Both the position numbers and the translations under genes were made by a program. From Bacteroidales bacterium (GTDB taxonomy: Bacteria > Bacteroidota > Bacteroidia > Bacteroidales > JAADJA01): a DNA stretch of 64,000 bases. The stretch is taken from the NCBI GenBank assembly GCA_030596605.1, contig JAUVJI010000002.1, positions 2,904 through 66,903 of the forward strand, written 5' to 3'. The number at the start of each line of letters is the position of its first letter. The stretch's first letter is position 1. This document shows, in pieces, positions 1 through 64,000 of the stretch. The notes under the pieces were generated by a model, which was given only the letters and a program-made list of their open reading frames with translations, was not told where the DNA came from and ran no database searches.

Positions 1-1
1 T

Positions 2-883
2 ATCCTGTTGAAATATAATCCTTCGGGAAATCTCTTGTGGGATGCGAGGTGGGATCATTTTAATTATCTCAACGACCACCCTTTCGATTTTGACATGGGA
101 CCTGATGGCAATATTTATATTTGTGGTACAAGTGTAAAAAGCTGTTATCCCTGGGAATTTATTACAGTTGTAAAGTATAATACGCAAGGTGAGTTAATTT
201 GGAATGTTTGTATTCCGGATTTATACGGAACACCATGGGAGATTGCCGTAATTGATAATGACGAATTTGTAGTTGCAGCAGGTTCGTATGATACTATCAT
301 GGTGAAAGATGCAACAACCATTAAATACGATAATTCAAATCCGGGTTTTTATGAAAATGATATTATTGATATTTATTTTGATTCGCAAATCGCGCCTCCA
401 ATAATTGATTATGAAAATCATACGGTAATTGCCACGGTCAGCGATACAACTGACCTCCAATACCTCGTTCCTTATATCACCATTTCCGAATATGCCTGTA
501 TGTACCCTGACGATGAAGACACAACCAGTTTTGTAGTTCCTGTATGGTACAATGTAACCTCCTTCGATAATGTTGAACAATGGTGGTATGTGATAGTGGA
601 GGGGGGATACGTTGGAAATAATGAATACGAAACTAATAATTTTGTAATTTACCCAAATCCGGCAAAGGAAAAGTTTGAAGTTCGAAGTTCGAGATTTGAA
701 GTTGAACATTGCAGAATTGAACTTTATGGTTTGTTGGGGGGGAAAATGGAAGTTTTGTTTGAAGGAAAATCTATATCTGATCATTTGGAATTTGATGTAA
801 GCAATCTCACTCCGGGGGTTTATATATGCCGACTTCATTCAGAAAATCAACAAATTTCGAAAAAACTAATCATTCAAAAATAA
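2..883 (+). CDS. T9SS-sorted secreted protein, N-terminus cut by the window edge
   Basis: The frame is open from base 2; the TTG at 8 is only the first start-like codon. Repeated YNPSGNLLW / YNTQGELIW strands suggest a propeller-type fold. The C-terminus IYPNPAKEKF...GVYICRL...KKLIIQK fits the type-A T9SS C-terminal sorting domain pattern. Confidence 0.7.
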   Translation: MLLKYNPSGNLLWDARWDHFNYLNDHPFDFDMGPDGNIYICGTSVKSCYPWEFITVVKYNTQGELIWNVCIPDLYGTPWEIAVIDNDEFVVAAGSYDTIMVKDATTIKYDNSNPGFYENDIIDIYFDSQIAPPIIDYENHTVIATVSDTTDLQYLVPYITISEYACMYPDDEDTTSFVVPVWYNVTSFDNVEQWWYVIVEGGYVGNNEYETNNFVIYPNPAKEKFEVRSSRFEVEHCRIELYGLLGGKMEVLFEGKSISDHLEFDVSNLTPGVYICRLHSENQQISKKLIIQK

Positions 884-889
884 GATGTT

Positions 890-1882
890 ATGAAAACCTA
901 CTTTTTACTTTTTACTTTTACCTTTTTACTTTTTATATGCTCCTGGAGTCAGGAATATGCAACATTCACATTGACTGGTGTTCATCAGGGAACCGGAACA
1001 TTTACCAATGCAGTATTATCAGATTTTACATGGGTAGTTGAGGGTACATTATACGGAGAAGTTCAAATTTTAGATGACGAAGTTTTTGATGACGGAAATG
1101 AATTTGAAAACATATTCGGTCAAGCAGATTTTGCTCAAAACTTAAGGATAAAGGTCTTTGAAAACGGCGCCGGTACCAGCGGACAACCCATTACTTCACA
1201 AGCTACTTTAACCATCGACTTCGATCAGGATACCCCTTCTGAAGGTTGGGGATTTTGCCTGGTTGACATTGATGTAGAAAATGCCCTCATTTCTGCGATT
1301 GATGAAAATGATAACGAAGTTTCGCATGAAATTATTGACAACTGGTTGATTGAACTCTTTGATGCAAACCTCTTTGAAAATGGTATAAACATTCCTAAAT
1401 GGGATTCGATAAATTCGGCATTATTGGGTTCGGATACGCCGGAAACTTATGTGGTTTATAACAACCTGGTAATTGGAGGTATGCCTTCCAGTGAAGCCCC
1501 GGCCGCTTTTTTTATGCCTGACATACCACTTAAATCGCTGATCATTGATTTTGAAAACCTTCAGGAGAATTACAATACATCGTACCATTTCTATTTAGCA
1601 TCATTGAATGCCACTGGAGTTTTTGATAATCAAGATTTAAATTTTGCTATTTATCCCAATCCAACTAAAAACAAGTTCGAAGTTCGGAGTTCAGAGTTCG
1701 AAGTTGGGCATTGCAAAATTGAACTCTCTGATTTGTTTGGGAAACCAGTGGTACTTTTATTTGAAGGGAAATTAGCTACTGATCAACTTGAATTTAATGT
1801 AGGGTATTTAAAGGCTGGGATTTATTTCTGCCGATTAAGAATAGATAATAAAAGTGTAACTAAGAAATTAATTATAAAATAG
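890..1882 (+). CDS. Secreted protein of unknown function with T9SS C-terminal sorting domain
   Basis: Signal peptide MKTYFLLFTFTFLLFICSWSQ. The C-terminus IYPNPTKNKF...GIYFCRL...KKLIIK is paralogous to the CTD of the preceding gene. Only 6 nt separate it from the upstream stop, so co-transcription is likely. Confidence 0.75.
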   Translation: MKTYFLLFTFTFLLFICSWSQEYATFTLTGVHQGTGTFTNAVLSDFTWVVEGTLYGEVQILDDEVFDDGNEFENIFGQADFAQNLRIKVFENGAGTSGQPITSQATLTIDFDQDTPSEGWGFCLVDIDVENALISAIDENDNEVSHEIIDNWLIELFDANLFENGINIPKWDSINSALLGSDTPETYVVYNNLVIGGMPSSEAPAAFFMPDIPLKSLIIDFENLQENYNTSYHFYLASLNATGVFDNQDLNFAIYPNPTKNKFEVRSSEFEVGHCKIELSDLFGKPVVLLFEGKLATDQLEFNVGYLKAGIYFCRLRIDNKSVTKKLIIK

Positions 1883-1962
1883 CAGAATACAAGGGGAACT
1901 TCTCATACCTCTTGTATCATGCTTTTTGCTCAACACACCTTGCTCCAAACTCCCTGCTCTTT

Positions 1963-2016
1963 GCAAATAATAATTCATCCCCGGCGAATAATAATTTACC
2001 ACAAATAATCCAAACC
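1963..2016 (+). repeat. Degenerate GCAAATAATAAT / CGAATAATAAT / ACAAATAATCCAAA motif cluster upstream of the LytTR gene
   Basis: TTTGCAAATAATAATTCATCCCCGGCGAATAATAATTTACCACAAATAATCCAAACC aligns with 11609-11650. Confidence 0.45.
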
Positions 2017-2063
2017 GCTGGCAGTACTTTTACTTTACCTATTTTGGATTTATTGGTACTTTA

Positions 2064-2561
2064 ATGGAGAGAATCATTATCATAGATGATATGAACTGCA
2101 AGAAAGGCCTTCAGGAATTCCTTGAAGCCAATAAGGAGCATATTCGATACAGCACAACGATTGACAACTTAAAAAATACAACAAAGTTTTTCATTGATGA
2201 ATTAACCGGTAATTATGAATCCGAAAACAAGCTCGCTGTAAATACCGACAAACAAATCAATATCATCCATACCCATGAAATAATTTACCTTGAAGCATCA
2301 GGCAAAAAAACTAAACTACATCTGAGTAATAATAAATGTGTTGAAGCAATAAACAGTATCGATTCTTACGGCAAAAAGCTTATTAGTGCAAATTTCATAA
2401 GAGTCCACGAACAATATATTGTAAACCTTGAGTATTTCTCAAAATTCAATTTTAAAAATAAACTGGAACTTGAACTCCACAATGGGATTACCATTCCAGT
2501 TGATACTAATAAAAAAGACTTACTAATAAATTATATTGAAAACATAAGTGATAAAATTTAA
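2064..2561 (+). CDS. LytTR-domain DNA-binding regulator with truncated or degenerate receiver remnant
   Basis: The C-terminal ~100 aa (IIHTHEIIYLEASGKKTKLHL...FIRVHEQYIVNLEYF...ITIPV) has the LytTR pattern. The N-terminal ~60 aa starts like a receiver (RIIIIDD) but is far too short for a full REC domain. No histidine kinase gene is present in the window. Confidence 0.75.
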   Translation: MERIIIIDDMNCKKGLQEFLEANKEHIRYSTTIDNLKNTTKFFIDELTGNYESENKLAVNTDKQINIIHTHEIIYLEASGKKTKLHLSNNKCVEAINSIDSYGKKLISANFIRVHEQYIVNLEYFSKFNFKNKLELELHNGITIPVDTNKKDLLINYIENISDKI

Positions 2562-2570
2562 TTAAAACAA

Positions 2571-5500
2571 ATGTTTATTAACCTTAAAATTTTTTATGTT
2601 ATGAAAGACAATTTACATTTTCGAGCAGTTACGAAAGGATTGCTTTTGGGATTAATCTCCCTAGTACTTTTGGGCTATAACAGCAACGCCCAGGTATCGT
2701 TTACACAAACCCTTAATGCCGATTTCTACAAAGGGGTCTATAATGACCTTCTCGTAGGATCGGATAACGTTTATCTGCCATACCAGGCAACCGATGTTAA
2801 CACCTGGCTAACAACTACTATTTTGCCACAAACTCTTGAAGGGCATAAAACAGCAACATGGAACAATCGTTATGTTTATGTTGTTGGAGGTTACAATGAT
2901 GTATCCTACTCAAGTTCTGTGTACCGGGCAACATTAACAACCGGAGGTATCAGCAGTTGGACAACAGAAAACTCCTTACCCGTTGGTTTAAGGGATCATG
3001 CAGTAGTTATAGGAACGAACACCATATATGTTATGGGGGGACGTGACGATACTAATATTTATGATGAGATCTATGCTGCGACAATTAACAGTGACGGTTC
3101 TCTTGGAACATGGGATTTATTATCAGTAACATTACCGGAAACATTATGGGGGCATACTGCAGCATATTGCGGTGGATATATTTATGTTGTAGGTGGATCG
3201 AATATAATGAGTAGTACATATGCAGTACCTGGCGTTTATTATTCAGAGGTTCAGGCTGATAATTCCTTAACATCATTTGCCACTAATGAAGCCATGTTCC
3301 AAGGTAGAAACGGGCACTCAATGGTTGTACACGGAACTACCTTTTATATTATAGGAGGATATGATGATTTTGGAAATAAAAAGAACACTGTCCTGTATAA
3401 TACTTCACAACTTAATGGCCAGCTTACTGCCTGGTCGTACGCGACAAGTTTGCCAATTGCAATAAGCAACCATTCTTCGGTTATTATGAATGGTTTAATT
3501 ACCGTTTTAGCTGGTGAAAGCGGAGGAACCTTAAGCAACAGTGTTTATTATGCTGATATTAATACTTCTCCATTGGTTTGGAACCTAGCTACTAATGTCA
3601 TATACGACAGGACAAAAGACGGAGCTGCTTTTGCAACAACTTTTGCAACAAATGGATGGATTGGATATTGCGGTGGTGAAAACCTTTCGGGTACCCCAAT
3701 CCATAATTCGCGTTATGCAAACCTCACGTTATCGGCTGATTATGAAAAAAACGGGTTCTTTGTTTCCAACCCGTTTTATGAATTAGGTGCCGAACGAGAG
3801 ATCACAGAATTAACCTTCTCGGCTTCAAATCCTGCCGGGTCAAACACAGAAATTGCATACCGTACTGCCGGTGAAGATCTTGATTGGGATAACTGGACTG
3901 CACTGACTTCTACCAGTCCGGTTGTAATTGGAATAACAGACCGTTATCTTCAATATAAGATAGTTTTTACAGGTGATGGCTCAGTAACCCCAACTTTCCA
4001 TGATATGAACCTTTGGACACCGGGAACAGAGCTTGCCGGCAATCTGAATGGCTGGACAACATTTGATTTTGCCAGCAGCCCCTATTGGGTTACTGCTGAT
4101 ATTTCATTTACCGGCGGTACACATACATTTGATGCGGGCGTTGAATTAAACTTCCTGCCTCAAACGGGAATGACTGTAAGCACAGCAAATATAATCTGTA
4201 ACGGAACTGTAACGGATTCGGTTAGGTTCAGAGGCTATACAAGTGAAATTGGTTTGTGGGATGGTATTTATTTTGATCCGAACAGTGACAATGGCGTTTC
4301 ATCCCAATTTTACTATACGGTTATTGAAGGCGCCGGCTATGGAAGCTGGAATGCTAATTTATATTGCAATAGTACCAATGAACCATTGTTGATGCATAGT
4401 AGTTTAAGAGGGGCGGATGGGCATGGTTTAAATTTAAACGCCTCTCATTTAACTATTGAAGAAACCTTTTTTGGAGGAAACACAGAAAGTGGTGTTTATC
4501 ATAACAATTCGAATCCATCATTCCTTAATTGTGAAATGTCGGATAACCAGTTTGCCGGTATTTACCTTTCTTCTGTTGCATCGGAACCCAATTTCTATAC
4601 AGTTCTGTCAGCAAATAATACCTATGCAATGTATTATCCATCACCTAACTTTACTATTCTTCCTCCCAACGGAAGTAACCTGACCTTTACAAACAACACT
4701 TACGATGGTATTTGTTTTGAAGCGGGAGTTGTTTCACAGAGTCAGGTTTGGAATTCTGTTGCTTATGATTATATATTATTAGGGGATGTTTTTGTCCGGG
4801 CTAATTCTTCAACACCACGCCTGACCATTGAACCGGGAAATACAATAAAAACAATACAGGGTTCCAAACTGCAAATCGGAGATTATACAGGTTATCCGGG
4901 TCAAGGCGGTGAATTGTATGCCATTGGAACAGTCGATAGTCTTATCACTTTTACATCATGGAACAGTACCGTTGGCGGATGGGAAGGTATTTATTTTCAT
5001 AATTACAATGATTCCTGGGGAGGGGTATCTGTAATGGATTACTGTGTAATCGAAAACGGGAATGATTACAATATGTTATGCGATCAATCAACCCAACCTG
5101 CAATCAGTAATTCTATAATAAGGGATGCGGTAACTGATGGAATACGGTTCAACGACTCTTATGGTTCTGTTGCCTCCTCTGTTTTTTCTAATTTTGGACG
5201 CTACCCGATATATTTTACAGATTGGAAAGCATCCCCAACTTTGAGTGGCAACACTTATTCAGCGAAAGGCATTAACCTGATCGCACTTGAAGCAGGTGAT
5301 TATTCATCTGACAGGACTTTATACAATGATGGTATTGATTATCTGGTGTTAAATACTATCCGTGTTATGGCTAATAGTAGTACCCCAATGTTAACAGTTG
5401 AAGCAGGACTAACCCTGAATTTTGCTTCGGGTACTATCCTCCAGCTTGCCGGCTATGATGGTTATCCTGGCCAGGGAGGCGAATTATATGCAGTTGGTAG

Positions 5501-7787
5501 TTTAGGGAATGAAATCACATTTAAACCTTATTCTGATATTGCAGGTGATTGGGAGGGTATTTATTTCCATGATTATAGCGATGTCTGGAGCGGAACTTCT
5601 ACTATGGAGTATTGTGTAGTGGATAAAGGGAATGAATATAATGTTTACACTTCATCTACCACTCAACCTTCTATTGACCATTGTACATTTAGCAATGCTG
5701 TTCAATATGGGATTAAAGAAAACAATTCATCACCCCAAATCCATAATTCCCAGTTTTTAAGTAATGGTAGCTATCCGATATATTATGCTAACTGGTCATG
5801 TAACTCCCATTTATTTGGCAATACTTATTCTGGCAACAATCCGGATTTAATTGCTTTGGAAGGTGGGGATTATAGCGCAGACCAAACATTTTATAATGAT
5901 GGTATAGAGTACCATGTCCTGAATACAATAAGAGTCGTTAAAACTTCTGATCCCCGTACCTTAACTTTAAAACCAGGGGTAACCTTAAATTTCGATCCGG
6001 GCACCAGGTTGCAGATTGCTGCATACGATGGATATCCTGGCCAGGGTGGTATGTTAATTGCAAATGGGAATATCGACAGTTTGATCACATTTAAGCCGTA
6101 CAACGATATTGCAGGTGGTTGGGAAGGGATCTACTTCCATGACCGTAGCGATAGTTGGAGCGCTGTGTCATCAATGAAATTCTGCCATGTTGAAAAAGCA
6201 AATAGTTATAATATTCATTTCGAATCGACTAACCAACCTGCAACTTTTGAAAATTGTGAAATAATTGATGCGGTTGGTAATGGATTATATTTTAATAGTG
6301 CAACACCGATTATTGTAAGTTCATCCATTACAAACAATGGAGGTCATGGTATATATCTTGATGGAACAAGTAATCCTGTTATTGGAAATAATACATCTTC
6401 AACTTGTAATATTTTTGGGAACGGGCCTTATGATGTTTACAACAATACGGCAAATGATATTGATGCCCGCAACAACTACTGGGGAACCGGCGACTCTGCC
6501 ATGATCGCTTCCCGGATTTATGATTATTATGATAATACTGCCAAAGGGATTGTCATCTTCGAGGACTTTGCACAGATTCCATCCATACCTACAGCAACTA
6601 CTTTATTAAGCGGTAACGTTTGGTACAATAATGCTTCTTCAACAGATATGGAGGATGCCCTGATGGAGATCTTTGATTTTGGAGGATCGCCTATATCCAG
6701 CACAAATACTAATACTTCCGGTTATTATTCATTCAGTTCCTTTGCTTCAGGAAACTACACATTGGACATTACACCTGATGATGTCTGGGGAGGTGCAAAC
6801 TCAACGGATGCCCTATTGATCCTGAGACATTTTGCTCATCTTGATACACTGGAGGGTATGGAATACGCTTCTGCTGATGTTAATTACAGTCAAACAATTA
6901 ATGGAACAGATGCATTGTTTGTATTGAAACGTTTTGCAGGCATGATCACATCCTTCCCGTCAGGTGACTGGCTTTATAATACCGAAAATCTTACCATTAA
7001 TGGCAACCAGGTTGTAAATGATTTTGCCATGTTGTGTTTTGGTGATGTAAATTCAAATTACATGGAGCCACCAAAGGATGATAATTCTGTTAATCTTGTT
7101 TATGAAGGAACCCAGATTATTCAGTCATTCACTGCTTTTGATTTGACGATTTCAATAAAGGATATGATTGAAGCAGGTGCTATTTCACTTGGTCTTATCT
7201 ATCCTGAAGAATATATAGAGATTACCGGAGCCGAATTAATAAATACAAATGGTAATGCAATTTACACAGTTGAAGACGGATTATTCCGAATTGCTTTTGC
7301 TGACCCTAATGGTGTGAATTATGCTGCCGGGGATGAAATGTTAGTTATAAATTGTGTGGCTAAAGATTTGTCATACATGCAGGAACCGATTCTTGTTGAG
7401 CTCTATGAAGATAGTGAATTCGCTGACCCAATGGCTCAGGTTATCAATGATGTTACTCTTTCAACACCTGAATTAACTACACTTGCCGTTGGAATTAACA
7501 ACCAAATTGCTGATGGATTATGGCTAAGTGATAACTATCCGAATCCATTCAATAAATCAACAACAATTCACTACCAGATTCCTGAATTCGGCTATGTGAA
7601 TATTAAAGTATTTGACATTACTGGTACAATTGTCACCGAGCTAGTGAATAGTAATCAAAAAGGAGGTGAATATACCGTCGAATTTAAATCAGATGATCTT
7701 GAGCCTGGAATCTATTTCTATAAACTTGAATTCAGAAATTCTGAAAATCATAATAGTTTGATAAATAAAATGAGTGTAACACGTTAA
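2571..7787 (+). CDS. Giant modular surface protein: Kelch-like repeats, three 190-aa parallel-beta-helix-type repeats, dockerin-like segment, cohesin-like module, T9SS CTD
   Basis: 1738-aa ORF. A signal-like segment follows the alternative ATG at 2601 (MKDNLHF...LLGYNSNAQ). Kelch-like VVGGY/VMGGR/VVGGS/IIGGY repeats cover ~2800-3750. An exact 570-nt periodicity spans 4677-6386. STDALLILRHFA...GTDALFVLKRFAG lies at ~6780-6945. A cohesin-like AISLGLIYPEEYIEITG block lies at ~7085-7480. The protein ends with YPNPFNKSTTIHY...GIYFYKL. Confidence 0.85.
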   Translation: MFINLKIFYVMKDNLHFRAVTKGLLLGLISLVLLGYNSNAQVSFTQTLNADFYKGVYNDLLVGSDNVYLPYQATDVNTWLTTTILPQTLEGHKTATWNNRYVYVVGGYNDVSYSSSVYRATLTTGGISSWTTENSLPVGLRDHAVVIGTNTIYVMGGRDDTNIYDEIYAATINSDGSLGTWDLLSVTLPETLWGHTAAYCGGYIYVVGGSNIMSSTYAVPGVYYSEVQADNSLTSFATNEAMFQGRNGHSMVVHGTTFYIIGGYDDFGNKKNTVLYNTSQLNGQLTAWSYATSLPIAISNHSSVIMNGLITVLAGESGGTLSNSVYYADINTSPLVWNLATNVIYDRTKDGAAFATTFATNGWIGYCGGENLSGTPIHNSRYANLTLSADYEKNGFFVSNPFYELGAEREITELTFSASNPAGSNTEIAYRTAGEDLDWDNWTALTSTSPVVIGITDRYLQYKIVFTGDGSVTPTFHDMNLWTPGTELAGNLNGWTTFDFASSPYWVTADISFTGGTHTFDAGVELNFLPQTGMTVSTANIICNGTVTDSVRFRGYTSEIGLWDGIYFDPNSDNGVSSQFYYTVIEGAGYGSWNANLYCNSTNEPLLMHSSLRGADGHGLNLNASHLTIEETFFGGNTESGVYHNNSNPSFLNCEMSDNQFAGIYLSSVASEPNFYTVLSANNTYAMYYPSPNFTILPPNGSNLTFTNNTYDGICFEAGVVSQSQVWNSVAYDYILLGDVFVRANSSTPRLTIEPGNTIKTIQGSKLQIGDYTGYPGQGGELYAIGTVDSLITFTSWNSTVGGWEGIYFHNYNDSWGGVSVMDYCVIENGNDYNMLCDQSTQPAISNSIIRDAVTDGIRFNDSYGSVASSVFSNFGRYPIYFTDWKASPTLSGNTYSAKGINLIALEAGDYSSDRTLYNDGIDYLVLNTIRVMANSSTPMLTVEAGLTLNFASGTILQLAGYDGYPGQGGELYAVGSLGNEITFKPYSDIAGDWEGIYFHDYSDVWSGTSTMEYCVVDKGNEYNVYTSSTTQPSIDHCTFSNAVQYGIKENNSSPQIHNSQFLSNGSYPIYYANWSCNSHLFGNTYSGNNPDLIALEGGDYSADQTFYNDGIEYHVLNTIRVVKTSDPRTLTLKPGVTLNFDPGTRLQIAAYDGYPGQGGMLIANGNIDSLITFKPYNDIAGGWEGIYFHDRSDSWSAVSSMKFCHVEKANSYNIHFESTNQPATFENCEIIDAVGNGLYFNSATPIIVSSSITNNGGHGIYLDGTSNPVIGNNTSSTCNIFGNGPYDVYNNTANDIDARNNYWGTGDSAMIASRIYDYYDNTAKGIVIFEDFAQIPSIPTATTLLSGNVWYNNASSTDMEDALMEIFDFGGSPISSTNTNTSGYYSFSSFASGNYTLDITPDDVWGGANSTDALLILRHFAHLDTLEGMEYASADVNYSQTINGTDALFVLKRFAGMITSFPSGDWLYNTENLTINGNQVVNDFAMLCFGDVNSNYMEPPKDDNSVNLVYEGTQIIQSFTAFDLTISIKDMIEAGAISLGLIYPEEYIEITGAELINTNGNAIYTVEDGLFRIAFADPNGVNYAAGDEMLVINCVAKDLSYMQEPILVELYEDSEFADPMAQVINDVTLSTPELTTLAVGINNQIADGLWLSDNYPNPFNKSTTIHYQIPEFGYVNIKVFDITGTIVTELVNSNQKGGEYTVEFKSDDLEPGIYFYKLEFRNSENHNSLINKMSVTR
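4677..6386 (+). repeat. Three in-frame tandem coding repeats of exactly 570 nt (190 aa)
   Basis: The landmark GG(T/A)TATCC(G/T)GG(T/C)CA(A/G)GG(C/A/T)GG recurs at 4890, 5460 and 6030. GGCAA(C/T)ACTTATTC recurs at 5247 and 5817. The protein repeat reads ...GYPGQGGELYA.G....ITF......GGWEGIYFH...D.W......YC...... Confidence 0.9.
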
Positions 7788-7798
7788 AATCTGTAATT

Positions 7799-10700
7799 AT
7801 GAAAACGAAATTTATAATAATCATTTCGGCGCTTTTCATAATTACCTGGCCGGTTTTGCTGCAAAGTCAAACGATAGTAACCACAGCCGGGTCACCATCA
7901 GAGTGTCCCGGGGAAATTGTGGTTCCTATTACAGTGACCAATTGCAACGGGGTCGGAGCCATTTCACTTGTCTTTCAACACGATACCGGGATCCTGACTT
8001 ATATGAACTATGAGAATGTTCATGCAGATTTATCCACAGGACTCCTTATCGTTAATCAGACCGGTGATAAAGTGATCATAAGCTGGGCTTCGACTACTGC
8101 TGCCAATATCGGAAGCGGAACCCTGATGGACATCCGTTTTTCAGGGGTTACCGGAAACAGCAGTTTAACGTGGGACACACAAACACCAGGTAATTGTGAA
8201 TATAGCGATTCAAACGGAAATATTCTTCCGTCTTCTTATACCAACGGCACGGCTACGATTTATCAAGTGCCGGAGGTACTTGATCATCCAGATGATGTTA
8301 CGGCCCTTGTGAACGATGATGTAAGCTTTAGCGTAAATGCCCTAAGCACAGGTATCAGCAGATTATGGTACAGGAGTACGGATGGAGGAACAAACTGGTT
8401 TTCAACCGGAGTAACCTCAGCAACATTGAATGTTTATGATGTAACATTGGACATGGATGGATATTTATACCGCTGCGAGATCAGTGGCACATGCAGTCCA
8501 ATAGCAATCTCTGATGAGGCAGAGTTAACGGTGATTCAACCGTTGATTACATCATTTGATGTGCAGGATGTTTGTCCGGGAAATATTACAATCCCAATCC
8601 TGACATCCAATTTTACGGATGTCGCTTCCCTGTCATTGGCATTTAGCTATAATACCTCAACTTTAACCTATTCGGGTTATCAGAATGTAAATTCCCTGTT
8701 GCCCGGAAACTTTGTATGTAATGAAGTGGGTGGAATGGTATATATGACATGGTCAACTACTTCACCTGTAACTTTTGGAACTGATACAACGCTAGTTGAA
8801 ATTCAATTTACAGGAGCAACCGGAAGCAGTAACCTGACATGGGACTTGACAACACCGGGAAATTGCGAATACACCTATTTGAATGCAGATCAAATTGTTT
8901 CTGTTTTCCAGGACAATTCGTTTACCATTTACCAGGTGCCGCAAATCAATGTTCAACCTGTTGATAAGCTGATCCCGGAAAATACCGGAACTAGCTTTAG
9001 TGTGTCAGCCGTAGCTTCAGGAATTAATTATCAATGGCAGATAAGTACTGATGATGGTGGAATTTGGACAGACATGATCAATGGTGGCCAATACAGTGGT
9101 GTGACATCAGCCACCCTTAACATTTCCAGTGCCTCGCTCTCAATGAGTGGTTATTGGTATCGTTGTATTGTAGGTGGGTATTGTTTACCTGATGCTATTT
9201 CTGATCCCGCCGAATTGATTGTCCTGCCAAGAATAACAGCAATTGCAGGAAATGTTTCTGATTGTCCGGGGACTATTACAGTACCTATTGATGTTACCCA
9301 TTTTATCAATGTTGCAGCCTTTTCCTTAACACTTAATTTTGATGAGGCCATATTAACCTTTGATAATTATCAATCGTTACATAGTAACCTATCAGGTGGA
9401 AGCTTTGCTTTAAATGCTGTTGATGGAAAAGTTTACATGACATGGACTTCAACCACGCCGGCTACCATCGGCGATGACCTTTTGATAGAATTGTTATTTA
9501 CCGGTATCACCGGAAGCAGTTCATTGAACTGGAATAATAGTGTTGAAGGAGCCTGTGAATTCAGCGACCTTGATGGAAATATCATTTTCGATAATTATAT
9601 AAATGGCAATGTCACTGTCTATCAACCTCCGATAATAACCGGTGATCCATCAAATCAAACGGCACCTGAAGGTACTGGAACAAGTTTTTCCGTTTCAGCA
9701 ACAGGAACGGGATTAAGTTACCAATGGCAGGAAAGTGACGATGATGGAAACAACTGGAATAATTTGTCGAACATCGCACCTTATTCAGGAGTAAATACTG
9801 CAACATTACAAATCAATCCAGTTGACCAAACAATGGATGCTTATCAATACAGGTGCAGGGTGTCAGGAACATGTCCGCCGCTGGTTTATTCAAGTTCTGC
9901 AATATTGAATGTGATACCTCCTGTTATTCATACTTCAGCTGGAGATATTTCAAATTCCTGTACAGGCAACATTACTGTACCTATAGGCGTGAGTAATTGT
10001 AATAATGTCGGGGCTATTTCTTTGGCTGTGAATTATGATAATACCAAACTGACTTATGAAGGTTATCAGTCACCAAACAGCGAATTAAGTGGAGGTATGT
10101 TAATTATAAATGCAACAGCAACACAGATTATACTCAGTTGGGCTTCGGTTAATCCGGCGGATATAGGTTTTGGAACTTTGATAGAATATAAATTTAAGGC
10201 CAATGCCGGAACTTCAACAACACTAATCTGGGATACACAGACACTTGGAAATTGCGAATACAGCGACCCTGACGGAAATATTTTTGCCATGGCATTTAAC
10301 ACCGGTGATATTTCTATCGCAGCCAATGCTTTGGTTGTAGATGCCGGAAGTGATGAAACAATAAGTCCGGGAGGGTCAGTCCAGTTAAATGGTTCGGCAA
10401 CAGGTGGTACTTTGCCTTATGGGATACAATGGACACCAACAAACTGGCTGACAGATCCAAATATTTTAGATCCTATAGCTGATCCACCAACTACAACCAC
10501 TTATACTTTAACAGTAATGGATAACCTGGGATGTTCAGGATCTGATGAAATGACGGTTAATGTGACTACAGCTGGAATTGACCTGGAATTGAAAGCTTTC
10601 CTGGAAGGTCCATTCAGCGGAACAACAATGGGAACAGAATTAAATAGCAATAATCTGATTCCACATAATCATCCTTACTCAGGGGCGCCATGGAATTATT

Positions 10701-11245
10701 CAGGATCGGAATATGTAACATGCATTCCAAATACTAATATTACTGACTGGGTAATGGTAGAATTAAGAGAGACAAGTGGCGGAGCTTCAACGGCAACCGG
10801 AGGAACAATGATCGTGCAGCAAGCAGGATTTATCCTGAATGATGGAAATATTGTGGATACAAATAGTACTAACATGATGCATTTTGATGTATTCATTACA
10901 CAAAATCTTTATGTTGTTATCTGGCATAGAAATCATCTGGCTATTATGTCATCCGGACCATTGACAAATGTGGGGGCAACATATTCCTGGGACTTTACAA
11001 CAGGTTCAGGACAGGCTCATGGAACAGATGCCCAGAAAATCCTTGGAGGAGTTTACGGCATGTATGCCGGAGATGGTGATGCCAATGGTACTGTTGAAAC
11101 AGCTGATAAAAGTGCAGTTTGGGGCTCACAGGTTGGAATGAAAGGTTATTACTCAGGTGATTTTGATATGAACGGCCAGGTGATGAACCAGGATAAAAAT
11201 GATGTTTGGTTAGGTAACTTTAATGAACAAACACAGATACCATAA
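7799..11245 (+). CDS. Scaffoldin-like secreted protein: 4 x (cohesin-like + Ig-like) modules, SprB/PKD-like segment, C-terminal LEGPF/HRNHL module with dockerin-like loops; no T9SS CTD
   Basis: Signal peptide MKTKFIIIISALFIITWPVLLQSQ. There are four ~230-aa repeats. Each has a CPG.I.VPI.V......AISL.F.YD...LTY...W.....G..TL block (cohesin-like). Each also has a YQWQ.S.DGG..W......YSGV.SATL.I......GY.YRC block (Ig-like). The C-terminus ends ...NEQTQIP. Confidence 0.85.
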   Translation: MKTKFIIIISALFIITWPVLLQSQTIVTTAGSPSECPGEIVVPITVTNCNGVGAISLVFQHDTGILTYMNYENVHADLSTGLLIVNQTGDKVIISWASTTAANIGSGTLMDIRFSGVTGNSSLTWDTQTPGNCEYSDSNGNILPSSYTNGTATIYQVPEVLDHPDDVTALVNDDVSFSVNALSTGISRLWYRSTDGGTNWFSTGVTSATLNVYDVTLDMDGYLYRCEISGTCSPIAISDEAELTVIQPLITSFDVQDVCPGNITIPILTSNFTDVASLSLAFSYNTSTLTYSGYQNVNSLLPGNFVCNEVGGMVYMTWSTTSPVTFGTDTTLVEIQFTGATGSSNLTWDLTTPGNCEYTYLNADQIVSVFQDNSFTIYQVPQINVQPVDKLIPENTGTSFSVSAVASGINYQWQISTDDGGIWTDMINGGQYSGVTSATLNISSASLSMSGYWYRCIVGGYCLPDAISDPAELIVLPRITAIAGNVSDCPGTITVPIDVTHFINVAAFSLTLNFDEAILTFDNYQSLHSNLSGGSFALNAVDGKVYMTWTSTTPATIGDDLLIELLFTGITGSSSLNWNNSVEGACEFSDLDGNIIFDNYINGNVTVYQPPIITGDPSNQTAPEGTGTSFSVSATGTGLSYQWQESDDDGNNWNNLSNIAPYSGVNTATLQINPVDQTMDAYQYRCRVSGTCPPLVYSSSAILNVIPPVIHTSAGDISNSCTGNITVPIGVSNCNNVGAISLAVNYDNTKLTYEGYQSPNSELSGGMLIINATATQIILSWASVNPADIGFGTLIEYKFKANAGTSTTLIWDTQTLGNCEYSDPDGNIFAMAFNTGDISIAANALVVDAGSDETISPGGSVQLNGSATGGTLPYGIQWTPTNWLTDPNILDPIADPPTTTTYTLTVMDNLGCSGSDEMTVNVTTAGIDLELKAFLEGPFSGTTMGTELNSNNLIPHNHPYSGAPWNYSGSEYVTCIPNTNITDWVMVELRETSGGASTATGGTMIVQQAGFILNDGNIVDTNSTNMMHFDVFITQNLYVVIWHRNHLAIMSSGPLTNVGATYSWDFTTGSGQAHGTDAQKILGGVYGMYAGDGDANGTVETADKSAVWGSQVGMKGYYSGDFDMNGQVMNQDKNDVWLGNFNEQTQIP
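7871..10325 (+). repeat. Four tandem ~690-nt coding repeats (cohesin-like + Ig-like module)
   Basis: Module boundaries are marked by ...IYQVPE (about 8263), ...IYQVPQ (about 8935), ...VYQPP (about 9625) and ...ISIAAN (about 10325). Confidence 0.8.
10577..11242 (+). other. LEGPF/HRNHL module copy A (domain I could not match to a named family, with two dockerin/EF-hand-like loops)
   Basis: IDLELKAFLEGPF...DWVMVELRETSGGAS...HRNHLAIMS...GDGDANGTVETAD...GDFDMNGQVMNQDKND...QIP. Confidence 0.8.
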
Positions 11246-11545
11246 AATCGGGATAATTCATCCGATGACTTCGAGTCATCGGATGAATCTCTACTTATTC
11301 GTCTGATCACTGTCCATGTGTATGCCTTGCACGCAGTGGTCTGACGAATAATAAAAGGAAAAAACACAGGTTATGAATTAATTGTAAGTTCATTGAAATT
11401 TAAAATATACATAAGAAAGGAGGCAATAAGTTTATTGATCTTTGTAAACCAAAATTTACGAACTTGCTATTTTAGAAAGGAACTTTAATCTTCGCAAATA
11501 TTATCCAAATGAGGGCCCCGTTTTAGCTTACGGGGTTCTTTTTTA
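11246..11545 (+). repeat. Conserved structured non-coding element, copy 1 (two long hairpins, conserved blocks, GCAAATA-TATCCAAA motif, intrinsic terminator); candidate ncRNA or structured 3-prime UTR
   Basis: Hairpin 1 at 11257-11287 is TTCATCCGATGACT-TCG-AGTCATCGGATGAA, a perfect 14-bp stem. Hairpin 2 at 11297-11349 is ATTCGTCTGATCACTG...CAGTGGTCTGACGAAT. It has a homolog at 17096-17391. Confidence 0.6.
11513..11545 (+). terminator. Intrinsic terminator-like hairpin plus T-run
   Basis: GGGCCCCGTTTTAGCTTACGGGGTTCTTTTTT. Confidence 0.6.
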
Positions 11546-11608
11546 TATAGTTAGTGATTCCGAAACATAGATTTATCTCAGAAACTTCTACTTTGTTATA
11601 GGTTATCT

Positions 11609-11650
11609 TCGCAAATAATAATCCAACCCCGGCAAATAATAATTCATGTC
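11609..11650 (+). repeat. GCAAATAATAATCCAA-CCCCGG-CAAATAATAATTC motif pair upstream of the 11749 gene
   Basis: CTTCGCAAATAATAATCCAACCCCGGCAAATAATAATTCATG belongs to the same family as 1963-2016, 11493-11510, 17341-17358 and 18551-18567. Confidence 0.45.
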
Positions 11651-11748
11651 ATATTTATCAGATTTGTATATTTAGTTTTACAATATTAAATCCGGTATGA
11701 ATTTAACTTCTGTTAATAACAATAAATATGTAACTAAAACTTATCACA

Positions 11749-14529
11749 ATGAAAACAAAATTATTCATCCCGAAAGCTTTCGGGATCAAATCAATCATCT
11801 TCGGTGTCCTGTTTTTTGGGTTATTATTAAGCCACAGTGCAAATGCCCAGCCCAACCTATGGGGAATGACTTCCTTTGATTATTCGGGTCATTATGGCGT
11901 AATATACTGCTATAACGCAAGTACGGACATTTATACCGTAAAACATTTTTTCGACGAAACAGACGGTGGTCAACCAAGCTATGGATTAATACAGGCTTCT
12001 GACGGGCTGTTATATGGAGTGACAGATTTAGGAGGTGATAATGATGCAGGTGTAATCTTTAAAATTGACCCGGCTAACGGTAATTTTACCAAAATTCACG
12101 ATTTTTATTGGTGGACTGGTACATGGCCTTCAGGTACCTTATTGCAGGCTTCTGACGGGCTGTTATATGGAATGACGAATGGAGGAGGGGACAATGGCTA
12201 TGGTGTTATCTATAAAATCGACCCAAATAATAATGATTTTACCAAAATACATGATTTTAATGGAATGGATGGGGGTTATACAATGGGAGGCTTAATGCAG
12301 GCTTCTAACGGGCTATTATATGGAATGACGTATGAAGGAGGGGACGATGACTGTGGTGTTATCTTTAAAATTGACCCAACTAATAATGATTTTACCAAAA
12401 TACACGATTTTGATTGGACAGACGGAATATGGCCAATAAACAATCTAATACAAGCTTCAAACGGGTTGCTATATGGAATGACATATGATGGTAATTATTA
12501 TGGAGTTATTTTTAAAATTGACCCGGCTGACGATACTTTCACAAAAACATACGATTTTAATTCGGAGGGCAGAAGTCCGTGTGGTGGTTTATTTGAGGCT
12601 TCTGACGGGCTGCTATATGGAATGACGTATGAAGGAGGAGACAATGACTGTGGTGTTCTCTTTAAATATGAACCGCTTAACGATACTTACACCAAAATTG
12701 CCGATTTTAACGGAACAAACGGGGCTAATCCATACAGCACTTTAATGCAGGCTTCCGATGGACTTTTATATGGCTACACAACTGATGGAGGCTCTACCAG
12801 TGATGGCAATATATTTAAATATGACATCACCACCGGGATTCTGACAGGTATTTATGATTTTGACGGAACAAACGGAAATGATCCTTTTTTTGGTAGTTTG
12901 GTAGAGGTAAGTACAAGTGTCACTGTAAGCTGCACTACTCCTGTAACTCCGTTAAATGCAACAACCGGTATAAGTGTTAACACCTCTCTGGAATGGAATA
13001 GCGTACCGGAGGCTGATGCATACCTGTTATACTTCGGAACTGATAATCCGCCAACAAACATTGAAGATGAATTGGATGTGGGAAATGTTACATCATACAC
13101 TCCATGTATAGCATTGGGTTATGACCAAACATATTATTGGCAGGTTATACCTTATAATTCAACCAACACGGCTTTAGGATGTGATATTTGGTCGTTTACA
13201 ACAGAAGACAACAGGATTGATCTTGACCTTACAGTTTATCTCGAAGGGCCATACGATGGCACCGATATGGATACGGATCTTAATCCCGAACTCATCCCTT
13301 TATCCCAACCTTATAACGATCCTTTGAAATGGGATTACCAGGGAATGGAAATTGTTGATAGTATTCCGAATGTGAATGTGGTTGACTGGGTGTTGATAGA
13401 ATTAAGGGAAACCACTGGGGATGCATCAACTGCCCGGCCCGGCACTATGATTGCAAGGCAAGCTGCTTTCCTGTTGAATGATGGGTCTGTTGTTGGTTTG
13501 GATGGTACAGACAACGCATGCGTTGTCTCGTCCCCCATTACCAACAATCTGTTCGTTGTAATCTATCACCGCAACCACCTCGAAATAATGTCAGCCAATC
13601 CATTATCCGAATCAGGAGGGGTTTATACTTACGATTTTACAACACCTGAAGGACAGGCTTATGGAACAGATGCACAGAAAAACCTCGGTGGAAATTACGG
13701 GATGTATGCCGGAGATGGTGATGCCAATGATACTGTTGAAATCGCAGATATAAACAACACCTGGAATTTGCAGGCTGGGAAGAATGGTTACTATTCCGGT
13801 GATTTTGATATGGACAGTGAGGTTAATAATATTGACAAAAATGATGTTTGGTTAAATAATATTGGTATGGCTTGCCAGATGCCGGTTGAAATCCCTGTTA
13901 TTTGTGGTGATCCGTTCACAGATTACCGAGACGGGCAAAGTTATAACACAGTACAAATAGGCACACAATGCTGGATGTCCGAATACCTGAACATTGGTAC
14001 TATGGTAAACGGCAACTGCAACCAAAGCAATAACAGCACTATTGAAAAATACTGTTATGGCAACAACACAAGCAATTGTGATACCTATGGCGGCCTGTAC
14101 CAATGGAATGAGATAATGCAATATGTCACAACACCAGCTGTACAAGGTATTTGCCCTGCCGGCTGGCATTTACCGACTGATGATGAATGGAAAACTATGG
14201 AAATGCATCTCGGTATGACACAAGCCCAGGCTGATGCGACAGGTTGGCGAGGTACTGATGAAGGGGGCAAGCTCAAAGAATTTGGTACAGATCATTGGAC
14301 TTCACCCAATACAGGGGCAACAAATTCGAGTGGTTTCACAGCCTTACCGACTGGTCACCGTAACATCAACGGAAATTTCTGGAATCTCACGAATAACGGC
14401 CAATGTTGGTCATCAAGCGAGAACGGTTATGCCGCATGGAACAGATACCTGGAACATGTTAGCGCACAGGTGTGGCGGAGCGCCAACAACAAGATGGACG
14501 CCTTCGGGGTACGTTGTGTGCTGGATTGA
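11749..14529 (+). CDS. Secreted protein: GloVer-type (Gloeo_Verruco-like) repeat propeller, FN3-like domain, LEGPY/HRNHL module, C-terminal FISUMP (Fibrobacter succinogenes major paralogous) domain
   Basis: Signal peptide ...LLLSHSANAQ. About six to seven ~51-aa repeats read QASDGLLYGMT..GG..G.GVIFKIDP....FTKIHDF. The LEGPY...HRNHLEIMS...GDGDANDTVEIAD...GDFDMDSEVNNID module spans 13216-13896. The C-terminal CGDPFTDYRDGQSYNTVQIGTQCWM...CPAGWHLPTDDEW...GVRCVLD matches the FISUMP signature. Confidence 0.85.
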   Translation: MKTKLFIPKAFGIKSIIFGVLFFGLLLSHSANAQPNLWGMTSFDYSGHYGVIYCYNASTDIYTVKHFFDETDGGQPSYGLIQASDGLLYGVTDLGGDNDAGVIFKIDPANGNFTKIHDFYWWTGTWPSGTLLQASDGLLYGMTNGGGDNGYGVIYKIDPNNNDFTKIHDFNGMDGGYTMGGLMQASNGLLYGMTYEGGDDDCGVIFKIDPTNNDFTKIHDFDWTDGIWPINNLIQASNGLLYGMTYDGNYYGVIFKIDPADDTFTKTYDFNSEGRSPCGGLFEASDGLLYGMTYEGGDNDCGVLFKYEPLNDTYTKIADFNGTNGANPYSTLMQASDGLLYGYTTDGGSTSDGNIFKYDITTGILTGIYDFDGTNGNDPFFGSLVEVSTSVTVSCTTPVTPLNATTGISVNTSLEWNSVPEADAYLLYFGTDNPPTNIEDELDVGNVTSYTPCIALGYDQTYYWQVIPYNSTNTALGCDIWSFTTEDNRIDLDLTVYLEGPYDGTDMDTDLNPELIPLSQPYNDPLKWDYQGMEIVDSIPNVNVVDWVLIELRETTGDASTARPGTMIARQAAFLLNDGSVVGLDGTDNACVVSSPITNNLFVVIYHRNHLEIMSANPLSESGGVYTYDFTTPEGQAYGTDAQKNLGGNYGMYAGDGDANDTVEIADINNTWNLQAGKNGYYSGDFDMDSEVNNIDKNDVWLNNIGMACQMPVEIPVICGDPFTDYRDGQSYNTVQIGTQCWMSEYLNIGTMVNGNCNQSNNSTIEKYCYGNNTSNCDTYGGLYQWNEIMQYVTTPAVQGICPAGWHLPTDDEWKTMEMHLGMTQAQADATGWRGTDEGGKLKEFGTDHWTSPNTGATNSSGFTALPTGHRNINGNFWNLTNNGQCWSSSENGYAAWNRYLEHVSAQVWRSANNKMDAFGVRCVLD
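11950..12900 (+). repeat. Tandem ~153-nt coding repeats (GloVer-type blades)
   Basis: CAGGCTTCTGACGGGCTGTTATATGG-like cores start at 11992, 12145, 12298, 12451, 12595 and 12748. Spacing is 153 nt, with one step of 144. Confidence 0.85.
13216..13896 (+). other. LEGPF/HRNHL module copy B (internal, followed by the FISUMP domain)
   Basis: IDLDLTVYLEGPY...DWVLIELRETTGDAS...HRNHLEIMS...GDGDANDTVEIAD...GDFDMDSEVNNIDKND...EIP. Confidence 0.8.
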
Positions 14530-14581
14530 TTTGAGTAAATTTGTAATAAAAATAATAAATATACCTTAAAAATAAATCATC

Positions 14582-17095
14582 ATGAAAAATCTCATTCTAA
14601 TTAACTTTTTAGTTTTGTTTCTAATTACTTTTTTAACAGGCCAGGTTATTTCTGATTTTGAAATTGAAGATGATACTGAAAATTGGCATTCCGAAGGTGA
14701 TGGCAATTATGGTTGGGAATCAGGCACAGGAAACCCTGGTGGATGTTTTCGTGTAAATGATTATGCCACAGGAGATATGAACCGTGCTTATGCGCCGGTG
14801 AAATTTCTTGGTGACTGGTCATCCGCCACAACAAGTGATTCTATTTCCGCTGACATTTTTCTACATGACATGGGCGGAGGGTATGTAAATCCTAATTTTG
14901 TATTCAGGATTGTTGGCCCGGGAGGTTCTGCTATTGCTATATATGATCCTATACCTACGCCACCACATGATACCTGGATCACCTATTCTGTAAACCTAAT
15001 TGAAAATGATTGGTTTGTTGAATACGGCACATGGGCTGATATTCTTCAACATGTTAGCACATTTATCGTTACAATGGAATATATCAGTGGTGATGAATAT
15101 AATTTGTTAGACAATGTAACTCTTTCTTTTACGCCCATTGCAGTTCCCATTACTCCTGTTCTGTGTTCAGATTTTGAAAGCGGCTTATTTGAAGGATGGT
15201 CGGTAAATGATGCCGGGAGTGCTTCAATAGCAAGCACCGGTGGTAACCCTGGGAAATATCTTAAAATTAATGATGGCACCGGGAATTCAATAGCTGTGCC
15301 TTCATCTATCTATCACGGTGACTGGTCATTACTTGACGGCCATAATGCAGAGATCCATATAGACTATCTGATTACAGATATTAACGGGCCAACCTATTTA
15401 CATGATTTTTTTGTGAAAATTGCAGGTCCGGGGGGCGAAGCAACATATCCCATTGATAACAATATTGAGTTGGCTTTTAACAAATGGCATTCATTTGGTA
15501 TTCCAATTGAGCAAGCAGGCTGGATAATTTTAAGTGGCGATTGGAATTCGTTGATGGATTTTGTGGACGACATCCAAATTGTTGCCGAATTTATCTCTGG
15601 GGATGAAACCGTCGGGATTGATAATTTTTGCATTTCCAATTTACCGCCTTCAACGGAATTTATGGCTGAAAAGATATTTGTCTATTTGGGTGAAACAGTG
15701 CAGTTTTTCGATCAAACAACATCAGCACCGCAAACCTGGAATTGGGATTTTGGCGATTCCGGATCGAGCACAGAAGTTAATCCTTCTCATCAGTACCTTG
15801 CCCCGGGATTATATACAGTATCTTTAACTACAACCAACTACTTCGGTAATAGCACTGAAACAAAAACAGGATACATTGAAGTATATCCGGTTGATCAGTG
15901 TTTAAAGTTTGAAGATGATTTTGACGATAATATTATTCATCAAGCCTGGTCTTTTAAAAATGGGACTTGGAACGAAACATCCGGATTGATGAGGCAATCT
16001 TCAAATCATTATGTATCTGGTAATTACTTGGAAGGCTGTTTTGCTATTACAGGCAGTTTATTGTGGAACGATTATATTGTTTCCTGTGATTTCCGGTCAA
16101 CTGACAATGATATAATTGGTTTTGTTTTTAACTACCAGGATGAACAAAACATGTATATGTTCAGATGGAGGTTGAATCCTTTATACAGATCACTGTTTAA
16201 ATATGAAAACGGAGTTGAAACAGAACTTGCAACTGATAATGTCGGATATATTGAAAACGACTGGTACCATGCTGACATATACTCTTTAGACGGTAATATC
16301 GTGCTTGCTATTAATGGGGTGGAAATTTTTAGTGTTTTTGATGATACATTTACAAATGGGAAAGTTGGGTTGTATTGCTTTGGTAACCAATCCAGTTATT
16401 ATGATAATTTCAAGGTGGAATGTCCGGGGACACCTGTTGAGCTTAAAGTATTTTTAGAAGGGCCTTTTACAGGGTCTGAAATGACCACCGGCTTAAATGA
16501 CCAGAATATTCTTGCATTAAACAATCCCTATCCTAACGCTCCCTGGAATCATACCGGAACAGAAGGAGTGCTTTCATTTTCCAATCCGGATGTAACTGAC
16601 TGGGTGCTGGTAGATTTCAGGGATACTACATCGGCAAGTGCGGCACTACCCGCCTCTTCTATTGGAACCAAAGCAGCGTTGTTATTAAAAAACGGTCAAG
16701 TTATTTCACCTTATGGAGGATTGCCATTGTATCTTAATGCCACCATTAATAATAATCTTTATATTGTTATTCAGCACAGGAACCATTTGGGAATCTTGTC
16801 AGCAAATCCGGTAACAGAAGCCGGCGGAATGTATTCGTATGACTTTACAAACGGATCAGGACAGGCTTATGGAACAAATGCACAGAAAAATCTCGGTGGA
16901 ATTTATGGAATGTATGCCGGAGATGGTGATGCCAATGGAACTATTGAAGTGTCCGATATAAACAACATCTGGGGTTCACAGGTTGGAAAGATAGGATACT
17001 GGTCTGGTGATTTTGATATGAACGGGCAAGTGATGAATCAGGATAAAAATGATGTGTGGTTTTTGAATATAAACGAACAAACACAGATACCATAA
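14582..17095 (+). CDS. Secreted protein: two ~170-aa N-terminal repeats, PKD domain, LamG/concanavalin-like (DUF1080-like) domain, C-terminal LEGPF/HRNHL module; no T9SS CTD
   Basis: Signal peptide MKNLILINFLVLFLITFLTGQ. PKD signature WNWDFGDSGSSTEVNPSHQYLAPGLYTVSLT. A LamG-like block reads FEDDFDD...GFVFNYQDEQNMYMFRW...GKVGLYCF. The C-terminal module spans 16436-17092 and ends ...NEQTQIP. Confidence 0.85.
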   Translation: MKNLILINFLVLFLITFLTGQVISDFEIEDDTENWHSEGDGNYGWESGTGNPGGCFRVNDYATGDMNRAYAPVKFLGDWSSATTSDSISADIFLHDMGGGYVNPNFVFRIVGPGGSAIAIYDPIPTPPHDTWITYSVNLIENDWFVEYGTWADILQHVSTFIVTMEYISGDEYNLLDNVTLSFTPIAVPITPVLCSDFESGLFEGWSVNDAGSASIASTGGNPGKYLKINDGTGNSIAVPSSIYHGDWSLLDGHNAEIHIDYLITDINGPTYLHDFFVKIAGPGGEATYPIDNNIELAFNKWHSFGIPIEQAGWIILSGDWNSLMDFVDDIQIVAEFISGDETVGIDNFCISNLPPSTEFMAEKIFVYLGETVQFFDQTTSAPQTWNWDFGDSGSSTEVNPSHQYLAPGLYTVSLTTTNYFGNSTETKTGYIEVYPVDQCLKFEDDFDDNIIHQAWSFKNGTWNETSGLMRQSSNHYVSGNYLEGCFAITGSLLWNDYIVSCDFRSTDNDIIGFVFNYQDEQNMYMFRWRLNPLYRSLFKYENGVETELATDNVGYIENDWYHADIYSLDGNIVLAINGVEIFSVFDDTFTNGKVGLYCFGNQSSYYDNFKVECPGTPVELKVFLEGPFTGSEMTTGLNDQNILALNNPYPNAPWNHTGTEGVLSFSNPDVTDWVLVDFRDTTSASAALPASSIGTKAALLLKNGQVISPYGGLPLYLNATINNNLYIVIQHRNHLGILSANPVTEAGGMYSYDFTNGSGQAYGTNAQKNLGGIYGMYAGDGDANGTIEVSDINNIWGSQVGKIGYWSGDFDMNGQVMNQDKNDVWFLNINEQTQIP
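16436..17092 (+). other. LEGPF/HRNHL module copy C
   Basis: VELKVFLEGPF...DWVLVDFRDTTSAS...HRNHLGILS...GDGDANGTIEVSD...GDFDMNGQVMNQDKND...QIP. Confidence 0.8.
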
Positions 17096-17391
17096 AATCG
17101 GGATAATTCATCCGATGACTTCGAGTCATCGGATGAATCTCTACTTATTCGTCTGACCACTGCCGGTGCGTATGCTTGGGGCGCAGTGGTCTGACGAATA
17201 CTAAAGAAAAAATACACGTTCCTTATTAATTGTAAATTCAGAAAAATTAAAATAATAGTAAGAAAGGAGGAAAACCACTTTACAATCTTTGCAAACCAAA
17301 ATTATTGAATTTGCAATTTTAGAAAGGAACTATAAATCTTCGCAAATAATATCCAAATAAACCCCTGTTAAAAAAATCAGGGGTTTTTTTA
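17096..17391 (+). repeat. Conserved structured non-coding element, copy 2
   Basis: The first ~64 nt after the stop codon are identical to copy 1. Hairpin 1 spans 17107-17137 and hairpin 2 spans 17147-17199 (17-bp stem with one T-T mismatch). Shared blocks are TTAATTGTAA, TAAGAAAGGAGG, ATCTTTGCAAACCAAAATT and TTTTAGAAAGGAACT. It ends with CTTCGCAAATAATATCCAAAT and a terminator. Confidence 0.6.
17360..17391 (+). terminator. Intrinsic terminator-like hairpin plus T-run
   Basis: AACCCCTGTTAAAAAAATCAGGGGTTTTTTT. Confidence 0.65.
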
Positions 17392-17575
17392 GTTGGGCTG
17401 TACAACTTTTGTGGAGTGGAATTTATTAACGACCAAAAAGTAAATTTCCGTTAATTTAGATAATTATATCCACTTGATTAACGTATTTTGTATTTCTATA
17501 GTTAATTTGTGTGTTATTATTTGTAGTTTTAACTTTTTGTTTGTAGTTTTGCGTTAATTTATTAATTTATATACC

Positions 17576-18448
17576 ATGGGAAAAGCAAATAATATTTCCG
17601 GAAAGCTGGCTTCTTTACGCGAAAGATATTTTAAATATGCTTTTAAAAAAGCTTCATTATTAAATATTTTAAGCGAAGCAGAGGTATCAGAGCAGGTATA
17701 CAATTCCAATGCAATTGAAAACAGTACCTTAACATTTGATGAAACTCAAAAGATTTTACAGCAGATAGATTTGGACAGATTTATTTCGGAAAGAGAGTTG
17801 TTCGAAACTAAAAACCTGTCTCGTGTAATTGGCTATCTAAATTCCAAAGCAAAAGAAAAGGAACTGGACATAGAAATGACCTTATTGCTCCATAAAATGC
17901 TGATGTCGAACATCAATGATAAAATTGCCGGAAGATTCAGGAACGACACAGAATGGGTCAGGGTGGGCAATCATATTGCTGTTGATCCAAAACAGGTTTA
18001 TGACAGTATGGAAGAAATGCTTATAAAATATTATTCAACAGCCCATCTCAGTATTGTGAAAAGAATTGTCTTTTTACATTTAACATTTGAGCACATTCAT
18101 CCCTTTGTGGATGGCAATGGCCGAATTGGCAGGGTGATAAACAATTACTTTTTGATCCGTGAGGGTTATGTTCCCATTAACATTAAGTTTATCGACCGGG
18201 CGTTGTATTATGATGCATTCAGCGAATTTGACAGTAGTGGTAATACTACTATTATGGAAGATATCGTTGGAAAAGCCCTTACTAACAGTTACCATAAAAG
18301 GCTGGCTTACCTTGAAGAAAAACAAATTATAAGTTTAATTGAATATGCCAGATTAAAAAACACCTCTCACTCCAACATTATAAATAAAGCCAAAAGGCAA
18401 AGCATTGAGGCATTTACTGAAAAAGGCGTATGGAAAATTGGGGCTTAG
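17576..18448 (+). CDS. Fic family protein (AMPylase-type), with N-terminal inhibitory-helix-like motif
   Basis: Fic active-site motif HPFVDGNGRIGR fits HxFx(D/E)GNGRxxR. N-terminal SNAIEN fits the (S/T)xxxE(G/N) auto-inhibition motif. The C-terminal ~45 aa may form a small HTH-like tail. Confidence 0.85.
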   Translation: MGKANNISGKLASLRERYFKYAFKKASLLNILSEAEVSEQVYNSNAIENSTLTFDETQKILQQIDLDRFISERELFETKNLSRVIGYLNSKAKEKELDIEMTLLLHKMLMSNINDKIAGRFRNDTEWVRVGNHIAVDPKQVYDSMEEMLIKYYSTAHLSIVKRIVFLHLTFEHIHPFVDGNGRIGRVINNYFLIREGYVPINIKFIDRALYYDAFSEFDSSGNTTIMEDIVGKALTNSYHKRLAYLEEKQIISLIEYARLKNTSHSNIINKAKRQSIEAFTEKGVWKIGA

Positions 18449-18468
18449 TTAAAAAGGTTACATAGTTT

Positions 18469-18607
18469 ATTCATCGGACCACTGTCTGTGTATATGCCAT
18501 GCGCGCAGTGGTCTGACGAATATACGGGTTACTGCCGGTGCAAATGCCCTGCAAATAATAATCCAAAGAAAAATCCCGTCCTGATGGAAATCGAAACGGG
18601 ATTTTTC
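18469..18607 (+). repeat. Compact third copy of the hairpin-2 / GCAAATAATAATCCAAA / terminator element
   Basis: ATTCATCGGACCACTG...CAGTGGTCTGACGAAT spans 18469-18521. A partial second arm ACTGCCGGTGCAAATGCC follows. GCAAATAATAATCCAAAG spans 18551-18568, and a hairpin terminator spans 18571-18607. Confidence 0.55.
18571..18607. terminator. Bidirectional terminator between the convergent Fic gene and P1
   Basis: AAATCCCGTCCTGATGGAAATCGAAACGGGATTTTT has an A-run upstream and a T-run downstream of the ATCCCGT/ACGGGAT stem. Confidence 0.6.
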
Positions 18608-18631
18608 ATTTTATCAAATAACTTTATCCAG

Positions 18632-20509
18632 CTATTCCACAATCATCTTCTTTGTAATAGCAGCCTCACCAGCTTTTACTGTGTAGAAATAAATACCAGG
18701 TGTGAGTTTGGTTCCATCTATGATTATTTTATTCATCCCGGGCTGAGCAATTCCTGCATCAGCAGAATATACCATTTGTCCCATCATGTTTACAACTTCC
18801 AGTGTTAAAGGAGTTGTATGCCTCACATTCACTTTTACCGTTGAATTTTCTGTGAATGGATTAGGGTAGTTTTGCAATACATCATAATCAAATATAGCTG
18901 TATTGTCTTCATCCCCTACCCATACTTCAAGAATATCAGCTTTCATAAACCTGATGAAGTTTTCACCGTACGGATCTTCGTCACCCCTTACAGCAAGGCC
19001 GGGCTCAGTATCCGTTTGGTAAATCAGGTAATAATAGTCATCTGAGGTTGAAGCTATACTTGGGAATACACACTCATCAAAAATATGAATAAGATCGGAT
19101 GTCAAATCTGTAAAAGGGCCCCAGAAATCTCCGTACCCTGAAAAACGGCTCCACATATGACGGTAACTTTGTGTACCATTGTCATATGTTTCAGTTACAG
19201 AGGTGAAAACAATATAAATATTGTCATCTTCAGTAATTGTAATTTGAGGCATGCTTGAAAATCCGAGATAATATGTTCCCCAGTCATCCAAAACATCAAT
19301 GGTTCCATTGTTGTTAATATCCTGGGTCCAGCCAATCAAGCTGTAATCTTCCACAAGTTCAGAGTAAGAGCAATTATCATACAGAGGACAAAGGGCATCC
19401 ATGTCATTTGAAAAAGTGGGCCTGTTCTCATTCCAGTATCCTATACCACCTACACCCGGAAACCAAAAGGAGCCTGTGCCATCAGAATAAGACCTGTTAA
19501 TACCAAAAACAACATGTATCATACCCTCGCTGTCGTAAGCAAGGTGATGTGAGCCATCCACGCAATAGAATGTATCGGTGGGTGTTGGCTGGGCAGGATT
19601 GAACATCGGATATGGGTTCTCCCAGATCACTGTTTTCTCCCAGGTATCTCCCCCATCATCTGATTTCATCAAAATAAAATCGATCCATGAGTCACCCACC
19701 AAAAATGCAATGTTATCATCATCTGTTGCAGCCCATTCATACATATCGGCGCTAAAACCAACATAGTCGGCAGAAGAGAGCCCATCCAAAATAGCATGCT
19801 CGGGATCCCAGGTTGTTCCGCCATCTGTTGATCTTGAATATAACACTGCTCCATCCAGACCTTGATATATCGGTCCGCCATTGGCCTCCGGCCATGTAAT
19901 ACATAATGTTTGGATTACATTATTGTTAATCCCAGAAGTGGTTGACCTGTTCCAAGATATGGGTGTTGCGGCAGGTCCTTCAAAAACATCTTCTGACCAG
20001 GTTCCTGTTCCTTTTTCCTCTCTGATGAGATAAATAAGCTCTCCGGCACCAAAATCATGAGAAACGACAAGTTCACCATTTTCTCCATAAGGAGCATAAG
20101 AAGGCCATCCGGTTCTTAAGCTTTCAATTCTTTCCGTTGGCCAAGGTCCCCAGGTATTTCCGTCATAATAATTGTAACCTGTACCCCTGTCACCGGCAAA
20201 ATTTGGAAAATCCAAACCAAAAGTCCAGACACCGGCCATGGTTCCATCGGGATAAACATGAAAACGGTTCTGGTTACCAGTGTTGGATTGCAGGTCGTAA
20301 AAAGTATTACCGATGATCTCTTCCTCAGGTGTAAAATCTGCCTTATAAGAAGGAATAATCGGTGATTTGCTAAAATCTGACGGTGATTTAGAATGACGGG
20401 CTTTTCTAATGGAATAATCCCTTAGTTCCTTAGAAACAGTTGCCCGGTTTTGTGAAAATCCTGAGATGGCTATTCCCAGAATTAAAACGAAAAGTAATAG
20501 ATTTTTCAT
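18632..20509 (-). CDS. Asp-box (BNR) beta-propeller protein with T9SS CTD, paralog P1
   Basis: Signal peptide MKNLLLFVLILGIAISGFSQ. Asp-boxes YSRSTDGGTTW and MKSDDGGDTW. Conserved EF-hand-like loop DINNNGTIDVLDD. CTD YPNPFTENSTV...GIYFYTVKAGEAAITKKMIVE. Confidence 0.85.
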   Translation of the reverse strand: MKNLLLFVLILGIAISGFSQNRATVSKELRDYSIRKARHSKSPSDFSKSPIIPSYKADFTPEEEIIGNTFYDLQSNTGNQNRFHVYPDGTMAGVWTFGLDFPNFAGDRGTGYNYYDGNTWGPWPTERIESLRTGWPSYAPYGENGELVVSHDFGAGELIYLIREEKGTGTWSEDVFEGPAATPISWNRSTTSGINNNVIQTLCITWPEANGGPIYQGLDGAVLYSRSTDGGTTWDPEHAILDGLSSADYVGFSADMYEWAATDDDNIAFLVGDSWIDFILMKSDDGGDTWEKTVIWENPYPMFNPAQPTPTDTFYCVDGSHHLAYDSEGMIHVVFGINRSYSDGTGSFWFPGVGGIGYWNENRPTFSNDMDALCPLYDNCSYSELVEDYSLIGWTQDINNNGTIDVLDDWGTYYLGFSSMPQITITEDDNIYIVFTSVTETYDNGTQSYRHMWSRFSGYGDFWGPFTDLTSDLIHIFDECVFPSIASTSDDYYYLIYQTDTEPGLAVRGDEDPYGENFIRFMKADILEVWVGDEDNTAIFDYDVLQNYPNPFTENSTVKVNVRHTTPLTLEVVNMMGQMVYSADAGIAQPGMNKIIIDGTKLTPGIYFYTVKAGEAAITKKMIVE

Positions 20510-20610
20510 AGTACTGATTTTTAATTATTTAATTATTAATTTATAAATCATTAAATGTTTGTTGCAAGTTTAACGATAAAGATAGCCAAAATTATAAAAA
20601 ATCCTGAAAT

Positions 20611-20646
20611 AAACCAGCTAACGGTAAAATCAAATCAGTTAACGGT
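20611..20646 (-). promoter_or_regulatory. Candidate LytTR-type operator upstream of P1 (two 15-mers, 21-bp register)
   Basis: Gene-strand sequence: ACCGTTAACTGATTT (exact, 20632-20646), then ACCGTTAGCTGGTTT (20611-20625). Lies 102-137 nt upstream of the start codon. Confidence 0.6.
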
Positions 20647-20720
20647 AAAAAAGTCCACCTTCGCTAAAGCTTCGGAGGACAAGTAAAGTTAAAAGTATAA
20701 ATGTTAATTGGAAATTCAGC

Positions 20721-22583
20721 TTATTCCACTATCATCTTCCTGGTAACAGCAGCCTCACCCGCCTTCACCGTATAGAAATACAATCCCGGATTAAGTCCTT
20801 CCACATCAATTGTAATATTGTGAACTCCTGCCTGAAGATACCCTTCTTTAATTCCCAAAACTTTCTGGCCGGTAAGGTTGATAATTTCAAGGGAAATATT
20901 ACAAGATTCTGTTAATTCGATTTGCACTAAAGTTTCGTCACTAAACGGATTTGGAACATTCTGGCTTACTTTAAGATTTTTAACAGGTTCCATATTTTTT
21001 GCAATTCCTGTAATTACATCCACTGCCATAAAACTGATAAAATTTTCAAAAAATGGATCATTATCTCCTCTCACTGCCATTCCAGGTTCGGGATCATATT
21101 GAAATGTTAAATAATAGTTGAGCCAGCCATCGGAATAGGTTGCCAGGGATGGGAATACATTTTCATGCATACAATGACATAAATCGTTGGTTAAATGCAA
21201 AAATGAACTCCAGGTATAACCATCTAATGAATAACGGCCCCAAAGGTGCCGGTAGTTTTGTATACCATTATCATATGTTTCCGTAACGGATGAGTATACC
21301 ACAAATATCCTGTTCATATCATCAACAACAATCTGTGGCATACTTGAGAAACCAAGATAATAAGTACCCCAGTCATCCAGAAATTCAAGTTGTCCGTTTC
21401 CGTTAATATCCTGTGTCCAACCTATTAAACTATAATCTTCCTCAAGCTCAGAATCAGGATGGCCATAAGGACTTAAAGCATTCAAATTATTTGAGAAAGA
21501 AGGCCTGTTTTCATTCCAGTATCCTATTCCCCCAACGGCCGGAAACCAGTAAGTTCCTGCTCCGTCGCAAACAGTCCTGTTAATACCAAACACAACGTGA
21601 ACAATTCCTTCATCATTGAAATCCAAACTATGGGCGCCATCAGCACAATAGAAAGTATCAGTCGGGAACATATTATTGAAATTCCACATTGGATAGGGGT
21701 GCTCCCAAATTATTGTCTTTTCCCAGGTATTCCCGCTATCTGTTGATTTTAATAATAACAAATCAATCCATGGTGAGCCAATTAAAATGCCGACAATGTC
21801 ACCTTCGGCTTTAATGTCATAAGTATCCCCATCAAATCCAACATAATGGGTGTTATCAATCTCAGGGAAAACATAATTCTCAGGATTCCATGTACTTCCT
21901 CCATCCATAGACCTTGAATACAAAATGGCCGATATTTGCCCTTGATAGGGATTATATGGTTTTGTAACTGCCAACAAATGGATAACTGAATTATTCACAC
22001 CTCCGGTTGCCATCCTTGGAAATATAATATCCTCAAACAATTGGGGGCCAGTAAAATTCCACTCTTCCCAATCGCCCACACCCTTGTTGATCCTTTTATT
22101 AAACAAAAGACCATCAATATCAGCCCCGGACAGGTGAGATACAATAAGTTCTCCGTTTTCACCCAAGGGAGCATATGAAGCCCAGCCCGAACGCTGGCTT
22201 TCAATCCTCTCTGTTGGCCAGAGCTGCCATGCAGTTCCATCAAAATAGTTGTATCCGGTTCCCCTGTCATCCATAAAATTAGGATAATCATAACCCATTG
22301 TCCACACAGTTCCTATTGTGCCATCATCAAAAACATGAATCCTTTGTTGTGTGCTGTAATTGGTCTGCAGGTCGTAATATGTTGTTCCAATATCTTCTTC
22401 AAAATAACAGCTGCTTTTATAGGGAGCTTGTATATTGTGATTTTCCCGGGTTTGGTTATAAGATTCATCTACCTTAACTCCATAATCCTGCAATTCTTTT
22501 GAGATTTTTACCCTTTGCTGGGAAAAGCCGATTGTACAGATTAGTATTAATGTGAAAGTGATAACAATACTTTTCATGATCAA
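20721..22583 (-). CDS. Asp-box (BNR) beta-propeller protein with T9SS CTD, paralog P2
   Basis: Collinear with P1 and P3-P6. Asp-boxes YSRSMDGGSTW and LKSTDSGNTW. CTD VPNPFSDETLV...GLYFYTVKAGEAAVTRKMIVE. The start could be the second ATG at 22577. Confidence 0.85.
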   Translation of the reverse strand: MIMKSIVITFTLILICTIGFSQQRVKISKELQDYGVKVDESYNQTRENHNIQAPYKSSCYFEEDIGTTYYDLQTNYSTQQRIHVFDDGTIGTVWTMGYDYPNFMDDRGTGYNYFDGTAWQLWPTERIESQRSGWASYAPLGENGELIVSHLSGADIDGLLFNKRINKGVGDWEEWNFTGPQLFEDIIFPRMATGGVNNSVIHLLAVTKPYNPYQGQISAILYSRSMDGGSTWNPENYVFPEIDNTHYVGFDGDTYDIKAEGDIVGILIGSPWIDLLLLKSTDSGNTWEKTIIWEHPYPMWNFNNMFPTDTFYCADGAHSLDFNDEGIVHVVFGINRTVCDGAGTYWFPAVGGIGYWNENRPSFSNNLNALSPYGHPDSELEEDYSLIGWTQDINGNGQLEFLDDWGTYYLGFSSMPQIVVDDMNRIFVVYSSVTETYDNGIQNYRHLWGRYSLDGYTWSSFLHLTNDLCHCMHENVFPSLATYSDGWLNYYLTFQYDPEPGMAVRGDNDPFFENFISFMAVDVITGIAKNMEPVKNLKVSQNVPNPFSDETLVQIELTESCNISLEIINLTGQKVLGIKEGYLQAGVHNITIDVEGLNPGLYFYTVKAGEAAVTRKMIVE

Positions 22584-22620
22584 TTTTTTAGGAAATGTTT
22601 ATAAAAATAAAAACAGGTTT

Positions 22621-22628
22621 CAAATATA
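22621..22628 (-). promoter_or_regulatory. Bacteroidota -7 box-like element (TATATTTG) upstream of P2
   Basis: The gene-strand sequence TATATTTGAAACCTGTTTTTATTTTTATAAA is shared almost verbatim with the P3 upstream region. It matches the TAnnTTTG consensus and lies ~40 nt upstream of the ATG. Confidence 0.45.
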
Positions 22629-22721
22629 ATCATTTGATATGTTATATGCAAGAATGATATTCTAAGATATTGGACTGTAGGCGTATGAAGTTAAAATTTA
22701 ACTTTATACCCAATTGCAAAT

Positions 22722-24581
22722 CTATTCCACTATCATCTTTTTTGTAATCTTTTCTTCACCGGCATTCACCGTATAGAAATACAATCCCGGATTAATTCCA
22801 ACTGCATTAATTGAAATATTGTGAACACCCGGCTGAAGATTACCTTTGCTTATATCCAAAATTTTCTGGCCGGTCAGGTTGGTAACTTCAAGTGATACAT
22901 TGCAGGCATCAAACAGATCAATTTGTACCAATGTTTCCTTACTAAACGGATTTGGAACATTCTGGCTTACTTTGAGATTTTTAACAGGTTTTTGATTTTC
23001 AGGTATTCCCACATAAAAATCAGTATTCATAAAAGTTACGAAGTTTTCACCATAAGGATCTTCATCACCTCGAACTGCCATACCTGGTTCATTATCCCTT
23101 TGAAAGGTCAAATAATAATTTACTGTATTATCAGAATAATTTGCAAGTGAAGGAAATACGCATTCGTCAAATATGTGTGCCGGATGACCAGTTAAATCAT
23201 CAAATGAACCCCAATAATCTGGATCATTTGCCCGCCTCGACCAAATATGCCGATAATTTTGAACACCATTATCAAAAGTTTCTGTTACAGATGAATAAAC
23301 CACAAAAATTTCGTTGTAAGAATCATTACAATAAATCTGTGGCATACTTGAAAAGCCAAGATAATATGTTCCCCAATCGTCAAGTATATCAAGCTGTCCG
23401 TTTTGATTGATATCCTGTGTCCAACCAATAAGGCTGTAGTCCTCTTCCAGATCTGAGTCAGGATGTCCATAAGGGTTTAATGCATTCAGGTTGTTTGAAA
23501 ATGATGGCCTGTTTTCATTCCAGTATCCTATTCCACCAACGGCCGGAAACCAAAAAGTTCCTGCACCATCACAATAAGTCCTGTTTATACCAAACACAAC
23601 GTGGGCAATTCCGTAGTCATCAAAATCGAGACTATGAGCACCATCGACACAATAGAAAGTATCAGTCGGGTACATATTGCTGTAATTCCACATTGGATAG
23701 GGGTGCTCCCAAATGATCTTTTTTACCCAGGTACTTCCACCATCTGTTGATTTTAGTAATAGCAAGTCAATCCATTTTGAGCCAATCAGGATGCCTACAA
23801 TGTCCCCTTCGGCTTTAATATCATAAGTATCCCCCATAAAACCATTATAAAAATTGCTGTTTATCTCAGGAATCACATAATTTTCAGGATTCCAATTAAC
23901 TCCCCCATCAATAGACCTTGAATATAGAATAGCATAATCTTGTAACTGATATGGCCAGATTGCAGCTGATACAGCCAACAAATGGATCACACTGTGATTA
24001 ACACCTCCAGTTGCCATTCTTGGCCATATAATCTCTTCATAATTAGGAGGGCCTGAAAAATTCCATTCCTCCCAATCCCCAATACCTTTGTTTTCTCGTT
24101 TTAGTAGAGTTAGTCCATCTTCCTCAGCACCTGCCAAATGAGAAACAATGATCTCCCCGTTTTCACCAAAAGGTGCATATTCAGGCCAGCCAGAACGATC
24201 TGACTCTAATCGTTCTGATGGAAATGGGGCCCAGTTTTCTCCATCAAAATAATTGTATCCAGACCCTCGGTCATCCGAAAAGTTAGGGTAATCATAACCC
24301 AAAGTCCAGACAACTCCTATTGTCCCATCATCAAATACATGGATCCGTTTTTGAATGCTGGCCATAGTTTGCAGGTCATAATAGGTCATACCAATATCAA
24401 AAAAACAGGTGCTTTTATAGGGTGGTTTTGATTGGTAGGTTTCTAAGGATTGATAATAGGAGTCATCTATCCTAACTCCATAATCTTGCAATTCTTTAGA
24501 AATTATTACCCTCTCTTGAGAGAAGGCAGTTAGGCAGGTAAATGCTAATAAACATGCGATAGCAATACTTTTCATGATCAA
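22722..24581 (-). CDS. Asp-box (BNR) beta-propeller protein with T9SS CTD, paralog P3
   Basis: Closest paralog of P2; both begin MIMKSI.. and share upstream DNA. Asp-boxes YSRSIDGGVNW and LKSTDGGSTW. CTD VPNPFSKETLV...GLYFYTVNAGEEKITKKMIVE. Confidence 0.85.
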   Translation of the reverse strand: MIMKSIAIACLLAFTCLTAFSQERVIISKELQDYGVRIDDSYYQSLETYQSKPPYKSTCFFDIGMTYYDLQTMASIQKRIHVFDDGTIGVVWTLGYDYPNFSDDRGSGYNYFDGENWAPFPSERLESDRSGWPEYAPFGENGEIIVSHLAGAEEDGLTLLKRENKGIGDWEEWNFSGPPNYEEIIWPRMATGGVNHSVIHLLAVSAAIWPYQLQDYAILYSRSIDGGVNWNPENYVIPEINSNFYNGFMGDTYDIKAEGDIVGILIGSKWIDLLLLKSTDGGSTWVKKIIWEHPYPMWNYSNMYPTDTFYCVDGAHSLDFDDYGIAHVVFGINRTYCDGAGTFWFPAVGGIGYWNENRPSFSNNLNALNPYGHPDSDLEEDYSLIGWTQDINQNGQLDILDDWGTYYLGFSSMPQIYCNDSYNEIFVVYSSVTETFDNGVQNYRHIWSRRANDPDYWGSFDDLTGHPAHIFDECVFPSLANYSDNTVNYYLTFQRDNEPGMAVRGDEDPYGENFVTFMNTDFYVGIPENQKPVKNLKVSQNVPNPFSKETLVQIDLFDACNVSLEVTNLTGQKILDISKGNLQPGVHNISINAVGINPGLYFYTVNAGEEKITKKMIVE

Positions 24582-24617
24582 TTTATTAGGTAATTTTTAT
24601 AAAAATAAAACAGGTTT

Positions 24618-24625
24618 CAAATATA
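24618..24625 (-). promoter_or_regulatory. Bacteroidota -7 box-like element (TATATTTG) upstream of P3
   Basis: Gene-strand TATATTTGAAACCTGTTTTATTTTTATAAA lies ~40 nt upstream of the ATG at 24581 and is a duplicate of the P2 upstream block. Confidence 0.45.
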
Positions 24626-24719
24626 GTCATTTGATATTGTAAATGCAAGAGTTAATCAGTTTGTGGTAAGTTACCCCCTCCCTTTCTCCCCCCCTGGAGG
24701 GGGAGGGTTGGGGTGGGGG

Positions 24720-26591
24720 TTATTCAACCATCATCTTCTTTGTAACAGCTGCTTCCCCCGCATTCACCGTGTAAAAATACAATCCCGGATTAATTCCAAC
24801 TGCATCAATTGTGATATAATGAACGCCCGGCTGAAGATAACCTATATTTATTTCTATAACTTTCTGGCCTGTAAGGTTAGTAACCTCCAAAAAAACATTG
24901 CAATCATCGAAAAGCTCAATTTGTATCACTGTTTCAGAAGTAAACGGATTTGGAATATTCTGGCTTACTTTAAGGCTTTCATCTGGAGATTTATTTTCAA
25001 AAATTCCTACACCTTTATAAACTTTCATAAACCGAATAAAGTTTTCACCATATGGATCTTCATCACCTTTTATAGCCATTCCGGGTTCAGTATCAGCTTG
25101 ATAAACAAGATAAAACCAATCATCAGAAAAAGATGCGACAGAAGGAAAAACACATTCATCAAAAATATGGATCAGGTCGGAGGTCAGGTCATAAAAAGGA
25201 CCCCAGAAATCTCCATTAAATGACCAACGAGCCCATAGATGACGATAACTTTGTGTACCGTTGTCATAGGTTTCTGTAACTGATGAATAAACAACATAAA
25301 TGTTGTTGAGTTCATCAATAATGATCTGTGGCATACTTGATAATCCCAGGTAATATTTTGCAATATCATCCCATAGGATATCAATCGTACCATTTTGATT
25401 AATATCCTGGGTCCAGCCAATCAAACTGTAATCTTCAACAAGTTCTGAGTAAATACAATCTGCAAAAGGGCATAATGCATTCAAATCATTCGAAAAAGTT
25501 GGCCTGGTTTCATTCCAGTATCCAATCCCTCCAACTCCGGAAAACCAGAATGTTCCTTCACCATCACTATGTGCCCTGTTGATCCCGAATACAATGTGAA
25601 CCATACCATCCTGATCGAAAGCAAGGCCATGAGCACCGTCAGCACAATAGAAAGTGTCTGTCGGATACATATTATTGGGATCCCACATTGGATAAGGATG
25701 TTCCCAGATAATGGTTTGTGTCCATGTGTCACCTCCATCAGTAGATTTTAAAAGTCCGAGATCCTGCCAAAATTCACCATAAAGAATAGCAACATTGTTT
25801 CCATCTGCCTGAACTTCATAAGTGTCGCCGGAGAAAGCCAGATAATTAGCGCTGTTTAATTCATCAAAGAGTACATCTTGCATATCCCAGGTATCACCAC
25901 CATCAGGTGACCTGGAATATAACAATGCACCGTCAATTCCCTGATAAAGTGAGCCACCATTTGCAATTGGAAGGGTTAAAGCAATTTGATGAACAATACT
26001 GTGATTAATCCCTCCTGTTGTCATCCTGGGCCAAACCATTTCATTGCCTACAGGTGTCAGGTAATCTATTAGGGTCCAATCGCCAGTTCCCTTTTCTGAC
26101 CTTCTGGCATATACCAAACCATCAATGGCAGCACCTGAATAGTGTGCAACATTGATCTCACCATTTTCACCCCAGGCTGCGTATGCCGGCCAACCGGTAC
26201 GGTCCTCCTCTAATATTCCCGATGGATATGATCCCCAATCGCTGCCATCAAAATAGTTATAACCGGTACCCCTGTCATCGAAATTCGGAAAATCAAATCC
26301 CATAGTCCATACCCCACCAATAGTACCATCATCATATACAAAGATCCTGTTCTGCATACTTGCATTACTTTGCAGGTCAAAATAGGTGCTACCAATAATA
26401 TCTTCATCAACATAAACAAAATCTTGTGGTGAGGATGGTAAAGCTTCGTGACTGAAATTCATTGTTTCAAGCACTGGTGGAACTTTTTTTTCCGCAAAAT
26501 TCCGATGGTATTCTGAGATTGTCACCCTTTGCTGTGCAAATCCTGCCATAACTAATGCCAGGACTAAGCTTAAAAGTAAAAGTCTTCTCAT
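24720..26591 (-). CDS. Asp-box (BNR) beta-propeller protein with T9SS CTD, paralog P4
   Basis: The ORF is open to 26717, but the signal peptide MRRLLLLSLVLALVMAGFAQQ starts at the ATG at 26591 and aligns with the P5 start. Asp-boxes YSRSPDGGDTW and LKSTDGGDTW. The CTD is of the P2/P3 type. Confidence 0.8.
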   Translation of the reverse strand: MRRLLLLSLVLALVMAGFAQQRVTISEYHRNFAEKKVPPVLETMNFSHEALPSSPQDFVYVDEDIIGSTYFDLQSNASMQNRIFVYDDGTIGGVWTMGFDFPNFDDRGTGYNYFDGSDWGSYPSGILEEDRTGWPAYAAWGENGEINVAHYSGAAIDGLVYARRSEKGTGDWTLIDYLTPVGNEMVWPRMTTGGINHSIVHQIALTLPIANGGSLYQGIDGALLYSRSPDGGDTWDMQDVLFDELNSANYLAFSGDTYEVQADGNNVAILYGEFWQDLGLLKSTDGGDTWTQTIIWEHPYPMWDPNNMYPTDTFYCADGAHGLAFDQDGMVHIVFGINRAHSDGEGTFWFSGVGGIGYWNETRPTFSNDLNALCPFADCIYSELVEDYSLIGWTQDINQNGTIDILWDDIAKYYLGLSSMPQIIIDELNNIYVVYSSVTETYDNGTQSYRHLWARWSFNGDFWGPFYDLTSDLIHIFDECVFPSVASFSDDWFYLVYQADTEPGMAIKGDEDPYGENFIRFMKVYKGVGIFENKSPDESLKVSQNIPNPFTSETVIQIELFDDCNVFLEVTNLTGQKVIEINIGYLQPGVHYITIDAVGINPGLYFYTVNAGEAAVTKKMMVE

Positions 26592-26670
26592 GATCGTTTT
26601 TTTTAAGTTAGTAATATTTTTTTTAAGTGAATTCTCAAATATAAAAAGATTATATATTAAAGTCAAGGAT

Positions 26671-26706
26671 AAATCAGTTAACGGTGGGGAAAAGTAAGAA
26701 TTCGGT
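26671..26706 (-). promoter_or_regulatory. Candidate LytTR-type operator upstream of P4
   Basis: Gene-strand sequence: a degenerate ACCGAATTCTTACTT (26692-26706), then an exact ACCGTTAACTGATTT (26671-26685) 21 bp away. The proximal copy ends 27 nt before a TATATTTG -7-box-like element. Confidence 0.55.
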
Positions 26707-26772
26707 ATTTTTTTCAATTCTTAAAATTCTACTCTTCTGCTCTTTCGGATTTAAGGGAAGGCTAAGGTGTGG

Positions 26773-26878
26773 GATAATCCGAAAGCCTGTAACAGGGGAT
26801 TTTCCCGTAGGACCCGAGGGGATTCCTACGGGAGATGGCTATGCCAAGATTCCCCATTTAAATCCCGTCCGGATTATC
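26773..26878. repeat. ~105-nt multi-stem palindromic element between P5 and P4
   Basis: Outer stem GATAATCCG (26773-26781) / CGGATTATC (26870-26878). Middle stem GGGGATTT / AAATCCCG. Inner perfect 10-bp hairpin TCCCGTAGGA (26803-26812) / TCCTACGGGA (26824-26833). Confidence 0.55.
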
Positions 26879-26933
26879 ATCTTCACTGCCCATAGCATAA
26901 ATCCGGACAAGCTGTATAGCAGAAAAAATTTAC

Positions 26934-26966
26934 ATAAAAAAAAGACCGGTCAAATTGACCGGCCTC
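26934..26966 (-). terminator. Intrinsic terminator of P5
   Basis: The minus strand reads GGCCGGTCAATTTGACCGGTC followed by a T-run, about 30 nt after the P5 stop. Confidence 0.65.
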
Positions 26967-26991
26967 TTTTAGTATATAGTTTCGTAAAATA

Positions 26992-28875
26992 TTATTCTAC
27001 GATCATCTTCTTGGTAACAGAAGTTTCACCGGCTTTTACTGTATAGAAATAAACGCCTGATGTTAGTTTTGTACCATCAATGATTATTTTGTTCATTCCC
27101 GGTTGTGCAACTCCTGCATCAACTGTCTGAACGATCTGTCCCATCATGTTCACAACTTCCAGTGATAAATTGGTAGTAGTACGAACATTTACCTGTACAG
27201 TTGAAGTACCGTTGAATGGATTAGGATAGTTTTGCATTACATCATAATCGTGTATTGCAGTGTTATCTTCAATACCTACCCATAATTCCATCTTGTCAAT
27301 TTTCATATACCTGATGTCGTTATTACCAAAAGGATCTTCATCACCCCTTACAGCCATTCCCGGCTCAGTATCGGTTTGGTAAACCAGGTAGAGATTGTCA
27401 TCAGTTGTGGATGCCACAGACGGGAAAACACACTCGTCGAAAATGTGGATCAGGTCGGACGTCAGATCAACAAAAGGACCCCAGAAATCGCCGTATCCTG
27501 AATAACGTCCCCACAAGTGACGATAACTTTGTGTACCGTTGTCATAAGTTTCAGTAACGGATGAAAATACCATATAAATATTGTTCACATCATCAATAAT
27601 GATTTGTGGCATACTTGAAAATCCTAAGTAATAAAGGCCCCAGTCATCAAGGACATCAATAGTTCCGTTATTATTTATATCCTGTGTCCATCCGATCAAA
27701 CTGTAATCGTCAACAAGCTCTGAATAAACACAATCAGAATAAGGACATAAAGCATTCATATCATTAGAGAAAGTAGGCCTGTTTTCGTTCCAGTAACCAA
27801 TTCCACCCACTCCGGGGAACCAGAAGCCACCTGCCCCATCACTATGGGCCCTGTTTATACCGAACACAACGTGTACCATACCGCTTTGGTCAAAAGCAAG
27901 GCCATGAGCGCCGTCAGAACAATAGAAGGTGTCTGTTGGATACATGGCATTGGGATCCCACATTGGATATGGGCACTCCCAGATAATAGTTTGTGACCAT
28001 GTGTCACCGCCATCAGTTGATTTTAAAAGGCCGAGATCAGTCCATGATTCACCATAAAGGATAGCAACGTTTTCGCCCTGTGCCTGAACTTCATAAGTGT
28101 CGCCTGCGAAGTGGAGGTAATTACTGCTGTTCACTTCATCAATAAGTATATCCTGCATATTCCAGGTGTCACCACCATCCGCTGACCTGGAATACAATAA
28201 TGCGCCATCAATTCCCTGGTAAATTGAACCGCCATTAGCTACAGGCCGGGTTAATGCAATTTGATGAACAACACTGTGATTAACACCACCGGTTGTCATC
28301 CTTGGCCAAACCATTTCGTTGCCTACCGGAGTTAAGTAATCAATAAATGTCCAGTCGCCTGAGCCTTTATCTGCCCTTCTGGAATAAGCCAGTCCATCAT
28401 AAGCAGCTCCGGAATAGTGTGCAAGGTTGATTTCACCATTTTCTCCCCATGCTGAATAAGCAGGCCATCCGGTACGGTCGGCTTCTAATTTTTCTGTTGG
28501 AATAGGCCCCCAGTCATTTCCGTCAAAATAGTTGTAGCCTGTACCACGGTCAGTTGCAAAGTTTGGAAAATCATAACCAATCGTCCAAACAGCGCCAACG
28601 GTACCATCATCATACACAAAAATCCTGTTTTGCATACTTGAATTGCTTTGCAAGTCATAAAAGGTAGTGCCAATAATATCTTCTTCAGGTGTAAGTAAAT
28701 CCTGAGAGGAATAAGGTAGCGCCTCGTGACTGAAATTATTAGTTTCAATTACGGGCTGAATTTTTTTAACTGCGAAATTTCGCAAGTCATTTGAAACTGT
28801 AGCCCTTTGCTGGGCAAATCCTGCCATAACAAATGCCAGGACAAAACTTAAAAGTAAAAGTCTTTTCATGATCAT
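26992..28875 (-). CDS. Asp-box (BNR) beta-propeller protein with T9SS CTD, paralog P5
   Basis: Signal peptide MIMKRLLLLSFVLAFVMAGFAQQ. Asp-boxes YSRSADGGDTW and LKSTDGGDTW. CTD YPNPFNGTSTV...GVYFYTVKAGETSVTKKMIVE, of the P1 type. Confidence 0.85.
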   Translation of the reverse strand: MIMKRLLLLSFVLAFVMAGFAQQRATVSNDLRNFAVKKIQPVIETNNFSHEALPYSSQDLLTPEEDIIGTTFYDLQSNSSMQNRIFVYDDGTVGAVWTIGYDFPNFATDRGTGYNYFDGNDWGPIPTEKLEADRTGWPAYSAWGENGEINLAHYSGAAYDGLAYSRRADKGSGDWTFIDYLTPVGNEMVWPRMTTGGVNHSVVHQIALTRPVANGGSIYQGIDGALLYSRSADGGDTWNMQDILIDEVNSSNYLHFAGDTYEVQAQGENVAILYGESWTDLGLLKSTDGGDTWSQTIIWECPYPMWDPNAMYPTDTFYCSDGAHGLAFDQSGMVHVVFGINRAHSDGAGGFWFPGVGGIGYWNENRPTFSNDMNALCPYSDCVYSELVDDYSLIGWTQDINNNGTIDVLDDWGLYYLGFSSMPQIIIDDVNNIYMVFSSVTETYDNGTQSYRHLWGRYSGYGDFWGPFVDLTSDLIHIFDECVFPSVASTTDDNLYLVYQTDTEPGMAVRGDEDPFGNNDIRYMKIDKMELWVGIEDNTAIHDYDVMQNYPNPFNGTSTVQVNVRTTTNLSLEVVNMMGQIVQTVDAGVAQPGMNKIIIDGTKLTSGVYFYTVKAGETSVTKKMIVE

Positions 28876-28983
28876 TTTTTTAAGGTTAGTAAATCTATGA
28901 TTAATTTAAAAAATTGTTTAGTAAACCTAAAATTTTACACAAAGAAACACAAATTTATTAAAAAAAAATATTTTACCAAGCCT

Positions 28984-29019
28984 AAATCAGTTAACGGTTG
29001 AAATAAATCAGTTAACGGT
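28984..29019 (-). promoter_or_regulatory. Candidate LytTR-type operator upstream of P5 (two exact 15-mers)
   Basis: AAATCAGTTAACGGT occurs at 28984-28998 and 29005-29019 on the plus strand. This is ACCGTTAACTGATTT twice on the gene strand, with starts 21 bp apart. The proximal copy ends 26 nt before TAAATTTG. Confidence 0.65.
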
Positions 29020-29212
29020 AAACTATAACGAATGCTAAATCAGGACTTAAAGTACAGGGTTATGGAAATGAAGGCAAAAAATAAACAGGTCGGTTGAATA
29101 CTATATAATAATATAAACAATATTTACCCATTCACCTTATGCGATATATAAATTACATACATCCAAACCTTAATAGTGCAAATAAAAAAGGTACATACAC
29201 TTTAATCTTATA

Positions 29213-30685
29213 ATGTCGTTATCTTTGCGATTAACTTATTGGAGAATTTATAATTTGGTGAAAAAAGTATACCTGTTAGTAATAAAATCTTACCTCGGGC
29301 CATTGGTCATGACCTTTTTTATATCATTGTTTATCCTTCTGATGCAATTTTTATGGAAGTATATTGATGATCTGGTGGGAAAAGGACTTGAATGGTACAT
29401 CATAGCAGAGCTTTTATTTTATGCATCATCTACTTTTGTTCCGCTAGCACTTCCACTGGCCATTTTGCTTTCATCACTAATGACTTTTGGGAATCTTGGT
29501 GAACATTATGAACTGGTTGCCATGAAGGCCGCCGGTATTTCATTAAGGAGAATTATGCTCCCGCTTATTATTATGTCAATTTTTATAAGTGGTATTGCCT
29601 TTTATTTTTCTAATAATGTACTACCCATTGCCAATTTGAAATTCAAATCATTACTTTATGATGTAAGGGAACAAAAACTTGCCCTGGATATTAAGGAGGG
29701 TGTTTTTTATACCGGAATTGATGGATTTGTCATCAGGGTTGGTAAAAAGGATAAAGACGACCAAACCATAAGGGATGTGATGATTTATGACCACAGGAGT
29801 AAAAAAGGAAATGTAAATTTAACTGTGGCTGATTCAGGAAGAATGGAACTTACTTCCGATGGTTTAAACCTAGTATTTATGCTTTACAATGGATTCAATT
29901 ATTTGGAAAAGACCGATCAGAAGAATTATAAAAAAACCAATCCTTATCAAAGAACTAAATTCAGAGAGGAAATACGTAAATTTAATTTGATGGACTTTGA
30001 ATTAGAACGAACTAACGAAGATCTCTTTAAGAGTAATTATTCAATGCTTAATTTGCGTCAGTTGAGGAATGCAGAAGATTCATTGATTGCCCAGATAAAC
30101 GAAAAAAAAGACAAAAACCCTGCTTCAACCCTGAATAAATTCAATTTCTATTCTAAAATAGATTCAAGTAAATTAGTAAGCTTTGAATCAGACAAACCTT
30201 ATATTACAGATCTATTACAAGAGTTTAAGGATTATGAAAAGGTTAATATCATTGAGGAGGCAACAAACAGGCTAAGAAGGGACCGACAAACTTTACAGAA
30301 TCATAAAACGGAAATCGAACTCAAAAAAAAGCTGGTTTTCAGGCATCAGGCTGAGTGGCACAGAAAATTTACTCTCTCATTTGCCTGCTTTGTCCTGTTT
30401 TTCATCGGCGCCCCCCTTGGCGCCATCATTCGACGAGGAGGATTAGGATTACCGGTTGTAGTTTCTGTATTATTTTTTGTATTGTTCCACATCATTTCAA
30501 TTACAGGCGAAAAATCTGTAAAATCGGGTGTAGTTGATGCAAACATAGGCATGTGGATCGCTCCGGTTGTCCTCTTGCCTTTAGGGATATTCCTTACAAT
30601 AAAAGCCACAACCGATTCACCAATTCTGGATGCTGACTCATGGATAAAGATGTATAGCAGGATTTTTAAAAAAAGAATGGATTGA
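29213..30685 (+). CDS. LptF/LptG (YjgP/YjgQ) family permease
   Basis: Family-typical N-terminus ...IKSYLGPLVMTFF...LMQFLW.YIDDLVGKGL and MKAAGISLRRIMLPLII. A large periplasmic loop is followed by C-terminal TM helices. The true start may be internal, near 29255-29270. Confidence 0.75.
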   Translation: MSLSLRLTYWRIYNLVKKVYLLVIKSYLGPLVMTFFISLFILLMQFLWKYIDDLVGKGLEWYIIAELLFYASSTFVPLALPLAILLSSLMTFGNLGEHYELVAMKAAGISLRRIMLPLIIMSIFISGIAFYFSNNVLPIANLKFKSLLYDVREQKLALDIKEGVFYTGIDGFVIRVGKKDKDDQTIRDVMIYDHRSKKGNVNLTVADSGRMELTSDGLNLVFMLYNGFNYLEKTDQKNYKKTNPYQRTKFREEIRKFNLMDFELERTNEDLFKSNYSMLNLRQLRNAEDSLIAQINEKKDKNPASTLNKFNFYSKIDSSKLVSFESDKPYITDLLQEFKDYEKVNIIEEATNRLRRDRQTLQNHKTEIELKKKLVFRHQAEWHRKFTLSFACFVLFFIGAPLGAIIRRGGLGLPVVVSVLFFVLFHIISITGEKSVKSGVVDANIGMWIAPVVLLPLGIFLTIKATTDSPILDADSWIKMYSRIFKKRMD

Positions 30686-31887
30686 TGAAAGTATTGTTTC
30701 TGTGCAATAAATCTCCATATCCACCCAGAGAAGGTGGCCCCATGGCAATGAATGCCAATATCGAGGGACTTATTAATACTGGTCACATAGTAAAAGTACT
30801 TGCCCTTAATACAAATAAATATTTTATCGACTCTAAGGAGATTCCCGGGAAGTATAAAAAAGAAACAGGTATTGAATTGATCTATAAAGATCTGTCTGTA
30901 AAACCAATTGAAGCATTTATAAACCTTTTCTCAAAAAAATCATATCACGTGGAAAGGTTCATTTCCAAAGAATTTGAAAATAAAATCATCGAAGTACTAT
31001 CCAGGAAAAATTTTGACATTGTACAATTGGAAATGCTTTACATGACTCCGTACATTGAAACAATAAGGAAATATTCAGATGCGAAAATAATCCTAAGATC
31101 ACACAATATCGAACACTTAATATGGAGCAGGATCACGTCTTCCACAAATAATCCATTTAAAAAAAAATACCTTGAACATTTAACGGGCAAACTAAAAGCG
31201 TATGAGTTGGCAACCATGAATAATGTCGACGGAATTGTTGCTATAAGCAATAAGGATGCTGATTATTATAAACAACAAGGTTGCCGGATTCCTGTTACGG
31301 ATATCCCATTTGGTGTTGATATTAGCAAATATAACTTGTCAGGTTCAGACTATGAGTTCCCTTCATTGTTTCATTTAGGTTCAATGAACTGGATGCCCAA
31401 CGAAGAAGGGATTAAATGGTTTTTGGATAATGTTTGGGATAGGATAAATAAAAAATTTCCCGTATTAAAATTTTATCTTGCCGGTAGAATGATGCCCTCC
31501 TGGCTGTTAAAAATAAATCTGGCCAATGTTGAAGTTCTGGGCGAGGTAGATAATGCAAAGAAATTTATTCAATCCAAAGGTGTTATGATTGTGCCATTGT
31601 TCTCAGGAAGTGGTATCAGGATAAAAATTATTGAAGGTATGGCATTGGGAAAAACTATTATTTCAACTAAAATCGGCGCTGAAGGAATTAACTACACGAA
31701 TGGAAAAAACATCATAATTGCCGATACACCGGATGAATTTCTCGATGCTATAGAAAAGTGTGTTCAAAATAAAGTGTATTGTGAACAACTTGGACAAAAT
31801 GCCAAAAAACTAATTGAACAAAATCACAATATTGAAAGTACTACTCAAAAACTAGTAGGTTTTTATAATAAGCTTTTGGAAAATTGA
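30682..31887 (+). CDS. Glycosyltransferase, GT4-like (group 1)
   Basis: GT-B C-terminal motif ...PLFSGSGIRIKIIEGMALGKTIISTKIGAEGI. The ATGA start/stop overlap with the permease gene suggests an operon. Confidence 0.75.
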   Translation: MMKVLFLCNKSPYPPREGGPMAMNANIEGLINTGHIVKVLALNTNKYFIDSKEIPGKYKKETGIELIYKDLSVKPIEAFINLFSKKSYHVERFISKEFENKIIEVLSRKNFDIVQLEMLYMTPYIETIRKYSDAKIILRSHNIEHLIWSRITSSTNNPFKKKYLEHLTGKLKAYELATMNNVDGIVAISNKDADYYKQQGCRIPVTDIPFGVDISKYNLSGSDYEFPSLFHLGSMNWMPNEEGIKWFLDNVWDRINKKFPVLKFYLAGRMMPSWLLKINLANVEVLGEVDNAKKFIQSKGVMIVPLFSGSGIRIKIIEGMALGKTIISTKIGAEGINYTNGKNIIIADTPDEFLDAIEKCVQNKVYCEQLGQNAKKLIEQNHNIESTTQKLVGFYNKLLEN

Positions 31888-31931
31888 CTTATTTTTGAGC
31901 CTTTCAATAATAACAAAGGTTTAACAGCTGC

Positions 31932-33098
31932 ATGAAAATTTTTGTACTTTTACCACGTTTCCCTTATCCCCTTGAAAAAGGCGATAAACTAAGGGCTTAC
32001 AACCAAATCAGGCAGCTTTCGGTAAAAAATGAAATTTTCCTTTGCACATTAAGTGACATTAAAATAAAACCCGAATATATTAAAGCATTAGAGCCTTATT
32101 GCAAATCAATCACCAATTTCAATATTTCGAAAATTTCTATAATCATCAATGTTTTTTTGGCCTTTTTTAATGGTAAACCATTCCAGGTTGGATATTTCTA
32201 CAATTCAGGCATTAATAAAAAGATTGACAAGTTGATATACAAAATACAACCCGACCATATTTATTGTCAACTCATTCGGGTTGCAGAGTATGTGAAGAAT
32301 AAAAAAATTCCAAAAACGCTTGATTACCAGGATGTTTTTTCAAAGGGTGTGGAACGAAGGCTCAAAACTTCTCCCTTTTATCTCAAACCGGTTTTAAAAT
32401 CAGAATATAAACGGCTATTAAAATATGAGGCCGATATATTTGATTATTTTGACAATAAAACCATCATATCCAAGCCCGATCGGGATCTTATTCAGCACAA
32501 GGATAAAGATGATATTAGGATTGTCATCAATGGAGTAGATACAGAATATTTTAAACCTATGGAAATTACCAAAGAATATGAGTTGGTATTCATCGGGAAT
32601 ATGGGTTATCCTCCAAATGTAAATGCTGCCGAATATTTGGCTAAAGAGATTTTACCCATTGTTCATAAGCAAAAGCCAAACATAAAGTTAGTATTGGCTG
32701 GGGCATCGCCACATGCTAAAGTTACAGCATTAAAATCCGACAATGTAGAAATAACAGGTTGGGTGGAGGATATCAGAGAATGTTATGCAAAAGCAAAAAT
32801 TTTTATTGCCCCTATGCAAATCGGCACAGGTTTGCAAAATAAGCTTTTGGAGGCCATGGCCATGAAAATTCCATGTATTACTTCGCCCTTAGCCAATGAA
32901 GCACTCGAAGCAAAAGATGGTGTAGAAATTTTGGTTGGAGCAACAACTGAAAATTTTGCCAATCACATCATTAATTTGCTTGATAAAAAAGAATTGGCAG
33001 AGGAACTGGCTTTGAATGGATATAATTTTGTCCATCGTAATTTTAACTGGACTGCCGCGACAAGTGAACTGGATAGATTAATGCAAACCAATGGTTAG
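31932..33098 (+). CDS. Glycosyltransferase, GT4-like (group 1)
   Basis: C-terminal motif ...APMQIGTGLQNKLLEAMAMKIPCITSPLANEAL. Same strand as, and adjacent to, the previous GT gene. Confidence 0.75.
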   Translation: MKIFVLLPRFPYPLEKGDKLRAYNQIRQLSVKNEIFLCTLSDIKIKPEYIKALEPYCKSITNFNISKISIIINVFLAFFNGKPFQVGYFYNSGINKKIDKLIYKIQPDHIYCQLIRVAEYVKNKKIPKTLDYQDVFSKGVERRLKTSPFYLKPVLKSEYKRLLKYEADIFDYFDNKTIISKPDRDLIQHKDKDDIRIVINGVDTEYFKPMEITKEYELVFIGNMGYPPNVNAAEYLAKEILPIVHKQKPNIKLVLAGASPHAKVTALKSDNVEITGWVEDIRECYAKAKIFIAPMQIGTGLQNKLLEAMAMKIPCITSPLANEALEAKDGVEILVGATTENFANHIINLLDKKELAEELALNGYNFVHRNFNWTAATSELDRLMQTNG

Positions 33099-33120
33099 TA
33101 TTATATTTAACCACTAAAGA

Positions 33121-33180
33121 TCACACATAATTCTCAGAGAACACAGAAGGTCTGTGCATATCCGTGGGTTCTGTGTGAAA
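33121..33180. repeat. Palindromic CACAGA-word element after the GT gene (same word family as 37378-37465)
   Basis: ...CAGAGAACACAGAAGGTCTGTGCATATCCGTGGGTTCTGTGTG. Its reverse complement CACACAGAACCCACGG resembles CACAAAGAGCCACGG at 37430-37444. Confidence 0.5.
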
Positions 33181-33214
33181 AAATAAACTCTAAATTCACA
33201 TCAATTTTTAACTG

Positions 33215-33397
33215 ATGAAAACTGTAATGTTGGTTTTAATAGGTTTGTCATTTTTAGGTTTTATTGTTGGCCTGGCAGGGAAAAGTGTGGCTGTAAAGAA
33301 AAAAACCCTTAAAAAAAGCGAAATTTATAACCGGATAACCATTCTTTTTCTAATTTTAATGTTTGCTTTTGCAATTACTTATTCATTTGTTAATTAA
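33215..33397 (+). CDS. Small two-TM membrane protein (hypothetical)
   Basis: 60-aa ORF with two hydrophobic helices flanking a KKKTLKKSE loop. It is intergenic, on the same strand as its neighbours, and has no recognised homology. Confidence 0.35.
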   Translation: MKTVMLVLIGLSFLGFIVGLAGKSVAVKKKTLKKSEIYNRITILFLILMFAFAITYSFVN

Positions 33398-33408
33398 TTT
33401 CAATCAAT

Positions 33409-33765
33409 ATGGATCAAACAAACCAGCAAGTAAGGGATGAGAGAATGTGGGGCATGTTTTGTCATTTAAGCGCTTTTGCCATGTATTTTATTCCATTTGG
33501 CAGTGTAATAGGGCCTTTGATTATCTGGTCCATCAAAAAAGATGAATTTCCTTTTGTCAATGAACAAGGAAAAGAAGCCCTGAATTTTCATATATCGATG
33601 ATCATTTACTATATCATTGCCGCAATTTTAATAATAATTGTCATTGGCATTGCACTACTGATCGCCCTATGGGTATTTCAAATGATTATGATAATTCTTG
33701 CCTCCATCAAAGCAAATAATGGAGAAACATTCAGGTACCCCCTTTCCATCAGGTTTATAAACTGA
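33409..33765 (+). CDS. DUF4870-like membrane protein
   Basis: MWGMFCHLSAFAMYFIPFGSVIGPLIIWSIKKDEFPFVNEQGKEALNFHIS is the characteristic DUF4870 signature. Confidence 0.7.
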   Translation: MDQTNQQVRDERMWGMFCHLSAFAMYFIPFGSVIGPLIIWSIKKDEFPFVNEQGKEALNFHISMIIYYIIAAILIIIVIGIALLIALWVFQMIMIILASIKANNGETFRYPLSIRFIN

Positions 33766-33838
33766 AAATTCGATTTTCCTAAAAAATAATTTCATTTACT
33801 TTTGCATCACTTATTAAGTTGAATTTTAGACTTTGAAG

Positions 33839-35209
33839 ATGGCTCAAAAACCTTCGATACCGAAAGGGACCCGCGATTTTTCTCCAACTGAAATGGTGAG
33901 GAGAAATTACATTTTTGATACAATTAAATCTGTTTTTCAGCTGTATGGCTATCTGCCCATTGAAACTCCGGCTATGGAGAATCTATCAACTTTATTGGGA
34001 AAATACGGTGAAGAAGGTGATAAGTTGTTATTCAGGATTTTAAATTCAGGAGATTATTTAAACAAAATTCCAAAAGAAAAATTCCAATCCCGATGGCTAT
34101 CGGGACCAAGTACAAGTGAAATATCACCCTTTATTTCGGAGAAAGGCCTGCGATATGATCTTACCGTACCATTTGCCCGTTATGTTGTTCAGCACAGAAA
34201 TGACATCACCTTTCCTTTCAAACGTTATCAAATACAGCCTGTCTGGCGCTCCGACCGGCCGCAAAAAGGGAGATACCGCGAATTTTATCAATGTGATGTG
34301 GATGTAATCGGAAGTGATTCCTTACTAAATGAAGTGGAGCAAATCCAAATTATTGATGAGGTTTTTAAGGAACTTGGTATCAAGGTTTCTATCAAAATAA
34401 ATAACCGAAAGATACTATACGGAATTGCTGAAGTAACAGGAGAAACAGATAAATTTAAAGATATTACTACAGCTATTGATAAATTAGATAAAATCGGAAT
34501 AAATGGTGTTACTCCTGAACTCCAAGCAAAAGGAATTTCTAATGACACTATTTATAAATTGATGTCAATACTTGACTCTGGTCCAGATAGAGTTTCATTA
34601 TCGCAATTTTATGATATTCTGAAAAACTCTGAAATAGGGATGAAAGGTGTTAATGAAATTCAAACTATTTTGGGTTATTGTGATGATTTGTTAATATCTA
34701 ATGAAATACGCTTTGTCCCAATTTTAGCTCGTGGACTTAATTACTATACAGGAACAATCATTGAAGTAACTGCAAATGATGTTAAAATGGGTAGCCTTTG
34801 CGGTGGAGGAAGGTATGATAACTTAACAGGCATCTTCGGGTTACCAAATGTTTCAGGAATGGGAGTATCTTTTGGCGCTGACAGGATTTATGATGTGATG
34901 CTCGAAAAAAACCTATTCCCTAAGGACACTCAGGAAACAACACAAGTGATGTTTGTTAACTTCGGTGAAAAAGAACAGAAATATTGTCTGCCACTGGTTC
35001 ATCAATTAAGATCATCTGGAATTAACGCGGAACTTTTCCCGGAATCTGCAAAACTTAAAAAGCAGATGAATTATGCCAACAATAAAAATATACCTTTTGT
35101 TGTGTTAGTGGGCGATAATGAAATGGAAGGAGATTATTTGACTGTTAAGAATATGAACTCAGGTGAGCAAAAACAAATGTCACTGGAAGAAATCATCGGC
35201 CAATTCTAA
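33839..35209 (+). CDS. hisS: Histidine--tRNA ligase
   Basis: [16 protein letters not shown]..., the class II motifs ([44 protein letters not shown]) and a C-terminal anticodon-binding domain. The ATG at 33839 is preferred over the TTG at 33833. Confidence 0.92.
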
Positions 35210-35538
35210 TCACTTTTAAATAATAGATCATAAACTCTTTTAATCGAATGATACATTTCGTCAGTTGAAATATACTTGCTAAACCTTTTATACTCCTTTC
35301 CTTCAAAAAATACCAGTATGGCCGGATTGGCAAAAACATGATATTGTGCAGGCATTTCAGGATGTTTTTTTGAATTAATCCAGTTCAATTTCATTTTCGG
35401 GAATTCATTATTAATAAGTGTTTCAACCTTTGGTCTGAGGCTGAGACAAGGAGGACAATCATCATTGTAGAAATAAAGAAGAAGTGCGTTTTCATTTTTT
35501 ATTAAAAATTGCAGTTCTGATAAATTTTCCGGAATCAT
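35206..35538 (-). CDS. Thioredoxin-fold protein (CPPC motif)
   Basis: 110 aa with [15 protein letters not shown] and the downstream thioredoxin-like ...[12 protein letters not shown]. Convergent with hisS with a 4-nt overlap. Confidence 0.7.
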
Positions 35539-35758
35539 TATAAATAAATTGCGAATAAACAGGGATTTATTAAAAATTTATACTTTTACCCCGAAAATTT
35601 TCAAAGGTATGATTAATTGGAATTTAAAATTCAAAATCAGCATCAATCGCACTGCACTCTTTAATTAAAACTTGCTCTTCTGCAGGGTTTTGCAGGAATA
35701 TAATTAACTTATCAAAATTAATAAATCTAAAGTCTAATATTTAAAATCTAAAATAAAA

Positions 35759-37282
35759 ATGACATATATAGTAACAGGTGCGGGTTTAACAATCGAAGAT
35801 GTTGTTAATGTTGCCCGAAATAATGAAAAAATTGAATTGCATCCAGATGCATTAAAGCAAATAAAAAAATGCAGGGCGATGGTGGAAAAAAAGATAGATG
35901 CAAAAGAAATAATGTACGGTGTTAATACCGGCATTGGTGAATTTTCTGAAGTAGTATTAACAGATGATCAGGTCGGGGAATTTCAAAAGTACCTGATCTA
36001 TAATCATGCAGCGGGAATAGGCGAGCCCATGCCTTTGGATTATGTTAGGGGAGCCATGCTTGGCCGTGTCAATGTTCACGCCCATGGAAATTCAGGTGTA
36101 AGGCATGAAATTACACTAACTTTAGTGGCGATGCTTAATAAAGGGGTTACTCCGTGGGTGTGCCGGAAAGGTTCTGTCGGAGCATCAGGTGACCTTGCTC
36201 CCATGTCGCAGATCGCGCTGCTTTTGATGGGAGAAGGTAAAGCATATTATAAAGGTGAACTTTATCCGGGGAAAGAAGCAATGGATAAAGCAGGAATAGA
36301 GATTCCCGGATTAAAAGCAAGAGACGGACTGGCGACCATCAATGGCTCCAACGTACTTACTGCCATGAGCGCCCTATTTTTGTATGATGCTAATCGTTGG
36401 CTGAAACAGGCTGAAATTGCTGCATCTATGTCGCTTGAGGCTTTAAAGGCAAACATGCGGCCCTATACAGCCAAGCTTCATGAAGCTCGTGGATTTAAAG
36501 GCGCTGTTCGTAGTGCCAATGCAATAAATAGAATGGTTAAGGGTGGCGATTTAAAAGAAGGAAGGGTTCCGCATAAAGTTCAGGATGCATATTCAATGCG
36601 GTCAACACCACAGGTTATTGGAGCTGCACATGATGCTTTGGCATATGCCAGATCACAGGTGGAAATTGAGTTAAACGGCGTTGGCGATAACCCGGTATTC
36701 TTCCCTGATGAAAACATTCAGTTATCAGGCGCTAATTTCCAGGGAACACCTGTCTCGTTACCGATGGATATGGCAGGCATTGCCATTACCATGGTAAGTG
36801 TGATGTCGGAAAGAAGAATGAACCGGCTGAATAATCCTGCTTTGAGTGTTGGATTACCTGCATTTCTTACCAAAGGGGCAGGAATGTTTTCAGGTTTAAT
36901 GCTGAGCCAGTATACCGCAGACATGCAAATCGTAGAACAAAGAATTTTGTCCACGCCGGCTTCAATCCAGTCAATACCGGCTGCTGCCGACCAGGAAGAT
37001 TTTGTTTCGATGGGAATGAATACGGCCATTAAAAATTTCCAGATATTGGACAATGCTTATGGTATTCTTGGAATTGAGCTTATGGCTGCTGCCCAGGCAT
37101 TGGATTTCCGTGAGTACAATTTCGGCAAGGGTGTTACAAAGGCCAAAGAAATAATCAGAAAATATGTTGAATTTTTGGATATTGACAGACCCCTTTATGA
37201 CGATCACAATAAAATGAAAGACCTGGTTGAATCTTGCGAAATTCTTGAGGAGGTAGAGAAAGAGGTAGGAAGCTTAGAATAA
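35759..37282 (+). CDS. MIO-dependent aromatic amino acid ammonia-lyase family, histidine ammonia-lyase-like
   Basis: GSVGASGDLAPMS carries the Ala-Ser-Gly MIO-forming triad, and YGVNTGIGEF is present. LIYNHAAGIG has His at the position where HAL has S-H, which is more HAL-like than PAL/TAL. No hutU or hutI is nearby. Confidence 0.75.
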   Translation: MTYIVTGAGLTIEDVVNVARNNEKIELHPDALKQIKKCRAMVEKKIDAKEIMYGVNTGIGEFSEVVLTDDQVGEFQKYLIYNHAAGIGEPMPLDYVRGAMLGRVNVHAHGNSGVRHEITLTLVAMLNKGVTPWVCRKGSVGASGDLAPMSQIALLLMGEGKAYYKGELYPGKEAMDKAGIEIPGLKARDGLATINGSNVLTAMSALFLYDANRWLKQAEIAASMSLEALKANMRPYTAKLHEARGFKGAVRSANAINRMVKGGDLKEGRVPHKVQDAYSMRSTPQVIGAAHDALAYARSQVEIELNGVGDNPVFFPDENIQLSGANFQGTPVSLPMDMAGIAITMVSVMSERRMNRLNNPALSVGLPAFLTKGAGMFSGLMLSQYTADMQIVEQRILSTPASIQSIPAAADQEDFVSMGMNTAIKNFQILDNAYGILGIELMAAAQALDFREYNFGKGVTKAKEIIRKYVEFLDIDRPLYDDHNKMKDLVESCEILEEVEKEVGSLE

Positions 37283-37377
37283 TAAACTTATGCTTGTATT
37301 TGAATTAAAAATATCAATTCGGCTAAATATTATTTTAATGTGTTGGGGATTGTTTGCAGAATCTGAATATGTTATCC

Positions 37378-37465
37378 CTTTGTGTAACTCTGTGGATTCT
37401 TTGTGTAACTCTGTGATATAGCTATTGCACAAAGAGCCACGGAGAAGACTCAAAGTTACACAAAG
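37378..37465. repeat. Nested palindromic element with 21-bp-spaced direct repeats
   Basis: CTTTGTGTAACTCTGTG occurs at 37378-37394 and 37399-37415. Inverted copies are CACAAAGAGCCACGGAG (about 37429-37445) and AGTTACACAAAG (37454-37465). Confidence 0.6.
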
Positions 37466-37499
37466 AAAAAACAAATATTATGATTTAAGAAGTAAATAT

Positions 37500-37934
37500 A
37501 TGGAAAACCTAAATTTTCCACAAATTACCGAATCTCAAAAAAAGCGGCCGGATTTACTAACAATATTGTGTATACTGACTTTTATCGGTAGTGGTATGGC
37601 TGCTTTTTCAAACCTTTTTATTTATTTGTCCTTTGACGAGGTGATGAACATATTGGGGGAATTTGAGATTGATTTTCCTGAGTTCAAAATGATCATGTCT
37701 GGCGGAAAAAAATTCTTCCTTACCGGATTTATATTTTATACGATATCCCTGGCCGGGGCGATGCAAATGTGGAAACTCAGGAAAATTGGATTCCACCTGT
37801 ACACAGGAGCACAGGTATTTATCTTATTGTTACCTTTGGTATTAATTGAGAACTTCCAGTTTTCTTTTTTGAGTTTATTTGTTACTGCTGCATTTATTAT
37901 TGCATATGCTTCAAATCTTAAATATATGTCATAA
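37500..37934 (+). CDS. Small polytopic membrane protein (hypothetical), paralog 1
   Basis: The ATG at 37500 follows the palindromic element. The earlier TTG-type start at 37425 would read through that element. Shares RPDLLTILCILTFIGSG... and MWKLRKIGFHLY with the next gene. Confidence 0.6.
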   Translation: MENLNFPQITESQKKRPDLLTILCILTFIGSGMAAFSNLFIYLSFDEVMNILGEFEIDFPEFKMIMSGGKKFFLTGFIFYTISLAGAMQMWKLRKIGFHLYTGAQVFILLLPLVLIENFQFSFLSLFVTAAFIIAYASNLKYMS

Positions 37935-37946
37935 ATAATAAATAAA

Positions 37947-38345
37947 GTGCAAAAAAATAAGAATACACCACAAAGGCCTTTTTTTCTTTCGATACTATGT
38001 GTTATTGTATTTGTGTATTCAGCTTTATTCATTTTAATGTTTATATCTGTTGTCCTGTTTCACAATTGGATAACAACAATACTCAATGATTTTTTATCGG
38101 GTGAAGGTTTTAATGATCAATTTATTTTTATTCTGAGCCTGGCAGGGACACTCCTTTATGGCCTGTCATTTTTAGGGGCCTATTTCATTTGGAAACTAAA
38201 ACGATTTGGATTTTATTTATATGCACTTAGTTCAATAGCTTTAATTACAGCGCCTTACTTTTTCAATCTGGGAAGTATAATCAGTTCGATTATTCTAATT
38301 GTATTGATACTCTCCTTTGCTCTCTATTACAAAAAATTGAATTAA
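37947..38345 (+). CDS. Small polytopic membrane protein (hypothetical), paralog 2
   Basis: GTG start. RPFFLSILCVIVFVYS... and IWKLKRFGFYLY parallel the preceding gene. Confidence 0.55.
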   Translation: MQKNKNTPQRPFFLSILCVIVFVYSALFILMFISVVLFHNWITTILNDFLSGEGFNDQFIFILSLAGTLLYGLSFLGAYFIWKLKRFGFYLYALSSIALITAPYFFNLGSIISSIILIVLILSFALYYKKLN

Positions 38346-38661
38346 TTGATGGATATATGAATTAATAATACTTATATTTGCAATAAGATTGCTTAAATGT
38401 ATTGGGCTAATTAACAATATAATGTAACTCGAAAAACTCGGATGATAGCATTAATGAATGAAGTTATTAAAAAATAATTGTTAATTTAAAGTTAATTTTT
38501 ACTTCTTTTGTATATTCGTTCTTTCTATTTTGCAATCAATTTATGCAGGATTAAAAGTATTTCAGTTATAAATTATAGCAATATTTTAATTTTAAGTACA
38601 ATTAATAATTCAAATATATAGGACAAATAATATTAATATTTACTAACCAAATTCTTATGTT

Positions 38662-41600
38662 ATGAGAAAATTTACTCTTTTTATTGCATTTTTATTTTTT
38701 GTAGGGATGCAAGTTTTACAAGCTCAAGACAGGGAAATAACGGGTACTGTCACCAATCCGGATGACGGTCAACCTATCCCTGGCGTTCAGGTTGTTGTTA
38801 AAGGTACCACAGTAGGTACTGTAACCGACCTCAACGGTAATTATTCACTAAACGTTCCGCCCAGTGCAGAAATTCTGGTATTTAAATATATCGGGTTCCA
38901 GGAACAGGAGATCACTATTGGAGACCAGAAGTCTATTAACGTCGAATTATCGGAGAGTATGACGGCCCTGGATGAAATTGTTGTCACCGCGCTGGGTGTC
39001 ACAAGGGAGAAAAAGGCCCTTGGCTACTCTGTGCAGGATGTTAGCGGCGATGAAATTAATAAGGCACGCACGCCGGATGTAATCAACAGTCTGTCAGGTA
39101 AAGTATCAGGCATTCAAGTTACATCCTCCGGAAATCTTGGTGGTTCATCAAGGATCCTTATCAGGGGAGCTTCATCAATTACCGGTGAAAATCAGCCACT
39201 GTTTGTTGTGGATGGTGTTCCTGTTGATAATGCTAATTATTCGGAGGCTAATACAAATAGAGGCGCCGGTGGTTATGACTACGGATCAATGGGATCCGAC
39301 ATTAACCCGGATGACGTTGAATCTGTTTCCATACTAAAAGGTCCTGCCGCATCTGCACTTTATGGCTCCAGAGCAGCCAATGGTGTTATCCTCATTACTA
39401 CCAAAAAAGGTAAAGTGAGTACAAAAGAAGGTAAAAGAGGAATAGGCGTTAGCTATAATTTCGGGTATACCTGGGAAACTCCTGCTATTTTACCTGAGTA
39501 CCAAAATGAGTATGGCGGAGGATATGGATTTGATACTTTATGGGCACAGCCGAACGATCCCGATTGGATGGCAAAATATATGCCCAATGGTAGTGGCCAT
39601 TACACTGCGCCTAATGGACAAACATATGACTTAATGGCTCAATATGCTGTTGATGAAAGCTGGGGACCGAAATTGGAAGGACAAATGTACCGCCCCTGGT
39701 ACTCATATGAACCTCAAATCGGTGAATATTTCGGAGCAAGTGTTCCCTGGGAGGCACATCCTGATAATGTAAAAGATTTCTATCAAACCGGCCACACCAT
39801 GACCAATAATGTTGCTTTGACCGGTGGTAGTGAAACTGCATTCTTCAGGTTGTCATATACCAATCTGAAACAACAGGGCATCATGCCTAACAGCGAGTTG
39901 AAAAAGAACACGATAAATTTTAACGGTTCAACTAAACTTGGAAAAAAACTCACTGCATTTACAAGCATTAATTATGTAAATCAAGCAGCTACAGGCAGGC
40001 CAAAAACAGGTTACGACGGTGATAACGTTATACAACAGTTTAATCAGTGGAGCCAGCGTCAGTGGGATCAGGAGGTCATGGAAGAGTACTGGCAGAATCC
40101 TGATGGAACTCAAAATACATGGAACAGAACATCTTATAGCAATGCATTTCCAAAATATACTGATAACCCGTATTGGACCAGGTATATGAATTACCAAAAT
40201 GATGGTCGCGACAGGTTATACGGTAACGTTGGTTTAACTTACCAGTTACTTGACTGGCTATCGGTTACAGGAAGATATGGACTGGATACTTATACTGACA
40301 GGAGAGAGGAAAGAATTGCAGTAGGTTCCAATAATATTTCGGAATATATGGAAGCCATCAGGACATTTTCAGAAAGCAATATGGAATTCTTAGTCCAGGC
40401 TAAAAAGAATTTAACTGAAGATCTTTCATTAGAAGTTGACTTTGGCGGTAACCGCAGAACAAATATTTATCAGCGGAATCAAGGAAGTACAAATGGTGGA
40501 CTGCCAATTCCTGAATTTTACAGCCTTACCAATACCACCAACCCGATAAGTGTTATTGATTATAAAGAAAAATACCAGGTTAACAGTTTATATGGAAGGG
40601 TATCTTTCGGATTTATGAGTATGTTATACTTAGATGTTACATTGCGTAACGACTGGTCATCAACATTACCCGAAGATAATAATTCCTATTTGTACCCATC
40701 AGTAAACTTTAGTTATGTATTCTCAGAAACACCCGGATTAGAAAGCCTGGATTGGCTTTCTCTCGGTAAAATCAGGTTTGGCTGGGCACAGGTAGGTAAC
40801 GATACCGATCCTTATCGTATTTACGGCACATATCGTGGTAAGGAGAATTTCGGAACAAACCCGGTTTATACAGTTCCTAATCCACTCAATAATGATGATC
40901 TGAAACCTGAAAAAACAACTTCATGGGAAGTTGGTGCCAATTTGGTATTCTTTAAAAATAACAGGTTAGGATTGGATATTACCTATTACGACATGAAAAC
41001 TGTTGACCTTATCTTCCCTGTAACCCTTTCAGGCGCTACAGGTTATCAGTCCACGATCATAAATGCGGGAGAGATGACAAACAAAGGTATTGAAGTGTTA
41101 TTAACAGGGTCACCGGTAAAAAATAAAAATTTCACCTGGGACATCATCGTGAACTGGGCAAAAAATAACAACAAACTTGTTGAACTGGACGAAGGTATTG
41201 ATAACTTACGTTTGGCAAATGCACCTTTCTCTGTATCTGTTAATGCTTTTGTTGGCGATCCTTATGGAACAATATTAGGATATGATTATACAATGGTTGA
41301 TGGCGAAAGATTGGTTGGCGCAAACGGAATGTATACCCGTTCTGACGAGATTGTACCCATAGGTACTGTTCAACCGGATTGGACAGGAGGTCTTGCAAAC
41401 AGCTTTACCTATAAAAACTGGAATTTGTACTTTTTGTTTGATATGAGGCAAGGTGGCCAGGTTTTCTACACATCTTACATGTGGGGTATGTACAGCGGTA
41501 TGTTAGAAGAAACTGTTGAAGACAATATCCGTGAGGATGGAATCGTACTCGAAGGAGTGATGGAAGATCCGAATAACCCCGGAACTTATATTACCAATAC

Positions 41601-41910
41601 TACTGTTCTCGATGCCGGAACTTATGGCTTGAACCACTACTATGTTAATTCCATGAATGTTTTTGATGCCGATTATATCAAACTTCGTGAGCTAAGTTTA
41701 GCATATACTTTACCAAATAAAGTATTGGAAAATACTCCCTTTACCAACTTAAGGATTGCTTTTATAGCTCGTAACTTATGGACATTTGGAACAGATATCA
41801 AGCATTTTGATCCTGAGCATGTTACCAACTCAGGTAATGTACAGGGTATTGAAGGAGGTCAGGTTCCAAGTACAAAGTCATACGGTCTCAATTTAAATGT
41901 TAATTTTTAA
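38662..41910 (+). CDS. SusC/RagA family TonB-dependent outer-membrane receptor
   Basis: Signal peptide. A carboxypeptidase-regulatory-like N-domain (ITGTVTNPDDGQPIPGVQVVVKGTTVGTVTDLNGNYSL). A plug domain (DEIVVTALGV...GASSI...PLFVVDGVP) and a long beta-barrel ending ...YGLNLNVNF. No STN/anti-sigma signalling extension. Confidence 0.92.
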   Translation: MRKFTLFIAFLFFVGMQVLQAQDREITGTVTNPDDGQPIPGVQVVVKGTTVGTVTDLNGNYSLNVPPSAEILVFKYIGFQEQEITIGDQKSINVELSESMTALDEIVVTALGVTREKKALGYSVQDVSGDEINKARTPDVINSLSGKVSGIQVTSSGNLGGSSRILIRGASSITGENQPLFVVDGVPVDNANYSEANTNRGAGGYDYGSMGSDINPDDVESVSILKGPAASALYGSRAANGVILITTKKGKVSTKEGKRGIGVSYNFGYTWETPAILPEYQNEYGGGYGFDTLWAQPNDPDWMAKYMPNGSGHYTAPNGQTYDLMAQYAVDESWGPKLEGQMYRPWYSYEPQIGEYFGASVPWEAHPDNVKDFYQTGHTMTNNVALTGGSETAFFRLSYTNLKQQGIMPNSELKKNTINFNGSTKLGKKLTAFTSINYVNQAATGRPKTGYDGDNVIQQFNQWSQRQWDQEVMEEYWQNPDGTQNTWNRTSYSNAFPKYTDNPYWTRYMNYQNDGRDRLYGNVGLTYQLLDWLSVTGRYGLDTYTDRREERIAVGSNNISEYMEAIRTFSESNMEFLVQAKKNLTEDLSLEVDFGGNRRTNIYQRNQGSTNGGLPIPEFYSLTNTTNPISVIDYKEKYQVNSLYGRVSFGFMSMLYLDVTLRNDWSSTLPEDNNSYLYPSVNFSYVFSETPGLESLDWLSLGKIRFGWAQVGNDTDPYRIYGTYRGKENFGTNPVYTVPNPLNNDDLKPEKTTSWEVGANLVFFKNNRLGLDITYYDMKTVDLIFPVTLSGATGYQSTIINAGEMTNKGIEVLLTGSPVKNKNFTWDIIVNWAKNNNKLVELDEGIDNLRLANAPFSVSVNAFVGDPYGTILGYDYTMVDGERLVGANGMYTRSDEIVPIGTVQPDWTGGLANSFTYKNWNLYFLFDMRQGGQVFYTSYMWGMYSGMLEETVEDNIREDGIVLEGVMEDPNNPGTYITNTTVLDAGTYGLNHYYVNSMNVFDADYIKLRELSLAYTLPNKVLENTPFTNLRIAFIARNLWTFGTDIKHFDPEHVTNSGNVQGIEGGQVPSTKSYGLNLNVNF

Positions 41911-41931
41911 TATTATAAAAACAACATAAAG

Positions 41932-43557
41932 ATGAAAACAATGAAAATATCAAATAAAAAGATAATTGGATTTGGATTTGTGCTGCTCTTCCTTGTATTT
42001 GGTTGTACGAAGAACTTTGAAGAGTTGAATGTAAATCCAAATGAACCTGTTGAAGTTCCTACATCGTACTTGCTAACTGATGGCCAGAAAGGTTTAATGT
42101 CATTTGTATGGGATGAATGGTGGAATGGCCGTTTTGGAATGTTATATTCACAATACTGGTCACAAGCATCCTATACAGATGAAAGCAGGTTTAAGCCCAG
42201 GGAAGGTGTTAACAATAACTACTGGATTTATTTTTATGCAGGCCGAGATGTAAATCCACCCGATGGTGAATTGAATGGTGGAGGCATGATGAGCCTGCAG
42301 CGAATCATAGAGTTAAATGAAGACCCTGAAACTGCAACAAAAGCATCTGTTTACGGTTCAAACAATAACCAGATCGCTGTTGCCAGGATATTAAAAGCAT
42401 GGATGTTCCAGATGTTAACGGATATCTGGGGATATATCCCTTATTCTCAGGCTTTAAATATTGCAGAGTATACGCTCCCGGCCTATGACAGCCAGGAGGA
42501 TATTTATTATGCACTTCTTGATGAACTTACAGCAGCTGTTGATCAGATAGATGACGGTGCAGGCCCTTCGGGAGATATGATTTATGGTGGCAATATGGCT
42601 AAATGGAAAATGTTTGCCAACTCCCTGAAATTGAGGATTGCTATAAGAATGTCTAAAGTAGCTCCAGGCGATGCAACAGCAGCAATTAATGACGCTGTGG
42701 CATCAGGAGTATTTGAAAGCAATGCTGATAACGCACAGTTAATATTCGAAATGGGGAAACCTAATAACAATCCATTGAACGAAAACCAGAAAACACGTTC
42801 GGATTTTGGAGTAAGTAAAACATTTATTGATTTTCTGTTAGCTCATAACGATCCGAGAATTGATTTTTATGCCAATAAACCGCTTAATAATACTGAGCAT
42901 GTTGGTTTTCCTTATGGGATGACAAATGGCGATGCAACACCAATTCTTGTTGATGAAGTGTCGATGCCGGGCAATGTTATATATGCACCCCAGGCACCGG
43001 GATTCTATATGAACTATGCTGAAGTATGTTTTATAATGGCAGAAATCGGTAATGATCAGGTATGGTATGAGAAAGGAATAGAAGCATCTATGAACATGTG
43101 GAATGACATTCTATCCACGACACCTACCGGATGGTACAGGATTGATAATAATCCTACTGATGTATTGCCAGCTCCTATTGACCAAACAGCTATTGATACA
43201 TATAAAGCCGATCCGATGGTAGCATGGGGTGGCGGTGTAGATCAATCAAAACTGATTGCCGAGCAAAAATATATTGCATTGTATCCCCAGGGATTACAAG
43301 CATGGTTTGAGTGGCGCAGAACCGGTTATCCGGAAGAACTGATAAAAGTAGGAGATGTTATTACCTATACAGTTGGCGCTGTTTCAGGAGAATATGAATT
43401 CACCTCATTGGCTCCAGCTCCAATAACAGCCGGAATTCCTGTAAGGATGACTTACCCGACAGACGAGCAAACACTGAATGGAAGCAGCAATGCCGATGCT
43501 GTGACCGCTCAGGGTGAAGACTACTTTAACACCAGGACATGGTGGGATATTGACTAA
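41932..43557 (+). CDS. SusD/RagB family nutrient-binding lipoprotein
   Basis: Lies immediately downstream of SusC. Lipoprotein signal ...LLFLVFGCTKNFEELNVNPN. A C-terminal W.EWRRTGYPE motif is typical of SusD-like proteins. Confidence 0.88.
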   Translation: MKTMKISNKKIIGFGFVLLFLVFGCTKNFEELNVNPNEPVEVPTSYLLTDGQKGLMSFVWDEWWNGRFGMLYSQYWSQASYTDESRFKPREGVNNNYWIYFYAGRDVNPPDGELNGGGMMSLQRIIELNEDPETATKASVYGSNNNQIAVARILKAWMFQMLTDIWGYIPYSQALNIAEYTLPAYDSQEDIYYALLDELTAAVDQIDDGAGPSGDMIYGGNMAKWKMFANSLKLRIAIRMSKVAPGDATAAINDAVASGVFESNADNAQLIFEMGKPNNNPLNENQKTRSDFGVSKTFIDFLLAHNDPRIDFYANKPLNNTEHVGFPYGMTNGDATPILVDEVSMPGNVIYAPQAPGFYMNYAEVCFIMAEIGNDQVWYEKGIEASMNMWNDILSTTPTGWYRIDNNPTDVLPAPIDQTAIDTYKADPMVAWGGGVDQSKLIAEQKYIALYPQGLQAWFEWRRTGYPEELIKVGDVITYTVGAVSGEYEFTSLAPAPITAGIPVRMTYPTDEQTLNGSSNADAVTAQGEDYFNTRTWWDID

Positions 43558-43583
43558 GATTTTTTTAATTGATTTAAAAAAGC

Positions 43584-43616
43584 AAAGGCTGATCAAAATG
43601 ATCAGCCTTTGTTGTT
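43584..43616 (+). terminator. Hairpin after SusD
   Basis: AAAGGCTGATC-AAAAT-GATCAGCCTTT is a perfect 11-bp stem followed by GTTGTTT. Confidence 0.6.
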
Positions 43617-43636
43617 TAAATGGGAAGCCAGATTTA

Positions 43637-44890
43637 ATGAGGTTAGTATTAGTAGCATTTTCGGTTTTATTATTATCAATTACCGGCCTTTGCCAACGTG
43701 AACAGGCAACAGGTAAAACCGTTCCCGTTATGAGCCTTTATGACCTGGGCAGGGTGGGTTATGATCTCGCTGATAAGAAAAACCTGATTTATGATACAAC
43801 CTACATTCCTTACTGGATTGAAAAATATACTGATTCGATTATATCAACCAATCAATTTGCTTCACTTTATCCGGAAAGTGAAATCCTGGATGAAGAAATA
43901 ACAATTATACCACCTGATTTAGATGATGCTATTGATGCAATAGTGATCATGTGGTATTTACAAAATCTATCATCATCAGAAGGGATCGTTAATTTGATGA
44001 TATTAACATTAAACACCGATTCACTTATTTATTATCATACCGATATAAATAATAATCGAAACTTCAACGATGATGGACCGCCGTTTACTTTCACCGATAA
44101 ACAGCGGGATAAGCTTATCACCATTATTGACAACAATACTGTATATGAATTTCAGGTTAATAACATTAGCTATAAAGCTTCCGGATATTATTCACTGAAG
44201 CCTGGTGAAAAAGACTTTATCTGGAAATTCAATGATAAAAAACCTTCTCTATCTTTTTCCTTCTCTATATCCACCGGAAAAGGAGATCCTGAAATGCACT
44301 ATAGTCCAAGATCACCTTCTGATACAACAGAAGTAGTTTACACTTGCTCTGTTTTTTCTTCTTTCAATTTTGAATCCTTACTTGGTGTTTCGTACTACAG
44401 GTTTTATTTAAACCTGTTTGTTGCTTATGAAAAAGAAGAAACCGGATCAAATTTCGAATACATATATATCAACAAACCTGAATCGAATGATATCGAAAAA
44501 AGACATCGTACAAATACCGGGGCATGGCCGGAGTATAAGCTATTCTACGGAGGATTACTTGCTTATGATATACCGATCTTCAGACCTTTTAGAATATCCC
44601 CATATATTGGAATTGGCAGTTGGATATATTTAAAAGATCATCCCTTTTTGAAAAGAGATGACTATGAAAATAGATACATTGATGAATATTTTAAAAACAA
44701 GATCTATTATACCTTTGGTCTTGATTTAAAATACCTGCTTTCAAAAAAAAGTACATTATTCGTTCATTCAGGCTATAAAATGCTAAAGTACGATGCCTCA
44801 GAATATTTTATTAATGCAGACCCACAATCATTTGAATTAAAATACGACTTGTGGTATATAGGAGCCGGGGTCTCATTTCGGTTAAATTAA
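43637..44890 (+). CDS. Hypothetical secreted or outer-membrane protein (beta-barrel-like C-terminus)
   Basis: The start at 43637 (MRLVLVAFSVLLLSITGLCQ) lies after the SusD terminator hairpin. Earlier in-frame starts overlap SusD or the hairpin. The C-terminal alternating pattern ends ...YIGAGVSFRLN. Confidence 0.6.
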   Translation: MRLVLVAFSVLLLSITGLCQREQATGKTVPVMSLYDLGRVGYDLADKKNLIYDTTYIPYWIEKYTDSIISTNQFASLYPESEILDEEITIIPPDLDDAIDAIVIMWYLQNLSSSEGIVNLMILTLNTDSLIYYHTDINNNRNFNDDGPPFTFTDKQRDKLITIIDNNTVYEFQVNNISYKASGYYSLKPGEKDFIWKFNDKKPSLSFSFSISTGKGDPEMHYSPRSPSDTTEVVYTCSVFSSFNFESLLGVSYYRFYLNLFVAYEKEETGSNFEYIYINKPESNDIEKRHRTNTGAWPEYKLFYGGLLAYDIPIFRPFRISPYIGIGSWIYLKDHPFLKRDDYENRYIDEYFKNKIYYTFGLDLKYLLSKKSTLFVHSGYKMLKYDASEYFINADPQSFELKYDLWYIGAGVSFRLN

Positions 44891-44949
44891 TAGACCTATA
44901 TACCCAATTTACTTTTTAACTTTTAACCTTATTCCCCCTTACTTAATTT

Positions 44950-44985
44950 ACCGTTAACTGATTTCATGCAACCGCTAACTTACTT
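44950..44985 (+). promoter_or_regulatory. Candidate LytTR-type operator upstream of P6
   Basis: ACCGTTAACTGATTT (44950-44964, exact) and ACCGCTAACTTACTT (44971-44985), 21-bp register. Lies 155-190 nt upstream of the start at 45140. Confidence 0.6.
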
Positions 44986-45139
44986 GGTCTTGTTTTTTAA
45001 TTTCAATTTATGTAATTTGCGATGTTTTTAAATTTAGAGTTGTAATGTATATTAATTAAGTATTTTTGTAATATTTAATTTACCTCTTAAATAGAAATTT
45101 ATAAAATAATAATTTGTTTAATTTTAAAAAAAATCAACT

Positions 45140-46993
45140 ATGAAGAAAATTTTACTTTTTGCAATCGTGTTAAGCTTTGGATTGTATGTTATTGCCCAGG
45201 AGAGGGCGGTAATTCCCAAAGCAAAAAGAGATGTTGCCGTTAAAAAACCGGCTAAACCAATTAAAGATGTAGGTAATACATTAGGAGAATATGTTCCGGG
45301 AATGAAAGGTGCGAGTTTATTGGAAGATGAGGAAATCGGTCAAACTATTTACGACCTGCAAACCAATGCATCAACACAAAACAGGTTATATCTGTATGAT
45401 GATGGATCAATAGGCGGTGCGTGGACTATGGGATTTGATAATCCCAATTTTTCACAAAGAGGAACCGGATACAATTATTATGATGGAAATAATTGGGGAC
45501 CTCCTCCGGCCGAAAAAATTGAACCCTATAAAACCGGATGGCCGTCGTATACACCCTATGGTGAAAATGGAGAAATGTTCGTATGCCATCATATGCTTGA
45601 CGGACTTGCATACGGCATCCGTGAAGAAAAAGGTACAGGAGACTGGACTATGGCTATTCAGGCTGGTCCTCCATCAGCAGTTGATATTTCCTGGCCACGT
45701 GGTATAACTACCGGACCTACAAATAATATTATCCATTTTTTATCTGTTACCTATGCTACATATAATGGGCAGGATAATGCAGTATTGTATTCAAGGTCTC
45801 AAGATGGAGGCAGCACATGGGATATTGAGAATCACTTTTTTGATGAACTTGGTCCTGACAATTATACCAATTTTGGTGGAGATGTTTATGAATTTGCAGA
45901 GCCCAAAGATGGTATTCTTGCTTTCCTCGCAGGAGAGGCATGGACAGACCTGGTATTGATGAAATCAACAAATGATGGAGATACATGGGAACAAACTATC
46001 ATCTGGGAGTGTCCATATCCGTTGCATGTTACCGGAGAAGTAACAGATACATTTTATACTTGCGACGGATCGCATCATCTCGCCATTGATAATTCCGGAT
46101 TGATCCATGTAGTTTTTGGGATCAACAGGTCAGTTGCTGATGAAGGCGGTGAATACTGGTTCCCGGGTGTTGATGGTGTTGCATACTGGAATGAAAATAT
46201 GCCGGCTTTCTCAGATGACATGGATGCATTGTGCCCTTATGACGATTGTGGTTATTCTGAACTTGTTGAAGATTACAACCTTATTGGATGGTCGCAGGAT
46301 ATCAATGGTAACGGGCAATTAGACATTCTGGATGACTGGGGGACATACTATCTCGGACTGTCCAGTATGGTGCAGATCAGCATTGATGAGCTAAATCAAA
46401 TATTTGTAGTTTACTCATCTGTGACCGAAACATATGATAACGGAACTCAAAGTTACCGCCATGTGTGGACAAGGACTTCCCCCGATGGCGGCACCTCATG
46501 GGGCACATTTTATGATTTAAACAGCGACTTGATCTATATTTTTGATGAGTGTGTATTTCCGTCTATTGCAGCTAATTCTGACGAAAACATCTATTTCATT
46601 TACCAGGCTGATACTGAACCAGGGCTTGCAGTTAGGGGAGATGAAGATCCTTATGGCGATAATTTCATTAGGGTGATGAATGTTTTGAAAGAGGATATTA
46701 TCAACGCTGTGGATGAAAACCAACAGTTGATCAAAAACGAAAATGTATCCCAGAATTATCCCAATCCTTTTAATGAAACATCAACTGTTTATGTTTTATT
46801 AGATGAACCGGCCAGTCTTAGCCTCGAAGTTCATAATTTAATGGGCCAGTTGATATACTCAATTCCTGAAAGGCCATACAACACCGGTAAAGTTGAATTC
46901 ATGATCGATGGATCAGGATTAACTTCAGGCATTTATTTTTATTCTGTTAAAGCAGGAGAAACTGCTGTAACAAAGAAAATGATTATTGAGTAG
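45140..46993 (+). CDS. Asp-box (BNR) beta-propeller protein with T9SS CTD, paralog P6
   Basis: Collinear with P1-P5. Asp-boxes YSRSQDGGSTW and MKSTNDGDTW. Loop DINGNGQLDILDD. CTD YPNPFNETSTV...GIYFYSVKAGETAVTKKMIIE. Confidence 0.85.
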   Translation: MKKILLFAIVLSFGLYVIAQERAVIPKAKRDVAVKKPAKPIKDVGNTLGEYVPGMKGASLLEDEEIGQTIYDLQTNASTQNRLYLYDDGSIGGAWTMGFDNPNFSQRGTGYNYYDGNNWGPPPAEKIEPYKTGWPSYTPYGENGEMFVCHHMLDGLAYGIREEKGTGDWTMAIQAGPPSAVDISWPRGITTGPTNNIIHFLSVTYATYNGQDNAVLYSRSQDGGSTWDIENHFFDELGPDNYTNFGGDVYEFAEPKDGILAFLAGEAWTDLVLMKSTNDGDTWEQTIIWECPYPLHVTGEVTDTFYTCDGSHHLAIDNSGLIHVVFGINRSVADEGGEYWFPGVDGVAYWNENMPAFSDDMDALCPYDDCGYSELVEDYNLIGWSQDINGNGQLDILDDWGTYYLGLSSMVQISIDELNQIFVVYSSVTETYDNGTQSYRHVWTRTSPDGGTSWGTFYDLNSDLIYIFDECVFPSIAANSDENIYFIYQADTEPGLAVRGDEDPYGDNFIRVMNVLKEDIINAVDENQQLIKNENVSQNYPNPFNETSTVYVLLDEPASLSLEVHNLMGQLIYSIPERPYNTGKVEFMIDGSGLTSGIYFYSVKAGETAVTKKMIIE

Positions 46994-47014
46994 TAATAAT
47001 ATTTAAATATTAAA

Positions 47015-47045
47015 GGGTTGATCAATACCGGTCAGCCCTTTTTTA
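47015..47045 (+). terminator. Intrinsic terminator of P6
   Basis: GGGTTGATCAATACCGGTCAGCCC (stem with two G-U pairs) followed by TTTTTTATTT. Confidence 0.6.
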
Positions 47046-47122
47046 TTTCAGTAAATTTTATATCTTTGACAACCATACAATTTATCAGGGATGTAGAAAA
47101 CAATTAAAAAAAAGGAGGGCAT

Positions 47123-48034
47123 ATGATTGAAACAATTAAAATAGGGACACTACGATGGCATCATATTCTAAACCCCTCTGATGAAAACCTTGAATACCTC
47201 AAAGATAATTTCCATTTTCACCCCCTGGATATTGAAGACTGTAAAGAAGAATATAATCAGCGTCCTAAGGTTGATGTTTATGATGATTATTATTTTATGA
47301 TCTTGCACTTTCCCTTTTTCGACCGTTATAATAAATTTCTCCGTACACGGGAAGTTAAAATTTTCTGGGGTGAGGATTATGTTATAACAATTGGAAAGTC
47401 GCATTGGGTGGTTACTGAAATGTTTAAGGAAGGCAAAGAACAGGAAGCCCAAAGTGAAACTTTTGAGATTGGGACCAGTGATGCATTACTCTATGCCATT
47501 TTGGAAAGGTTAATGAAAGCAACCCAGATAATCATCAAAAAAATTGGAGATGATGTGGATTCCATAAACCGTGCTTTATTTGATATAAAAGCAGAAAGAA
47601 CAATTGAAAAAATTTCAATCATCAGGAAAAACATTATCCTGCTCAACACCATGTTTAAACCCCAGCTTCCTTTATTAGCAAGGTTTGAATCAGGGCAAAT
47701 TGAAGGATATGCCAACAACATGGAAGATTACTGGGGCAATATCCTCGACTATTACAAACAAATGTGGGATATGACTGAAGATTACGCCGAGTTGATCGAA
47801 GGTTTATCTCAAACGTTCGATTCATTACAGGCAAATCGTACCAACGAGATCATAAAAATCTTAACATTGATTTCCTCTATTCTGCTACCGTTAACCTTTT
47901 TAACCGGTTTGTACGGAATGAATGTCAATTTACCCCTTAAAGACGATCCGCGAGCTTTCTGGATTGTTATTGCAGCCATGCTTTTGATTGTTATAAGCAT
48001 GTACATTCTTTTTAAGCGAAAGAAATGGATGTAA
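47123..48034 (+). CDS. corA: CorA family magnesium/cobalt transporter
   Basis: Cytoplasmic N-domain plus two C-terminal TM helices with the signature LTGLYGMNVNLP (GMN motif). Confidence 0.85.
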   Translation: MIETIKIGTLRWHHILNPSDENLEYLKDNFHFHPLDIEDCKEEYNQRPKVDVYDDYYFMILHFPFFDRYNKFLRTREVKIFWGEDYVITIGKSHWVVTEMFKEGKEQEAQSETFEIGTSDALLYAILERLMKATQIIIKKIGDDVDSINRALFDIKAERTIEKISIIRKNIILLNTMFKPQLPLLARFESGQIEGYANNMEDYWGNILDYYKQMWDMTEDYAELIEGLSQTFDSLQANRTNEIIKILTLISSILLPLTFLTGLYGMNVNLPLKDDPRAFWIVIAAMLLIVISMYILFKRKKWM

Positions 48035-48097
48035 TTTGATCACTATACCTTTTCTCATTCTGTATTAAATCAATAGTTTCATATCACCAACTAGCGG

Positions 48098-48248
48098 GGG
48101 TGTACGACAAATTTCTTAATCGAACGCAGATAACACAGATATTTATGATTTTCGCAGATATTTTTTATATTTATCAGCGATTATTCGCTTAATCAGTGTC
48201 ATCTGTGTTCCATTTTATATTTTAGTATTGGAAATTTGTCGTACACCC
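48098..48248. mobile_element. MITE-like element with perfect 18-bp terminal inverted repeats; no ORF
   Basis: GGGTGTACGACAAATTTC (48098-48115) is the exact reverse complement of GAAATTTGTCGTACACCC (48231-48248). An internal inverted pair AACACAGAT / ATCTGTGTT is present. The element lies between corA and the OMP gene. Confidence 0.55.
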
Positions 48249-48305
48249 ATTAGTGGGTTATTGGACTTTTAATTATATCTTTGCTTCAAATATCTAAAAT
48301 AATCA

Positions 48306-48989
48306 ATGATGAAGAACATACTCATTATTTTATTATGTGCAATTGCCATTAATGGTTTTGCTCAAGTTATTGATGAAGAAACCAAAAAGAAGTTTACTAT
48401 CGGGCTTGATGTTTTTACCGATATTTGGCAGGATGTACCGGAAGAACAAATTAAAACTGGCACCATAAACCCGGGGGTAAATATATTTGGAACTTACAAC
48501 TTTATATTCGGTGAGAGTAATATCAGCTTTTCCCCGGGATTGGGAATAGGTGTGCATAATATGTTTAACCATTCATTAGTACGAACAACACATGACTCTA
48601 CTTTTTTTGTTCCAATTAAAGATACGCTTCCTGGTGTTGATTATAGAAAATCCAAATTTGTTCTTACATACCTTGATATACCCTTGGAGTTACGCTATAA
48701 ATCGGAGGGTGGACTCAGGGTTGCTATTGGTTTTAAATTTGATTTTCTAATTCAGAGCCATACCAAGTATAAAGGACCTGATTACATTGAGACTACCCAT
48801 AATGACCTGGTAATTTATAAAAAAACCAAAATTAAATACCTAGAAACAAACAGGTATGGGTTTACTGCCCGCATAGGTTATAAATGGCTGAATTTGTGGG
48901 GATATTACCAGCTTTCTACATTATTTGAAAAGGGAAAGGGCCCTGAGATGTATCCAATTTCTGTCGGTTTAACAATAATTCCATTTTAA
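48306..48989 (+). CDS. Outer-membrane beta-barrel (porin-family / PorT-like) protein
   Basis: Signal peptide MMKNILIILLCAIAINGFAQ. Alternating hydrophobic beta-strand pattern. C-terminal ...ISVGLTIIPF. Confidence 0.6.
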   Translation: MMKNILIILLCAIAINGFAQVIDEETKKKFTIGLDVFTDIWQDVPEEQIKTGTINPGVNIFGTYNFIFGESNISFSPGLGIGVHNMFNHSLVRTTHDSTFFVPIKDTLPGVDYRKSKFVLTYLDIPLELRYKSEGGLRVAIGFKFDFLIQSHTKYKGPDYIETTHNDLVIYKKTKIKYLETNRYGFTARIGYKWLNLWGYYQLSTLFEKGKGPEMYPISVGLTIIPF

Positions 48990-48990
48990 T

Positions 48991-49599
48991 TCAGAGGATG
49001 TAAATCCCTGCCATAAATAAAAATCCCAATAAATACCCGGTATAGATCTGAATTGGCTGATGTGATTTTAATTTCAATCGTGCATAGCCGATAAATCCGG
49101 CAAGTAGAATAACAAAAGAAATCAATAGTACAAAATCGAGGTTTACACGAATCGAAATTCCTGTTAAAGCTCCAGCCATACCACCTATTCCAACCATGTG
49201 AATACTAATTTTTGAGAAAAAATTAATCAGCAATGAAAGAAATACCAGGATAGTTATTCCCAATAAAAAAAGGTGATAAACTTCAGAAATCTGGATTTGT
49301 TTTAGCATATAATAAGATAAGAAGAAAAATATACCGGTTAATAAAAAAGGATAAACACGCTCCTCTTTGGATTCCATTTGAAGAGATTTAATTAGTCCTC
49401 TGCGTTTCATAATCAATATTAATAATGATGGGAAAAGAAATGTGGTAATAAATACCAAAGAAAAGATTAAAAATTTAGCCGTAGTGGGGATTAAAAGCGC
49501 CACGTAACTGTTCATATTGAAAACAAAAATAAACAGGTATGATGGAATTAGTAAGGGGTGAAACACTACTGAAATTATTTTGGAGATTTTTTCTTGCAT
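48991..49599 (-). CDS. Polytopic membrane protein (possibly PAP2-superfamily-like)
   Basis: About six predicted TM helices. Lies 12 nt downstream of rpoN on the same strand. No firm motif was recognised. Confidence 0.5.
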   Translation of the reverse strand: MQEKISKIISVVFHPLLIPSYLFIFVFNMNSYVALLIPTTAKFLIFSLVFITTFLFPSLLILIMKRRGLIKSLQMESKEERVYPFLLTGIFFFLSYYMLKQIQISEVYHLFLLGITILVFLSLLINFFSKISIHMVGIGGMAGALTGISIRVNLDFVLLISFVILLAGFIGYARLKLKSHQPIQIYTGYLLGFLFMAGIYIL

Positions 49600-49611
49600 T
49601 CAGTTGCTTTA

Positions 49612-51099
49612 TTACAATTCTTTTCTCAGCCTTGCAACCGGAATGCTAAGCTGTTCGCGGTATTTAGCAACTGTTCGCCTGGCAATATTATATCCTTTTT
49701 CTTTTAAGATTCTCGTAAGCTGTTCATCCGTAAGGGGTTTATTTTTATCCTCCGAATCAATGCAATCTGACAAAATTTTCTTAATTTCCCTTGTTGAAAC
49801 CTCTTCACCGTTTTCGGTCAGCATCGACTCTGAGAAGAAGCTTTTTAACAAAAGAGTCCCAAATGGTGTTTGAACATATTTGCTGTTAGCTACCCTTGAA
49901 ATAGTTGAGATATCCAAATTTACAATTTCAGCGATATCTTTGAGGATCATAGGCCTCAAGGTGACTTCATCACCGGTGAGAAAATATTCACGTTGATAGT
50001 TCATAATGGCATTCATGGTTATCATCAGCGTGTTTTGTCTTTGTTTGATCGCATCGATAAACCATTTGGCCGAATCTATTTTTTGTTTTACAAAGGTTAT
50101 GGCATCCCTGTGCTTGCTTTTATCCTTACTGTTTGAATAAGTTTCAAGCATATCAACATAAGTACGGTTGAGCCTTAACTCAGGTGCATTTTTAGAATTT
50201 AACTGCAGTTCAAGATCACCATTGTTGTTGTAAATTACAAAATCAGGAAGAATATAGTGATTCGTTTTTGATGTTTCACTTAATGAATTTCCGGGTTTTG
50301 GATTCAATTTTAATATTTCTTCGATTGCTTCTTTAAGGTCATTTTCTGATATCTTCGCTTTTTTGATGATCTTTTCATAATGCTTTTTGGTAAACTCATT
50401 AAAATATCTTTCAATCAGCAACTTTGCCAGTTCAGTTGAACCATTTGAATTCTCCGTTTTCTTTAATTGGATCAAAAGACATTCCTGTAAGTTTCGGGCT
50501 CCCACACCTGCCGGGTCAAACTCCTGGATAAGTTGAAGCAGTTCAAGAATTTCCTCTTTTGTAGTCTGAATATTCTGAACGAATGCCAGGTCGTCAACCA
50601 TGGATGTAATTTCCCGGTTCAGGTATCCTGATTCATCAAGATTACCAATGATATAAGAGGCAATCAGGTATTGACGTTCATCAAGGCTGCGAAGTCCTAA
50701 CTGCGAAAGCAACAAATCATTGAAAGAAGTACCTGAAACGAATGGGATTTCCCTTCTTTCATCATCAGCGCTTGAATTATTGGAACTTAACTTATAGGAA
50801 GGTGTTTCGTCATCATCCATATAATCTCCAATGTCAAACTCGTCGTCACTATTCTTAGTTTCGAATTCTTCCTCTGTTTCTCCTTCATTCTCATCAGCTC
50901 CTACAGGCTCATCATAATCTTGTTCCTGTTCAGTGGTTTCATCTGTGTCGCTGGTTTCATCCAGGGCCGGGTTTTCTTCTATTTCCTGTTTTATTCTTTG
51001 TTCGAGTGCAATAGACGGAATCTGCAACAATTTCATCAGCAAAATTTGCTGGGGAGACAGCTTCTGTAGAAGTTTTTGTTGTAACCGTTGATTTAACAT
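49612..51099 (-). CDS. rpoN: RNA polymerase sigma-54 factor
   Basis: N-terminal MLNQRLQQKLLQKLSPQQILLMKLLQ, an acidic region II, and a C-terminal HTH plus RpoN box ...ARRTVAKYREQL. Confidence 0.93.
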   Translation of the reverse strand: MLNQRLQQKLLQKLSPQQILLMKLLQIPSIALEQRIKQEIEENPALDETSDTDETTEQEQDYDEPVGADENEGETEEEFETKNSDDEFDIGDYMDDDETPSYKLSSNNSSADDERREIPFVSGTSFNDLLLSQLGLRSLDERQYLIASYIIGNLDESGYLNREITSMVDDLAFVQNIQTTKEEILELLQLIQEFDPAGVGARNLQECLLIQLKKTENSNGSTELAKLLIERYFNEFTKKHYEKIIKKAKISENDLKEAIEEILKLNPKPGNSLSETSKTNHYILPDFVIYNNNGDLELQLNSKNAPELRLNRTYVDMLETYSNSKDKSKHRDAITFVKQKIDSAKWFIDAIKQRQNTLMITMNAIMNYQREYFLTGDEVTLRPMILKDIAEIVNLDISTISRVANSKYVQTPFGTLLLKSFFSESMLTENGEEVSTREIKKILSDCIDSEDKNKPLTDEQLTRILKEKGYNIARRTVAKYREQLSIPVARLRKEL

Positions 51100-51200
51100 G
51101 CAAACTCTTTTTCTAAATTACCCTCTAATTGTTTCAGACAAATATCAACCTTTTTAATCAAATATCAAAATTTTTATTGTACTATTTTAAACGTCCAAAT

Positions 51201-52652
51201 TTAAAATTCGGCGTTTTGTGGCGATCTTGGAAATGGAATAACATCCCTTATATTTCCCATACCCGTGATAAACAGCATCATTCTTTCAAATCCCAATCCA
51301 AAACCGCTATGTGGCACAGTGCCAAATTTTCTGGTTTCAAGATACCACCATAAATCTTTTTCTGGTACGTTCATTTCACGCATTCGTTTCAAAAGCAGGT
51401 CATAATTTTCCTCTCTCTGCGAACCTCCAATAATTTCACCGATCTGTGGAAAAAGAACATCCATGGCCCGCACCGTCTTACCATCATCATTCATTTTCAT
51501 ATAAAATGCTTTGATTTCTTTTGGGTAATCTGTTACAATAACGGGTTTTTTGAAATGCTTTTCAACCAGATATCTCTCATGTTCCGATTGAAGATCAACC
51601 CCCCAGCCTTCTATCAGGAACTGGAATTTCTTCTTTTTATTGGGTTTTGAATTTCTTAAAATTTTAATGGCATCTTCATAGGTAATTCTTTCAAAATCGC
51701 TTTCCAATACAAAAAGTAGCTTCTCGTTTAATTCCATTGGAGACCGATCTTCCTGTTTTTTGGTCTTTTCTTCATCTAACAAACGCTTGCTCAGAAAGTT
51801 CAAATCATCAGCGCAATTATCAATAGCATATTTAATAACAAACTTCAGCATTTCTTCTGCCAGGTCCATGTTATCATTGTTGTCATAGAAAGCCATTTCC
51901 GGCTCTATCATCCAAAACTCAGCGAGATGCCTGGAGGTATTGGAATTTTCAGCCCTGAAAGTTGGTCCGAAAGTATAAACTTCTGATAATCCAAGTGCAG
52001 CAAGTTCAGCCTGCAGCTGACCAGAAACAGTAAGATTGGTTTCTTTGCCAAAAAAGTCTTCGTTAAAATTTACCGATCCATCTTCATTAAGAGGTGGGTT
52101 TTTCGGATCAAGAACCGAAACCCTGAACATTTCCCCAGCGCCCTCTGCATCCGAGCCGGTAATAATTGGAGTATGGATATTATAAAATCCTTTATCGTTA
52201 AAAAATTTGTGAATGGCAAAGATCATGGCATGTCTCACCCTGGTGATCGCTCCAAAAGTATTGGTCCTGAATCTCAGGTGAGATTTTTCACGAAGAAATT
52301 CCAGGGAATGCTTTTTGGGTTGAAGCGGATATTCAGCAGGATCAGCTATTCCTAAAATCTCAATTGATTTTGCACTGATTTCTACTTTTTGACCGCTTCC
52401 CTGCGATTCAATGATTTCACCGGTAATTGAAAGTGCAGCTCCGCTATGAACATTTTGAATTTCTTCTTCTTTGATTGAGATATGGTCTATAACTATTTGT
52501 ATGTTTTTTATTGTAGAGCCATCATTTAAAGCAATAAATGAAACATTTTTGCTTCCTCGTTTGGTTCTTACCCAACCTTTAACATTGACAACCTTTCCAA
52601 ACTTCTCTGATTTAAGCAGGTCAATGATCTTTATCCTTTTCAATTCACTCAT
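51201..52652 (-). CDS. asnS: Asparagine--tRNA ligase
   Basis: An OB-fold N-domain and class IIb motifs. ...[12 protein letters not shown]...[27 protein letters not shown]...IPFPR is the AsnRS signature. The ATG at 52652 (MSELKRIKI...) is preferred over the upstream start at 52679. Confidence 0.92.
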
Positions 52653-52781
52653 TTTTCGCGGAATGTAATATCGCTGCAAAAGTAGCTACTTTTTTAATTT
52701 GAAATCGATGAAAAAATATAAATATGACTTTTTAAATATATAATTATTTTGTATTGAAAATGAGTAATTTTGCGAGACATC

Positions 52782-53876
52782 ATGGCAATAAACCTGAACA
52801 TATTACCGCTGAATAAATGGCTTGATATTAAAGAATCTCCTTTGGTCATCAGCGGTCCGTGCAGTGCTGAATCGAAAGACCAAATATTACAAACAGCCAA
52901 AGATATTTCTCAGATTCCCCAGGTGAAAATTTTCAGGGCCGGTATTTGGAAACCCAGAACACGACCAGGTTTGTTTGAAGGAGTTGGTGAAAAAGGATTG
53001 GAGTGGCTCCGGAATGTAAAGGAACAAACTGGTTTAAAAACTGCCATTGAAGTTGCCAATCCTGCACATGTTGAAACTGCCTTACAGTACAATATTGATA
53101 TATTATGGATAGGCGCCCGAACAGTAGTTAACCCTTTTTCACTTCAGGAACTGGCAAATGCACTTAAAGGAGTAGATGTTCCAGTTATGGTTAAAAATCC
53201 GGTTAATCCCGATTTAAACTTATGGATAGGCGCCCTTGAACGTATAAACTTATCCGGGATCAATCGAATCGCTGCCATTCATCGGGGTTTTTACTTCTTC
53301 GATAAAACACCTTACAGGAATGCTCCTATGTGGGAAATACCCATTGAATTAAAAAGACTCATTCCAAATCTTCCTGTAATTTGTGATCCCAGCCATATTT
53401 GTGGGGAACGAAGCATGCTGTTGGATGTAGCTCAAAAAGCGCTGGATTTGGAAATGGATGGATTAATGATTGAATCACATTTCGATCCTGATAATGCATT
53501 GACCGATCCTCAACAACAAATTAAACCGGATGAATTGTCCAAATTAATATCTTCTCTGGTAGTAAGAAGGGAAGAAGGAAGCATAGAATTTGCCGGGAAG
53601 CTGGAAGAGTTAAGAACTGAAATTGATAAAATTGATGCTGAGTTGATCAATATTTTATCACGCCGGATGGAATTGATCGATGAGATCGGCAAGTACAAAA
53701 GGAATCATAATATTACTATCCTGCAATTAAAAAGATGGAGTAATATTGTTAATGACAGGTTAAAAACGGGTTTGGATTCCGGTTTGCAAAAAGAATTTCT
53801 TCAAAAGCTGCTTGAGGTTGTTCATAATGAATCTATAAAACGCCAAACCGATATATACAGCGGGAAGGAAGAGTGA
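52782..53876 (+). CDS. Bifunctional 3-deoxy-7-phosphoheptulonate (DAHP) synthase / chorismate mutase
   Basis: N-terminal KDO8PS-like class I-beta DAHP synthase (ISGPCSAES...FRAGIWKPRT...CDPSH). C-terminal AroQ-type chorismate mutase helix bundle (LEELRTEIDKIDAELINILSRRMELIDEIGKYK). The ATG at 52782 is preferred over the TTG at 52770. Confidence 0.85.
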   Translation: MAINLNILPLNKWLDIKESPLVISGPCSAESKDQILQTAKDISQIPQVKIFRAGIWKPRTRPGLFEGVGEKGLEWLRNVKEQTGLKTAIEVANPAHVETALQYNIDILWIGARTVVNPFSLQELANALKGVDVPVMVKNPVNPDLNLWIGALERINLSGINRIAAIHRGFYFFDKTPYRNAPMWEIPIELKRLIPNLPVICDPSHICGERSMLLDVAQKALDLEMDGLMIESHFDPDNALTDPQQQIKPDELSKLISSLVVRREEGSIEFAGKLEELRTEIDKIDAELINILSRRMELIDEIGKYKRNHNITILQLKRWSNIVNDRLKTGLDSGLQKEFLQKLLEVVHNESIKRQTDIYSGKEE

Positions 53877-53985
53877 TATCCAAAAATTGTTTTTAGTTTT
53901 TTATTTACTTTTGTTCATAATTCTGTGTATAGGAATTTTTTGTTTATAAATCAATTTGTAAATTTGACAGATCAAAATTATAGTT

Positions 53986-54669
53986 ATGGTAATTAATTAT
54001 ATAATTTCTTTAATTCTGGCTCCCCTGATTGCAGGGATTATTATTGCTATCATCTGGAAGAAACGAGGAAAAGACCGGTATCCCGGGCTTATTTCAAGTT
54101 TTGTCCTGGGAATGTTTAGTATTGTTGTAGTATTACTATTTCAATATATTGCAAGACGTTTTGGATTAGAATTTTTTACCAATATAAGAAGGATCATTTT
54201 CTACTCCTTTGTTATTATGGGATTTGGATCTGAATTCGGAAAGTATTTAATTCTAAGGTATTATAACTACCCTAAAAGCAGCTATAACGGACCACTTGAT
54301 GGTATTGTGTATACCACCATGATCTCCATGGGATTCGCATTTATCGGGAATATCCTTTATTTTGTTTTGCCCGTTTATGAAGCAATAGATTTCCTGTATG
54401 CGATAACAGTGGTATTTGCAAATCTTTTCTTTGCTGTTATTCTCGGATTCTTTCTGGGTATGGCAAAAACCCGTGAAAATAAATTTGTTGATTCCATGAC
54501 AGGCTTATTTGGCGCATCCTTTTTCCATGCGCTGTATAATTTCTGTTTTTTAACCGAAGATTATCGTTTGTTGTTATTCCTAAGTATAGGCGCTTTTATT
54601 ATTGTAATCATGCTTTATTATAAGGCTTTTGAACTAAATGAGGAGTTTAAAAGAATTAAAAAAGAGTAG
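53986..54669 (+). CDS. PrsW-like intramembrane protease family membrane protein
   Basis: Seven to eight TM helices with GSEFGKYLILR and FFHALYNF motifs that resemble the PrsW E-E-x-x-K / H-x-x-x-D/N pattern. The match is imperfect. Confidence 0.45.
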   Translation: MVINYIISLILAPLIAGIIIAIIWKKRGKDRYPGLISSFVLGMFSIVVVLLFQYIARRFGLEFFTNIRRIIFYSFVIMGFGSEFGKYLILRYYNYPKSSYNGPLDGIVYTTMISMGFAFIGNILYFVLPVYEAIDFLYAITVVFANLFFAVILGFFLGMAKTRENKFVDSMTGLFGASFFHALYNFCFLTEDYRLLLFLSIGAFIIVIMLYYKAFELNEEFKRIKKE

Positions 54670-54682
54670 TATAACTAAGAAA

Positions 54683-55771
54683 CTAAAGGCATTTATACAT
54701 TTTTCCAGGCAAACTTTTTATAACACCGTCAAATTCAAGATTCAGGAGTATTGCAGCTATATTACTGGGCGAGAGTTTTGATTTAAGCACAATGTAATCG
54801 ACGCTTGTTTCATTGTTTTCTTTTAAGATGTTAACAATCAATTCTTCTTCAGGAGATAATTCTTTAAATAGTTTTTGTTGTTTGGGTGATTTATCAGTAT
54901 TCGATTCCCACTGCATAATGTATTTCACATCCCTTGCTGACTGTATAAGCGCTGCACGATTTGTTTTAATAAGAAAATTGCATCCTTCAGAATATTTGTC
55001 ACTTATTTTACCAGGGACTGCAAACACATCCCGGTCATAAGAGTTTGCTATATTAGCTGTGATCAAAGCGCCACCTTTTATTGCAGATTCAATTACTATG
55101 ATGGCATCTGCTATACCTGCCACAATTCTGTTTCGCTTAGGAAAATTTTCCCTGTCGGGATTGGTTTTACTCATAAAATCGGTTAGCAAACCGCCATTTA
55201 AAACCATTTTCTCTGCGAGGGATTTATTTGCCTGGGGATATATCCGGTCAAGACCATGAGCCAATATTCCAATTGTAGCTAAATCATTTTTTAGCGAAGA
55301 TTTGTGAGCATGGGTATCAATTCCATAAGCCAACCCACTTACAACAACTACATCCAAATCAGCCAGATCTTTAACAAATTTTGCACAAATTTCTTTTCCA
55401 TATTCCGAAGCCGTTCTTGTACCAACAATACTGATGATCCGTGGAGAATTTAAATCAGTATTGCCCATATAATAAAGCATCATGGGGCCATCAATACAAT
55501 GTTTTAATCGCTGAGGGTATTTCTTGTTCGTGTAAAACAAGGGAGTAACATTGTATTTATCAATAAAAGATATCTCCTTCTCTGCCCTATTCAATACTTT
55601 TTGAGACAGTATAGAATTTACCGTAGATAAACCTATACCCGGTATTTTCATTAATGCCTGTTTCTTTTCTTTAAAAACAGCTTCAGTACCGCCGCAATAA
55701 GATACCAGTTTTTTACCATTGACATCTCCAATGCCAGGTATTAATGTTATTCCTATTTGATAGATCAGCAA
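54683..55771 (-). CDS. dprA: DNA-processing protein DprA (Smf)
   Basis: N-terminal SAM-like LIPGIGDVNGKKL, a Rossmann-like core VVSGLAYGIDTHAHKSSL...GGALITANIANSYDRDVFAVPG, and a C-terminal winged-helix tail. The start codon is TTG. Confidence 0.88.
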   Translation of the reverse strand: MLIYQIGITLIPGIGDVNGKKLVSYCGGTEAVFKEKKQALMKIPGIGLSTVNSILSQKVLNRAEKEISFIDKYNVTPLFYTNKKYPQRLKHCIDGPMMLYYMGNTDLNSPRIISIVGTRTASEYGKEICAKFVKDLADLDVVVVSGLAYGIDTHAHKSSLKNDLATIGILAHGLDRIYPQANKSLAEKMVLNGGLLTDFMSKTNPDRENFPKRNRIVAGIADAIIVIESAIKGGALITANIANSYDRDVFAVPGKISDKYSEGCNFLIKTNRAALIQSARDVKYIMQWESNTDKSPKQQKLFKELSPEEELIVNILKENNETSVDYIVLKSKLSPSNIAAILLNLEFDGVIKSLPGKMYKCL

Positions 55772-55807
55772 AATTTTGAATTTGGTGATTCAAAAATAAG
55801 ATATTTT

Positions 55808-56974
55808 ATGAATAAGAAGTATGAAGAATCATATTTTGGTAAATTTGTGAACTTACATTGCAATTCAGGCTTGAAAAACAAACCTAATATTTTAGTATGC
55901 CCACTGGACTGGGGTATCGGACATGCAACCCGTTGTGTTCCGATAATCAATGAGTTAATTGAGCAGAATACCAATGTGATTATAGGTGCAGATAATCGTC
56001 CTTTAGCTTTCTTGAAGCAAGAATTTCCCTCACTACAGTTCGTTCAGTTCCCCGGTTATAAATTTTCATATCCCGGTAAAGGAAGTATGGCCTTTAAAAT
56101 GGCAAGGCAGGCTCCAGCCATCTTTAAAGGAATTAAAGAAGAAAAATCACTATTAGAAAAAATAATCCAGGAGCACAATATCAACGCTGTAATTTCTGAC
56201 AATCGGTATGGTCTTTCCTCAAATACTATTCCCAGTATTTTTATAACCCATCAGGTTATGATCAAAGTGCCAGCCCACTTGAAGTTTCTTGAAACAAAAC
56301 TTTATAAAAAAAATATAGCTTACATATCAAAATTCAATGAATGCTGGATACCTGACTTCGAAAATGAAATAAATCTTTCAGGCGACCTTTCACATAAAAA
56401 ACCCTTGCCACCAAAATCCTATTATATTGGACCATTGTCGAGGTTTGCAAATAAAAGATCATCTCCAGCCAAAAGTGATATTAAAGACAAATATAAATAT
56501 GATTTATTGGTTATGTTATCCGGCCCTGAACCACAAAGAACAATATTGGAGAAAAAGATAATAAATGAATTATCAAGAATGAATTTGAAAAGCATTGTGG
56601 TTTGTGGTAAACCCGAAAAGCTTGAAGATAGGATTATTGAAGATAAGATTATTATACATTCACATCTGGATAGTAAAAGTTTGGAGAAGATTATAGAAGA
56701 AAGTAGAATAGTCATATCCCGTCCAGGCTATTCCACAGTCATGGATATTGTAGCACTAGGCAAGAAAGCCATTTTCATTCCCACACCAGGCCAGACTGAA
56801 CAGGAATATCTTGCCGAACATTACCATAATAAAAGGTTCTATTTTAAAATGAATCAAAAAGAATTCAATCTTACCAAAGCATTGTCTGAAGCAACTGAAT
56901 TTTCAGGCATAAAATTGGAATTCGATCAGACTAAACTCAAAAAAAGAATTTGGAAATTCCTGGATAGCATTTAA
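55808..56974 (+). CDS. Glycosyltransferase, GT28/MurG-like (UDP-glycosyltransferase family)
   Basis: N-terminal LDWGIGHATRC and C-terminal ...ISRPGYSTVMDIVALGKKAIFIPTPGQTEQEYLAEH. The ATG at 55808 avoids overlap with the divergent dprA; the TTG at 55757 is the alternative. Confidence 0.7.
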   Translation: MNKKYEESYFGKFVNLHCNSGLKNKPNILVCPLDWGIGHATRCVPIINELIEQNTNVIIGADNRPLAFLKQEFPSLQFVQFPGYKFSYPGKGSMAFKMARQAPAIFKGIKEEKSLLEKIIQEHNINAVISDNRYGLSSNTIPSIFITHQVMIKVPAHLKFLETKLYKKNIAYISKFNECWIPDFENEINLSGDLSHKKPLPPKSYYIGPLSRFANKRSSPAKSDIKDKYKYDLLVMLSGPEPQRTILEKKIINELSRMNLKSIVVCGKPEKLEDRIIEDKIIIHSHLDSKSLEKIIEESRIVISRPGYSTVMDIVALGKKAIFIPTPGQTEQEYLAEHYHNKRFYFKMNQKEFNLTKALSEATEFSGIKLEFDQTKLKKRIWKFLDSI

Positions 56975-57042
56975 GCATTTTCAAATCCCATAAACTTCCC
57001 TTCATCTCCTTTTGTATATTTGCCGACTCAAATTAATCTTCA

Positions 57043-57831
57043 ATGATATTAAATTCAATTATCTGGGATGTCAATCCTGAAATTTTCCGAATTGGAAGTT
57101 TTGCCATCCGCTGGTATGGCCTTTTGTTTGCAATGGGGTTTGTTTCAGGTTATATCATTCTTGGCCAAATATTCAAGAAAGAAAACATTCCTTCCAAGCT
57201 GCTTGATACTGTTACCACATATATGGTAATTGCAACAGTGATTGGCGCCAGGTTGGGCCACTTCCTGTTTTACGAACCTGAATATTTTTTGCAAAATCCG
57301 ATCCAAATTCTGAAAATCTGGGAAGGTGGCCTCGCCAGTCATGGAGCTGCAATAGGTATACTAATTGCTTTGTATATATTTTCACGAAAAACTAATAAAC
57401 CATACTTCTGGACTTTAGATAGAATTGCTATCGTTGTTGCCCTTGCCGGATTTTTTATTAGAATTGGAAATTTAATGAACTCGGAAATATATGGCATAGA
57501 AACCGGTTTGCCCTGGGGATTTATTTTCGTGCTATGGGGAGAAACAGTTCCAAAACATCCGACACAGATTTATGAAGGATTATCATATTTGATTATATTC
57601 TTTATCCTGCATTCAATATATTTAAAGAAAGGAACCCAATTAAAACATGGGTATTTATTTGGACTATTCATGATTTTACTTTTCAGTGTTAGATTTTTAA
57701 TTGAAATTATAAAAGAGCCACAGGTTGGCTTTGAAGAAAATATGATATTAAACATGGGACAATTACTCAGTATTCCCTTTATACTGATAGGGATATTTAT
57801 AATGCTCCGAGCCCGGAAAAAATCAGATTAA
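57043..57831 (+). CDS. lgt: Prolipoprotein diacylglyceryl transferase
   Basis: IRWYGLLFAMGF..., GARLGH, W.GGLASHGAAIG, IRIGNLMNSEIYG and PTQIYE are the Lgt family signatures. Confidence 0.9.
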   Translation: MILNSIIWDVNPEIFRIGSFAIRWYGLLFAMGFVSGYIILGQIFKKENIPSKLLDTVTTYMVIATVIGARLGHFLFYEPEYFLQNPIQILKIWEGGLASHGAAIGILIALYIFSRKTNKPYFWTLDRIAIVVALAGFFIRIGNLMNSEIYGIETGLPWGFIFVLWGETVPKHPTQIYEGLSYLIIFFILHSIYLKKGTQLKHGYLFGLFMILLFSVRFLIEIIKEPQVGFEENMILNMGQLLSIPFILIGIFIMLRARKKSD

Positions 57832-57867
57832 ACGCCATTTTTTATATGTAAACAAATATTGAGTCCA

Positions 57868-58005
57868 CTCCGAAAAGTCATTTTTGATAGAATAATGGTA
57901 TAATGCCCGCCTGAACGGACGGGCAGGGAAATTTGGAATGCTGGAATAATGGGGGAGCCAATATTCCATTCTTCCAATATTCCAAAGCGATGGACTTTTT
58001 AAAGT
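57868..58005. repeat. Palindrome-rich spacer between convergent lgt and DUF2723 genes (TGGAATA / TATTCCA words, GC hairpin)
   Basis: GCCCGCCTGAACGGACGGGC hairpin. GGAATGCTGGAATAAT ... AATATTCCATTCTTCCAATATTCC inverted words. Probably a bidirectional terminator or REP-like element. Confidence 0.4.
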
Positions 58006-58016
58006 AAGCTCAATAT

Positions 58017-61000
58017 TTATTGTTTAAAGCTGCTCATAAAAACGCTATCAATTTTATTATGCAGCTCAGTCTGATCATTAATTTGTGCCATCATGGATAA
58101 TCTTTGCAGGACACCAAGAGCCTGTTCATAATCAGATTTATAATATTGTGATAGTCTGCTATTGAGGCGGTTGTAATAATCAATATTTTGTGAATAAATT
58201 TCAAAAATCCTTTCTGTAATGGCATTTCCTTTTTCTATTGCCCCCGCTTCGTAATATACATCAGCAAAAGGAATCATATACATATCATATGTGAATTTAC
58301 TTTCAGGAAATTCTTCGAGACAGCGGTCAAGCAACTCAATGGCCTTTTCTTTTTCTCCTTTTTTTACCAATGCCTCGGCTACACGCATAAAATTTTGTTT
58401 CGGGATAATTGAATTTCTTGCACTTTCACGATCGACATACACATTGGGATCTTTTAAGTTACCCCACGAACACTTGTTCATAAAAACGTCATAGCAAACT
58501 TCAGCATGAATACCCCCAACTCCTGAAATAAAATTCTCAGATTTTACCGGCATAAATTTATAAACCATTCCTTCTAAATGACAATACTGCTCAATCCCAA
58601 GTACCTTATTGATGGAACTTGGATTGGCAAAATAGATTGGCCGTTCCCAATTATTGGTTGCAATTATATCCAAAAGCATTAAATCGTTTTTATACAGGTA
58701 ATTCTGCTTTACATCCCAATTTATTGATGAAACTATTTTATCAGTCAATTGTTCAGGGACAGCACCTTTTGCAATAATATCTGCCGAATCAATGATTAGT
58801 CTGAATTTTTTCGTTGGCGAAAAATTGATCTTTTCACCGCTTGTCAAGGTAAGTTTTGTTCGTTCGTTTTCACTTGCAATAAAATCAACAACCTGGTCTA
58901 ATTCAGCATAACCTTGCAGGTTGGTACTATAAAAAACCACGGCATTATTCACACCATTTTGATATTGATCGTACGAAAGTGTAAATGGCAATGGTTCCGA
59001 TTCATATGCCTTATTCATCATTTGGTGAATATACCAATGGCCGGAAGCGAGCATAAAATTCACCACCCTTACATCTGTTCTTATTCCTTCAACTTCCTGG
59101 GCATACCATAATGGGAATGTATCATTATCACCATTTGTAAATAATATAGCATTGGGTTCACATGAATTGAGATAATTAGCAGCAAAATCGCGTGCAGCAT
59201 ATTTACCTGACCGGTCATGATCATTCCACCCTTCTTTGGCCATAATCGTTGGCACAAGTAAAAGAGAAAAGGCAGTTACAGCAATTGCAGCAATTTTGGG
59301 GTTCATTCTTTTTTGAAGTATATTAAAAAGTGCCAGCACACCAAAACCTATCCAAATCGCAAATGCATAAAATGAGCTTGCATAAGCATAATCCCTTTCC
59401 CGTGGTTGATAAGGATACTGATTAAGGTATACTGTAACAGCTATACCTGTCATTAAAAACAGCAGGGCAACAACAAGGGTATCTTTTTTATTGCTGTTCA
59501 AATGATAAAACAATCCTAACAAACCAAGCAAAAAAGGAAGCATAAAAAATTCATTTCGTGCCGGATTATGGATACTATCAGGTAAATTATCCTGTGGCCC
59601 TAAACCAAGTATATTTTCATCAAACCAGTTGAAACCTGTTAACCAGTTTCCATGCTCAATTTCTCCCTGGCTTTCAATATCATTCTGCCGCCCTGAGAAA
59701 TTCCACATAAAATACCGGAAATACATATGTCCTATTTGATAAGTGAAGAAAAACCTGAGATTTTCACCAAATGTGGGTTTCATTTTAACATCTGCGGTCC
59801 CATCATTCTTTTGCACTTCCATCGGGATGCCCTTGATTTTTCCGTATTGCTTATACATTTGAATGTGAGCAGGTTTCTGACTGCTCCACATCCGCGGGAA
59901 AAGCGTTGTAAACCTTGGATCATAAACCGGAATAGCACCCTTGCGATCATCGGTGATTACATACTTTTCCTTTTTTGTATCTTTTACATATATAGGATTG
60001 CCATCCTTTAAATCAACAGTTGGAGCATTATAATATTGACCATACAAAATAGGCCAGTCGCCATATTGCTCACGGGCTAAATACGATAATAAACTAATCG
60101 CATCTTCAGGGCTGTTTTCATCTATTGGAGGATCGGCGCTGGAACGGATAATGATCATAAAAAAGGAAGAATACCCGATAAGGATAAAAGTAAAGCTCAA
60201 TAAAATCGTATTCCATAAAACCTTTTGCTTTTTCCTGGTATAATGAAGTCCCCAGATGATCAATCCTATAAGCAAAACGAAATAAAAGGCGGTACCTGAA
60301 TTAAAAGGTAGTCGAAACGAATTTACAAAAAGTAACTCAAATAAACTTGACAATTTCACTATCCAGGGAATTATACCGTTCATTATAATTCCTAAAAACA
60401 CAACTGAAATAATACCTGTCAGAATTACTCCTTTTGTAGTTGGTTTATATTTCTTGAAATAATACACAAAAGCAATAGCAGGGATTGCAAGTAAGTTAAG
60501 AAGGTGCACCCCGATGGAGAGGCCTATTAAAAAGGCTATTAGTAATATCCACCCGTTGGCATGAATTCCGTCTGCTTCATCTTCCCATTTTAATATAGCC
60601 CAGAAAACAACAGCGGTAAACAAAGAGGACATGGCATATTCTTCACCTTCAGCAGCTGAGAACCAAAAGGAATCTGAGAATGTAAAAGCTAAAGCTCCCA
60701 CTACTCCACTACCCAAAACTGCATACATTTTACCATCAGACACTTCACCTGATTGCAACATAATCTTCTTTGCAAGGTGTGTTATCGTCCAGAAGAGAAA
60801 CAGGATGGTAAAACTACTGCTAAGGGCAGACATAATATTAACCATCAAGGCTACATTGGAAACATCACCGAAAGCAAATAGTGAGAAAAACCTGCCGATC
60901 AATTGGAACAATGGCGCCCCCGGAGGATGCCCAACTTGCAGTTTATAGGCAGTAGCGATATACTCGCCGCAGTCCCACCAACTGGCTGTAGGTTCAACGG

Positions 61001-61076
61001 TAAGAAGATAAACGATTGATGCAATGGCAAAAACAATCCAACCGGTAATGCTGTTTAACTTTTTGTATAATTCCAT
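58017..61076 (-). CDS. DUF2723-family large polytopic membrane protein (glycosyltransferase-C-like) with C-terminal TPR-like region
   Basis: N-terminal TASWWDCGEYIATAYKLQVGHPPGAPLFQLIGRFF is the DUF2723 hallmark. More than ten TM helices, then a soluble C-terminal half. Confidence 0.8.
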   Translation of the reverse strand: MELYKKLNSITGWIVFAIASIVYLLTVEPTASWWDCGEYIATAYKLQVGHPPGAPLFQLIGRFFSLFAFGDVSNVALMVNIMSALSSSFTILFLFWTITHLAKKIMLQSGEVSDGKMYAVLGSGVVGALAFTFSDSFWFSAAEGEEYAMSSLFTAVVFWAILKWEDEADGIHANGWILLIAFLIGLSIGVHLLNLLAIPAIAFVYYFKKYKPTTKGVILTGIISVVFLGIIMNGIIPWIVKLSSLFELLFVNSFRLPFNSGTAFYFVLLIGLIIWGLHYTRKKQKVLWNTILLSFTFILIGYSSFFMIIIRSSADPPIDENSPEDAISLLSYLAREQYGDWPILYGQYYNAPTVDLKDGNPIYVKDTKKEKYVITDDRKGAIPVYDPRFTTLFPRMWSSQKPAHIQMYKQYGKIKGIPMEVQKNDGTADVKMKPTFGENLRFFFTYQIGHMYFRYFMWNFSGRQNDIESQGEIEHGNWLTGFNWFDENILGLGPQDNLPDSIHNPARNEFFMLPFLLGLLGLFYHLNSNKKDTLVVALLFLMTGIAVTVYLNQYPYQPRERDYAYASSFYAFAIWIGFGVLALFNILQKRMNPKIAAIAVTAFSLLLVPTIMAKEGWNDHDRSGKYAARDFAANYLNSCEPNAILFTNGDNDTFPLWYAQEVEGIRTDVRVVNFMLASGHWYIHQMMNKAYESEPLPFTLSYDQYQNGVNNAVVFYSTNLQGYAELDQVVDFIASENERTKLTLTSGEKINFSPTKKFRLIIDSADIIAKGAVPEQLTDKIVSSINWDVKQNYLYKNDLMLLDIIATNNWERPIYFANPSSINKVLGIEQYCHLEGMVYKFMPVKSENFISGVGGIHAEVCYDVFMNKCSWGNLKDPNVYVDRESARNSIIPKQNFMRVAEALVKKGEKEKAIELLDRCLEEFPESKFTYDMYMIPFADVYYEAGAIEKGNAITERIFEIYSQNIDYYNRLNSRLSQYYKSDYEQALGVLQRLSMMAQINDQTELHNKIDSVFMSSFKQ

Positions 61077-61303
61077 GGGTAAGTGAATTATTTTCAGATT
61101 AGCTGGCGAAATTAAGCATTTTAAGATTTATAAATAAATCGGTTAAAAAATATTAACTTAAATTAACAAAGGTTTAGTGGGATAATTGCAATGAATTTAT
61201 AATTTATACTTGGATGATATAAAATAATTTATAATTTTGCACCCCTTAAAGACAACGTTCTTTAAAGTCTGAAATCTACAATCAATAAAATCTCATATAT
61301 GAT

Positions 61304-61374
61304 TGTCCTATGGTGTAAAGGTAGCACTGCAGATTTTGGTTCTGCCGGTCTAGGTTCGAATCCTAGTGGGACAA
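61304..61374 (+). tRNA. tRNA-Gln (anticodon TTG)
   Basis: Folded by hand. Acceptor TGTCCTA/TGGGACA with one T-G pair. D-arm GTGT-AAAGGTA-GCAC. Anticodon arm GCAGA-TTTTGGT-TCTGC with TTG at positions 34-36. T-arm CTAGG-TTCGAAT-CCTAG. Discriminator A. CCA is not encoded. Confidence 0.9.
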
Positions 61375-61380
61375 CAAAAA

Positions 61381-61415
61381 AGCTCTGACAATTAAATTGT
61401 TCAGGGCTTTTTTTA
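61381..61415 (+). terminator. Terminator-like hairpin after tRNA-Gln
   Basis: AGCTCTGACAATTAAATTGTTCAGGGC followed by TTTTTTT. Confidence 0.55.
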
Positions 61416-61459
61416 TATTTCTTGAATGCATGTCAAAAAAAGACCCTCAATCACTAGGA

Positions 61460-62206
61460 TTACTGAGTCCTTATCCCGCTATGGGCAATCCTGGCAGTAC
61501 TTGTCTGCGCTCTTTTGAAAGCTCCGCTCAAATAATAGGTTATTCCAATACTTAAGTATGTATAATAATCAAAATCGTTATTTTTAACCAGGTTATCCAA
61601 TTTGTCATTTTGTAGCTGATGCAGGTTTAAATCAGCAGTAATTCCAATCCTTTCGGTTACTTTATAGTAAATACCCGCACCGAAAGAATATACAAATTCA
61701 GGTACGGCAGCCGTATGTTCTTTTATGATTGGCGGCCCTTCATTAAATTCAAAAGTTGTGACATTAAATAAAAGTTGTCCAATTCCTGCACTTCCTATTA
61801 TTCCAAAATTTGATCGATTATCCGGCCAAAATAGATTGATGAAATCAATTCTTGCCTGGAGATTGTATTCGATCAAATCAGTTTTAAATGTAATATTATT
61901 ATTACCTCCCTTTAGCTTTCCATAAAATAGTTGTCCGGATAAACCCAACCACTTTGTTACATCCTTGGTTAGCATAATTCCGTATGCAGCGCCACTTTCG
62001 CTCGACAATTTCTCTACCACATCGTTATCATAATAACTCATGTCCCCAAAATAGGATGTATAACCAACATTGGCATTTATCGACCAGTTTTTTATAAATC
62101 TTGAACCGTGTTCATTCCCTCCCCACTTCTGAGCTTTTAATAAAAGCGGAGATGAGTAAATAAAAATCAATAAGATTATGGTTAATAGTATACTTTTCCT
62201 TTTCAT
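61460..62206 (-). CDS. Outer-membrane beta-barrel protein (hypothetical)
   Basis: Signal peptide MKRKSILLTIILLIFIYSSPLLLKAQ, then alternating beta-strand pattern (INANVGYTSYFGD..., GAGIYYKV, ITADLNL). Confidence 0.6.
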   Translation of the reverse strand: MKRKSILLTIILLIFIYSSPLLLKAQKWGGNEHGSRFIKNWSINANVGYTSYFGDMSYYDNDVVEKLSSESGAAYGIMLTKDVTKWLGLSGQLFYGKLKGGNNNITFKTDLIEYNLQARIDFINLFWPDNRSNFGIIGSAGIGQLLFNVTTFEFNEGPPIIKEHTAAVPEFVYSFGAGIYYKVTERIGITADLNLHQLQNDKLDNLVKNNDFDYYTYLSIGITYYLSGAFKRAQTSTARIAHSGIRTQ

Positions 62207-62793
62207 ATGCTTAAAATTTAATTAGCTATTATGTTGAATAAAAATCATGCCCAATTAGAAATTTTGCCAAGAATCAATACTTGAAACACATATCATAAAT
62301 GATATTTTTAACAAAATTCCCATCAAACAAGGACACGTTACAACAAAGAACTTTTGTTTTTGTTTACCTTCATAAGTCAATTTCCCAGTATTTTAAGTTT
62401 TGATAATTAAAAACGATTATTTGAAATCTAAAAATTTTCATGATAGATATCCGCTCTGTTAGATGCTAAATTAATTCAGAACTTTCCGGATTGGTGTTAA
62501 CTAAATGTTAAATCCCATATTGGGAAGAAAGTTTAATATTTGGAAATTTTATCAATAAGAAACAGGGTCAAATTCAACACCTCTCTATAACTGTTTAATA
62601 TCATACATTTAGAGAGATTATATATGTGAGGGGTTTTTAATATTATCAAATAAATCAGTATAAAAATATTTGAAGTAAAGCTGGATTTTTCTATATATGG
62701 ATGTTAAATAAATGTTAATAAAAGAAGAGCTATCAACAGAATTAGCCAAATTAAATCTATTTCTGTGGAAAATTATATTGAAAAATAGTGGAA

Positions 62794-64000
62794 TTAGTCT
62801 GGTACCTGGTATTCAAAATCCAGATTTTTTAACCAATTTTCGTTTTTATCGAAATTATCAACCTGGCCATTCAGATTAAAATCCCCAATTAGATATCCTT
62901 GCTTTCCGGATTGTGTGCCCCATATGCTTTTATCTTCAAAATTAACGATCCCATCTGTATTACCATCTGCTGATACCATTCCCCAGACATTGGTTATAAT
63001 TTCCTTGTATCCTGCTTCAAAACCATAAACCTGGTATTGATCCAAAGAAAAATCAAACGAATAATGACCATTATTAACGACAACCGGAACCGAAGTCATA
63101 ATATCAAGGTGATTCCTGTGACGTACGATTATGTATAAATCGTTGCTAACCGGCAAATCAAAAATTGGAATATTTATTTGATCCTGACTTACAATTATCC
63201 CATCCTTTAGCAGAAAACAAGCCTCCTTCAAAATTGTTGAATCAGGGATCGCACTTGAGGCATCGCCACTGGTCTCTCTTAATTCAACCAGCACCCAATC
63301 TACAATATCAGGGTTTTGAATAGATGTAACAGATTCATCGCCAAAATAATTCCATGGTGGTTGATTATAAGGTTGTACCAATGGGAAATTGGTTAAACCG
63401 GTTAAATCGGTGTTCATTTCGTTTCCATCAAATGGGCCTTCAAGAAAAACTTTCAGGTCGAGGAAATATTCTGAAGGTACAATTGAGGATTGAACCTCAA
63501 TATTACAAATAACCGGTAAATGATCGGACATGTAATAGAGAGCCTGCAAAACAGAATCGGGAACAGATGTATTCACAGGAGCATCAATCAATGACATGTT
63601 AAAATGATTCCCGTCATTTCCGAGAGCGTAACATGAATTATTGATATATTTTACACCATTGTTTCCATTTAATACATCATTGCTAAAAAGTATAAAATCG
63701 AACCTATCGTCCATTCCACCGGTCGCACCGCCACCGAATTGCGATGTACGTGTACTCTGTGAATGAATCATTGAATATAAATCATTATTATGCCAGTTAG
63801 CAGCCGGTAGCGGATCATTCAATGGGTATAGCCCATCATTGATCAATGATTGATATGCTGGTTCAGAACTTGTATAGACATTAAAATCCCCACCGAAGAA
63901 TATATTTTTCGCATTGGGTTTATTATCAATGTGATCTTTGTACTCCAATACTTCGGCGAGACGTTTTTGCGCATTTGTGGAACCCGAACTGGCTTTTAGG
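62794..64000 (-). CDS. Endonuclease/exonuclease/phosphatase (EEP) family domain fused to the LEGPF/HRNHL module; N-terminus beyond window edge
   Basis: The frame stays open upstream of the TTG at 63948 to base 64000. GGDFN and MSDHLPV are EEP motifs. A C-terminal LDLKVFLEGPFDG...DWVLVELRETSGDAS...HRNHLDIMT...GDFNLNGQVDNFDKN module ends ...EYQVPD. Confidence 0.8.
   Translation of the reverse strand, partial: LKASSGSTNAQKRLAEVLEYKDHIDNKPNAKNIFFGGDFNVYTSSEPAYQSLINDGLYPLNDPLPAANWHNNDLYSMIHSQSTRTSQFGGGATGGMDDRFDFILFSNDVLNGNNGVKYINNSCYALGNDGNHFNMSLIDAPVNTSVPDSVLQALYYMSDHLPVICNIEVQSSIVPSEYFLDLKVFLEGPFDGNEMNTDLTGLTNFPLVQPYNQPPWNYFGDESVTSIQNPDIVDWVLVELRETSGDASSAIPDSTILKEACFLLKDGIIVSQDQINIPIFDLPVSNDLYIIVRHRNHLDIMTSVPVVVNNGHYSFDFSLDQYQVYGFEAGYKEIITNVWGMVSADGNTDGIVNFEDKSIWGTQSGKQGYLIGDFNLNGQVDNFDKNENWLKNLDFEYQVPD
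62797..63462 (-). other. LEGPF/HRNHL module copy D (on the EEP enzyme)
   Basis: LDLKVFLEGPF...DWVLVELRETSGDAS...HRNHLDIMT...ADGNTDGIVNFED...GDFNLNGQVDNFDKN...QVPD. Confidence 0.8.

Follow-up and report, generated by a model that had tools for sequence, protein, structure and literature searches.

The 64-kb stretch of Bacteroidales DNA analysed here (hereafter the window) holds four copies of a module of ~220 aa, carried by four unrelated proteins (Table 1). A hidden Markov model (HMM) of the four copies, searched against the six-frame translation of the window, recovers exactly these four (E 1e-118 to 1e-122) and no further copy. Together with the ORFs, this bears out all four locations given in an earlier reading of the DNA made from its letters alone (the sequence-only reading), and the ORF coordinates agree with its statement that the module is C-terminal in three of the four carriers. 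The ending Q(I/V)P that it described is also present, in the window as Q(I/V/M)P; copy 3 closes with QIP directly before the stop codon, the final P is kept in 89% of 359 unique family members, and the tail of the family is a conserved N...QVP. In copy 2 the FISUMP domain does follow the module; of the QMPVEIP junction, the conserved module takes in QMP (to nt 13884), and VEIP is a linker. Pairwise identity among the four copies is 44–59% at the amino acid level, 53–65% at the nucleotide level and 37–50% at third codon positions, and these low values mark them as old paralogues, not recent duplications. A recent duplication or cassette exchange of the module was accordingly rejected, third positions being near saturation.

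Table 1. Features of the window that bear on the module, in order of position.
Feature	Position (nt)	Strand	Description
LytTR-domain protein (165 aa)	2064-2561	+	upstream of Wup gene
Wup (1738 aa)	2571-7787	+	putative cell-surface anchor
Wup dockerin, Pfam-type	6777-6953	+	Dockerin_1 23.0 bits against a cutoff of 22.9, scanned as a segment
Wup cohesin	7065-7502	+	hhalign against W1-type cohesin profile: probability 98.6%, E 8.7e-16
Wup T9SS type-A C-terminal sorting domain	7527-7781	+	Por_Secre_tail 45.9 bits
Scaffold W1 (1148 aa)	7799-11245	+	Sec signal peptide, four cohesins alternating with Ig-like domains, PKD-like, module copy 1
W1 cohesin 1	7862-8278	+	
W1 cohesins 2, 3, 4	8534-8947, 9230-9637, 9926-10333	+	
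Module copy 1	10577-11242	+	C-terminus of ORF 7799-11245 (four-cohesin scaffold W1)
Module copy 1, parts	X part 10577-11053; dockerin part 11054-11242	+	
Cargo W2	11749-14529	+	signal peptide, seven GloVer repeats, module, FISUMP (13951-14520)
Module copy 2	13216-13896	+	internal in ORF 11749-14529 (W2), then FISUMP domain
Module copy 2, parts	X part 13216-13695; dockerin part 13696-13884	+	then VEIP linker
Cargo W3	14582-17095	+	signal peptide, two jelly-roll-like regions, PKD, LamG-like domain, module
Module copy 3	16436-17092	+	C-terminus of ORF 14582-17095 (W3)
Module copy 3, parts	X part 16436-16903; dockerin part 16904-17092	+	X part a predicted beta-sandwich
Module copy 3, predicted calcium loops	16922-16957; 17009-17044	+	DGDANGTIEVSD; DFDMNGQVMNQD
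Module copy 4	62797-63462	-	C-terminus of EEP/nuclease-like ORF that continues past the window end on its N-terminal side
Module copy 4, parts	X part 62986-63462; dockerin part 62800-62985	-	

Two of the four carrier architectures named in the sequence-only reading are clear, and the other two each include a weak call. Scaffold W1, its cohesin/Ig carrier, matches Pfam Cohesin in four stretches (72.1 bits) and Ig_3 (48 bits), and no T9SS C-terminal sorting domain (CTD) was found in it; the same architecture is repeated in P0120, L001, L002, L003 and L040. The GloVer carrier, W2, matches TIGR03803 in seven stretches (322 bits), with FISUMP at 133–137 bits past the module. For W3, read as a PKD and LamG protein, PKD is recovered (53 bits), whereas matches to a LamG-like domain are weak (3keto-disac_hyd at 22.2 bits, under its cutoff, and TSP_C at 31 bits). 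The EEP assignment of the carrier of copy 4 likewise finds matches, but weak ones (Exo_endo_phos E 8.8e-4; MnuA nuclease E 8.6e-5).

The gene that ends 11 nt before that of scaffold W1 encodes Wup, whose domains are, in order, a Kelch propeller, beta-helix repeats, a CarboxypepD_reg-like domain, a dockerin, a cohesin and a T9SS type-A CTD. Homologues of Wup carry PF00404 as well. Pfam Cohesin does not detect the cohesin in this copy; the region gives an AF2 model with a pLDDT of 89.8, for which Foldseek returns the cohesins 2w1n (E 1.4e-9) and 5nrm_A (TM 0.75), the cohesin-FN3 structure 2w1n being the best fold match of the C-terminal region of Wup, and the proteins that occupy its place in L054 and L020 match Pfam Cohesin at 63.9 and 47.3 bits. 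The cohesins of scaffold and anchor, proposed below as receptors, are thus recognised by the PF00963 model or by fold. The gene order is conserved: in 1.33 Mb of module-centred loci, all eight Doc-Coh-CTD proteins (8/8) are encoded directly upstream of a protein with cohesins and module, on the same strand and with a gap of at most 52 nt, and L083 is a ninth case, for a total of nine independent loci. In L080 the row consists of two anchors, COHx2-PKD-CTD, COH+module, COHx4+module and M28 peptidase+module; W1-type cohesins sit on a CTD protein there. A homologue search with one scaffold cohesin gave at least six matches. By a tally of the listed domains, the loci hold 130 module ORFs and some 35 cohesin domains, a proportion resembling that of cellulosomes, and conventional Pfam dockerins are scarce in them.

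The module family comprises ~16,000 clusters at 50% identity and is almost confined to uncultured Bacteroidales, with many copies per genome; no description of the module or its operon was found in the literature. Of 242 proteins, 193 have at most 5 residues between the module and the C-terminus and 21 have it internally, and among internal-module proteins FISUMP follows it in 15 of 19. Tandem arrays of two, three and five copies occur, P0094 and P0095 being composed of tandem modules only (two to five), and P0098 has the module N-terminal in a protein with a true T9SS CTD. Tandem, internal (before FISUMP) and N-terminal placement is the behaviour of a binding module. Abundant proteins of ~298 aa consist of a signal peptide, a conserved 45-aa segment and the module, and nothing else. 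Sec-type N-termini are present in 123 of 199 carriers; a lipobox-like motif occurs in just 5 of the 123, and a lipoprotein anchor for the carriers was therefore rejected.

Pfam-A and NCBIfam give zero matches on the module even at E ≤ 10, whether whole proteins, isolated modules or the C-terminal 63 aa are searched, and Pfam Dockerin_1 (PF00404) matches 0/4 window copies at that threshold and 0/47 sampled relatives. The C-terminal part nonetheless has the signature of a dockerin, namely two EF-hand-like calcium loops with acidic or amide residues at positions 1, 3, 5 and 12 and a helix after each; the window copies have the DxDxNG...D loops of Table 1 and their equivalents. Across the 359 unique copies the canonical loop positions are 88–100% conserved (D165 in 97%, N/D167, D/N169 and D176 in 100% for loop 1; D194 in 100%, N/D196, D/N198 and D205 in 99% for loop 2), and a K...W after each loop gives the region an internal two-fold symmetry. 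The divergent member P0095 does pass Dockerin_1, with 33.2 bits (cutoff 22.9) over precisely the C-terminal part of its module 2. Searched against PDB sequences, a 62-sequence family profile gave weak, sub-threshold matches, 11 of 15 of them dockerins aligned over both loops, and the 4-copy profile gave noise and one weak dockerin match; neither profile matched the X regions of PDB X-dockerins (XDocs). The hhalign comparison with Wup's own dockerin was weak (probability 23%), and module or X part showed no relationship to the CarboxypepD_reg-like and dockerin region of Wup, so the module is not simply a copy of Wup's Doc unit.

AF2 models the module as a single compact unit (pLDDT 96.8, pTM 0.93), with a beta-sandwich of ~155 aa followed by two calcium loops with helices 172–182 and 201–211. 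Type-II X-dockerin dyads from the cellulosomes of clostridia take all of the first eight places among the Foldseek matches in the PDB: 4u3s_B, 2b59_B, 5g5d_B, 4wi0_B, 5m0y_B and three chains from 4fl4, a ternary complex. Their probabilities are 0.60–1.0 and their target-normalised TM scores 0.50–0.56 on isolated XDoc chains of ~156 residues, with modest E values (6e-3 to 0.1) and query-normalised TM scores of just 0.37–0.41. These dyads are the sole high-probability fold matches; the matches beyond them, which include a carbohydrate-binding module and prealbumin-like domains, have very low probabilities. T9SS CTD structures are absent from the top 50 matches, and a fold search of BFVD found no viral relatives. 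In the predicted structure, a beta-sandwich lies directly N-terminal to the dockerin and is packed against it as one unit, as in X-dockerins. Structure prediction, suggested with the original observation, thus points to an X-dockerin-like fold. The view that the module belongs to no named family holds in that Pfam and NCBIfam are silent, but dockerins are a known superfamily, to which its C-terminal third belongs, and the full module resembles X-Doc dyads, and for these reasons the fold is not new.

The module is probably an X-dockerin-type docking tag of a cohesin–dockerin surface assembly that is coupled to T9SS. Such a tag would have two parts: a sandwich of ~155 residues (the X part), which would be the positional equivalent of the cellulosomal X module, rigidly fused to a dockerin of ~65 residues with two EF-hand-like calcium loops, each with its helix. 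Tagged proteins exported by Sec would bind cohesins non-covalently and in a calcium-dependent manner, the candidate cohesins being the four on the adjacent scaffold W1, which is itself tagged, and/or that of Wup, just before the T9SS sorting domain. Wup would be exported and fixed at the cell surface by T9SS, and the outcome would be a layered assembly of anchor, scaffold and cargo displaying adhesin-like proteins, peptidases, a nuclease-like enzyme and glycosidases. The portable attachment role that the sequence-only reading gave the module gains from both the X-Doc prediction and the conserved gene cluster that combines it with cohesin scaffolds and with a cohesin protein that T9SS would anchor. 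Neither cargo nor scaffold has any signal known to take proteins across the outer membrane, which leaves one step of an extracellular assembly unexplained. One rather improbable solution is that the cohesin–dockerin pairing acts as a secretion adaptor, by which tagged CTD-less proteins ride T9SS as a folded complex ('piggyback'). The X-Doc tag would then bind, already in the periplasm, the cohesin of the CTD-bearing anchor, directly or via the CTD-less scaffold, and one sorting domain would serve dozens of cargo proteins. Piggyback export would explain the mutual exclusivity of tag and CTD, the missing outer-membrane export signal and the constant adjacency of anchor and scaffold.

Cohesin–dockerin assembly is usually linked above all with cellulolytic Firmicutes, which are Gram-positive. 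Examples of type-II XDocs are those of C. thermocellum CipA, with the CohII of SdbA/ScaC (2b59, 5g5d, 4fl4), and of A. cellulolyticus ScaA, with the ScaB cohesin (4u3s, 4wi0). Like the clostridial X-dockerins, the module is predicted to be a beta-sandwich fused rigidly to a two-loop, two-helix dockerin; as in CipA, it forms the C-terminal end of a scaffold with several cohesins; and as in clostridial cellulosomes, a cohesin beside a cell-surface anchoring device (here a putative one) is encoded alongside. Unlike the X modules of those proteins (~100 aa), its sandwich is ~50 residues longer, has no detectable sequence homology to them and is far more conserved, and the module is not restricted to scaffolds: each genome has it on dozens of cargo proteins, for which it would be the common tag. 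The host also differs, a diderm member of the Bacteroidales in which anchoring would use a T9SS CTD and not SLH or sortase, as does the cargo, which is mostly non-CAZyme (adhesin-like repeats, peptidases, nuclease-like enzyme). With PF00404 the module shares a duplicated ~22-residue D-x-[DN]-x-[DN]-G-x-[IV]-x-x-x-D loop plus helix; it departs from that model in the K...W after each loop and the conserved tail, and the window copies go undetected by it. A comparable system, with a scaffoldin that bears cohesin and a T9SS CTD and with dockerin-tagged enzymes, among them a C25 peptidase, has been inferred from Cloacimonadota MAGs ('Ca. Stygibacter'; PMC8542988). Both systems belong to FCB-group diderms and are known from genomes alone. 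In 'Ca. Stygibacter', standard domain models recognise the dockerins and cohesins and the CTD is on the scaffoldin itself, whereas here the putative X-Doc tag is unannotated, the scaffold with its several cohesins has no CTD, and the part of anchor would fall to another, giant protein of the Doc-Coh-CTD type. Non-cellulosomal cohesin–dockerin pairs have been surveyed (Peer et al., 2009, as cited in PMC6487960 and PMC8542988). Like the GH84 toxin complexes of Clostridium perfringens (2w1n), the assembly proposed here would bring together non-cellulolytic secreted proteins by cohesin and dockerin, but organism, envelope type and tag family differ, and the X-Doc dyad is not a general tag there.

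The sequence-only reading had also considered that the module might replace the T9SS CTD as a secretion or sorting signal, and several observations agree with this. The module takes the same C-terminal slot in the same genomes and ends in the conserved Q-V-P, homologous passenger families bear either module or CTD, and the passengers are typical T9SS cargo (Peptidase_C25 with propeptide, M28, PKD, LamG, beta-helix). Both occur on the same protein in 0/92 cases (precomputed), 0/47 by Pfam, and 1/242 and 0/130 by HMM, against 45 CTD ORFs in the module loci; the exclusivity towards type-A/B CTDs that was to be checked is therefore near-complete. GloVer, moreover, is a 'choice-of-anchor' repeat, and the carriers have Sec signals and no other known outer-membrane export signal. 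A new C-terminal export or sorting signal, of T9SS or another outer-membrane translocon, in which the dockerin-like part would be structural only, is nevertheless unlikely. PF18962, PF13585, TIGR04183 and TIGR04131 give zero matches on the modules, whereas the same models find nine CTDs elsewhere in the window. T9SS CTDs (TIGR04183/PF18962; TIGR04131/PF13585) hold an obligate single C-terminal position and form a compact Ig-like beta-sandwich of ~70–100 aa; the module, at 220 aa two to three times their size, has two helices in its last ~65 aa and tolerates internal, tandem (x2–x5) and N-terminal positions, the last in a protein with its own CTD. On these grounds, and with no CTD among the top 50 folds, a divergent T9SS CTD was rejected. 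The search of carrier neighbourhoods for a PorP/SprF-like partner or another conserved non-cohesin family found none.

The X part has near-invariant polar and aromatic residues (E8, D55, W56, R62, H114, R115, N116, H117), and its motifs LEGP, DWVLVELR and HRNHL are conserved far above what is usual for X modules, which hints at a function outside the docking model. This exceeds what a passive X module leads one to expect and would suit a sandwich that is a calcium-dependent lectin, anchoring the module to a non-protein ligand (LPS, a capsular or S-layer glycan, or a substrate glycan) while the cohesins serve classical dockerins. The anchors' own Pfam-type dockerin pairs 1:1 with the cohesin in the same chain, so the cohesins have another possible ligand, and the carbohydrate-binding module among the fold matches points, at its very low probability, the same way. 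We consider glycan anchoring doubtful, since only X-Doc dyads are matched at high probability, modules are abundant and Pfam dockerins scarce, and scaffolds of two to four cohesins that end in the module and cluster with tagged cargo are hard to explain without a role for cohesins. Little credence at all can be given to homo- or heterotypic polymerisation of the module (e.g. by dockerin-to-X contacts) into fibres or lattices independent of cohesins: the proteins made of tandem modules alone and the abundant ~298-aa proteins speak for it, but tandem dockerin-type connectors fit cohesin binding equally, and the conserved linkage to cohesin genes would be left unexplained.

If the module is indeed a docking tag, a very large family of such tags has gone unseen by Pfam and NCBIfam, and cohesin–dockerin pairing would be a mainstream organiser of the surface proteome (adhesins, peptidases, nucleases and glycosidases, coupled to T9SS-anchored receptors) in uncultured Bacteroidales of sediments, digesters and the subsurface. 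Annotators would gain a new domain model to build and cellulosome engineers an orthogonal X-Doc/cohesin pair, and for the T9SS field the question would be how tagged CTD-less proteins cross the outer membrane.

The LytTR-domain protein encoded upstream of Wup is a possible regulator of the cluster, and homologous ORFs of ~163 aa hold its position in L001, L002 and L003. Apart from cohesin genes, the carriers have as recurrent neighbours only regulators (two-component, LytTR and sigma-54) and a repetitive, fibre-like protein.

A segment of ~220 residues recurs at four places in the window, as the sequence-only reading had it; the finding holds, and there is more structure to it than the sequence alone could show. 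The translations of the four copies align without difficulty (44–59% amino-acid identity, 64 invariant columns), and a four-copy profile searched against the six-frame translation of the window recovers exactly these places (E 1e-118 to 1e-122) and no fifth. The four different N-terminal architectures described for the carriers also hold, with the LamG-like and endonuclease/exonuclease/phosphatase matches being weak. DNA identity between the copies is 53–65%, and only 37–50% at third codon positions; because these values are so low, the copies are old paralogues, and a recently copied cassette is ruled out. In line with the sequence-only reading, which matched the module to no named family, no Pfam-A or NCBIfam model matches it even at E≤10.

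Positions of the features in the window and in other module-centred loci (L)
Feature	Sequence	Position	Strand	Description
LytTR protein	window	2064–2561	+	
LytTR protein	L001	1507–1992		
LytTR protein	L002	1515–2003		
LytTR protein	L003	1511–1999		
Anchor gene	window	2571–7787	+	1738-aa protein; directly upstream of scaffold, ends 11 nt before scaffold start
Module copy 1	window	10577–11242	+	translation, ~220 residues; carrier W1 (ORF 7799–11245), 1148 aa, four Pfam cohesins alternating with Ig-like domains
Module copy 2	window	13216–13896	+	translation, ~220 residues; carrier W2 (11749–14529), seven GloVer repeats, module then FISUMP domain
Module copy 3	window	16436–17092	+	translation, ~220 residues; carrier W3 (14582–17095), PKD protein, weak LamG-like region
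Fic/DOC-family protein	window	17576–18448	+	290 aa
Five tandem paralogues	window	18632–28875	-	~620–665 aa, each with terminal T9SS type-A sorting domain
SusC/SusD-like pair	window	38662–43557	+	SusC-like TonB-dependent receptor and SusD-like lipoprotein
T9SS-CTD protein	window	45140–46993		617 aa
TMEM260-like protein	window	58017–61076	-	1019 aa, TMEM260-like protein O-mannosyltransferase domain (262 bits)
tRNA-Gln	window	61304–61375	+	anticodon TTG; sole RNA gene detected in window
Module copy 4	window	62797–63462	-	translation, ~220 residues; carrier runs off window, weak endonuclease/exonuclease/phosphatase match
Split scaffold	L083 (GCA_041393275.1, JAWKKL010000029.1)	7699–11152		4-cohesin scaffold as ORFs of 181, 86, 225 and 383 aa
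Dense cluster	L080 (Logan SRR30503389)	1–21146		cluster, then >2000-aa protein with anchor-type dockerin

AlphaFold2, given an alignment of 62 relatives, models the module with very high confidence as a single unit (mean pLDDT 96.8, pTM 0.93) with a beta-sandwich at residues ~1–160 followed by helices at 172–182 and 201–211. A 12-residue EF-hand-type loop leads into each helix (DGDANGTIEVSD and DFDMNGQVMNQD in copy 3). The coordinating positions hardly vary among 359 unique family members, being D (97%), N/D, D/N and D (100%) in loop 1 and D (100%), N/D, D/N and D (99%) in loop 2, and both loops are followed by K, with W four residues on. The repetition of loop and K...W thus gives the module an internal two-fold repeat of the kind that characterises dockerins. 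The eight best Foldseek matches of the model in the PDB are X-dockerin dyads of type-II cohesin–dockerin complexes, from A. cellulolyticus ScaA (4u3s_B, 4wi0_B) and C. thermocellum CipA and CipB (2b59_B, 5g5d_B, 5m0y_B and three chains of 4fl4), with probability up to 1.0, E 6e-3 to 0.1 and a target-normalised TM of 0.50–0.56 on isolated ~156-residue XDoc chains; all matches ranked below them have low probability. The family profile finds 15 PDB sequences at E<10, 11 of which are dockerins aligned across both loops (best match 2vn5_B, E 0.048; the CipA XDoc 2b59_B, E 0.33). Pfam Dockerin_1 reaches 33.2 bits (cutoff 22.9) in P0095, a divergent member with five tandem modules, and the match falls exactly on the C-terminal part of the second one. 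The module is therefore read, on its predicted fold and these matches, as a beta-sandwich X part (~155 aa) joined to a dockerin part (~65 aa), or X-Doc. The sandwich, in a fold that is predicted and not solved, exceeds known X modules by ~50 residues, shows no detectable relationship to them in sequence and is unusually conserved at LEGP, PY..PWNY.G.E, DWVLVELR and HRNHL.

The family extends far beyond the window. A profile search of 1.84 billion cluster representatives returns 16,109 clusters at E≤1e-3, or 6,951 if the threshold is tightened to E≤1e-30, and at least 585 module loci occur in one-genome-per-species contigs. The hosts are almost all uncultured Bacteroidales MAGs (a few are labelled Chlorobiota or Lentimicrobiaceae), with up to ten loci from one MAG among the best 80 loci. 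The module lies ≤5 residues from the C-terminus in 193 of 242 module proteins, 6–25 residues from it in 28 and further inside in 21; FISUMP follows it in 15 of 19 internal cases scanned, the order also seen in the window. Its partners are very diverse (LamG, beta-helix, PKD, cohesin, Peptidase_C25 with propeptide, M28, GEVED, MAM, LTD and, in L083, GH57). Tandem modules are found in P0093 (three), P0094 (two) and P0095 (1313 aa), proteins built largely or wholly from them that could serve as multivalent connectors between cohesin-bearing proteins. Many stand-alone proteins of ~298 aa (P0097, P0022, P0024, P0037, P0048 and others) contain nothing beyond a signal peptide, a segment of ~45 residues that is conserved and has no Pfam match (S..GG....SLSWTLGEIATET.....ILTQGFQQP) and the module.

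Directly upstream of the scaffold W1 lies the gene of a putative cell-surface anchor (the anchor gene), whose giant product carries a Kelch propeller, beta-helix repeats and a C-terminal T9SS type-A sorting domain (CTD). Its C-terminal 400 residues contain a CarboxypepD_reg-like domain, then a Pfam-type dockerin (23.0 bits when scanned as a segment, cutoff 22.9) and a ~145-aa region on which Pfam is silent. This region is a cohesin: it matches the scaffold-type cohesins in profile–profile comparison (98.6% probability, E 8.7e-16), and its AlphaFold2 model (pLDDT 89.8) retrieves the cohesin structures 2w1n (E 1.4e-9), 5nrm_A (TM 0.75, rmsd 3.1), 2vn5 and 1g1k. In L054 and L020, the protein encoded at the corresponding position reaches 63.9 and 47.3 bits, respectively, with Pfam Cohesin, and PF00404, PF00963 and PF18962 are annotated together on more distant homologues (precomputed annotation). 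Nine other window proteins bear type-A CTDs, and therefore the organism uses T9SS.

The gene row of the window (LytTR protein, Doc-Coh-CTD giant, four-cohesin scaffold with module, two module-bearing cargo proteins) is conserved in part elsewhere. Each of the eight Doc-Coh-CTD proteins in the loci (window, L001, L002, L003, L040, L031, L054, L020) is encoded directly upstream of a protein with cohesins plus module, both genes lying on one strand and ≤52 nt apart. Of the eight downstream proteins, five bear four cohesins and three bear one or two together with Big_2. A ninth pair, in L083, has its scaffold in four ORFs, followed by GH57+module and a split M28/MAM+module protein. The anchor gene upstream of this scaffold is intact, and the split could come from frameshifts, a pseudogene or assembly errors. 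L080 is the richest example of the system seen. Its row has two giant proteins that hold additional internal cohesins and end in Doc-Coh-CTD, and a protein of 598 aa in which two scaffold-type cohesins are combined with PKD_6 and a CTD. It further encodes a cohesin+module protein (381 aa), a four-cohesin+module protein (810 aa) and one M28 peptidase+module protein; by analogy, the row follows the logic of a cellulosomal 'sca' cluster of anchor, scaffold and cargo. The LytTR-domain-only protein (~163 aa, without a receiver domain) is kept directly upstream of the anchor gene and may regulate the anchor–scaffold cluster.

The sequence-only reading had offered two roles for the module, a targeting or attachment device and a non-canonical signal replacing the T9SS CTD. 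The part of the second proposal that stands is positional: passenger families mix module- and CTD-bearing paralogues (9 and 8 in a cluster of 33), so that the module occupies the CTD slot, and co-occurrence with type-A/B CTDs, the check that the sequence-only reading proposed, is rare. PF18962 is absent from 92 close relatives (precomputed annotation), both PF18962 and PF13585 from 47 randomly chosen representatives with a C-terminal module, and no ORF in 1.33 Mb of loci has both module and CTD (130 unique module ORFs, 45 CTD ORFs); one of 242 module proteins does (P0098, with an N-terminal module and a C-terminal Por_Secre_tail). Against replacement as a signal, the module has no sequence or fold similarity to CTDs, and its size, helical C-terminus and internal, tandem and N-terminal copies do fit a binding module and not a C-terminal export signal, in line with the attachment-like role. 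The module is probably the docking tag of a cohesin–dockerin assembly. Tagged proteins would leave the cytoplasm by Sec; W1–W3 have classical signal peptides, and a heuristic scan finds signal-like N-termini in 123 of 199 module proteins and lipobox-like motifs in only five. Once exported, they would dock by X-Doc onto cohesins, with the scaffold multiplying the sites and a T9SS-delivered protein with a cohesin beside its CTD fixing the assembly to the cell surface. Within the anchor, the Pfam-type dockerin is matched 1:1 by an anchor-type cohesin of the same chain, and the two may pair between molecules; the scaffold-type cohesins would then be free for the module. By analogy with C. thermocellum, X-Doc could instead bind the anchor cohesin, and the anchor dockerin the scaffold. 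The CTD-less scaffold and cargo show no known signal for crossing the outer membrane; piggyback export through T9SS with a CTD-bearing cohesin protein would be the most novel route, at low probability.

In function and structure, a docking tag of this kind comes closest to the type-II X-dockerin dyads of clostridial cellulosomes and, at the system level, to the cellulosome-like arrangement inferred from Cloacimonadota MAGs, in which enzymes tagged with dockerins, a C25 peptidase among them, occur alongside a cohesin scaffoldin bearing a T9SS CTD (PMC8542988). Earlier work had already noted rumen Bacteroidetes dockerins, as well as non-cellulosomal cohesin/dockerin modules in general (PMC6487960, citing Peer et al., 2009). 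The proposed assembly differs from known systems in that the tag family is invisible to curated models, X-Doc tags cargo in general instead of anchoring scaffolds only, anchoring falls to a separate Doc-Coh-CTD protein, and the cargo is largely non-CAZyme. No description of the module or operon was found in the full-text literature; subscription journals lay outside the search, and an earlier description is possible. The family is large and unannotated and its proposed mechanism clear and testable, but the principle is not categorically new.

The rest of the window is ordinary Bacteroidota chromosome (SusC/SusD, LptF/G, sigma-54, tRNA synthetases, DprA). The Fic/DOC-family gene directly follows the last gene of the cluster that bears the module. 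The passenger regions of the five tandem paralogues have no confident Pfam assignment, with weak BNR/Asp-box signatures in one. A 458-aa ORF without a Pfam match and the 617-aa T9SS-CTD protein follow the SusC/SusD-like pair. Module copy 4 is 1.7 kb away from the TMEM260-like ORF, whose product could be relevant to the glycosylation of surface proteins.

Follow-up and report, generated by a model that had tools for sequence, protein, structure and literature searches.

The window, a 64,000-nucleotide stretch of an uncultured Bacteroidales genome, contains six old, diverged copies of one gene, the product of which is a predicted secreted propeller protein of approximately 620 residues. Five ORFs (P1–P5, 18632-28875) are arranged head-to-tail on the minus strand and the sixth (P6) stands apart; all were found where an earlier note on this DNA had placed them (Table 1). 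For P2, P3, and P5, translation probably begins at the ATG that lies in a common GATCATGA context (28869 in P5). Family genes occupy two conserved chromosomal positions: the array neighbors LptF/G, and the P6 position upstream of CorA is syntenic in about 10 other loci. Tandem arrays of two to six copies are present at 44 of 77 loci; they are the normal state of the family, and an array of five genes is not unusual.

Each paralog consists of a signal peptide (called by eye only), a propeller of approximately 470 residues that carries a pair of Asp-boxes, and a C-terminal T9SS domain (CTD) of type A. The T9SS type A sorting domain model TIGR04183 (cut-off, 23 bits) was matched by all six proteins at 34.5-47 bits, with 47 bits for P5, and among 60 homologs the residue following the predicted cleavage site is always Gln. 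Both Asp-boxes follow the strict S.D.G.TW pattern in P1, P2, P4, and P5, and one of the two is relaxed in P3 and P6. The calcium-loop-like D-N-NG segment was seen in all six paralogs as D.N.NG..[DE].L(W)DD. Domain searches, the structure model, and Foldseek upheld the assignment to Asp-box propeller T9SS cargo. Known type A cargo, such as gingipains and secreted glycoside hydrolases, has the same Sec signal peptide and extreme C-terminal TIGR04183/PF18962 domain; however, the passenger here is outside the described families, and the CTDs of neighboring paralogs have recombined. Several other genes in the window bear a CTD.

Table 1. Coordinates of genes, promoter elements, operator repeats, and terminators in the window.
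Feature	Position	Strand	Remarks
P5	26992-28875	-	first array gene; 627 aa; ORF call; signal peptide
P5 propeller	about 27280-28698	-	
P5 T9SS type A CTD	about 26995-27228	-	
P4	24720-26591	-	623 aa from ATG 26591; propeller nearest P5, CTD nearest P2/P3
P3	22722-24581	-	619 aa; likely start ATG 24575
P2	20721-22583	-	620 aa; likely start ATG 22577
P1	18632-20509	-	625 aa; last array gene; CTD and 3' third nearest P5
P6	45140-46993	+	617 aa; dispersed paralog, second conserved position
P5 tandem operator	28984-29019	-	two exact ACCGTTAACTGATTT repeats 21 bp apart
P4 single exact repeat	26671-26685	-	degenerate copy (ACCGAATTC...) 21 bp further upstream
P3 remnant ACCACAAACTGATTA	24653-24667	-	degenerate; homologous distance (42 nt) from -7 box
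P1 tandem operator	20611-20646	-	distal exact (20632); proximal ACCGTTAGCTGGTTT (20611)
P6 tandem operator	44950-44985	+	distal exact (44950); proximal ACCGCTAACTTACTT (44971)
P5 -7 box TAAATTTG	28950-28957	-	preceded by cTTG -33 element
P4 -7 box	26636-26643	-	after cTTG -33
P3 -7 box	24618-24625	-	after cTTG -33
P2 -7 box	22621-22628	-	after cTTG -33
P1 -7 box	20587-20594	-	after cTTG -33
P6 -7 box	about 45012-19 (or 45061-68)	+	after cTTG -33
Intrinsic terminator after P5	26936-26970	-	GC-rich hairpin and U-tract, -24 kcal/mol
Hairpin directly past P4 stop	24674-24719	-	GC-rich, -30 kcal/mol, no U-tract
Intrinsic terminator after P1	18568-18607	-	-20.6 kcal/mol, U-tract
Stand-alone LytTR gene	2064-2561		165 aa, LytTR only

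The propeller fold and its possible role

No Pfam or NCBIfam model matched the propeller, and in 58 members of its family the propeller likewise lacked a Pfam model. A family search gave 1,187 matches, all unnamed; the family comprises 1,745 clusters at 50% identity and ranges over uncultured Bacteroidales and relatives only. The AlphaFold model of the full-length protein has a pLDDT of 83.7, and that of the domain alone (P5 residues 60-532) has a pLDDT of 90.8 and a pTM of 0.92, with seven blades by strand count. With the domain model, Foldseek ranked the seven-bladed GH145 (5mum, 5mvh, 5muk, 4irt), PL42 (7esl, 7esk, 7esn), and PLL/PHL lectin structures at the top, followed by the sialidases. 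The matches (TM about 0.5-0.6, rmsd 7-10 Å, 9-13% identity) indicate likeness at the fold level only. Because they are weak and include non-enzymatic lectins, they do not separate an enzyme from a binder. The profile and structure searches proposed in the earlier note thus place the propeller nearest to seven-bladed GH145/PL42 and the Photorhabdus lectins, as a large uncharacterized family inside the sialidase-like propeller superfamily.

The best structural matches, the BNR_4 propellers of GH145 (BT3686-type) and PL42 (FoRham1) and the PL24/PL25 ulvan lyases, are, like the present family, single seven-bladed propellers with Asp-boxes, extracellular, and found in Bacteroidota or fungi. However, there is no sequence-level kinship with GH145/PL42, as PF15892 (BNR_4) was unmatched even at E <= 1, and the propeller is about 80-100 residues larger, with a 55-residue loop carrying D-x-N-x-N-G-x-x-D. 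In the GH145/PL42-type families, His, Arg, and Tyr act in catalysis (PMC8377490), and residues of these three types are conserved in the present family as well. Among 129 domains 29-58% identical to P5, the polar residues conserved in at least 90% are D74, R84, D90, Y114, E131, E148, H153, R167, H204, D259, Y261, D321, H335, Y361, E481, and D502. GH33 sialidases and the Pseudomonas pseudaminidase share the propeller fold and the Asp-boxes in the strand 3-4 turn (Foldseek probability 1.0), but they are six-bladed and have lower TM-scores than the seven-bladed families, whereas the model is seven-bladed and has no FRIP/RIP. A GH33 identity was ruled out by the sub-threshold BNR_2 score (13-15 bits; cut-off, 31.4) and by the missing FRIP motif, [FYW]R[IVL]P being absent from all six paralogs as previously reported.

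Judging from the nearest folds and from the Arg, His, Tyr, Asp, and Glu positions conserved across the family, the propeller most likely recognizes glycans, whether as an enzyme or as a lectin. It is possible, although we regard it as rather improbable, that the propellers work at the cell surface without enzymatic activity, for instance as adhesins, lectins, or coat proteins; the arrays and the shuffling of CTDs would then diversify the surface and not catalysis, for example, as a defense against phage or grazers or to reach different attachment targets. The seven-bladed Photorhabdus lectins among the best fold matches and the lack of any match to CAZy-linked Pfam models are in line with such a role. 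Moreover, longer homologs combine the propeller with domains (cohesin, dockerin, fn3, PKD, CARDB, BACON, and Ig-like) that are scaffold or adhesion modules and not catalytic partners, and the N-terminal half of the propeller is the most divergent part among the paralogs (51-56% identity). However, dN/dS is 0.10-0.15 across the copies and diversifying selection was not seen at the whole-domain level; the many Arg, His, Tyr, and acidic positions that are conserved fit one conserved pocket better, and neither invertible promoters nor recombinases were found beside the array.

Core promoter and candidate operator repeat

All six genes have a common core promoter composed of cTTG (-33), a gap of about 20 nt, and TAnnTTTG (-7), which we take, from the established consensus, to be a Bacteroidota promoter. 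In P6, the candidate -7 box is a non-canonical TAATTTG at about 45013, and the only strict TAnnTTTG is 90 nt from the proximal repeat described below. The block shared by P2 and P3 corresponds to the -7 box and the 5' leader, and P4 has the opening of this block (TATATTTGA) at an equal distance from the ATG. The division into two promoter classes described earlier does not stand: the upstream regions differ and the P2/P3 block is present, but one core promoter serves all six genes, and the real upstream difference among the paralogs is the number of operator repeats. Every gene has a hairpin or terminator on its 3' side, and each paralog probably forms its own transcription unit with this core promoter.

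The candidate operator is a 14-nt direct repeat, ACCGTTAACTGATT, with a 21-bp period, which is the geometry of LytTR operators. Exact 15-mers were found before P1, P4, P5, and P6, as claimed (20632, 26671, 28984, and 29005 on the minus strand and 44950 on the plus strand); five exact copies in 64 kb are far beyond chance. There are two repeats at P1, P5, and P6, one at P4, a remnant at P3, and none at P2, and the copies thus differ in upstream regulation, as had been suggested. The degenerate copy reported for P3 exists, but its coordinates had been given 2 nt off. In P3 to P6, the distance from the start of the proximal repeat to the candidate -7 box is 41-42 nt; in P1, this repeat is one helical turn nearer. 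The repeat abuts the -33 element.

The 21-bp period is strict over 62 tandem sites. Related loci totaling 1.25 Mb contain 28 sites, of which 27 are directly upstream of family genes; shuffled 15-mers gave 0-1 sites. Exact copies are kept in genomes with proteins only 46-55% identical. Of 118 family copies from other genomes, 22 have the operator, so that most family members are controlled by other means. The 2-1-0-1 pattern of the array is seen again in the closest relative, L001, which shares one ENA assembly record (ERZ25039514) with the regulator locus L125, and none of six P2/3-like copies has an operator. From these patterns in the DNA, regulatory subfunctionalization within the array appears plausible.

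The candidate LytTR regulator

Besides further T9SS cargo, the genes lying downstream of 47 metagenome operator sites include TonB-like genes, a C10 peptidase, and an operon for a small protein and an OMP. In L116, L106, L103, L099, and L108, the operator is preceded by a sensor kinase and a LytTR regulator. Four more regulator loci were fetched independently; in 16.75 kb, their sole operator-like sites fall in the spacer that separates the regulator from a small gene. In L126, both repeats carry an identical variant. The sites lie between a conserved kinase/LytTR regulator pair and a small downstream gene in 9/9 loci, which constitute one conserved synteny block and do not count as nine separate events. 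The kinase gene itself was not preceded by an operator. The candidate regulator has a receiver and a LytTR domain, and its partner kinase has Reg_prop, Y_Y_Y, and His_kinase (LytS-type PF06580) domains.

LytTR sites consist of 9-11 nt repeats with an 11-13 nt spacer just upstream of -35 (PMC6193735, PMC4847170). The array operator, read as a 9-nt core with a 12-nt spacer, resembles those of AgrA, YpdB, and HdrR/BrsR in its direct repeats and its placement just upstream of the -35 equivalent (PMC6193735; PMC4847170; PMC4227749). However, it is longer (14 nt) and almost invariant over many genomes, and the kinase of the candidate pair has an HTCS-like Reg_prop/Y_Y_Y periplasmic sensor. The targets of those known regulators are quorum-sensing or bacteriocin genes, whereas those predicted here would be T9SS cargo and outer-membrane proteins.

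We infer from its sequence and setting that a conserved response regulator of the LytTR type uses this repeat as its operator. An upstream promoter element, or a site for some other factor (for instance, the stand-alone LytTR protein or some unrelated regulator), is an unlikely reading of the 14/15-mer. The window does encode this LytTR-only protein and no homolog of the L116 regulator, and LytTR regulators are numerous in Bacteroidota (the regulator query retrieves over 5,000 proteins at E <= 1e-30). However, a strict 21-bp direct repeat abutting -33 fits LytTR sites (PMC6193735; PMC4847170), all nine loci of one specific kinase-regulator pair have operator sites in the spacer before the small gene, and the stand-alone gene is absent near all related loci. 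A sigma-factor promoter is disfavored because the repeat stands upstream of ordinary -33/-7 elements.

Divergence of the copies and the proposed picture

Whole-protein identity is 73% for P2/P3 and 75% for P4/P5. The pairing proposed earlier on this basis holds for the propeller, but the CTDs group otherwise, P4 with P2/P3 (71-75%) and P1 with P5 (79%). Nucleotide identity between P4 and P5 falls from 75-89% before alignment column ~535 to 47-56% beyond it, and that between P4 and P3 climbs to 74-88% in the CTD; the breakpoint is at columns 530-545. The dS values are 0.57-0.90 in the CTD versus 1.16 or more in the N-domain. The CTDs have been swapped between paralogs at the linker, and the pairing by sequence is therefore mosaic. 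All copies are under purifying selection; the low dN/dS and the near-saturated dS agree with the old, maintained expansion proposed earlier. Although the contig derives from a metagenome and the array of L001 has fragmented gene calls, it is hardly conceivable that the array is a collapsed or chimeric repeat, an artefact that the earlier note had also rejected, because the copies are only 50-89% identical in nucleotides with dS of at least 1.16, the reading frames are intact, the gene order beside LptF/G is repeated in independent assemblies of other samples, and tandem arrays are widespread among the family loci.

We moderately favor a joint explanation in which the proteins are T9SS-exported seven-bladed propellers, encoded by ancient copies, a subset of which is under LytTR operator control. 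The Sec signal peptide would be cut before the invariant Gln upon export. A short variable linker joins the single BNR/Asp-box propeller to the CTD, which, from its domain type, is predicted to route the protein, by type IX secretion, either to the cell surface or into the medium. The six copies stem from ancient duplications and are held by purifying selection, their CTDs having recombined at the linker. The LytTR regulator and the Reg_prop/Y_Y_Y/His_kinase sensor may act through ACCGTTAACTGATT-N7-ACCGTTAACTGATT and activate a regulon of secreted and outer-membrane proteins; the operator-bearing paralogs would respond to the signal, and the others would have left the regulon. A SusC/SusD pair upstream of P6 recurs only in L070 and is the sole hint of a PUL link.

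The propeller genes and the history of the array

P1 to P6 belong to what their sequences suggest is a new and abundant family of secreted BNR propellers organised in paralog arrays, together with a newly recognised candidate regulatory circuit. The six-gene observation of the earlier note held for the open reading frames, the sorting domains, the two Asp-boxes and the 15-mer copies, and the coordinates were corrected by a few bases. The six proteins are 50-75% identical overall, and each of them contains two Asp-boxes and a D.N.NG..[DE].L(W)DD segment. The start context GATCATGA is common to P2, P3, P4 and P5; therefore, the true starts of P2, P3 and P5 are probably those entered in the table.

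Features of the window: genes, strands and other elements
Feature	Position	Strand	Remark
CTD-bearing gene	8-883		
CTD-bearing gene	890-1882		
Stand-alone LytTR protein	2064-2561	plus	165 aa
Kelch/beta-helix/dockerin protein	2571-7787	plus	1,738 aa; T9SS CTD
Cohesin/Ig protein	7799-11245	plus	
Fib_succ_major protein	11749-14529	plus	
PKD/3-keto-disaccharide-hydrolase-like protein	14582-17095	plus	
Fic/DOC family gene	17576-18448	plus	convergent with P1
P1	18632-20509	minus	ORF
P2	20721-22583	minus	ORF; true start probably 22577
P3	22722-24581	minus	ORF; true start probably 24575
Poly-C/poly-G palindrome	24674-24719	minus	immediately 3' of the P4 stop codon
P4	24720-26591	minus	ORF
GC-rich stretch	26760-26918		in the P5-P4 spacer
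P5	26992-28875	minus	ORF; true start probably 28869
P6	45140-46993	plus	ORF

The N-termini, read by eye for a possible Sec signal peptide, have a K/R-rich n-region, a hydrophobic core and a GF(S/A)-Q sequence. The Q-rule is a feature of Bacteroidota signal peptides, and the Gln of GF(S/A)-Q, which is invariant among 60 homologs, fits it. At the extreme C-terminus, all six paralogs match the type A T9SS sorting domain TIGR04183 with 34.5-47 bits (cut-off 23), and the match reaches the last or second-last residue in each; Pfam PF18962 scores 27.3-46.6 bits (cut-off 27). The window holds at least three further CTD-bearing genes (see the table) and, within its 64 kb, none of the T9SS machinery genes PorK/L/M/N, Sov and PorU/V. 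The further CTD-bearing genes are indirect support for a T9SS in the host. By their own sequence features, P1 to P6 appear to behave like T9SS cargo.

Tandem arrays are the normal state of the propeller family, since same-strand copies (two to six) occur in 44 of 77 loci, counted within 10-kb flanks. Two chromosomal positions recur across species. In 19 loci, an array is divergent from LptF/G and two glycosyltransferase genes, which is the position of P5 to P1 here; in about 10 loci, a single copy lies upstream of CorA, as P6 does. Membership in a PUL was considered as a general feature and rejected: of the roughly 10 CorA-position loci, only L070 also has the SusC/SusD pair that precedes P6, so there is no conserved PUL.

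The dS values are saturated in most paralog pairs, the closest being P4-P5 (1.16) and P2-P3 (1.53), and dN/dS is 0.10-0.15. Therefore, the duplications are old and every copy is under purifying selection, which agrees with the old, maintained expansion proposed in the earlier note. An assembly artefact, which that note had also discounted, is excluded by the divergence of the paralogs and by synteny in independent assemblies. The proposed pairing of P2 with P3 and of P4 with P5 is true of overall protein identity (73% and 75%, respectively) but breaks down in the C-terminal domain, because the genes are mosaics. The nucleotide identity of P4 and P5 is 75-89% up to alignment column ~535 and then 47-56% in the C-terminal domain, whereas that of P4 and P3 climbs across the same boundary from 61-71% to 74-88%. 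P1 and P5 group together in the C-terminal domain, with 79% amino acid identity versus 54% in the first half of the propeller. The dS values of the C-terminal domains (0.57 for P3-P4 and 0.90 for P1-P5) are below those of the matching propellers. Therefore, recombination at the linker swapped the sorting domains between paralogs once the genes had duplicated, and the passenger and sorting domains of neighbouring paralogs are separable evolutionary modules.

Fold and family of the propeller

The N-terminal ~540 residues of P1 to P6 match no Pfam or NCBIfam model above threshold and give only sub-threshold BNR and BNR_2 hits; likewise, profile scans of the propeller of 58 homologs returned nothing above threshold. 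A homology search gave 1,187 matches, which are labelled solely "T9SS type A sorting domain-containing protein" or "hypothetical". The family comprises 1,745 clusters at 50% identity (933 with E <= 1e-30), and all of its members belong to uncultured Bacteroidales, Lentimicrobiaceae and a small number of other MAGs. In some homologs, one polypeptide contains two to four propeller domains.

The full-length AlphaFold model has a pLDDT of 83.7, and residues 60-532 reach a pLDDT of 90.8 and a pTM of 0.92. The modeled domain is all-beta; its strands, about 27, form seven sheets, and their count corresponds to seven four-stranded blades. A long loop (residues 364-419 of P5) bears the calcium-loop-like motif in the model. 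The Asp-boxes (S-x-D-x-G-x-T-W) are those of a beta-propeller, and Foldseek gives a probability of 1.0 to many BNR propellers. Against the PDB, the seven-bladed GH145 and PL42 enzymes and the Photorhabdus PLL/PHL lectins rank first (TMt 0.56-0.61), followed by pseudaminidase and six-bladed GH33 sialidases. The matches overall have 9-13% identity and TM-scores of about 0.5-0.6.

The earlier note had left the function open, and the profile and structure searches place the domain nearest to the GH145/PL42/PLL folds, with GH33, GH74 and sortilin/VPS10 all rejected. GH145 and PL42 come closest, and the propeller model, by its strand count and its top structural matches, has the seven blades common to both. 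They belong to Pfam BNR_4 and use a His in a posterior pocket (GH145) or an Arg/His/His/Tyr set in an anterior pocket (PL42) for catalysis (PMC8377490). By sequence, the assignment fails: BNR_4 (PF15892) is absent at E <= 1 from the six paralogs and the 58 homologs, and PDB sequence searches at E <= 10 returned no GH145 or PL42 chain. Searches of the PDB sequences with profiles of 6 and of 58 sequences gave just local Asp-box matches to GH74 enzymes and sialidases. The GH33 sialidases are marked by an F/YRIP motif and, at the propeller centre, by an Arg triad, a Tyr/Glu nucleophile pair and an Asp acid/base. No copy contains [FYW]R[IVL]P, as the earlier note had observed of the six genes; the BNR_2 score is 13-15 bits (cut-off 31.4), and its best value among 58 family members (E 5e-05) is also sub-threshold. 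GH74 xyloglucanases were matched only locally, over ~80 residues of Asp-box sequence (E 1e-4 to 1e-3), and consist of two tandem seven-bladed propellers of ~750 residues, whereas P1 to P6 have a single propeller of ~470 residues. The ten-bladed sortilin/VPS10 fold is rejected by TM-scores of 0.14-0.24 to SorCS2 and sortilin and by the lack of a Sortilin-Vps10 Pfam match in the six paralogs. GH145 and PL42 belong to BNR_4, which the propeller does not match; therefore, the propeller is a new family inside the BNR/sialidase-like superfamily and belongs to none of the glycoside hydrolase or lyase families characterised so far.

Twenty polar residues outside the Asp-boxes, including three His, two Arg, three Tyr and nine acidic residues, are at least 90% conserved among 129 divergent domains that are 29-58% identical to P5. 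The loop core D-x-[ND]-x-[ND]-G-x-x-D is widely conserved in the family, but the trailing LDD is not. These residues and the loop suggest a conserved pocket, perhaps with a Ca2+ site. Our best guess, in which we have about even confidence, is that the propeller recognises or cleaves glycans. The main rival is a non-enzymatic surface or adhesin role. The modules fused to the propeller in other homologs (fn3, CarboxypepD_reg, cohesin/dockerin, PKD, CARDB, BACON, MAM and Ig-like domains), when searched for functional hints, were scaffold or adhesion modules only. Much of the contact of Bacteroidota with their environment is through T9SS cargo, and most cargo families of uncultured lineages have no assigned function. 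With its 1,745 clusters, strong conservation and multiple copies in most genomes, the propeller family is a candidate for characterisation and possibly a new CAZy family.

Promoters and the putative operator

All six upstream regions contain cTTG and, about 20 nt downstream, TAnnTTTG, a pair that we take to be the Bacteroidota -33/-7 promoter consensus. The P2/P3-specific block of the earlier note consists of the -7 box (TATATTTG) and the 5' leader. P4 has the same -7 box equally far from its ATG. The two promoter classes of that note thus reduce to a single type, one core promoter with variation in the repeats upstream of the -33 element. These repeats number two at P5, P1 and P6, one exact and one decayed at P4, one decayed at the homologous position at P3, and none at P2. 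The 15-mer ACCGTTAACTGATTT has exactly five exact copies in the window, all upstream of P1, P4, P5 or P6, and paired copies are spaced by 21 bp. At each of P3, P4, P5 and P6, the distance from the start of the proximal repeat to the candidate -7 box is 41-42 nt; 3 nt separate the end of the repeat from cTTG, and the 9-nt core of the repeat ends 9-10 nt before TTG. For P6, the candidate box is a non-canonical TAATTTG at about 45013, chosen by eye, as the only strict TAnnTTTG lies 90 nt from the repeat. The proximal repeat of P1 is one helical turn closer to the -7 box.

A hairpin lies 3' of every gene, and after P5 and P1 it is clearly an intrinsic terminator, which supports separate transcription units for P1 to P6. 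The palindrome 3' of P4 (CCCCCACCCCAACCCTCCCCCTCCAGGGGGGGAGAAAGGGAGGGGG; -30 kcal/mol, no U-tract) has a composition unusual for this AT-rich genome and is partly conserved in L003, the nearest relative. The 400-nt P5-P4 spacer includes, in its middle, ~160 nt that are absent from L003, although the flanks align at 88-95%. This stretch is relatively GC-rich, has short inverted repeats, occurs once in the window without an Rfam match, and may be a small lineage-specific insertion. Across the window, the only Rfam match is one tRNA; the intergenic regions of the array have none.

Searching 1.25 Mb of related loci with up to one mismatch allowed gave 28 sites, and 27 of these immediately precede family genes in sense orientation; shuffled 15-mers gave 0-1 sites. 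Even genomes whose proteins share only 46-55% identity with P5 contain exact repeats, often as 21-bp tandems. Neutral intergenic DNA would be far less conserved, which argues for a conserved operator function of the repeat. When metagenome contigs were scanned for the tandem form, 47 sites emerged, 6 of which had a family propeller downstream in a first tblastn screen; the downstream ORFs suggest a few more, still a small minority. The other downstream genes encode CTD-bearing proteins (including a BNR/sortilin-type propeller), a C10 peptidase, TonB-like proteins and an Asp-box-rich protein cluster. In seven loci, the tandem site is followed by a small membrane protein, a ~1,240-aa CarboxypepD_reg/Plug/TonB-dependent-receptor-like protein and a ~1,400-aa protein. 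The consensus over 62 tandem sites is ACCGTTAACTGATT, in two or sometimes three repeats with a strict 21-bp period; TTG stands at +19 in 21 of the 62, and a -7-like box is often found at +41/42. Three consecutive repeats with this period occur at some promoters (L078, 4972-5040; L082, about 9180-9250; L115, about 216-290), and such triplets suggest cooperative multimeric binding. The putative operator could also be used as a simple sequence tag to predict, in metagenomes, which secretome genes are co-regulated.

In the window array, the operator counts are 2-1-0-0-2 in the order P5-P4-P3-P2-P1, and in the close relatives they are 2-1-0-1 (L001) and 2-0-0-0 (L006). Because the pattern recurs in close relatives, the heterogeneity within the array is conserved. 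Among family copies in other genomes, 22 of 118 have the operator, and none of the six P2/3-like copies does. We hypothesize that some paralogs may be signal-responsive and others may have left the regulon. The regulatory subfunctionalisation suggested in the earlier note is retained as a hypothesis for the conserved operator differences among the paralogs, which are not the same as two promoter classes.

The candidate regulator and the gene neighbourhood

In locus L116, a sensor kinase (eight Reg_prop repeats, Y_Y_Y and His_kinase PF06580) and a response regulator (Response_reg and LytTR) lie upstream of the operator, and a small-protein/OMP operon lies downstream. Homologs of the regulator were upstream of the operator in all five loci for which that sequence was available. 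The orthogroup is large and well conserved, with hundreds of 249-aa sequences at 64-70% identity. Four further contigs, fetched through the regulator alone, have the same gene order, and in each of them the sole operator-like sites within 16.75 kb fall in the spacer that separates the regulator from the small gene. Operator sites are present in this spacer in 9/9 regulator loci, all nine of which represent one conserved synteny block. Contig L126 has the variant ACCGAAAACTGATT in both repeats. Contig L125 has two exact repeats and shares the ENA assembly record ERZ25039514 with L001, the closest relative of the window array, whose family genes also bear exact operators.

LytTR sites are two 9-11-nt direct repeats, 11-13 nt apart, just upstream of the -35 element (PMC4847170, PMC6193735, PMC4227749). 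The window repeat agrees with them in its direct-repeat spacing (an exact 21-bp period, also in the 62 tandem sites), in its position just upstream of the -35 equivalent (-33) and in genomic linkage to a LytTR regulator gene, seen in the nine regulator loci. From this LytTR-like architecture and the adjacency of the regulator, we infer that a LytTR regulator of the L116 orthogroup would bind the repeat and activate transcription from a class II-like position. A regulator of this type is not encoded in the 64-kb window.

The L116-type cluster (L116, 552-13398; also L099, L100, L103, L106, L108 and L124-L127) is strictly conserved in many Bacteroidota MAGs. Its order is sensor kinase, LytTR regulator, tandem operator, ~150-aa membrane protein, ~1,240-aa TonB-dependent-receptor-like protein and ~1,400-aa protein; the ~150-aa and ~1,400-aa proteins have no Pfam match. 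The operator seems to have this cluster as its main target. A self-regulated kinase-regulator operon was considered and rejected, as the kinase gene is not preceded by an operator in either L116 or L099. In L018 (Tobar13.5m-G8; 10379-12541), a kinase-LytTR pair that is more distant (40% and 48% identity to the L116 pair) is directly upstream of a family paralog, whose promoter has only a degenerate repeat (ACCGAACCCGAATGTTGTTCCTAACTGAAC).

The stand-alone LytTR protein of the window is not supported as the regulator, having no homolog near related loci and no similarity to the L116 regulator. It consists of a LytTR DNA-binding domain and a short N-terminal region, lacks a receiver domain, and could act as a one-component or LRS-like regulator of its own. 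Its gene lies directly upstream of that of the Kelch/beta-helix/dockerin T9SS cargo protein.

Taken jointly, ACCGTTAACTGATT would be the operator of an undescribed, widely conserved two-component master switch for the secretome of environmental Bacteroidales, with a regulon of T9SS cargo, the TonB-like protein and the small-protein/OMP/1,400-aa operon, and the propellers would be a major, partly escaped branch and a new seven-bladed BNR GH/PL family; we offer this combination tentatively and consider it rather unlikely to hold in full. To our knowledge, PorXY-SigP is essentially the sole T9SS regulatory circuit described so far. This cascade regulates T9SS component genes in Porphyromonas gingivalis (PMC4800418). 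The near-invariant operator and the adjoining kinase-regulator pair provide a hypothesis for the control of secreted proteins in Bacteroidales of anaerobic sediments and digesters. Literature searches on the propeller family, the repeat motif, LytTR control of T9SS cargo and this two-component system found nothing relevant.

The Fic/DOC gene separates the large secreted-protein genes from the end of the array, and is absent beside the array in related loci. The large genes form a run on the plus strand (2571-17095) that encodes very large secreted proteins with cellulosome-like modules. The cohesin and dockerin genes of the window, together with the fusions of such modules to the propeller elsewhere, hint at cohesin-dockerin assembly of surface complexes in this lineage.

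Follow-up and report, generated by a model that had tools for sequence, protein, structure and literature searches.

A 36-bp element composed of two direct repeats, found upstream of four paralogous genes in a Bacteroidales genome and of many other genes across the Bacteroidota, is quite probably an operator read by regulators of ~250 aa with REC and LytTR domains that are encoded after a LytS-type kinase with Reg_prop and Y_Y_Y domains. Each half of the element is formed by a 15-mer at which, most likely, a widespread and undescribed Bacteroidota two-component regulator docks, one that would switch on genes for secreted sialidase-like enzymes and for uptake. The evidence is drawn from sequence comparison and comprises the repeats themselves, their position relative to predicted promoter boxes, their distribution across genomes and their linkage to one family of regulators.

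The window, that is the whole 64-kb stretch of DNA that was analysed, contains five exact copies of the 15-mer ACCGTTAACTGATTT, at 20632-20646, 26671-26685, 28984-28998 and 29005-29019 on the reverse strand and at 44950-44964 on the forward strand, compared to 0.00 in 100 dinucleotide shuffles, and the count and positions given in a preliminary description of this DNA are thereby confirmed. That description had also assigned to every copy a partner 21 bp away and placed all of them before members of one paralog family; both statements hold, some of the partners being degenerate. The copies fall into four head-to-tail pairs, at 20611-20646, 26671-26706 and 28984-29019 on the reverse strand and at 44950-44985 on the forward strand, one pair lying 80-190 nt upstream of each of the paralogs P1, P4, P5 and P6. 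In the predicted operator of P5 (28984-29019, reverse strand) both half-sites are exact ACCGTTAACTGATTT, the distal one at 29019-29005 and the proximal one at 28998-28984, and their starts are separated by 21 bp. The predicted P1 operator (20611-20646, reverse strand) combines a distal exact 15-mer (20646-20632) with a proximal ACCGTTAGCTGGTTT (20625-20611, two mismatches), and that of P6 (44950-44985, forward strand) a distal exact 15-mer (44950-44964) with a proximal ACCGCTAACTTACTT (44971-44985, three mismatches), each partner standing exactly 21 bp from the exact copy. In the predicted P4 operator (26671-26706, reverse strand) the proximal 15-mer is exact (26685-26671) and the degenerate distal half-site, ACCGAATTCTTACTT (26706-26692), is weaker, with ACCGAATTC at 26698-26706, 21 bp upstream of the 26671-26685 copy; this pair has two mismatches to ACCGWWAAC x2. 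When the 64 kb were scanned for ACCGWWAAC-N12-ACCGWWAAC with up to three mismatches these four pairs alone were recovered, the expectation from shuffles being 0.05 at up to two mismatches and 0.48 at up to three, and the spacer between the 9-bp cores is exactly 12 bp in all four. The sole further near-match to the 15-mer in the window lies within corA, at 47887-47901.

Bacteroidetes promoters carry a -33 element, TTTG, and a -7 element, TAnnTTTG, and boxes were predicted by eye against this consensus. At P5 the predicted -7 box, TAAATTTG (28950-28957, reverse strand), lies 26 nt after the proximal 15-mer and a -33-like TTGG (28979-28976) 4 nt after it, and the ATG is 109-144 nt downstream of the pair; the distances first proposed for this promoter, 26 nt to the -7 box and 109-144 nt to the ATG, thus check out. 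The predicted -7 box of P4, TATATTTG (26636-26643, reverse strand), lies 27 nt after the proximal 15-mer, with a TTGA 4 nt after the 15-mer and the ATG at 26591, and at P6 a predicted -7-like box, GTAATTTG (45012-45019, forward strand), is found 26 nt after the site and a TTGT 4 nt after it. The geometry is therefore identical in P4, P5 and P6, with TTGN 4 nt past the proximal 15-mer and the predicted TAnnTTTG box at 26-27 nt or, measured from the end of the proximal core, with 10 bp to the TTG and 32 bp to the predicted TAnnTTTG. P1 offers two candidate -7 boxes between 20577 and 20594 on the reverse strand, namely TAATTTTG (20594-20587), 16 nt after the site, and TATCTTTA (20584-20577), whose spacing of 26 nt is the one typical of the family. 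The consensus of the 15-bp half-site is ACCG[T/A][T/A]AACTGATT[T/A], a 9-bp LytTR-type core followed by TGATTT, and the pair spans 36 bp with a period of 21 bp, equivalent to two helical turns. As part of the explanation as a whole, the element is likely to be an upstream activator site of Bacteroidota sigma-A promoters with the predicted layout [half-site]-6-[half-site]-4-TTG(-33)-18-TAnnTTTG(-7).

A scan of 185,579 representative genomes (596 Gb) with the pattern ACCGTTAACTG-N10-ACCGNTARC matched at least 119 loci, compared to ~9 expected by our own arithmetic for 596 Gb. From the 119 were removed 41 loci of 7-bp satellites (TTAACCG/TTAACTG), which came from cyanobacteria, Myroides, Flavobacterium silvaticum and others, and about ten stray or satellite-like matches, giving, among the matches listed, at least ~68 loci of true pairs in ~37 Bacteroidota/Bacteroidales MAGs, with up to six in a single MAG. 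One of the ~37 MAGs is labelled Chlorobiota. Some loci outside the window are triplets of the repeat. Two loci of the MAG SMBSF75 are orthologous to the P5 and P6 promoters and almost identical to them, and the site L041, in a related MAG, is orthologous to the P6 operator. Positions that the pattern left free are conserved: A12 is present in 60 of 78 sites, the TGATTT of the second copy (positions 31-36) in 70, 58, 61, 61, 72 and 55 of 78 respectively, and the CT preceding this tail is conserved too, though free in the search pattern. A peak of TTT at site positions 67-69, 31-33 nt past the pair, is seen in 62 of 78 sites; this is the predicted -7 box, whose distance from the pair is constant, and the predicted -7 position of P5 agrees with it. 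A gene starts within 300 nt downstream in the orientation of the motif at 43 of 52 sites, the arrangement is divergent at 12 of 52, and two of 52 lie within long ORFs. The sites are intergenic and directional.

The genes downstream of the true pairs correspond in part to the regulon of T9SS cargo genes that had been predicted earlier. Thirteen of 52 distinct downstream genes encode a T9SS C-terminal domain, and the element does mark a set of T9SS cargo, but its reach is broader and includes genes for TonB, ExbB and TonB-dependent-receptor-like proteins: the same 52 include eight genes for a small membrane protein, four that are receptor-like, three for TonB, two for ExbB and three that are adenosine-deaminase-like. 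Several more of the downstream genes are truncated before a T9SS domain could appear.

An indication of which protein reads the element comes from the genes that adjoin it. Among the motif-derived loci there are nine in which the pair comes right after the end of a LytTR gene that is read from the same strand, and a tenth (L067) carries two copies of the variant ACCGAAAAC downstream of a LytTR gene. These site-linked genes belong to one family, encoding proteins of ~250 aa with REC and LytTR domains that are 53-74% identical in the LytTR domain. In an independent test 80 metagenome loci were fetched by LytTR-domain protein similarity alone, and under a strict core match 61 of the 80 had a pair in the 400 bp that follow the regulator, the spacer being 12 bp bar a few 20- or 22-bp alternative calls. 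When up to two mismatches to ACCGWWAAC x2 were accepted, in a scan that allowed the 21-bp period only, the pair was found directly downstream in 74 of 77 evaluable loci, compared to one other match in 944 kb, and the three exceptions have degenerate versions of it. The genes around the regulator are conserved as well. A kinase of ~1060 aa with Reg_prop propellers, Y_Y_Y and a LytS-type His_kinase domain (PF06580) is encoded upstream of it in 43 of 46 loci; downstream of the pair there is a ~150-aa membrane protein of unknown function (56 of 67 loci) and, next to that, a ~1240-aa CarboxypepD_reg/Plug TonB-dependent-receptor-like protein (40 of 40), whose gene has no SusD partner. The cluster conserves no regulator gene besides this one, and its gene order is the usual one for a two-component system beside its primary target. 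In the MAG Kiruna_bin-04925 a regulator-adjacent site (L084) occurs together with three remote ones (L036, L063 and L105). A profile of the regulator retrieved from the PDB the LytTR domain 3d6w and ComE, both weakly; AgrA was not retrieved. A related regulator subfamily that is 45% identical (L214) has a repeat with a CCGTT core and a 21-bp period at the same position, and another in the 45-50% identity range (L213) has no recognisable repeat, so that the operator would be specific to the regulator subfamily sharing at least ~60% identity. The adjacency of regulator and pair is strong circumstantial evidence, not proof, that this protein binds the pair. The 64-kb window holds no orthologue of the site-linked kinase, regulator, small protein or receptor. 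A protein search with the LytTR-domain profile listed mostly partial proteins and two NCBI matches, both from other MAGs, and no regulator orthologue from the source genome or from the SMBSF75 and SMBSF39 MAGs was among the matches listed; we infer that the regulator is present in the source genome.

LytTR sites are imperfect 9-bp direct repeats, [TA][AC][CA]GTTN[AG][TG], separated by 12-13 bp and situated upstream of the -35 (PMC5600425), and LytTR regulatory systems show a bias towards repeats 10 bp upstream of the -35 (PMC6193735). The core ACCGTTAAC matches this loose published consensus at eight of nine positions, as the preliminary description had pointed out, with C in place of T or G at position 9. 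The core is near-palindromic, however, and its opposite strand, TCAGTTAAC, likewise matches at eight of nine, and the common core variant ACCGAAAAC has fewer matches than ACCGTTAAC. The canonical spacing claimed for the repeats was borne out by the 12 bp found in all window pairs. Both the architecture and the 74 of 77 linkage to the REC-LytTR family argue for the original reading of the element as a LytTR-type operator. It is unlikely that the element is instead the operator of a non-LytTR factor, for instance one of the AraC type, with the adjacency to LytTR genes arising by coincidence or from co-regulation of a neighbouring operon. Such a factor might account for a conserved unit of 15 bp, which exceeds the classical 9-bp LytTR core, and a 21-bp period also occurs outside the LytTR proteins, at the I1-I2 sites of AraC. 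Evidence to the contrary is the pair directly downstream of nearly every evaluable regulator gene, in a cluster that conserves no other regulator, and the repeat of the same period and position beside the 45%-identical regulator subfamily. The agreement of the core with the LytTR consensus at eight of nine positions, the 12-bp spacer and the 10-bp offset from the predicted equivalent of the -35 also stand against it (PMC5600425, PMC6193735).

The preliminary description had attributed control of the propeller regulon to an orphan LytTR gene in the window (2064-2561, forward strand) that encodes a 165-aa protein. The gene does have a genuine LytTR domain (Pfam, E = 1.8e-13), as had been stated, and no receiver domain; apart from its product no DNA-binding protein was recognised in the window, and receiver-less LytTR proteins can activate via direct repeats (PMC6193735). 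It is nevertheless improbable that this protein is the one that recognises the repeats and governs the propeller paralogs. Its identity to the site-linked regulators is 20-28%, and its own family has 12 members in 5.8 billion proteins, compared to a motif that occurs in at least ~37 species-level genomes. In every locus examined the orphan precedes, as in the window, a ~1715-aa Kelch/beta-helix/dockerin T9SS protein and a ~1159-aa cohesin protein, not propellers, and five orphan-family loci contained no ACCGWWAAC pair; in the window the nearest ACCGTTAAC site is 18 kb distant. The orphan has, moreover, a different repeat upstream. This is an invariant block, CAAATAATAATTCATnnCCGGCGAATAATAATTT (1966-1996), with the structure AATAATAATT-N11-AATAATAATT and a 21-bp period; orthologous loci retain the block although their flanks have diverged, and a second copy of the AATAATAATT repeat is found at 11614-11644, before the next gene or operon, where 0.02 would be expected. 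On the basis of these conserved repeats the orphan seems to possess a separate operator along with a small regulon of its own, and it is probably not the factor for the ACCGTTAAC operator. Its best analogue is provided by the HdrRM and BrsRM systems of Streptococcus mutans, in which receiver-less LytTR proteins activate via direct repeats 12 bp apart and 4-11 bp before the -35 and, as a rule, regulate their own genes (PMC6193735). The likeness is to the orphan and its AATAATAATT repeats and not to the ACCGTTAAC operator, and differs in that the co-transcribed membrane-inhibitor gene of those systems is absent at the orphan, where the next gene encodes a 1738-aa T9SS protein.

All of the window copies stand before one gene family, partly in tandem, and might on that account be a non-functional leftover of promoter duplication or gene conversion among the paralogs. 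The paralogs are P1 (18632-20509), P2 (20721-22577), P3 (22722-24575), P4 (24720-26591) and P5 (26992-28875) on the reverse strand and P6 (45140-46993) on the forward strand. They share 53-66% protein identity with P1, their coding DNA is 60-81% identical, and the DNA common to the promoters of P1, P4, P5 and P6 is a block of 36-44 nt alone, the remaining flanks being unalignable. Since the paralogs have diverged to this extent and their upstream flanks cannot be aligned, five exact 15-mers point to selection and not to recent copying. A leftover is also contradicted by the presence of the same element, in the same geometry, before unrelated genes, such as those for TonB, ExbB, receptors and adenosine deaminase, across dozens of genomes and by the linkage to the regulator in 74 of 77 loci, and can be considered very improbable. 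Although the same search pattern also matches 7-bp tandem arrays, the notion that the repeats are a simple satellite or the ends of a small mobile element hardly deserves credence, given that the window copies have no 7-bp periodicity, inverted termini or shared flanks beyond the 36-44-nt block, that an Rfam scan of the window found a tRNA only and nothing at the repeats, and that the sites across genomes point to genes and keep a fixed distance to a promoter box.

The operator proposed here would serve only part of the paralog family. The upstream regions of P2 and P3 contain no copy of the 15-mer or of the pair and share another promoter block (family D18, at 22604-22653 and 24601-24650), so that these two genes are predicted not to be part of the regulon; a site in four of six paralogs would represent the partial recruitment of one gene family to a regulon. 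The only Pfam domain in the paralogs is the T9SS C-terminal sorting domain (Por_Secre_tail, E = 4e-12), of type A in the 627-aa product of P5, and a PDB sequence search with a paralog likewise matched the C-terminal domain alone, weakly. An AF2 model of P5 made with an alignment of the six paralogs reached a pLDDT of 38.7 and was discarded, and 78 homologues were used instead, giving a model with a pLDDT of 85.8. The best PDB matches of this model in Foldseek were GH145 (5mum, 5mvh, BT3686), GH33 sialidases and the PL42 rhamnose-glucuronate lyase, with a probability of 1.0 and a TM-score (target) of ~0.6 to these propellers. The model and its matches therefore point to T9SS-secreted sialidase-like beta-propellers and bear out the name given to the paralogs at the outset. 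The family is uncharacterised and comprises at least 1481 proteins, and homologues stand downstream of a pair in at least five other MAGs. It might be supposed that the propeller family always carries the motif, but this was ruled out, as distant homologues (55-61% identical; L207, L212) have no pair upstream and in L210 there is a degenerate copy only. The absence of the pair from L207 and L212 indicates that the link between motif and propeller is lineage-specific.

Among known systems the AgrA operators in agr P2/P3 of Staphylococcus aureus resemble the element, with its predicted promoter and predicted reader, in having two imperfect direct 9-bp repeats 12 bp apart before the -35 and a REC-LytTR reader (PMC5600425, PMC4227749). 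They belong, however, to another phylum, and the predicted promoter elements here are the -33 and -7 of Bacteroidota; the conserved unit here extends to 15 bp through the tail TGATTT, a large periplasmic kinase with propellers is the candidate sensor as opposed to the peptide-sensing AgrC, and the predicted targets are secreted and uptake proteins as opposed to a quorum-sensing RNA. The pln promoters of Lactobacillus plantarum, at which PlnC and PlnD bind cooperatively as dimers to two copies of TACGTTAAT with a 12-bp spacer directly upstream of the -35, have one near-consensus and one degenerate repeat (PMC2714321), as is the case at P1, P4 and P6, and the CGTTAA core is common to both. The proximal repeat is the better conserved one in the pln promoters, whereas here the exact copy takes the distal position at P1 and P6 and the proximal one at P4, and the biology there is that of bacteriocin quorum sensing. 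The hybrid two-component systems of Bacteroides polysaccharide utilisation loci share with the site-linked kinase a periplasmic sensor of Reg_prop propeller and Y_Y_Y, and their regulons likewise contain TonB-dependent-receptor-like genes and secreted glycosidase-like proteins. The system proposed here differs in that its kinase is a protein distinct from the regulator and has a core of the LytS type (PF06580), and in that the output domain is LytTR and not AraC; the receptor is without a SusD partner, and many predicted targets are T9SS cargo and not lipoproteins.

From the conservation, promoter geometry, orientation and regulator linkage that were observed we infer binding by the REC-LytTR protein, its action as an activator as opposed to a repressor, and the kind of signal involved. 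The propeller kinase would sense a periplasmic ligand, which may be a glycan by analogy with the sensor fold of the Bacteroides hybrid systems, and would phosphorylate the REC-LytTR regulator. Two regulator molecules would then occupy both half-sites from the same side of the double helix, the proximal core lying 10 bp before the predicted -33, and the bound regulator would recruit RNA polymerase. The first target would always be the adjacent one, namely the ~150-aa membrane protein and the ~1240-aa receptor-like protein, and the operator would have been recruited to P1, P4, P5 and P6, whose expression would be induced jointly with that of the TonB, ExbB and receptor genes in other parts of the genome.

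LytTR regulators are abundant in the Bacteroidota and, to our knowledge, little is known of how T9SS cargo genes are regulated in environmental members of this phylum. No description of the motif, the operator or this kinase and regulator architecture was found in the searchable literature, nor was a defined operator or regulon for any Bacteroidota LytTR regulator. The analysis yields a predicted operator that is both precise and conserved, names one two-component system as the candidate reader and lists the classes of target genes, and as the operator is precisely defined the regulon can be predicted in any genome by pattern search. A wider proposal, which can be put forward only tentatively, is that the ACCGWWAACTGATTT pairs represent an undescribed Bacteroidota-wide regulon in which the propeller LytS-type kinase and the LytTR regulator act as a glycan-sensing system, parallel to the control of polysaccharide utilisation loci by SusR, hybrid two-component and ECF systems, and that this system may co-induce T9SS enzymes, a SusD-less giant TonB-dependent receptor with its small membrane partner, and TonB/ExbB. 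If this holds, T9SS cargo would have, apart from PorXY/SigP, its first transcriptional circuit defined at the level of sequence.

The orphan LytTR gene (2064-2561, + strand), which encodes a protein of 165 aa, is the first of a trio of genes that is strictly kept both in the window (2064-11245, +) and in the related loci L201-L204. The second gene of the trio (+) encodes a Kelch/beta-helix protein of ~1715 aa with a T9SS C-terminal domain and the third (+) an Ig/cohesin protein of ~1150 aa, and it is possible that these two products represent a cohesin-dockerin pair within a T9SS setting, the dockerin match of the Kelch/beta-helix protein being weak. At L201 a TPR-His_kinase and REC-LytTR pair is found immediately 5' of the trio. 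Alignment revealed that the N-terminus of the orphan (MERIIIIDD, 2064-2110) is similar to MIRAIIIDDE, which in full-length regulators makes up the first strand of the receiver domain. The orphan may be a response regulator from which most of this domain has been lost.

A second kind of 21-bp-spaced direct repeat, AATAATAATT-N11-AATAATAATT, which differs from the operator of the propeller genes (ACCGWWAAC-N12-ACCGWWAAC), was observed within the window 5' of the orphan LytTR operon (1966-1996, +) and again before the Fib_succ_major gene at 11749 (11614-11644, +), for which the chance expectation is 0.02. The repeat block is identical in the orthologous loci L201 and L202 despite diverged flanks. 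It is probably the operator belonging to the orphan LytTR itself.

Some promoters with the propeller-type operator, in L023, L061, L064, L103 and L005, carry three half-sites with 21-bp spacing in place of two. The search pattern was also matched by satellites built of tandem 7-bp units (TTAACCG/TTAACTG) in cyanobacteria, Myroides, Flavobacterium silvaticum, Poribacteria and others (among the matches listed, L002, L007, L010, L016, L019, L034, L042, L059, L106 and about 30 more); these have the GTTAAC core in common with the operator and are unrelated to it. The ~150-aa protein consistently encoded 3' of the regulator-adjacent operator (L080 6191-6646; L082 3233-3703) has a single membrane helix at its N-terminus, a stretch rich in lysine and glutamine, an acidic central part and, at the C-terminus, the conserved motif FD(I/L)R(K/R)AVIxxEILxRPY; searches of Pfam and NCBIfam yielded zero matches. 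The L214 regulator subfamily is 45% identical to the regulator family linked to the operator, and between its regulator and a downstream T9SS GH130-like gene lies a different repeat, CCGTT[C/G]GGTTA x2 with a 21-bp period (6530-6580). The layout appears to have been reused with a shifted specificity.

The propeller genes P2 and P3 have in common a 50-nt promoter block (22604-22653 and 24601-24650, - strand; 88% identical) that includes TATATTTG and from which the operator is absent, and their expression is presumably independent of the regulon. The spacer between P4 and P3 is A+T-rich except for an inverted repeat of unusually high G+C content, ccctccccctcc aggg ggggagaaagggaggggg (about 24690-24740, -), that looks like a terminator. 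In a more distant relative, L210, synteny with 29213-35209 (LptF/G, two glycosyltransferases, DUF4870 and HisRS) accompanies one propeller gene with solely a degenerate half-site, ACCGTATCCTGATTT, upstream, which suggests that the tandem propeller array and its operators grew within the lineage of the window.

Follow-up and report, generated by a model that had tools for sequence, protein, structure and literature searches.

The question raised by this locus is whether a short tandem repeat in front of a gene for a secreted protein is a regulatory site and, if so, which protein would read it. The gene, P6, lies in a Bacteroidales assembly of 4.34 Mb in 218 contigs, of which the window, that is the whole 64,000-nucleotide stretch analysed here, represents C48:2904-66903. 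P6 encodes a 617-residue protein that has a signal peptide and, at its C-terminus, a type A sorting domain scoring above cut-off with both PF18962 (42.1 bits) and TIGR04183 (42.9 bits), and thus has the hallmarks of T9SS cargo. It is 50-57% identical to P1, P2, P3 and P5 and, in a separate alignment, 54% identical to P4. Searching solved structures by sequence returned the sorting domain as the sole match, so a fold search was needed: the AlphaFold model of P6 (mean pLDDT 85.6) resembles sialidase, GH145 (BT3686, BACCELL_00856) and PL42-type beta-propellers. The sequence-only reading had placed P6 about 16 kb from the tandem array on the opposite strand, and its distance to P5 is indeed 16.3 kb, with the two genes on opposite strands. 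On the 5' side P6 is preceded by a SusC-like gene (38662-41910), a SusD-like gene (41932-43557) and then an unannotated 458-aa ORF, and corA follows on the 3' side. The gene, the repeat before it and the related repeats of the window are as follows.

45140..46993, + strand: P6, sialidase/GH145-like beta-propeller with T9SS sorting domain (domain search, fold search), the predicted regulated gene
44950..44964, + strand: distal half-site ACCGTTAACTGATTT, exact consensus, 25.4 bits, at about -75 to -61 from the predicted transcription start
44965..44970, + strand: 6-nt spacer CATGCA, identity at random level, not conserved
44971..44985, + strand: proximal half-site ACCGCTAACTTACTT, three mismatches, 16.6 bits, at about -54 to -40 from the predicted start
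28984..29019, - strand: dyad upstream of P5, both halves exact
26671..26706, - strand: dyad upstream of P4, exact in the proximal half and degenerate in the distal one (ACCGAATTCTTACTT)
20611..20646, - strand: dyad upstream of P1

The starts of the two P6 half-sites are 21 bp apart, both half-sites lie on the P6 coding strand, and the dyad is located 154 nt before the ATG at 45140 (44945-44992 reads aatttACCGTTAACTGATTTcatgcaACCGCTAACTTACTTggtcttg). An exact site plus a degenerate copy in a 21-bp register, oriented with P6, had been proposed from the letters of this stretch, and this is what is seen at 44950-44964 and 44971-44985. The window contains five copies of the exact 15-mer, that of P6 and four upstream of P1, P4 and P5, where base composition leads one to expect an estimated 3e-4 copies; if up to three mismatches are allowed, 8 matches stand against an expected 3.0. 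Upstream of P3 is a lone half-site, ACCACAAACTGATTA (14.4 bits, 24653-24667, - strand), which has no partner 21 bp away and may be a decayed dyad. The promoter regions of P2 and P3 are homologous to each other, differ from the dyad type and contain a TATATTTG box.

Conservation of the motif was then set against that of its surroundings by anchoring the four upstream regions on the dyad and comparing P6 with P1, P4 and P5. Identity amounts to 0.87 in the distal half-site and 0.76 in the proximal half-site, as opposed to 0.33 in the 6-nt spacer and 0.28 and 0.31 in the two 50-nt blocks upstream, with 0.31 expected from base composition. In the 35 nt downstream of the dyad it rises to 0.48, because promoter elements sit there. 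When the P6 flanks were compared by blastn with the flanks of P1, P4 and P5, the dyad being masked, the result was short, AT-rich, off-register matches alone and no flank homology, the best match covering 28 nt at 82% identity and 19 nt out of register. The suggestion that the DNA upstream of P6 cannot be aligned to that of P1, P4 or P5 is thereby borne out, the 100 nt upstream being at 0.28-0.31 against a random 0.31, and the dyad-anchored alignment, in which homology of the whole upstream region at the level of the motif was looked for, did not return it. At other places of the genome, and in other families, the motif is found in front of unrelated genes, and it therefore was not carried along by duplication. 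That it is conserved on its own, as first proposed, agrees both with these values and with the orthologue footprint described below, and the comparisons support the P6 dyad as an independently selected cis-element.

P6 has many orthologues in uncultured Bacteroidales, which made possible the phylogenetic footprinting that the sequence-only reading had recommended. Eight orthologous loci (57-94% protein identity) were compared. All nine P6 loci (57-100% amino acid identity) keep a dyad in the 21-bp register, scoring 28.7-44.5 bits against a best score of 8.1 in 2,700 shuffles of the same P6 upstream regions, and the dyad lies 171-266 nt, mostly 185 to 195 nt, before the ATG. Pairwise identity of the upstream regions, anchored on the dyad, is 0.60-0.69 in the half-sites, 0.31-0.33 in the spacer and 0.27-0.28 in the 90 nt upstream, and reaches 0.48-0.51 in the -33 region and 0.53-0.57 in the -7 region. 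The distal half-site is kept in L002, L080 and L001. The proximal variant is conserved in orthologues as ACCGCTAACTTATTT and ACCATTAACTTACTT, and the very form that appears degenerate in the window, AACTTACTT, is itself retained in L080, L002 and L001. The strong and the weak half swap by lineage, the window having a strong distal and a weak proximal half and L081 the reverse, a pattern expected of selection on dimer occupancy and not on a particular sequence.

Gene order around P6 bears on the same point. The gene corA comes after P6 in five orthologue loci (L001 and L082-L085), and is downstream wherever sequence is available. The upstream neighbour varies: L084 and L085 have a SusD-like gene there, L002 has the 458-aa ORF, L080 and L082 have a P paralogue, L081 has an MG2 protein gene, L001 a divergent small gene and L083 an outer-membrane beta-barrel gene with the MG2 protein gene further upstream. 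The SusC/SusD neighbourhood that had been pointed out for P6 is thus present in the window, but what is conserved along with the site is the downstream corA instead. The dyad is kept for as long as the P6-corA synteny while the neighbouring DNA is randomised, and the P6 site gives the cleanest proof of a motif under its own selection. Two further observations concern the 3' side. CorA is 88% identical between two species (window 47123-48034 versus L001:2997-3905) and the adjoining P6 67%; judged from such comparisons, the predicted secreted propeller is evolving much faster than its housekeeping neighbour. A small gene of the bAvd / 23S_rRNA_IVP family lies directly 3' of P6 in three orthologue loci (L081:3757-4122, L082:3647-4012 and L084:3675-3944), in L082 and L084 between P6 and corA, and is absent from the 130-nt P6-corA gap of the window.

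The position of the dyad relative to a promoter was assessed on 74 unique dyads pooled from the source genome and other genomes. Information content reaches 2.5 bits per position in the half-sites and is mostly 0.1-0.2 in flanks and spacer. A TTG is found at offset 4 after the proximal half-site in 30 of the 74 dyads; the sequence TAnnTTTG begins at offset 26 or 27 in 25 of the 74, no other single offset accounting for more than two, and TAnnTTGY begins at offset 27 in four. TAnnTTTG is the sigma-A box of Flavobacterium, which occupies -12 to -5, the TAnnTTGY variant taking the same place (PMC9723704). At P6 the corresponding elements are the following.

44990..44992, + strand: TTG, candidate -33 element, 4 nt after the proximal half-site, conserved in alignment A1
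45013..45020, + strand: TAATTTGC, -7 box of TAnnTTGY type as defined in PMC9723704, at offset 27 after the dyad
45061..45068, + strand: TATTTTTG, second, consensus -7-like box, 75 nt after the dyad, present in L001 as TACTTTTG

L001 has TAGCTTGC at the offset of the P6 -7 box. From this arrangement we infer a P6 transcription start near 45025 and a 5' UTR of about 115 nt; the fixed distances of the -33 TTG and the -7 box put the dyad at about -75 to -40, an activator position, and immediately upstream of the predicted -33/-7 elements, as is the rule for LytTR sites. The predicted -7 box is non-consensus, as expected of an activator-dependent promoter. An earlier description of the repeat as an operator is best divided: a functional cis-element is supported, and it is better read as a LytTR-type upstream activator site in front of a -33/-7 promoter. 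The second box at 45061-45068 may represent a dyad-independent second promoter or lie within the 5' UTR, and since it is the better of the two -7 boxes and stands 75 nt past the dyad, the dyad-dependent promoter of P6 may not be its sole promoter. The length of the predicted 5' UTR (window 45030-45139) is conserved across P6 orthologues, and its conserved blocks in alignment A1 include the -7-like box at 45061-45068 and AAATAAT..TTTGTTTAATTT just before the start codon. P1 has a consensus -7 box, TAATTTTG (20590-20597, - strand), 16 nt after its dyad and so one helical turn nearer than the usual 26-27, next to a near-consensus TATCTTTA at the usual -7 offset. No terminator was found between the upstream ORF and the dyad in a scan of 44700-45250, and a sigma-70 scan of the same region returned one weak sigma-70-like site, a model that is not meaningful for Bacteroidota. 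An RNA element was also considered for 44700-45300 and rejected, as an Rfam scan gave no match.

LytTR-class two-component systems are abundant in Bacteroidota, and the spacing of the half-sites is of the kind that their regulators recognise. Genome-wide, 13 half-site pairs occur at offset 21 and two at all other offsets from 8 to 59 taken together. With a weight matrix, 21 dyads of at least 18 bits are found at offset 21, as compared with a mean of 0.44 and a maximum of 2 for offsets 10-44; the matrix was trained on the offset-21 dyads of the source genome, so that about 14 of these 21 are circular, the rest are new, and the scores are partly circular. LytTR sites consist of two repeats of 9-11 nt with an 11-13 nt spacer, and in the YpdB and YehT oligonucleotides these have a 21-bp period (PMC4847170). 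The present repeats start 21 bp apart in 13 of 15 pairs and are genomically linked to a regulator with receiver and LytTR domains. The conserved half-site, 15-16 bp, is longer than the 9-11 nt usually quoted.

Sixteen LytTR genes are found in the genome, one of which carries the dyad next to it. This candidate regulator (C123:31810-32559) has 249 residues, with a receiver (Response_reg, 79.6 bits) and a LytTR domain (63.4 bits) both above cut-off; searched against solved structures, it matched through its receiver domain alone. Just upstream is encoded a sensor kinase of 1059 residues with Reg_prop repeats, Y_Y_Y, His_kinase (PF06580) and an ATPase domain. Sixty-nine nucleotides past the stop codon of the regulator gene comes a dyad, and then a gene for a membrane protein of about 150 (148) residues. 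A search with the exact 36-bp pattern, in which 30 bases are fixed, of one genome for each species gave 22 loci in about 14 other MAGs, in seven of which the exact dyad directly follows a regulator orthologue (62-69% identity) and precedes the same small gene, with the kinase gene upstream of the regulator gene wherever sequence is available. In a further sample of 151 genomes, approximately one per family of the order, a dyad with up to three mismatches was found in 14 and the reversed control pattern in none. A protein at least 56% identical was counted as a regulator orthologue (paralogues within the source genome reach 45% at most); 11 of the 13 other dyad-positive genomes contain one, as do 10 of the 137 dyad-negative ones (Fisher p = 1.6e-9). 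These ten genomes have an orthologue and no dyad within three mismatches, and contain diverged dyads next to the regulator gene. Of 20 orthologues from 20 other families, 17 are followed within 1-200 nt of the stop codon by a dyad of at least 17 bits, including in genomes where the strict search gave none, and a small gene starting M[DE]DxIYIL usually comes after it.

The half-site varies by lineage, with ACTGGTT in G058 and GCCGAAAACTGAT in G136. The small target gene (L039:4735-5178, which is G000 C123:32734-33177) has orthologues in L008, L010, L016, L018, L019, L022 and L027. Its product of about 150 residues has no Pfam or NCBIfam match; its N-terminal helix (M[DE]DYIYILLxIAWIAFTIY) is followed by a Lys-rich stretch and a linker that is variable and acidic, and FD[LI]RKAVI[YF]SEILxRPY is conserved at the C-terminus.

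The genome's own paralogues served as a control. Four other LytTR regulator genes are followed, after a few to about 220 nt, by direct repeats of their own and of different sequence: TTTACCGGATATA on C11, TACGTTCAYTCC on C203, ATTCACTCATTCAT on C80 and GCAAATAATAAT on C94. Where such repeats have at least 11 of 12 matches their offset is exactly 21 every time, and altogether 5 of the 16 LytTR genes are followed by their own 21-bp dyad. This pattern of a regulator gene and then its own dyad implies that ACCGTTAACTGATTT belongs to the C123 regulator. With 16 LytTR genes present, synteny and co-occurrence are what this assignment draws on.

Taken together, we consider it probable that the 36-bp element at 44950-44985 is a tandem site for a LytTR response-regulator dimer, with the C123 protein as the candidate regulator, that it serves to activate P6, and that it belongs to a regulon of about 20 promoters. 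Other readers of the same DNA have to be weighed against this. A different LytTR protein, either the receiver-less 165-aa one encoded in the window (2064-2561) or one of the 14 others, comes to mind given 16 such genes in the genome and one within the window itself, but is improbable: recognisable homologues of the stand-alone protein (31-33% identity) occur in 2 of the 13 dyad-positive genomes, its gene is preceded by a different dyad, GCAAATAATAAT-N9-GCGAATAATAAT, that is linked to the C94 regulator, and the remaining paralogues, which adjoin repeats that differ, do not exceed 45% identity to the C123 regulator. Slightly less probable again is a regulator of the AraC/XylS type, with two helix-turn-helix motifs per monomer. 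XylS/AraC operators consist of 15-17-bp direct repeats with a 21-bp period that abut the promoter, so that on geometry a half-site of 15-16 bp with a 6-bp spacer next to a -33 element fits them equally well; yet the genome has four HTH_18 genes, none on a dyad-bearing contig, and no AraC-family gene is linked to a dyad, whereas the dyad is syntenic with the LytTR regulator in a sample of 20 other families and co-occurs with it, and paralogous LytTR genes carry 21-bp repeats of their own.

Finally, the element might be no regulator site at all but the -35/-10 elements of an ECF-type sigma factor, a dispersed repeat (REP, or a MITE fragment) or a relic copied with the gene. It is short, repeated across the genome and nearly always intergenic, as one would want for a reading of this sort, which we nevertheless regard as very improbable. 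Both halves are the same 15-mer, unlike a -35/-10 pair, and a separate -33/-7 promoter stands at a fixed distance; the flanks are at random identity, the element is co-oriented with the downstream gene and persists for the length of the P6-corA synteny amid randomised DNA, and the lack of an Rfam match counts here as well.

According to the LytTR reading, the kinase with Reg_prop, Y_Y_Y and His_kinase domains would be the partner of the C123 regulator. The phosphorylated regulator would then bind the two head-to-tail 15-bp half-sites, one 21-bp period apart and hence on the same helix face, so placing a dimer at about -75 to -40, right before the -33 TTG and the weak -7 box of a Bacteroidota promoter of sigma-A type, and would in this way activate transcription of P6. 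P6 would be one of about 20 promoters in the regulon, most of which would drive T9SS-secreted proteins, and the core target conserved in evolution would be the small membrane-protein gene directly after the regulator gene. What the analysis shows is the site with its register, its motif-specific conservation and its promoter geometry, the regulon and the genomic linkage to the regulator; that the regulator binds, that it activates and does not repress, where transcription starts and to what signal the system responds are inferences.

The predicted regulon was examined through the genes that follow the dyads. Nearly all dyads are intergenic and co-oriented with an ORF starting 39-231 nt downstream. 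A T9SS sorting domain, present in 259 ORFs or about 7% of the genes of the genome, is found in 14 of the 17 complete ORFs downstream of the top dyads (binomial p 2e-14, or about 5e-8 when collapsed to families). Among this cargo are the P propellers and a related PKD-bearing array on C122, two Peptidase_C10 proteins with an Inhibitor_I69 domain, a cadherin/Big_9 protein, an FG-GAP protein and a protein of 1142 residues with the sorting domain as its only Pfam domain. Dyad targets outside the cargo are a TonB-dependent receptor, a 500-aa protein and the small membrane protein. In G070, of the same genus, all three strict dyads precede T9SS cargo, including a P paralogue and an orthologue of the 1142-aa protein; in G095 and G024 the dyad likewise precedes T9SS cargo, and in G045 the targets are mostly non-cargo. 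The conserved core target thus appears to be the small membrane protein, perhaps together with the T9SS protein of about 1000 residues, and the propeller and peptidase promoters look like lineage-specific recruitments.

Among the nearest described systems is BtsS/BtsR (YehU/YehT) acting on the yjiY (btsT) site of E. coli. As here, a LytS-type kinase is combined with a LytTR regulator, and the YehT oligonucleotide contains a direct repeat with a 21-bp period, the halves of which, ACCGCTTA and ACCACTCA, show some resemblance to ACCGCTAA and ACCGTTAA, a likeness to be read with the absence of any universal consensus among LytTR sites (PMC4847170). BtsR is also the best NCBIfam match of the C123 regulator (5.9e-41). 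The match scores 140.4 bits, below the equivalog cut-off of 246, which makes the C123 regulator a relative of BtsR and not BtsR itself. The two systems differ in their sensors, a periplasmic Reg_prop/Y_Y_Y propeller here and a 5TM-Lyt domain in BtsS, in the conserved half-site, which is longer here (15-16 bp), and in their targets, being predicted secreted T9SS proteins and a small membrane protein here and a pyruvate transporter for BtsR.

AgrA repeats are 9 bp long with a spacer of 12-13 bp. At agr P2/P3 of Staphylococcus aureus a LytTR dimer occupies two direct repeats immediately upstream of AgrA's own promoters, which are suboptimal and activator-dependent, much as proposed here (PMC4227749). 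Phylum and promoter type differ (-33/-7 in the present case), the kinase here is not a peptide-pheromone HPK10, and the centre of the proximal repeat lies near -47 here as against about -60 for AgrA. In LytSR-lrgAB of Firmicutes the gene under control, for a small membrane protein, comes directly after those of the kinase and the LytTR regulator. The same order, histidine kinase, response regulator, dyad and 150-aa membrane protein, is conserved across the sampled families here, although the small protein, with its single N-terminal helix, is not similar to LrgA. PorXY-SigP of Porphyromonas gingivalis likewise ties two-component regulation to T9SS in Bacteroidota (PMC9723704), but PorX/SigP acts on secretion-machinery genes via an ECF sigma factor, while the regulon predicted here consists of cargo and would be controlled via a LytTR-type upstream site. 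A full-text literature search for LytTR with T9SS or with a Bacteroidetes regulon returned no description of the present system, nor a defined operator or regulon of any Bacteroidota LytTR system. The architecture as such is already known; in the literature searched, neither the regulon nor its connection with T9SS cargo nor the conserved small target gene is described.

What the analysis would provide is a precise DNA code, TACCGTTAACTGATTT twice, 21 bp apart and ending about 4 nt before a -33 TTG, that in uncultured Bacteroidales appears to connect one kinase/regulator pair to some 20 promoters, which would serve secreted enzymes and proteins that resemble adhesins. Such a code could be used in predicting co-regulated T9SS cargo in metagenome-assembled genomes, as a source of inducible promoters and in the search for the signal of the propeller sensor, and the placing of an operator just after the gene of its own regulator could help to find the motifs of many LytTR regulators in Bacteroidota. 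More tentatively, and with somewhat less than even confidence, we propose that Reg_prop/Y_Y_Y kinase, LytTR regulator, 21-bp dyad and small single-pass membrane protein may form an order-wide switch for T9SS cargo, to which cargo promoters, those of propellers, C10 peptidases and adhesin-like proteins, would have been recruited lineage by lineage via dyad gain, with the small protein as a conserved feedback or signalling partner of the kinase. If true, T9SS cargo, in contrast to the machinery, would here have its first defined cis-regulatory code.

The window contains, in addition, a second repeat with a 21-bp period, GCAAATAATAAT-N9-GC[A/G]AATAATAAT, at 1963-1995 and at 11611-11643, both on the + strand. 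One copy lies 69 nt before the stand-alone LytTR gene and a cohesin/dockerin operon, and the other 106 nt before the gene of a Fib_succ_major protein. The GCAAATAATAAT dyad is found again 49 nt past the stop codon of the C94 LytTR regulator gene (LytTR domain at 29260-29541), and to judge from these positions it looks like the mark of a second LytTR regulon that would cover the surface-assembly genes of the window.
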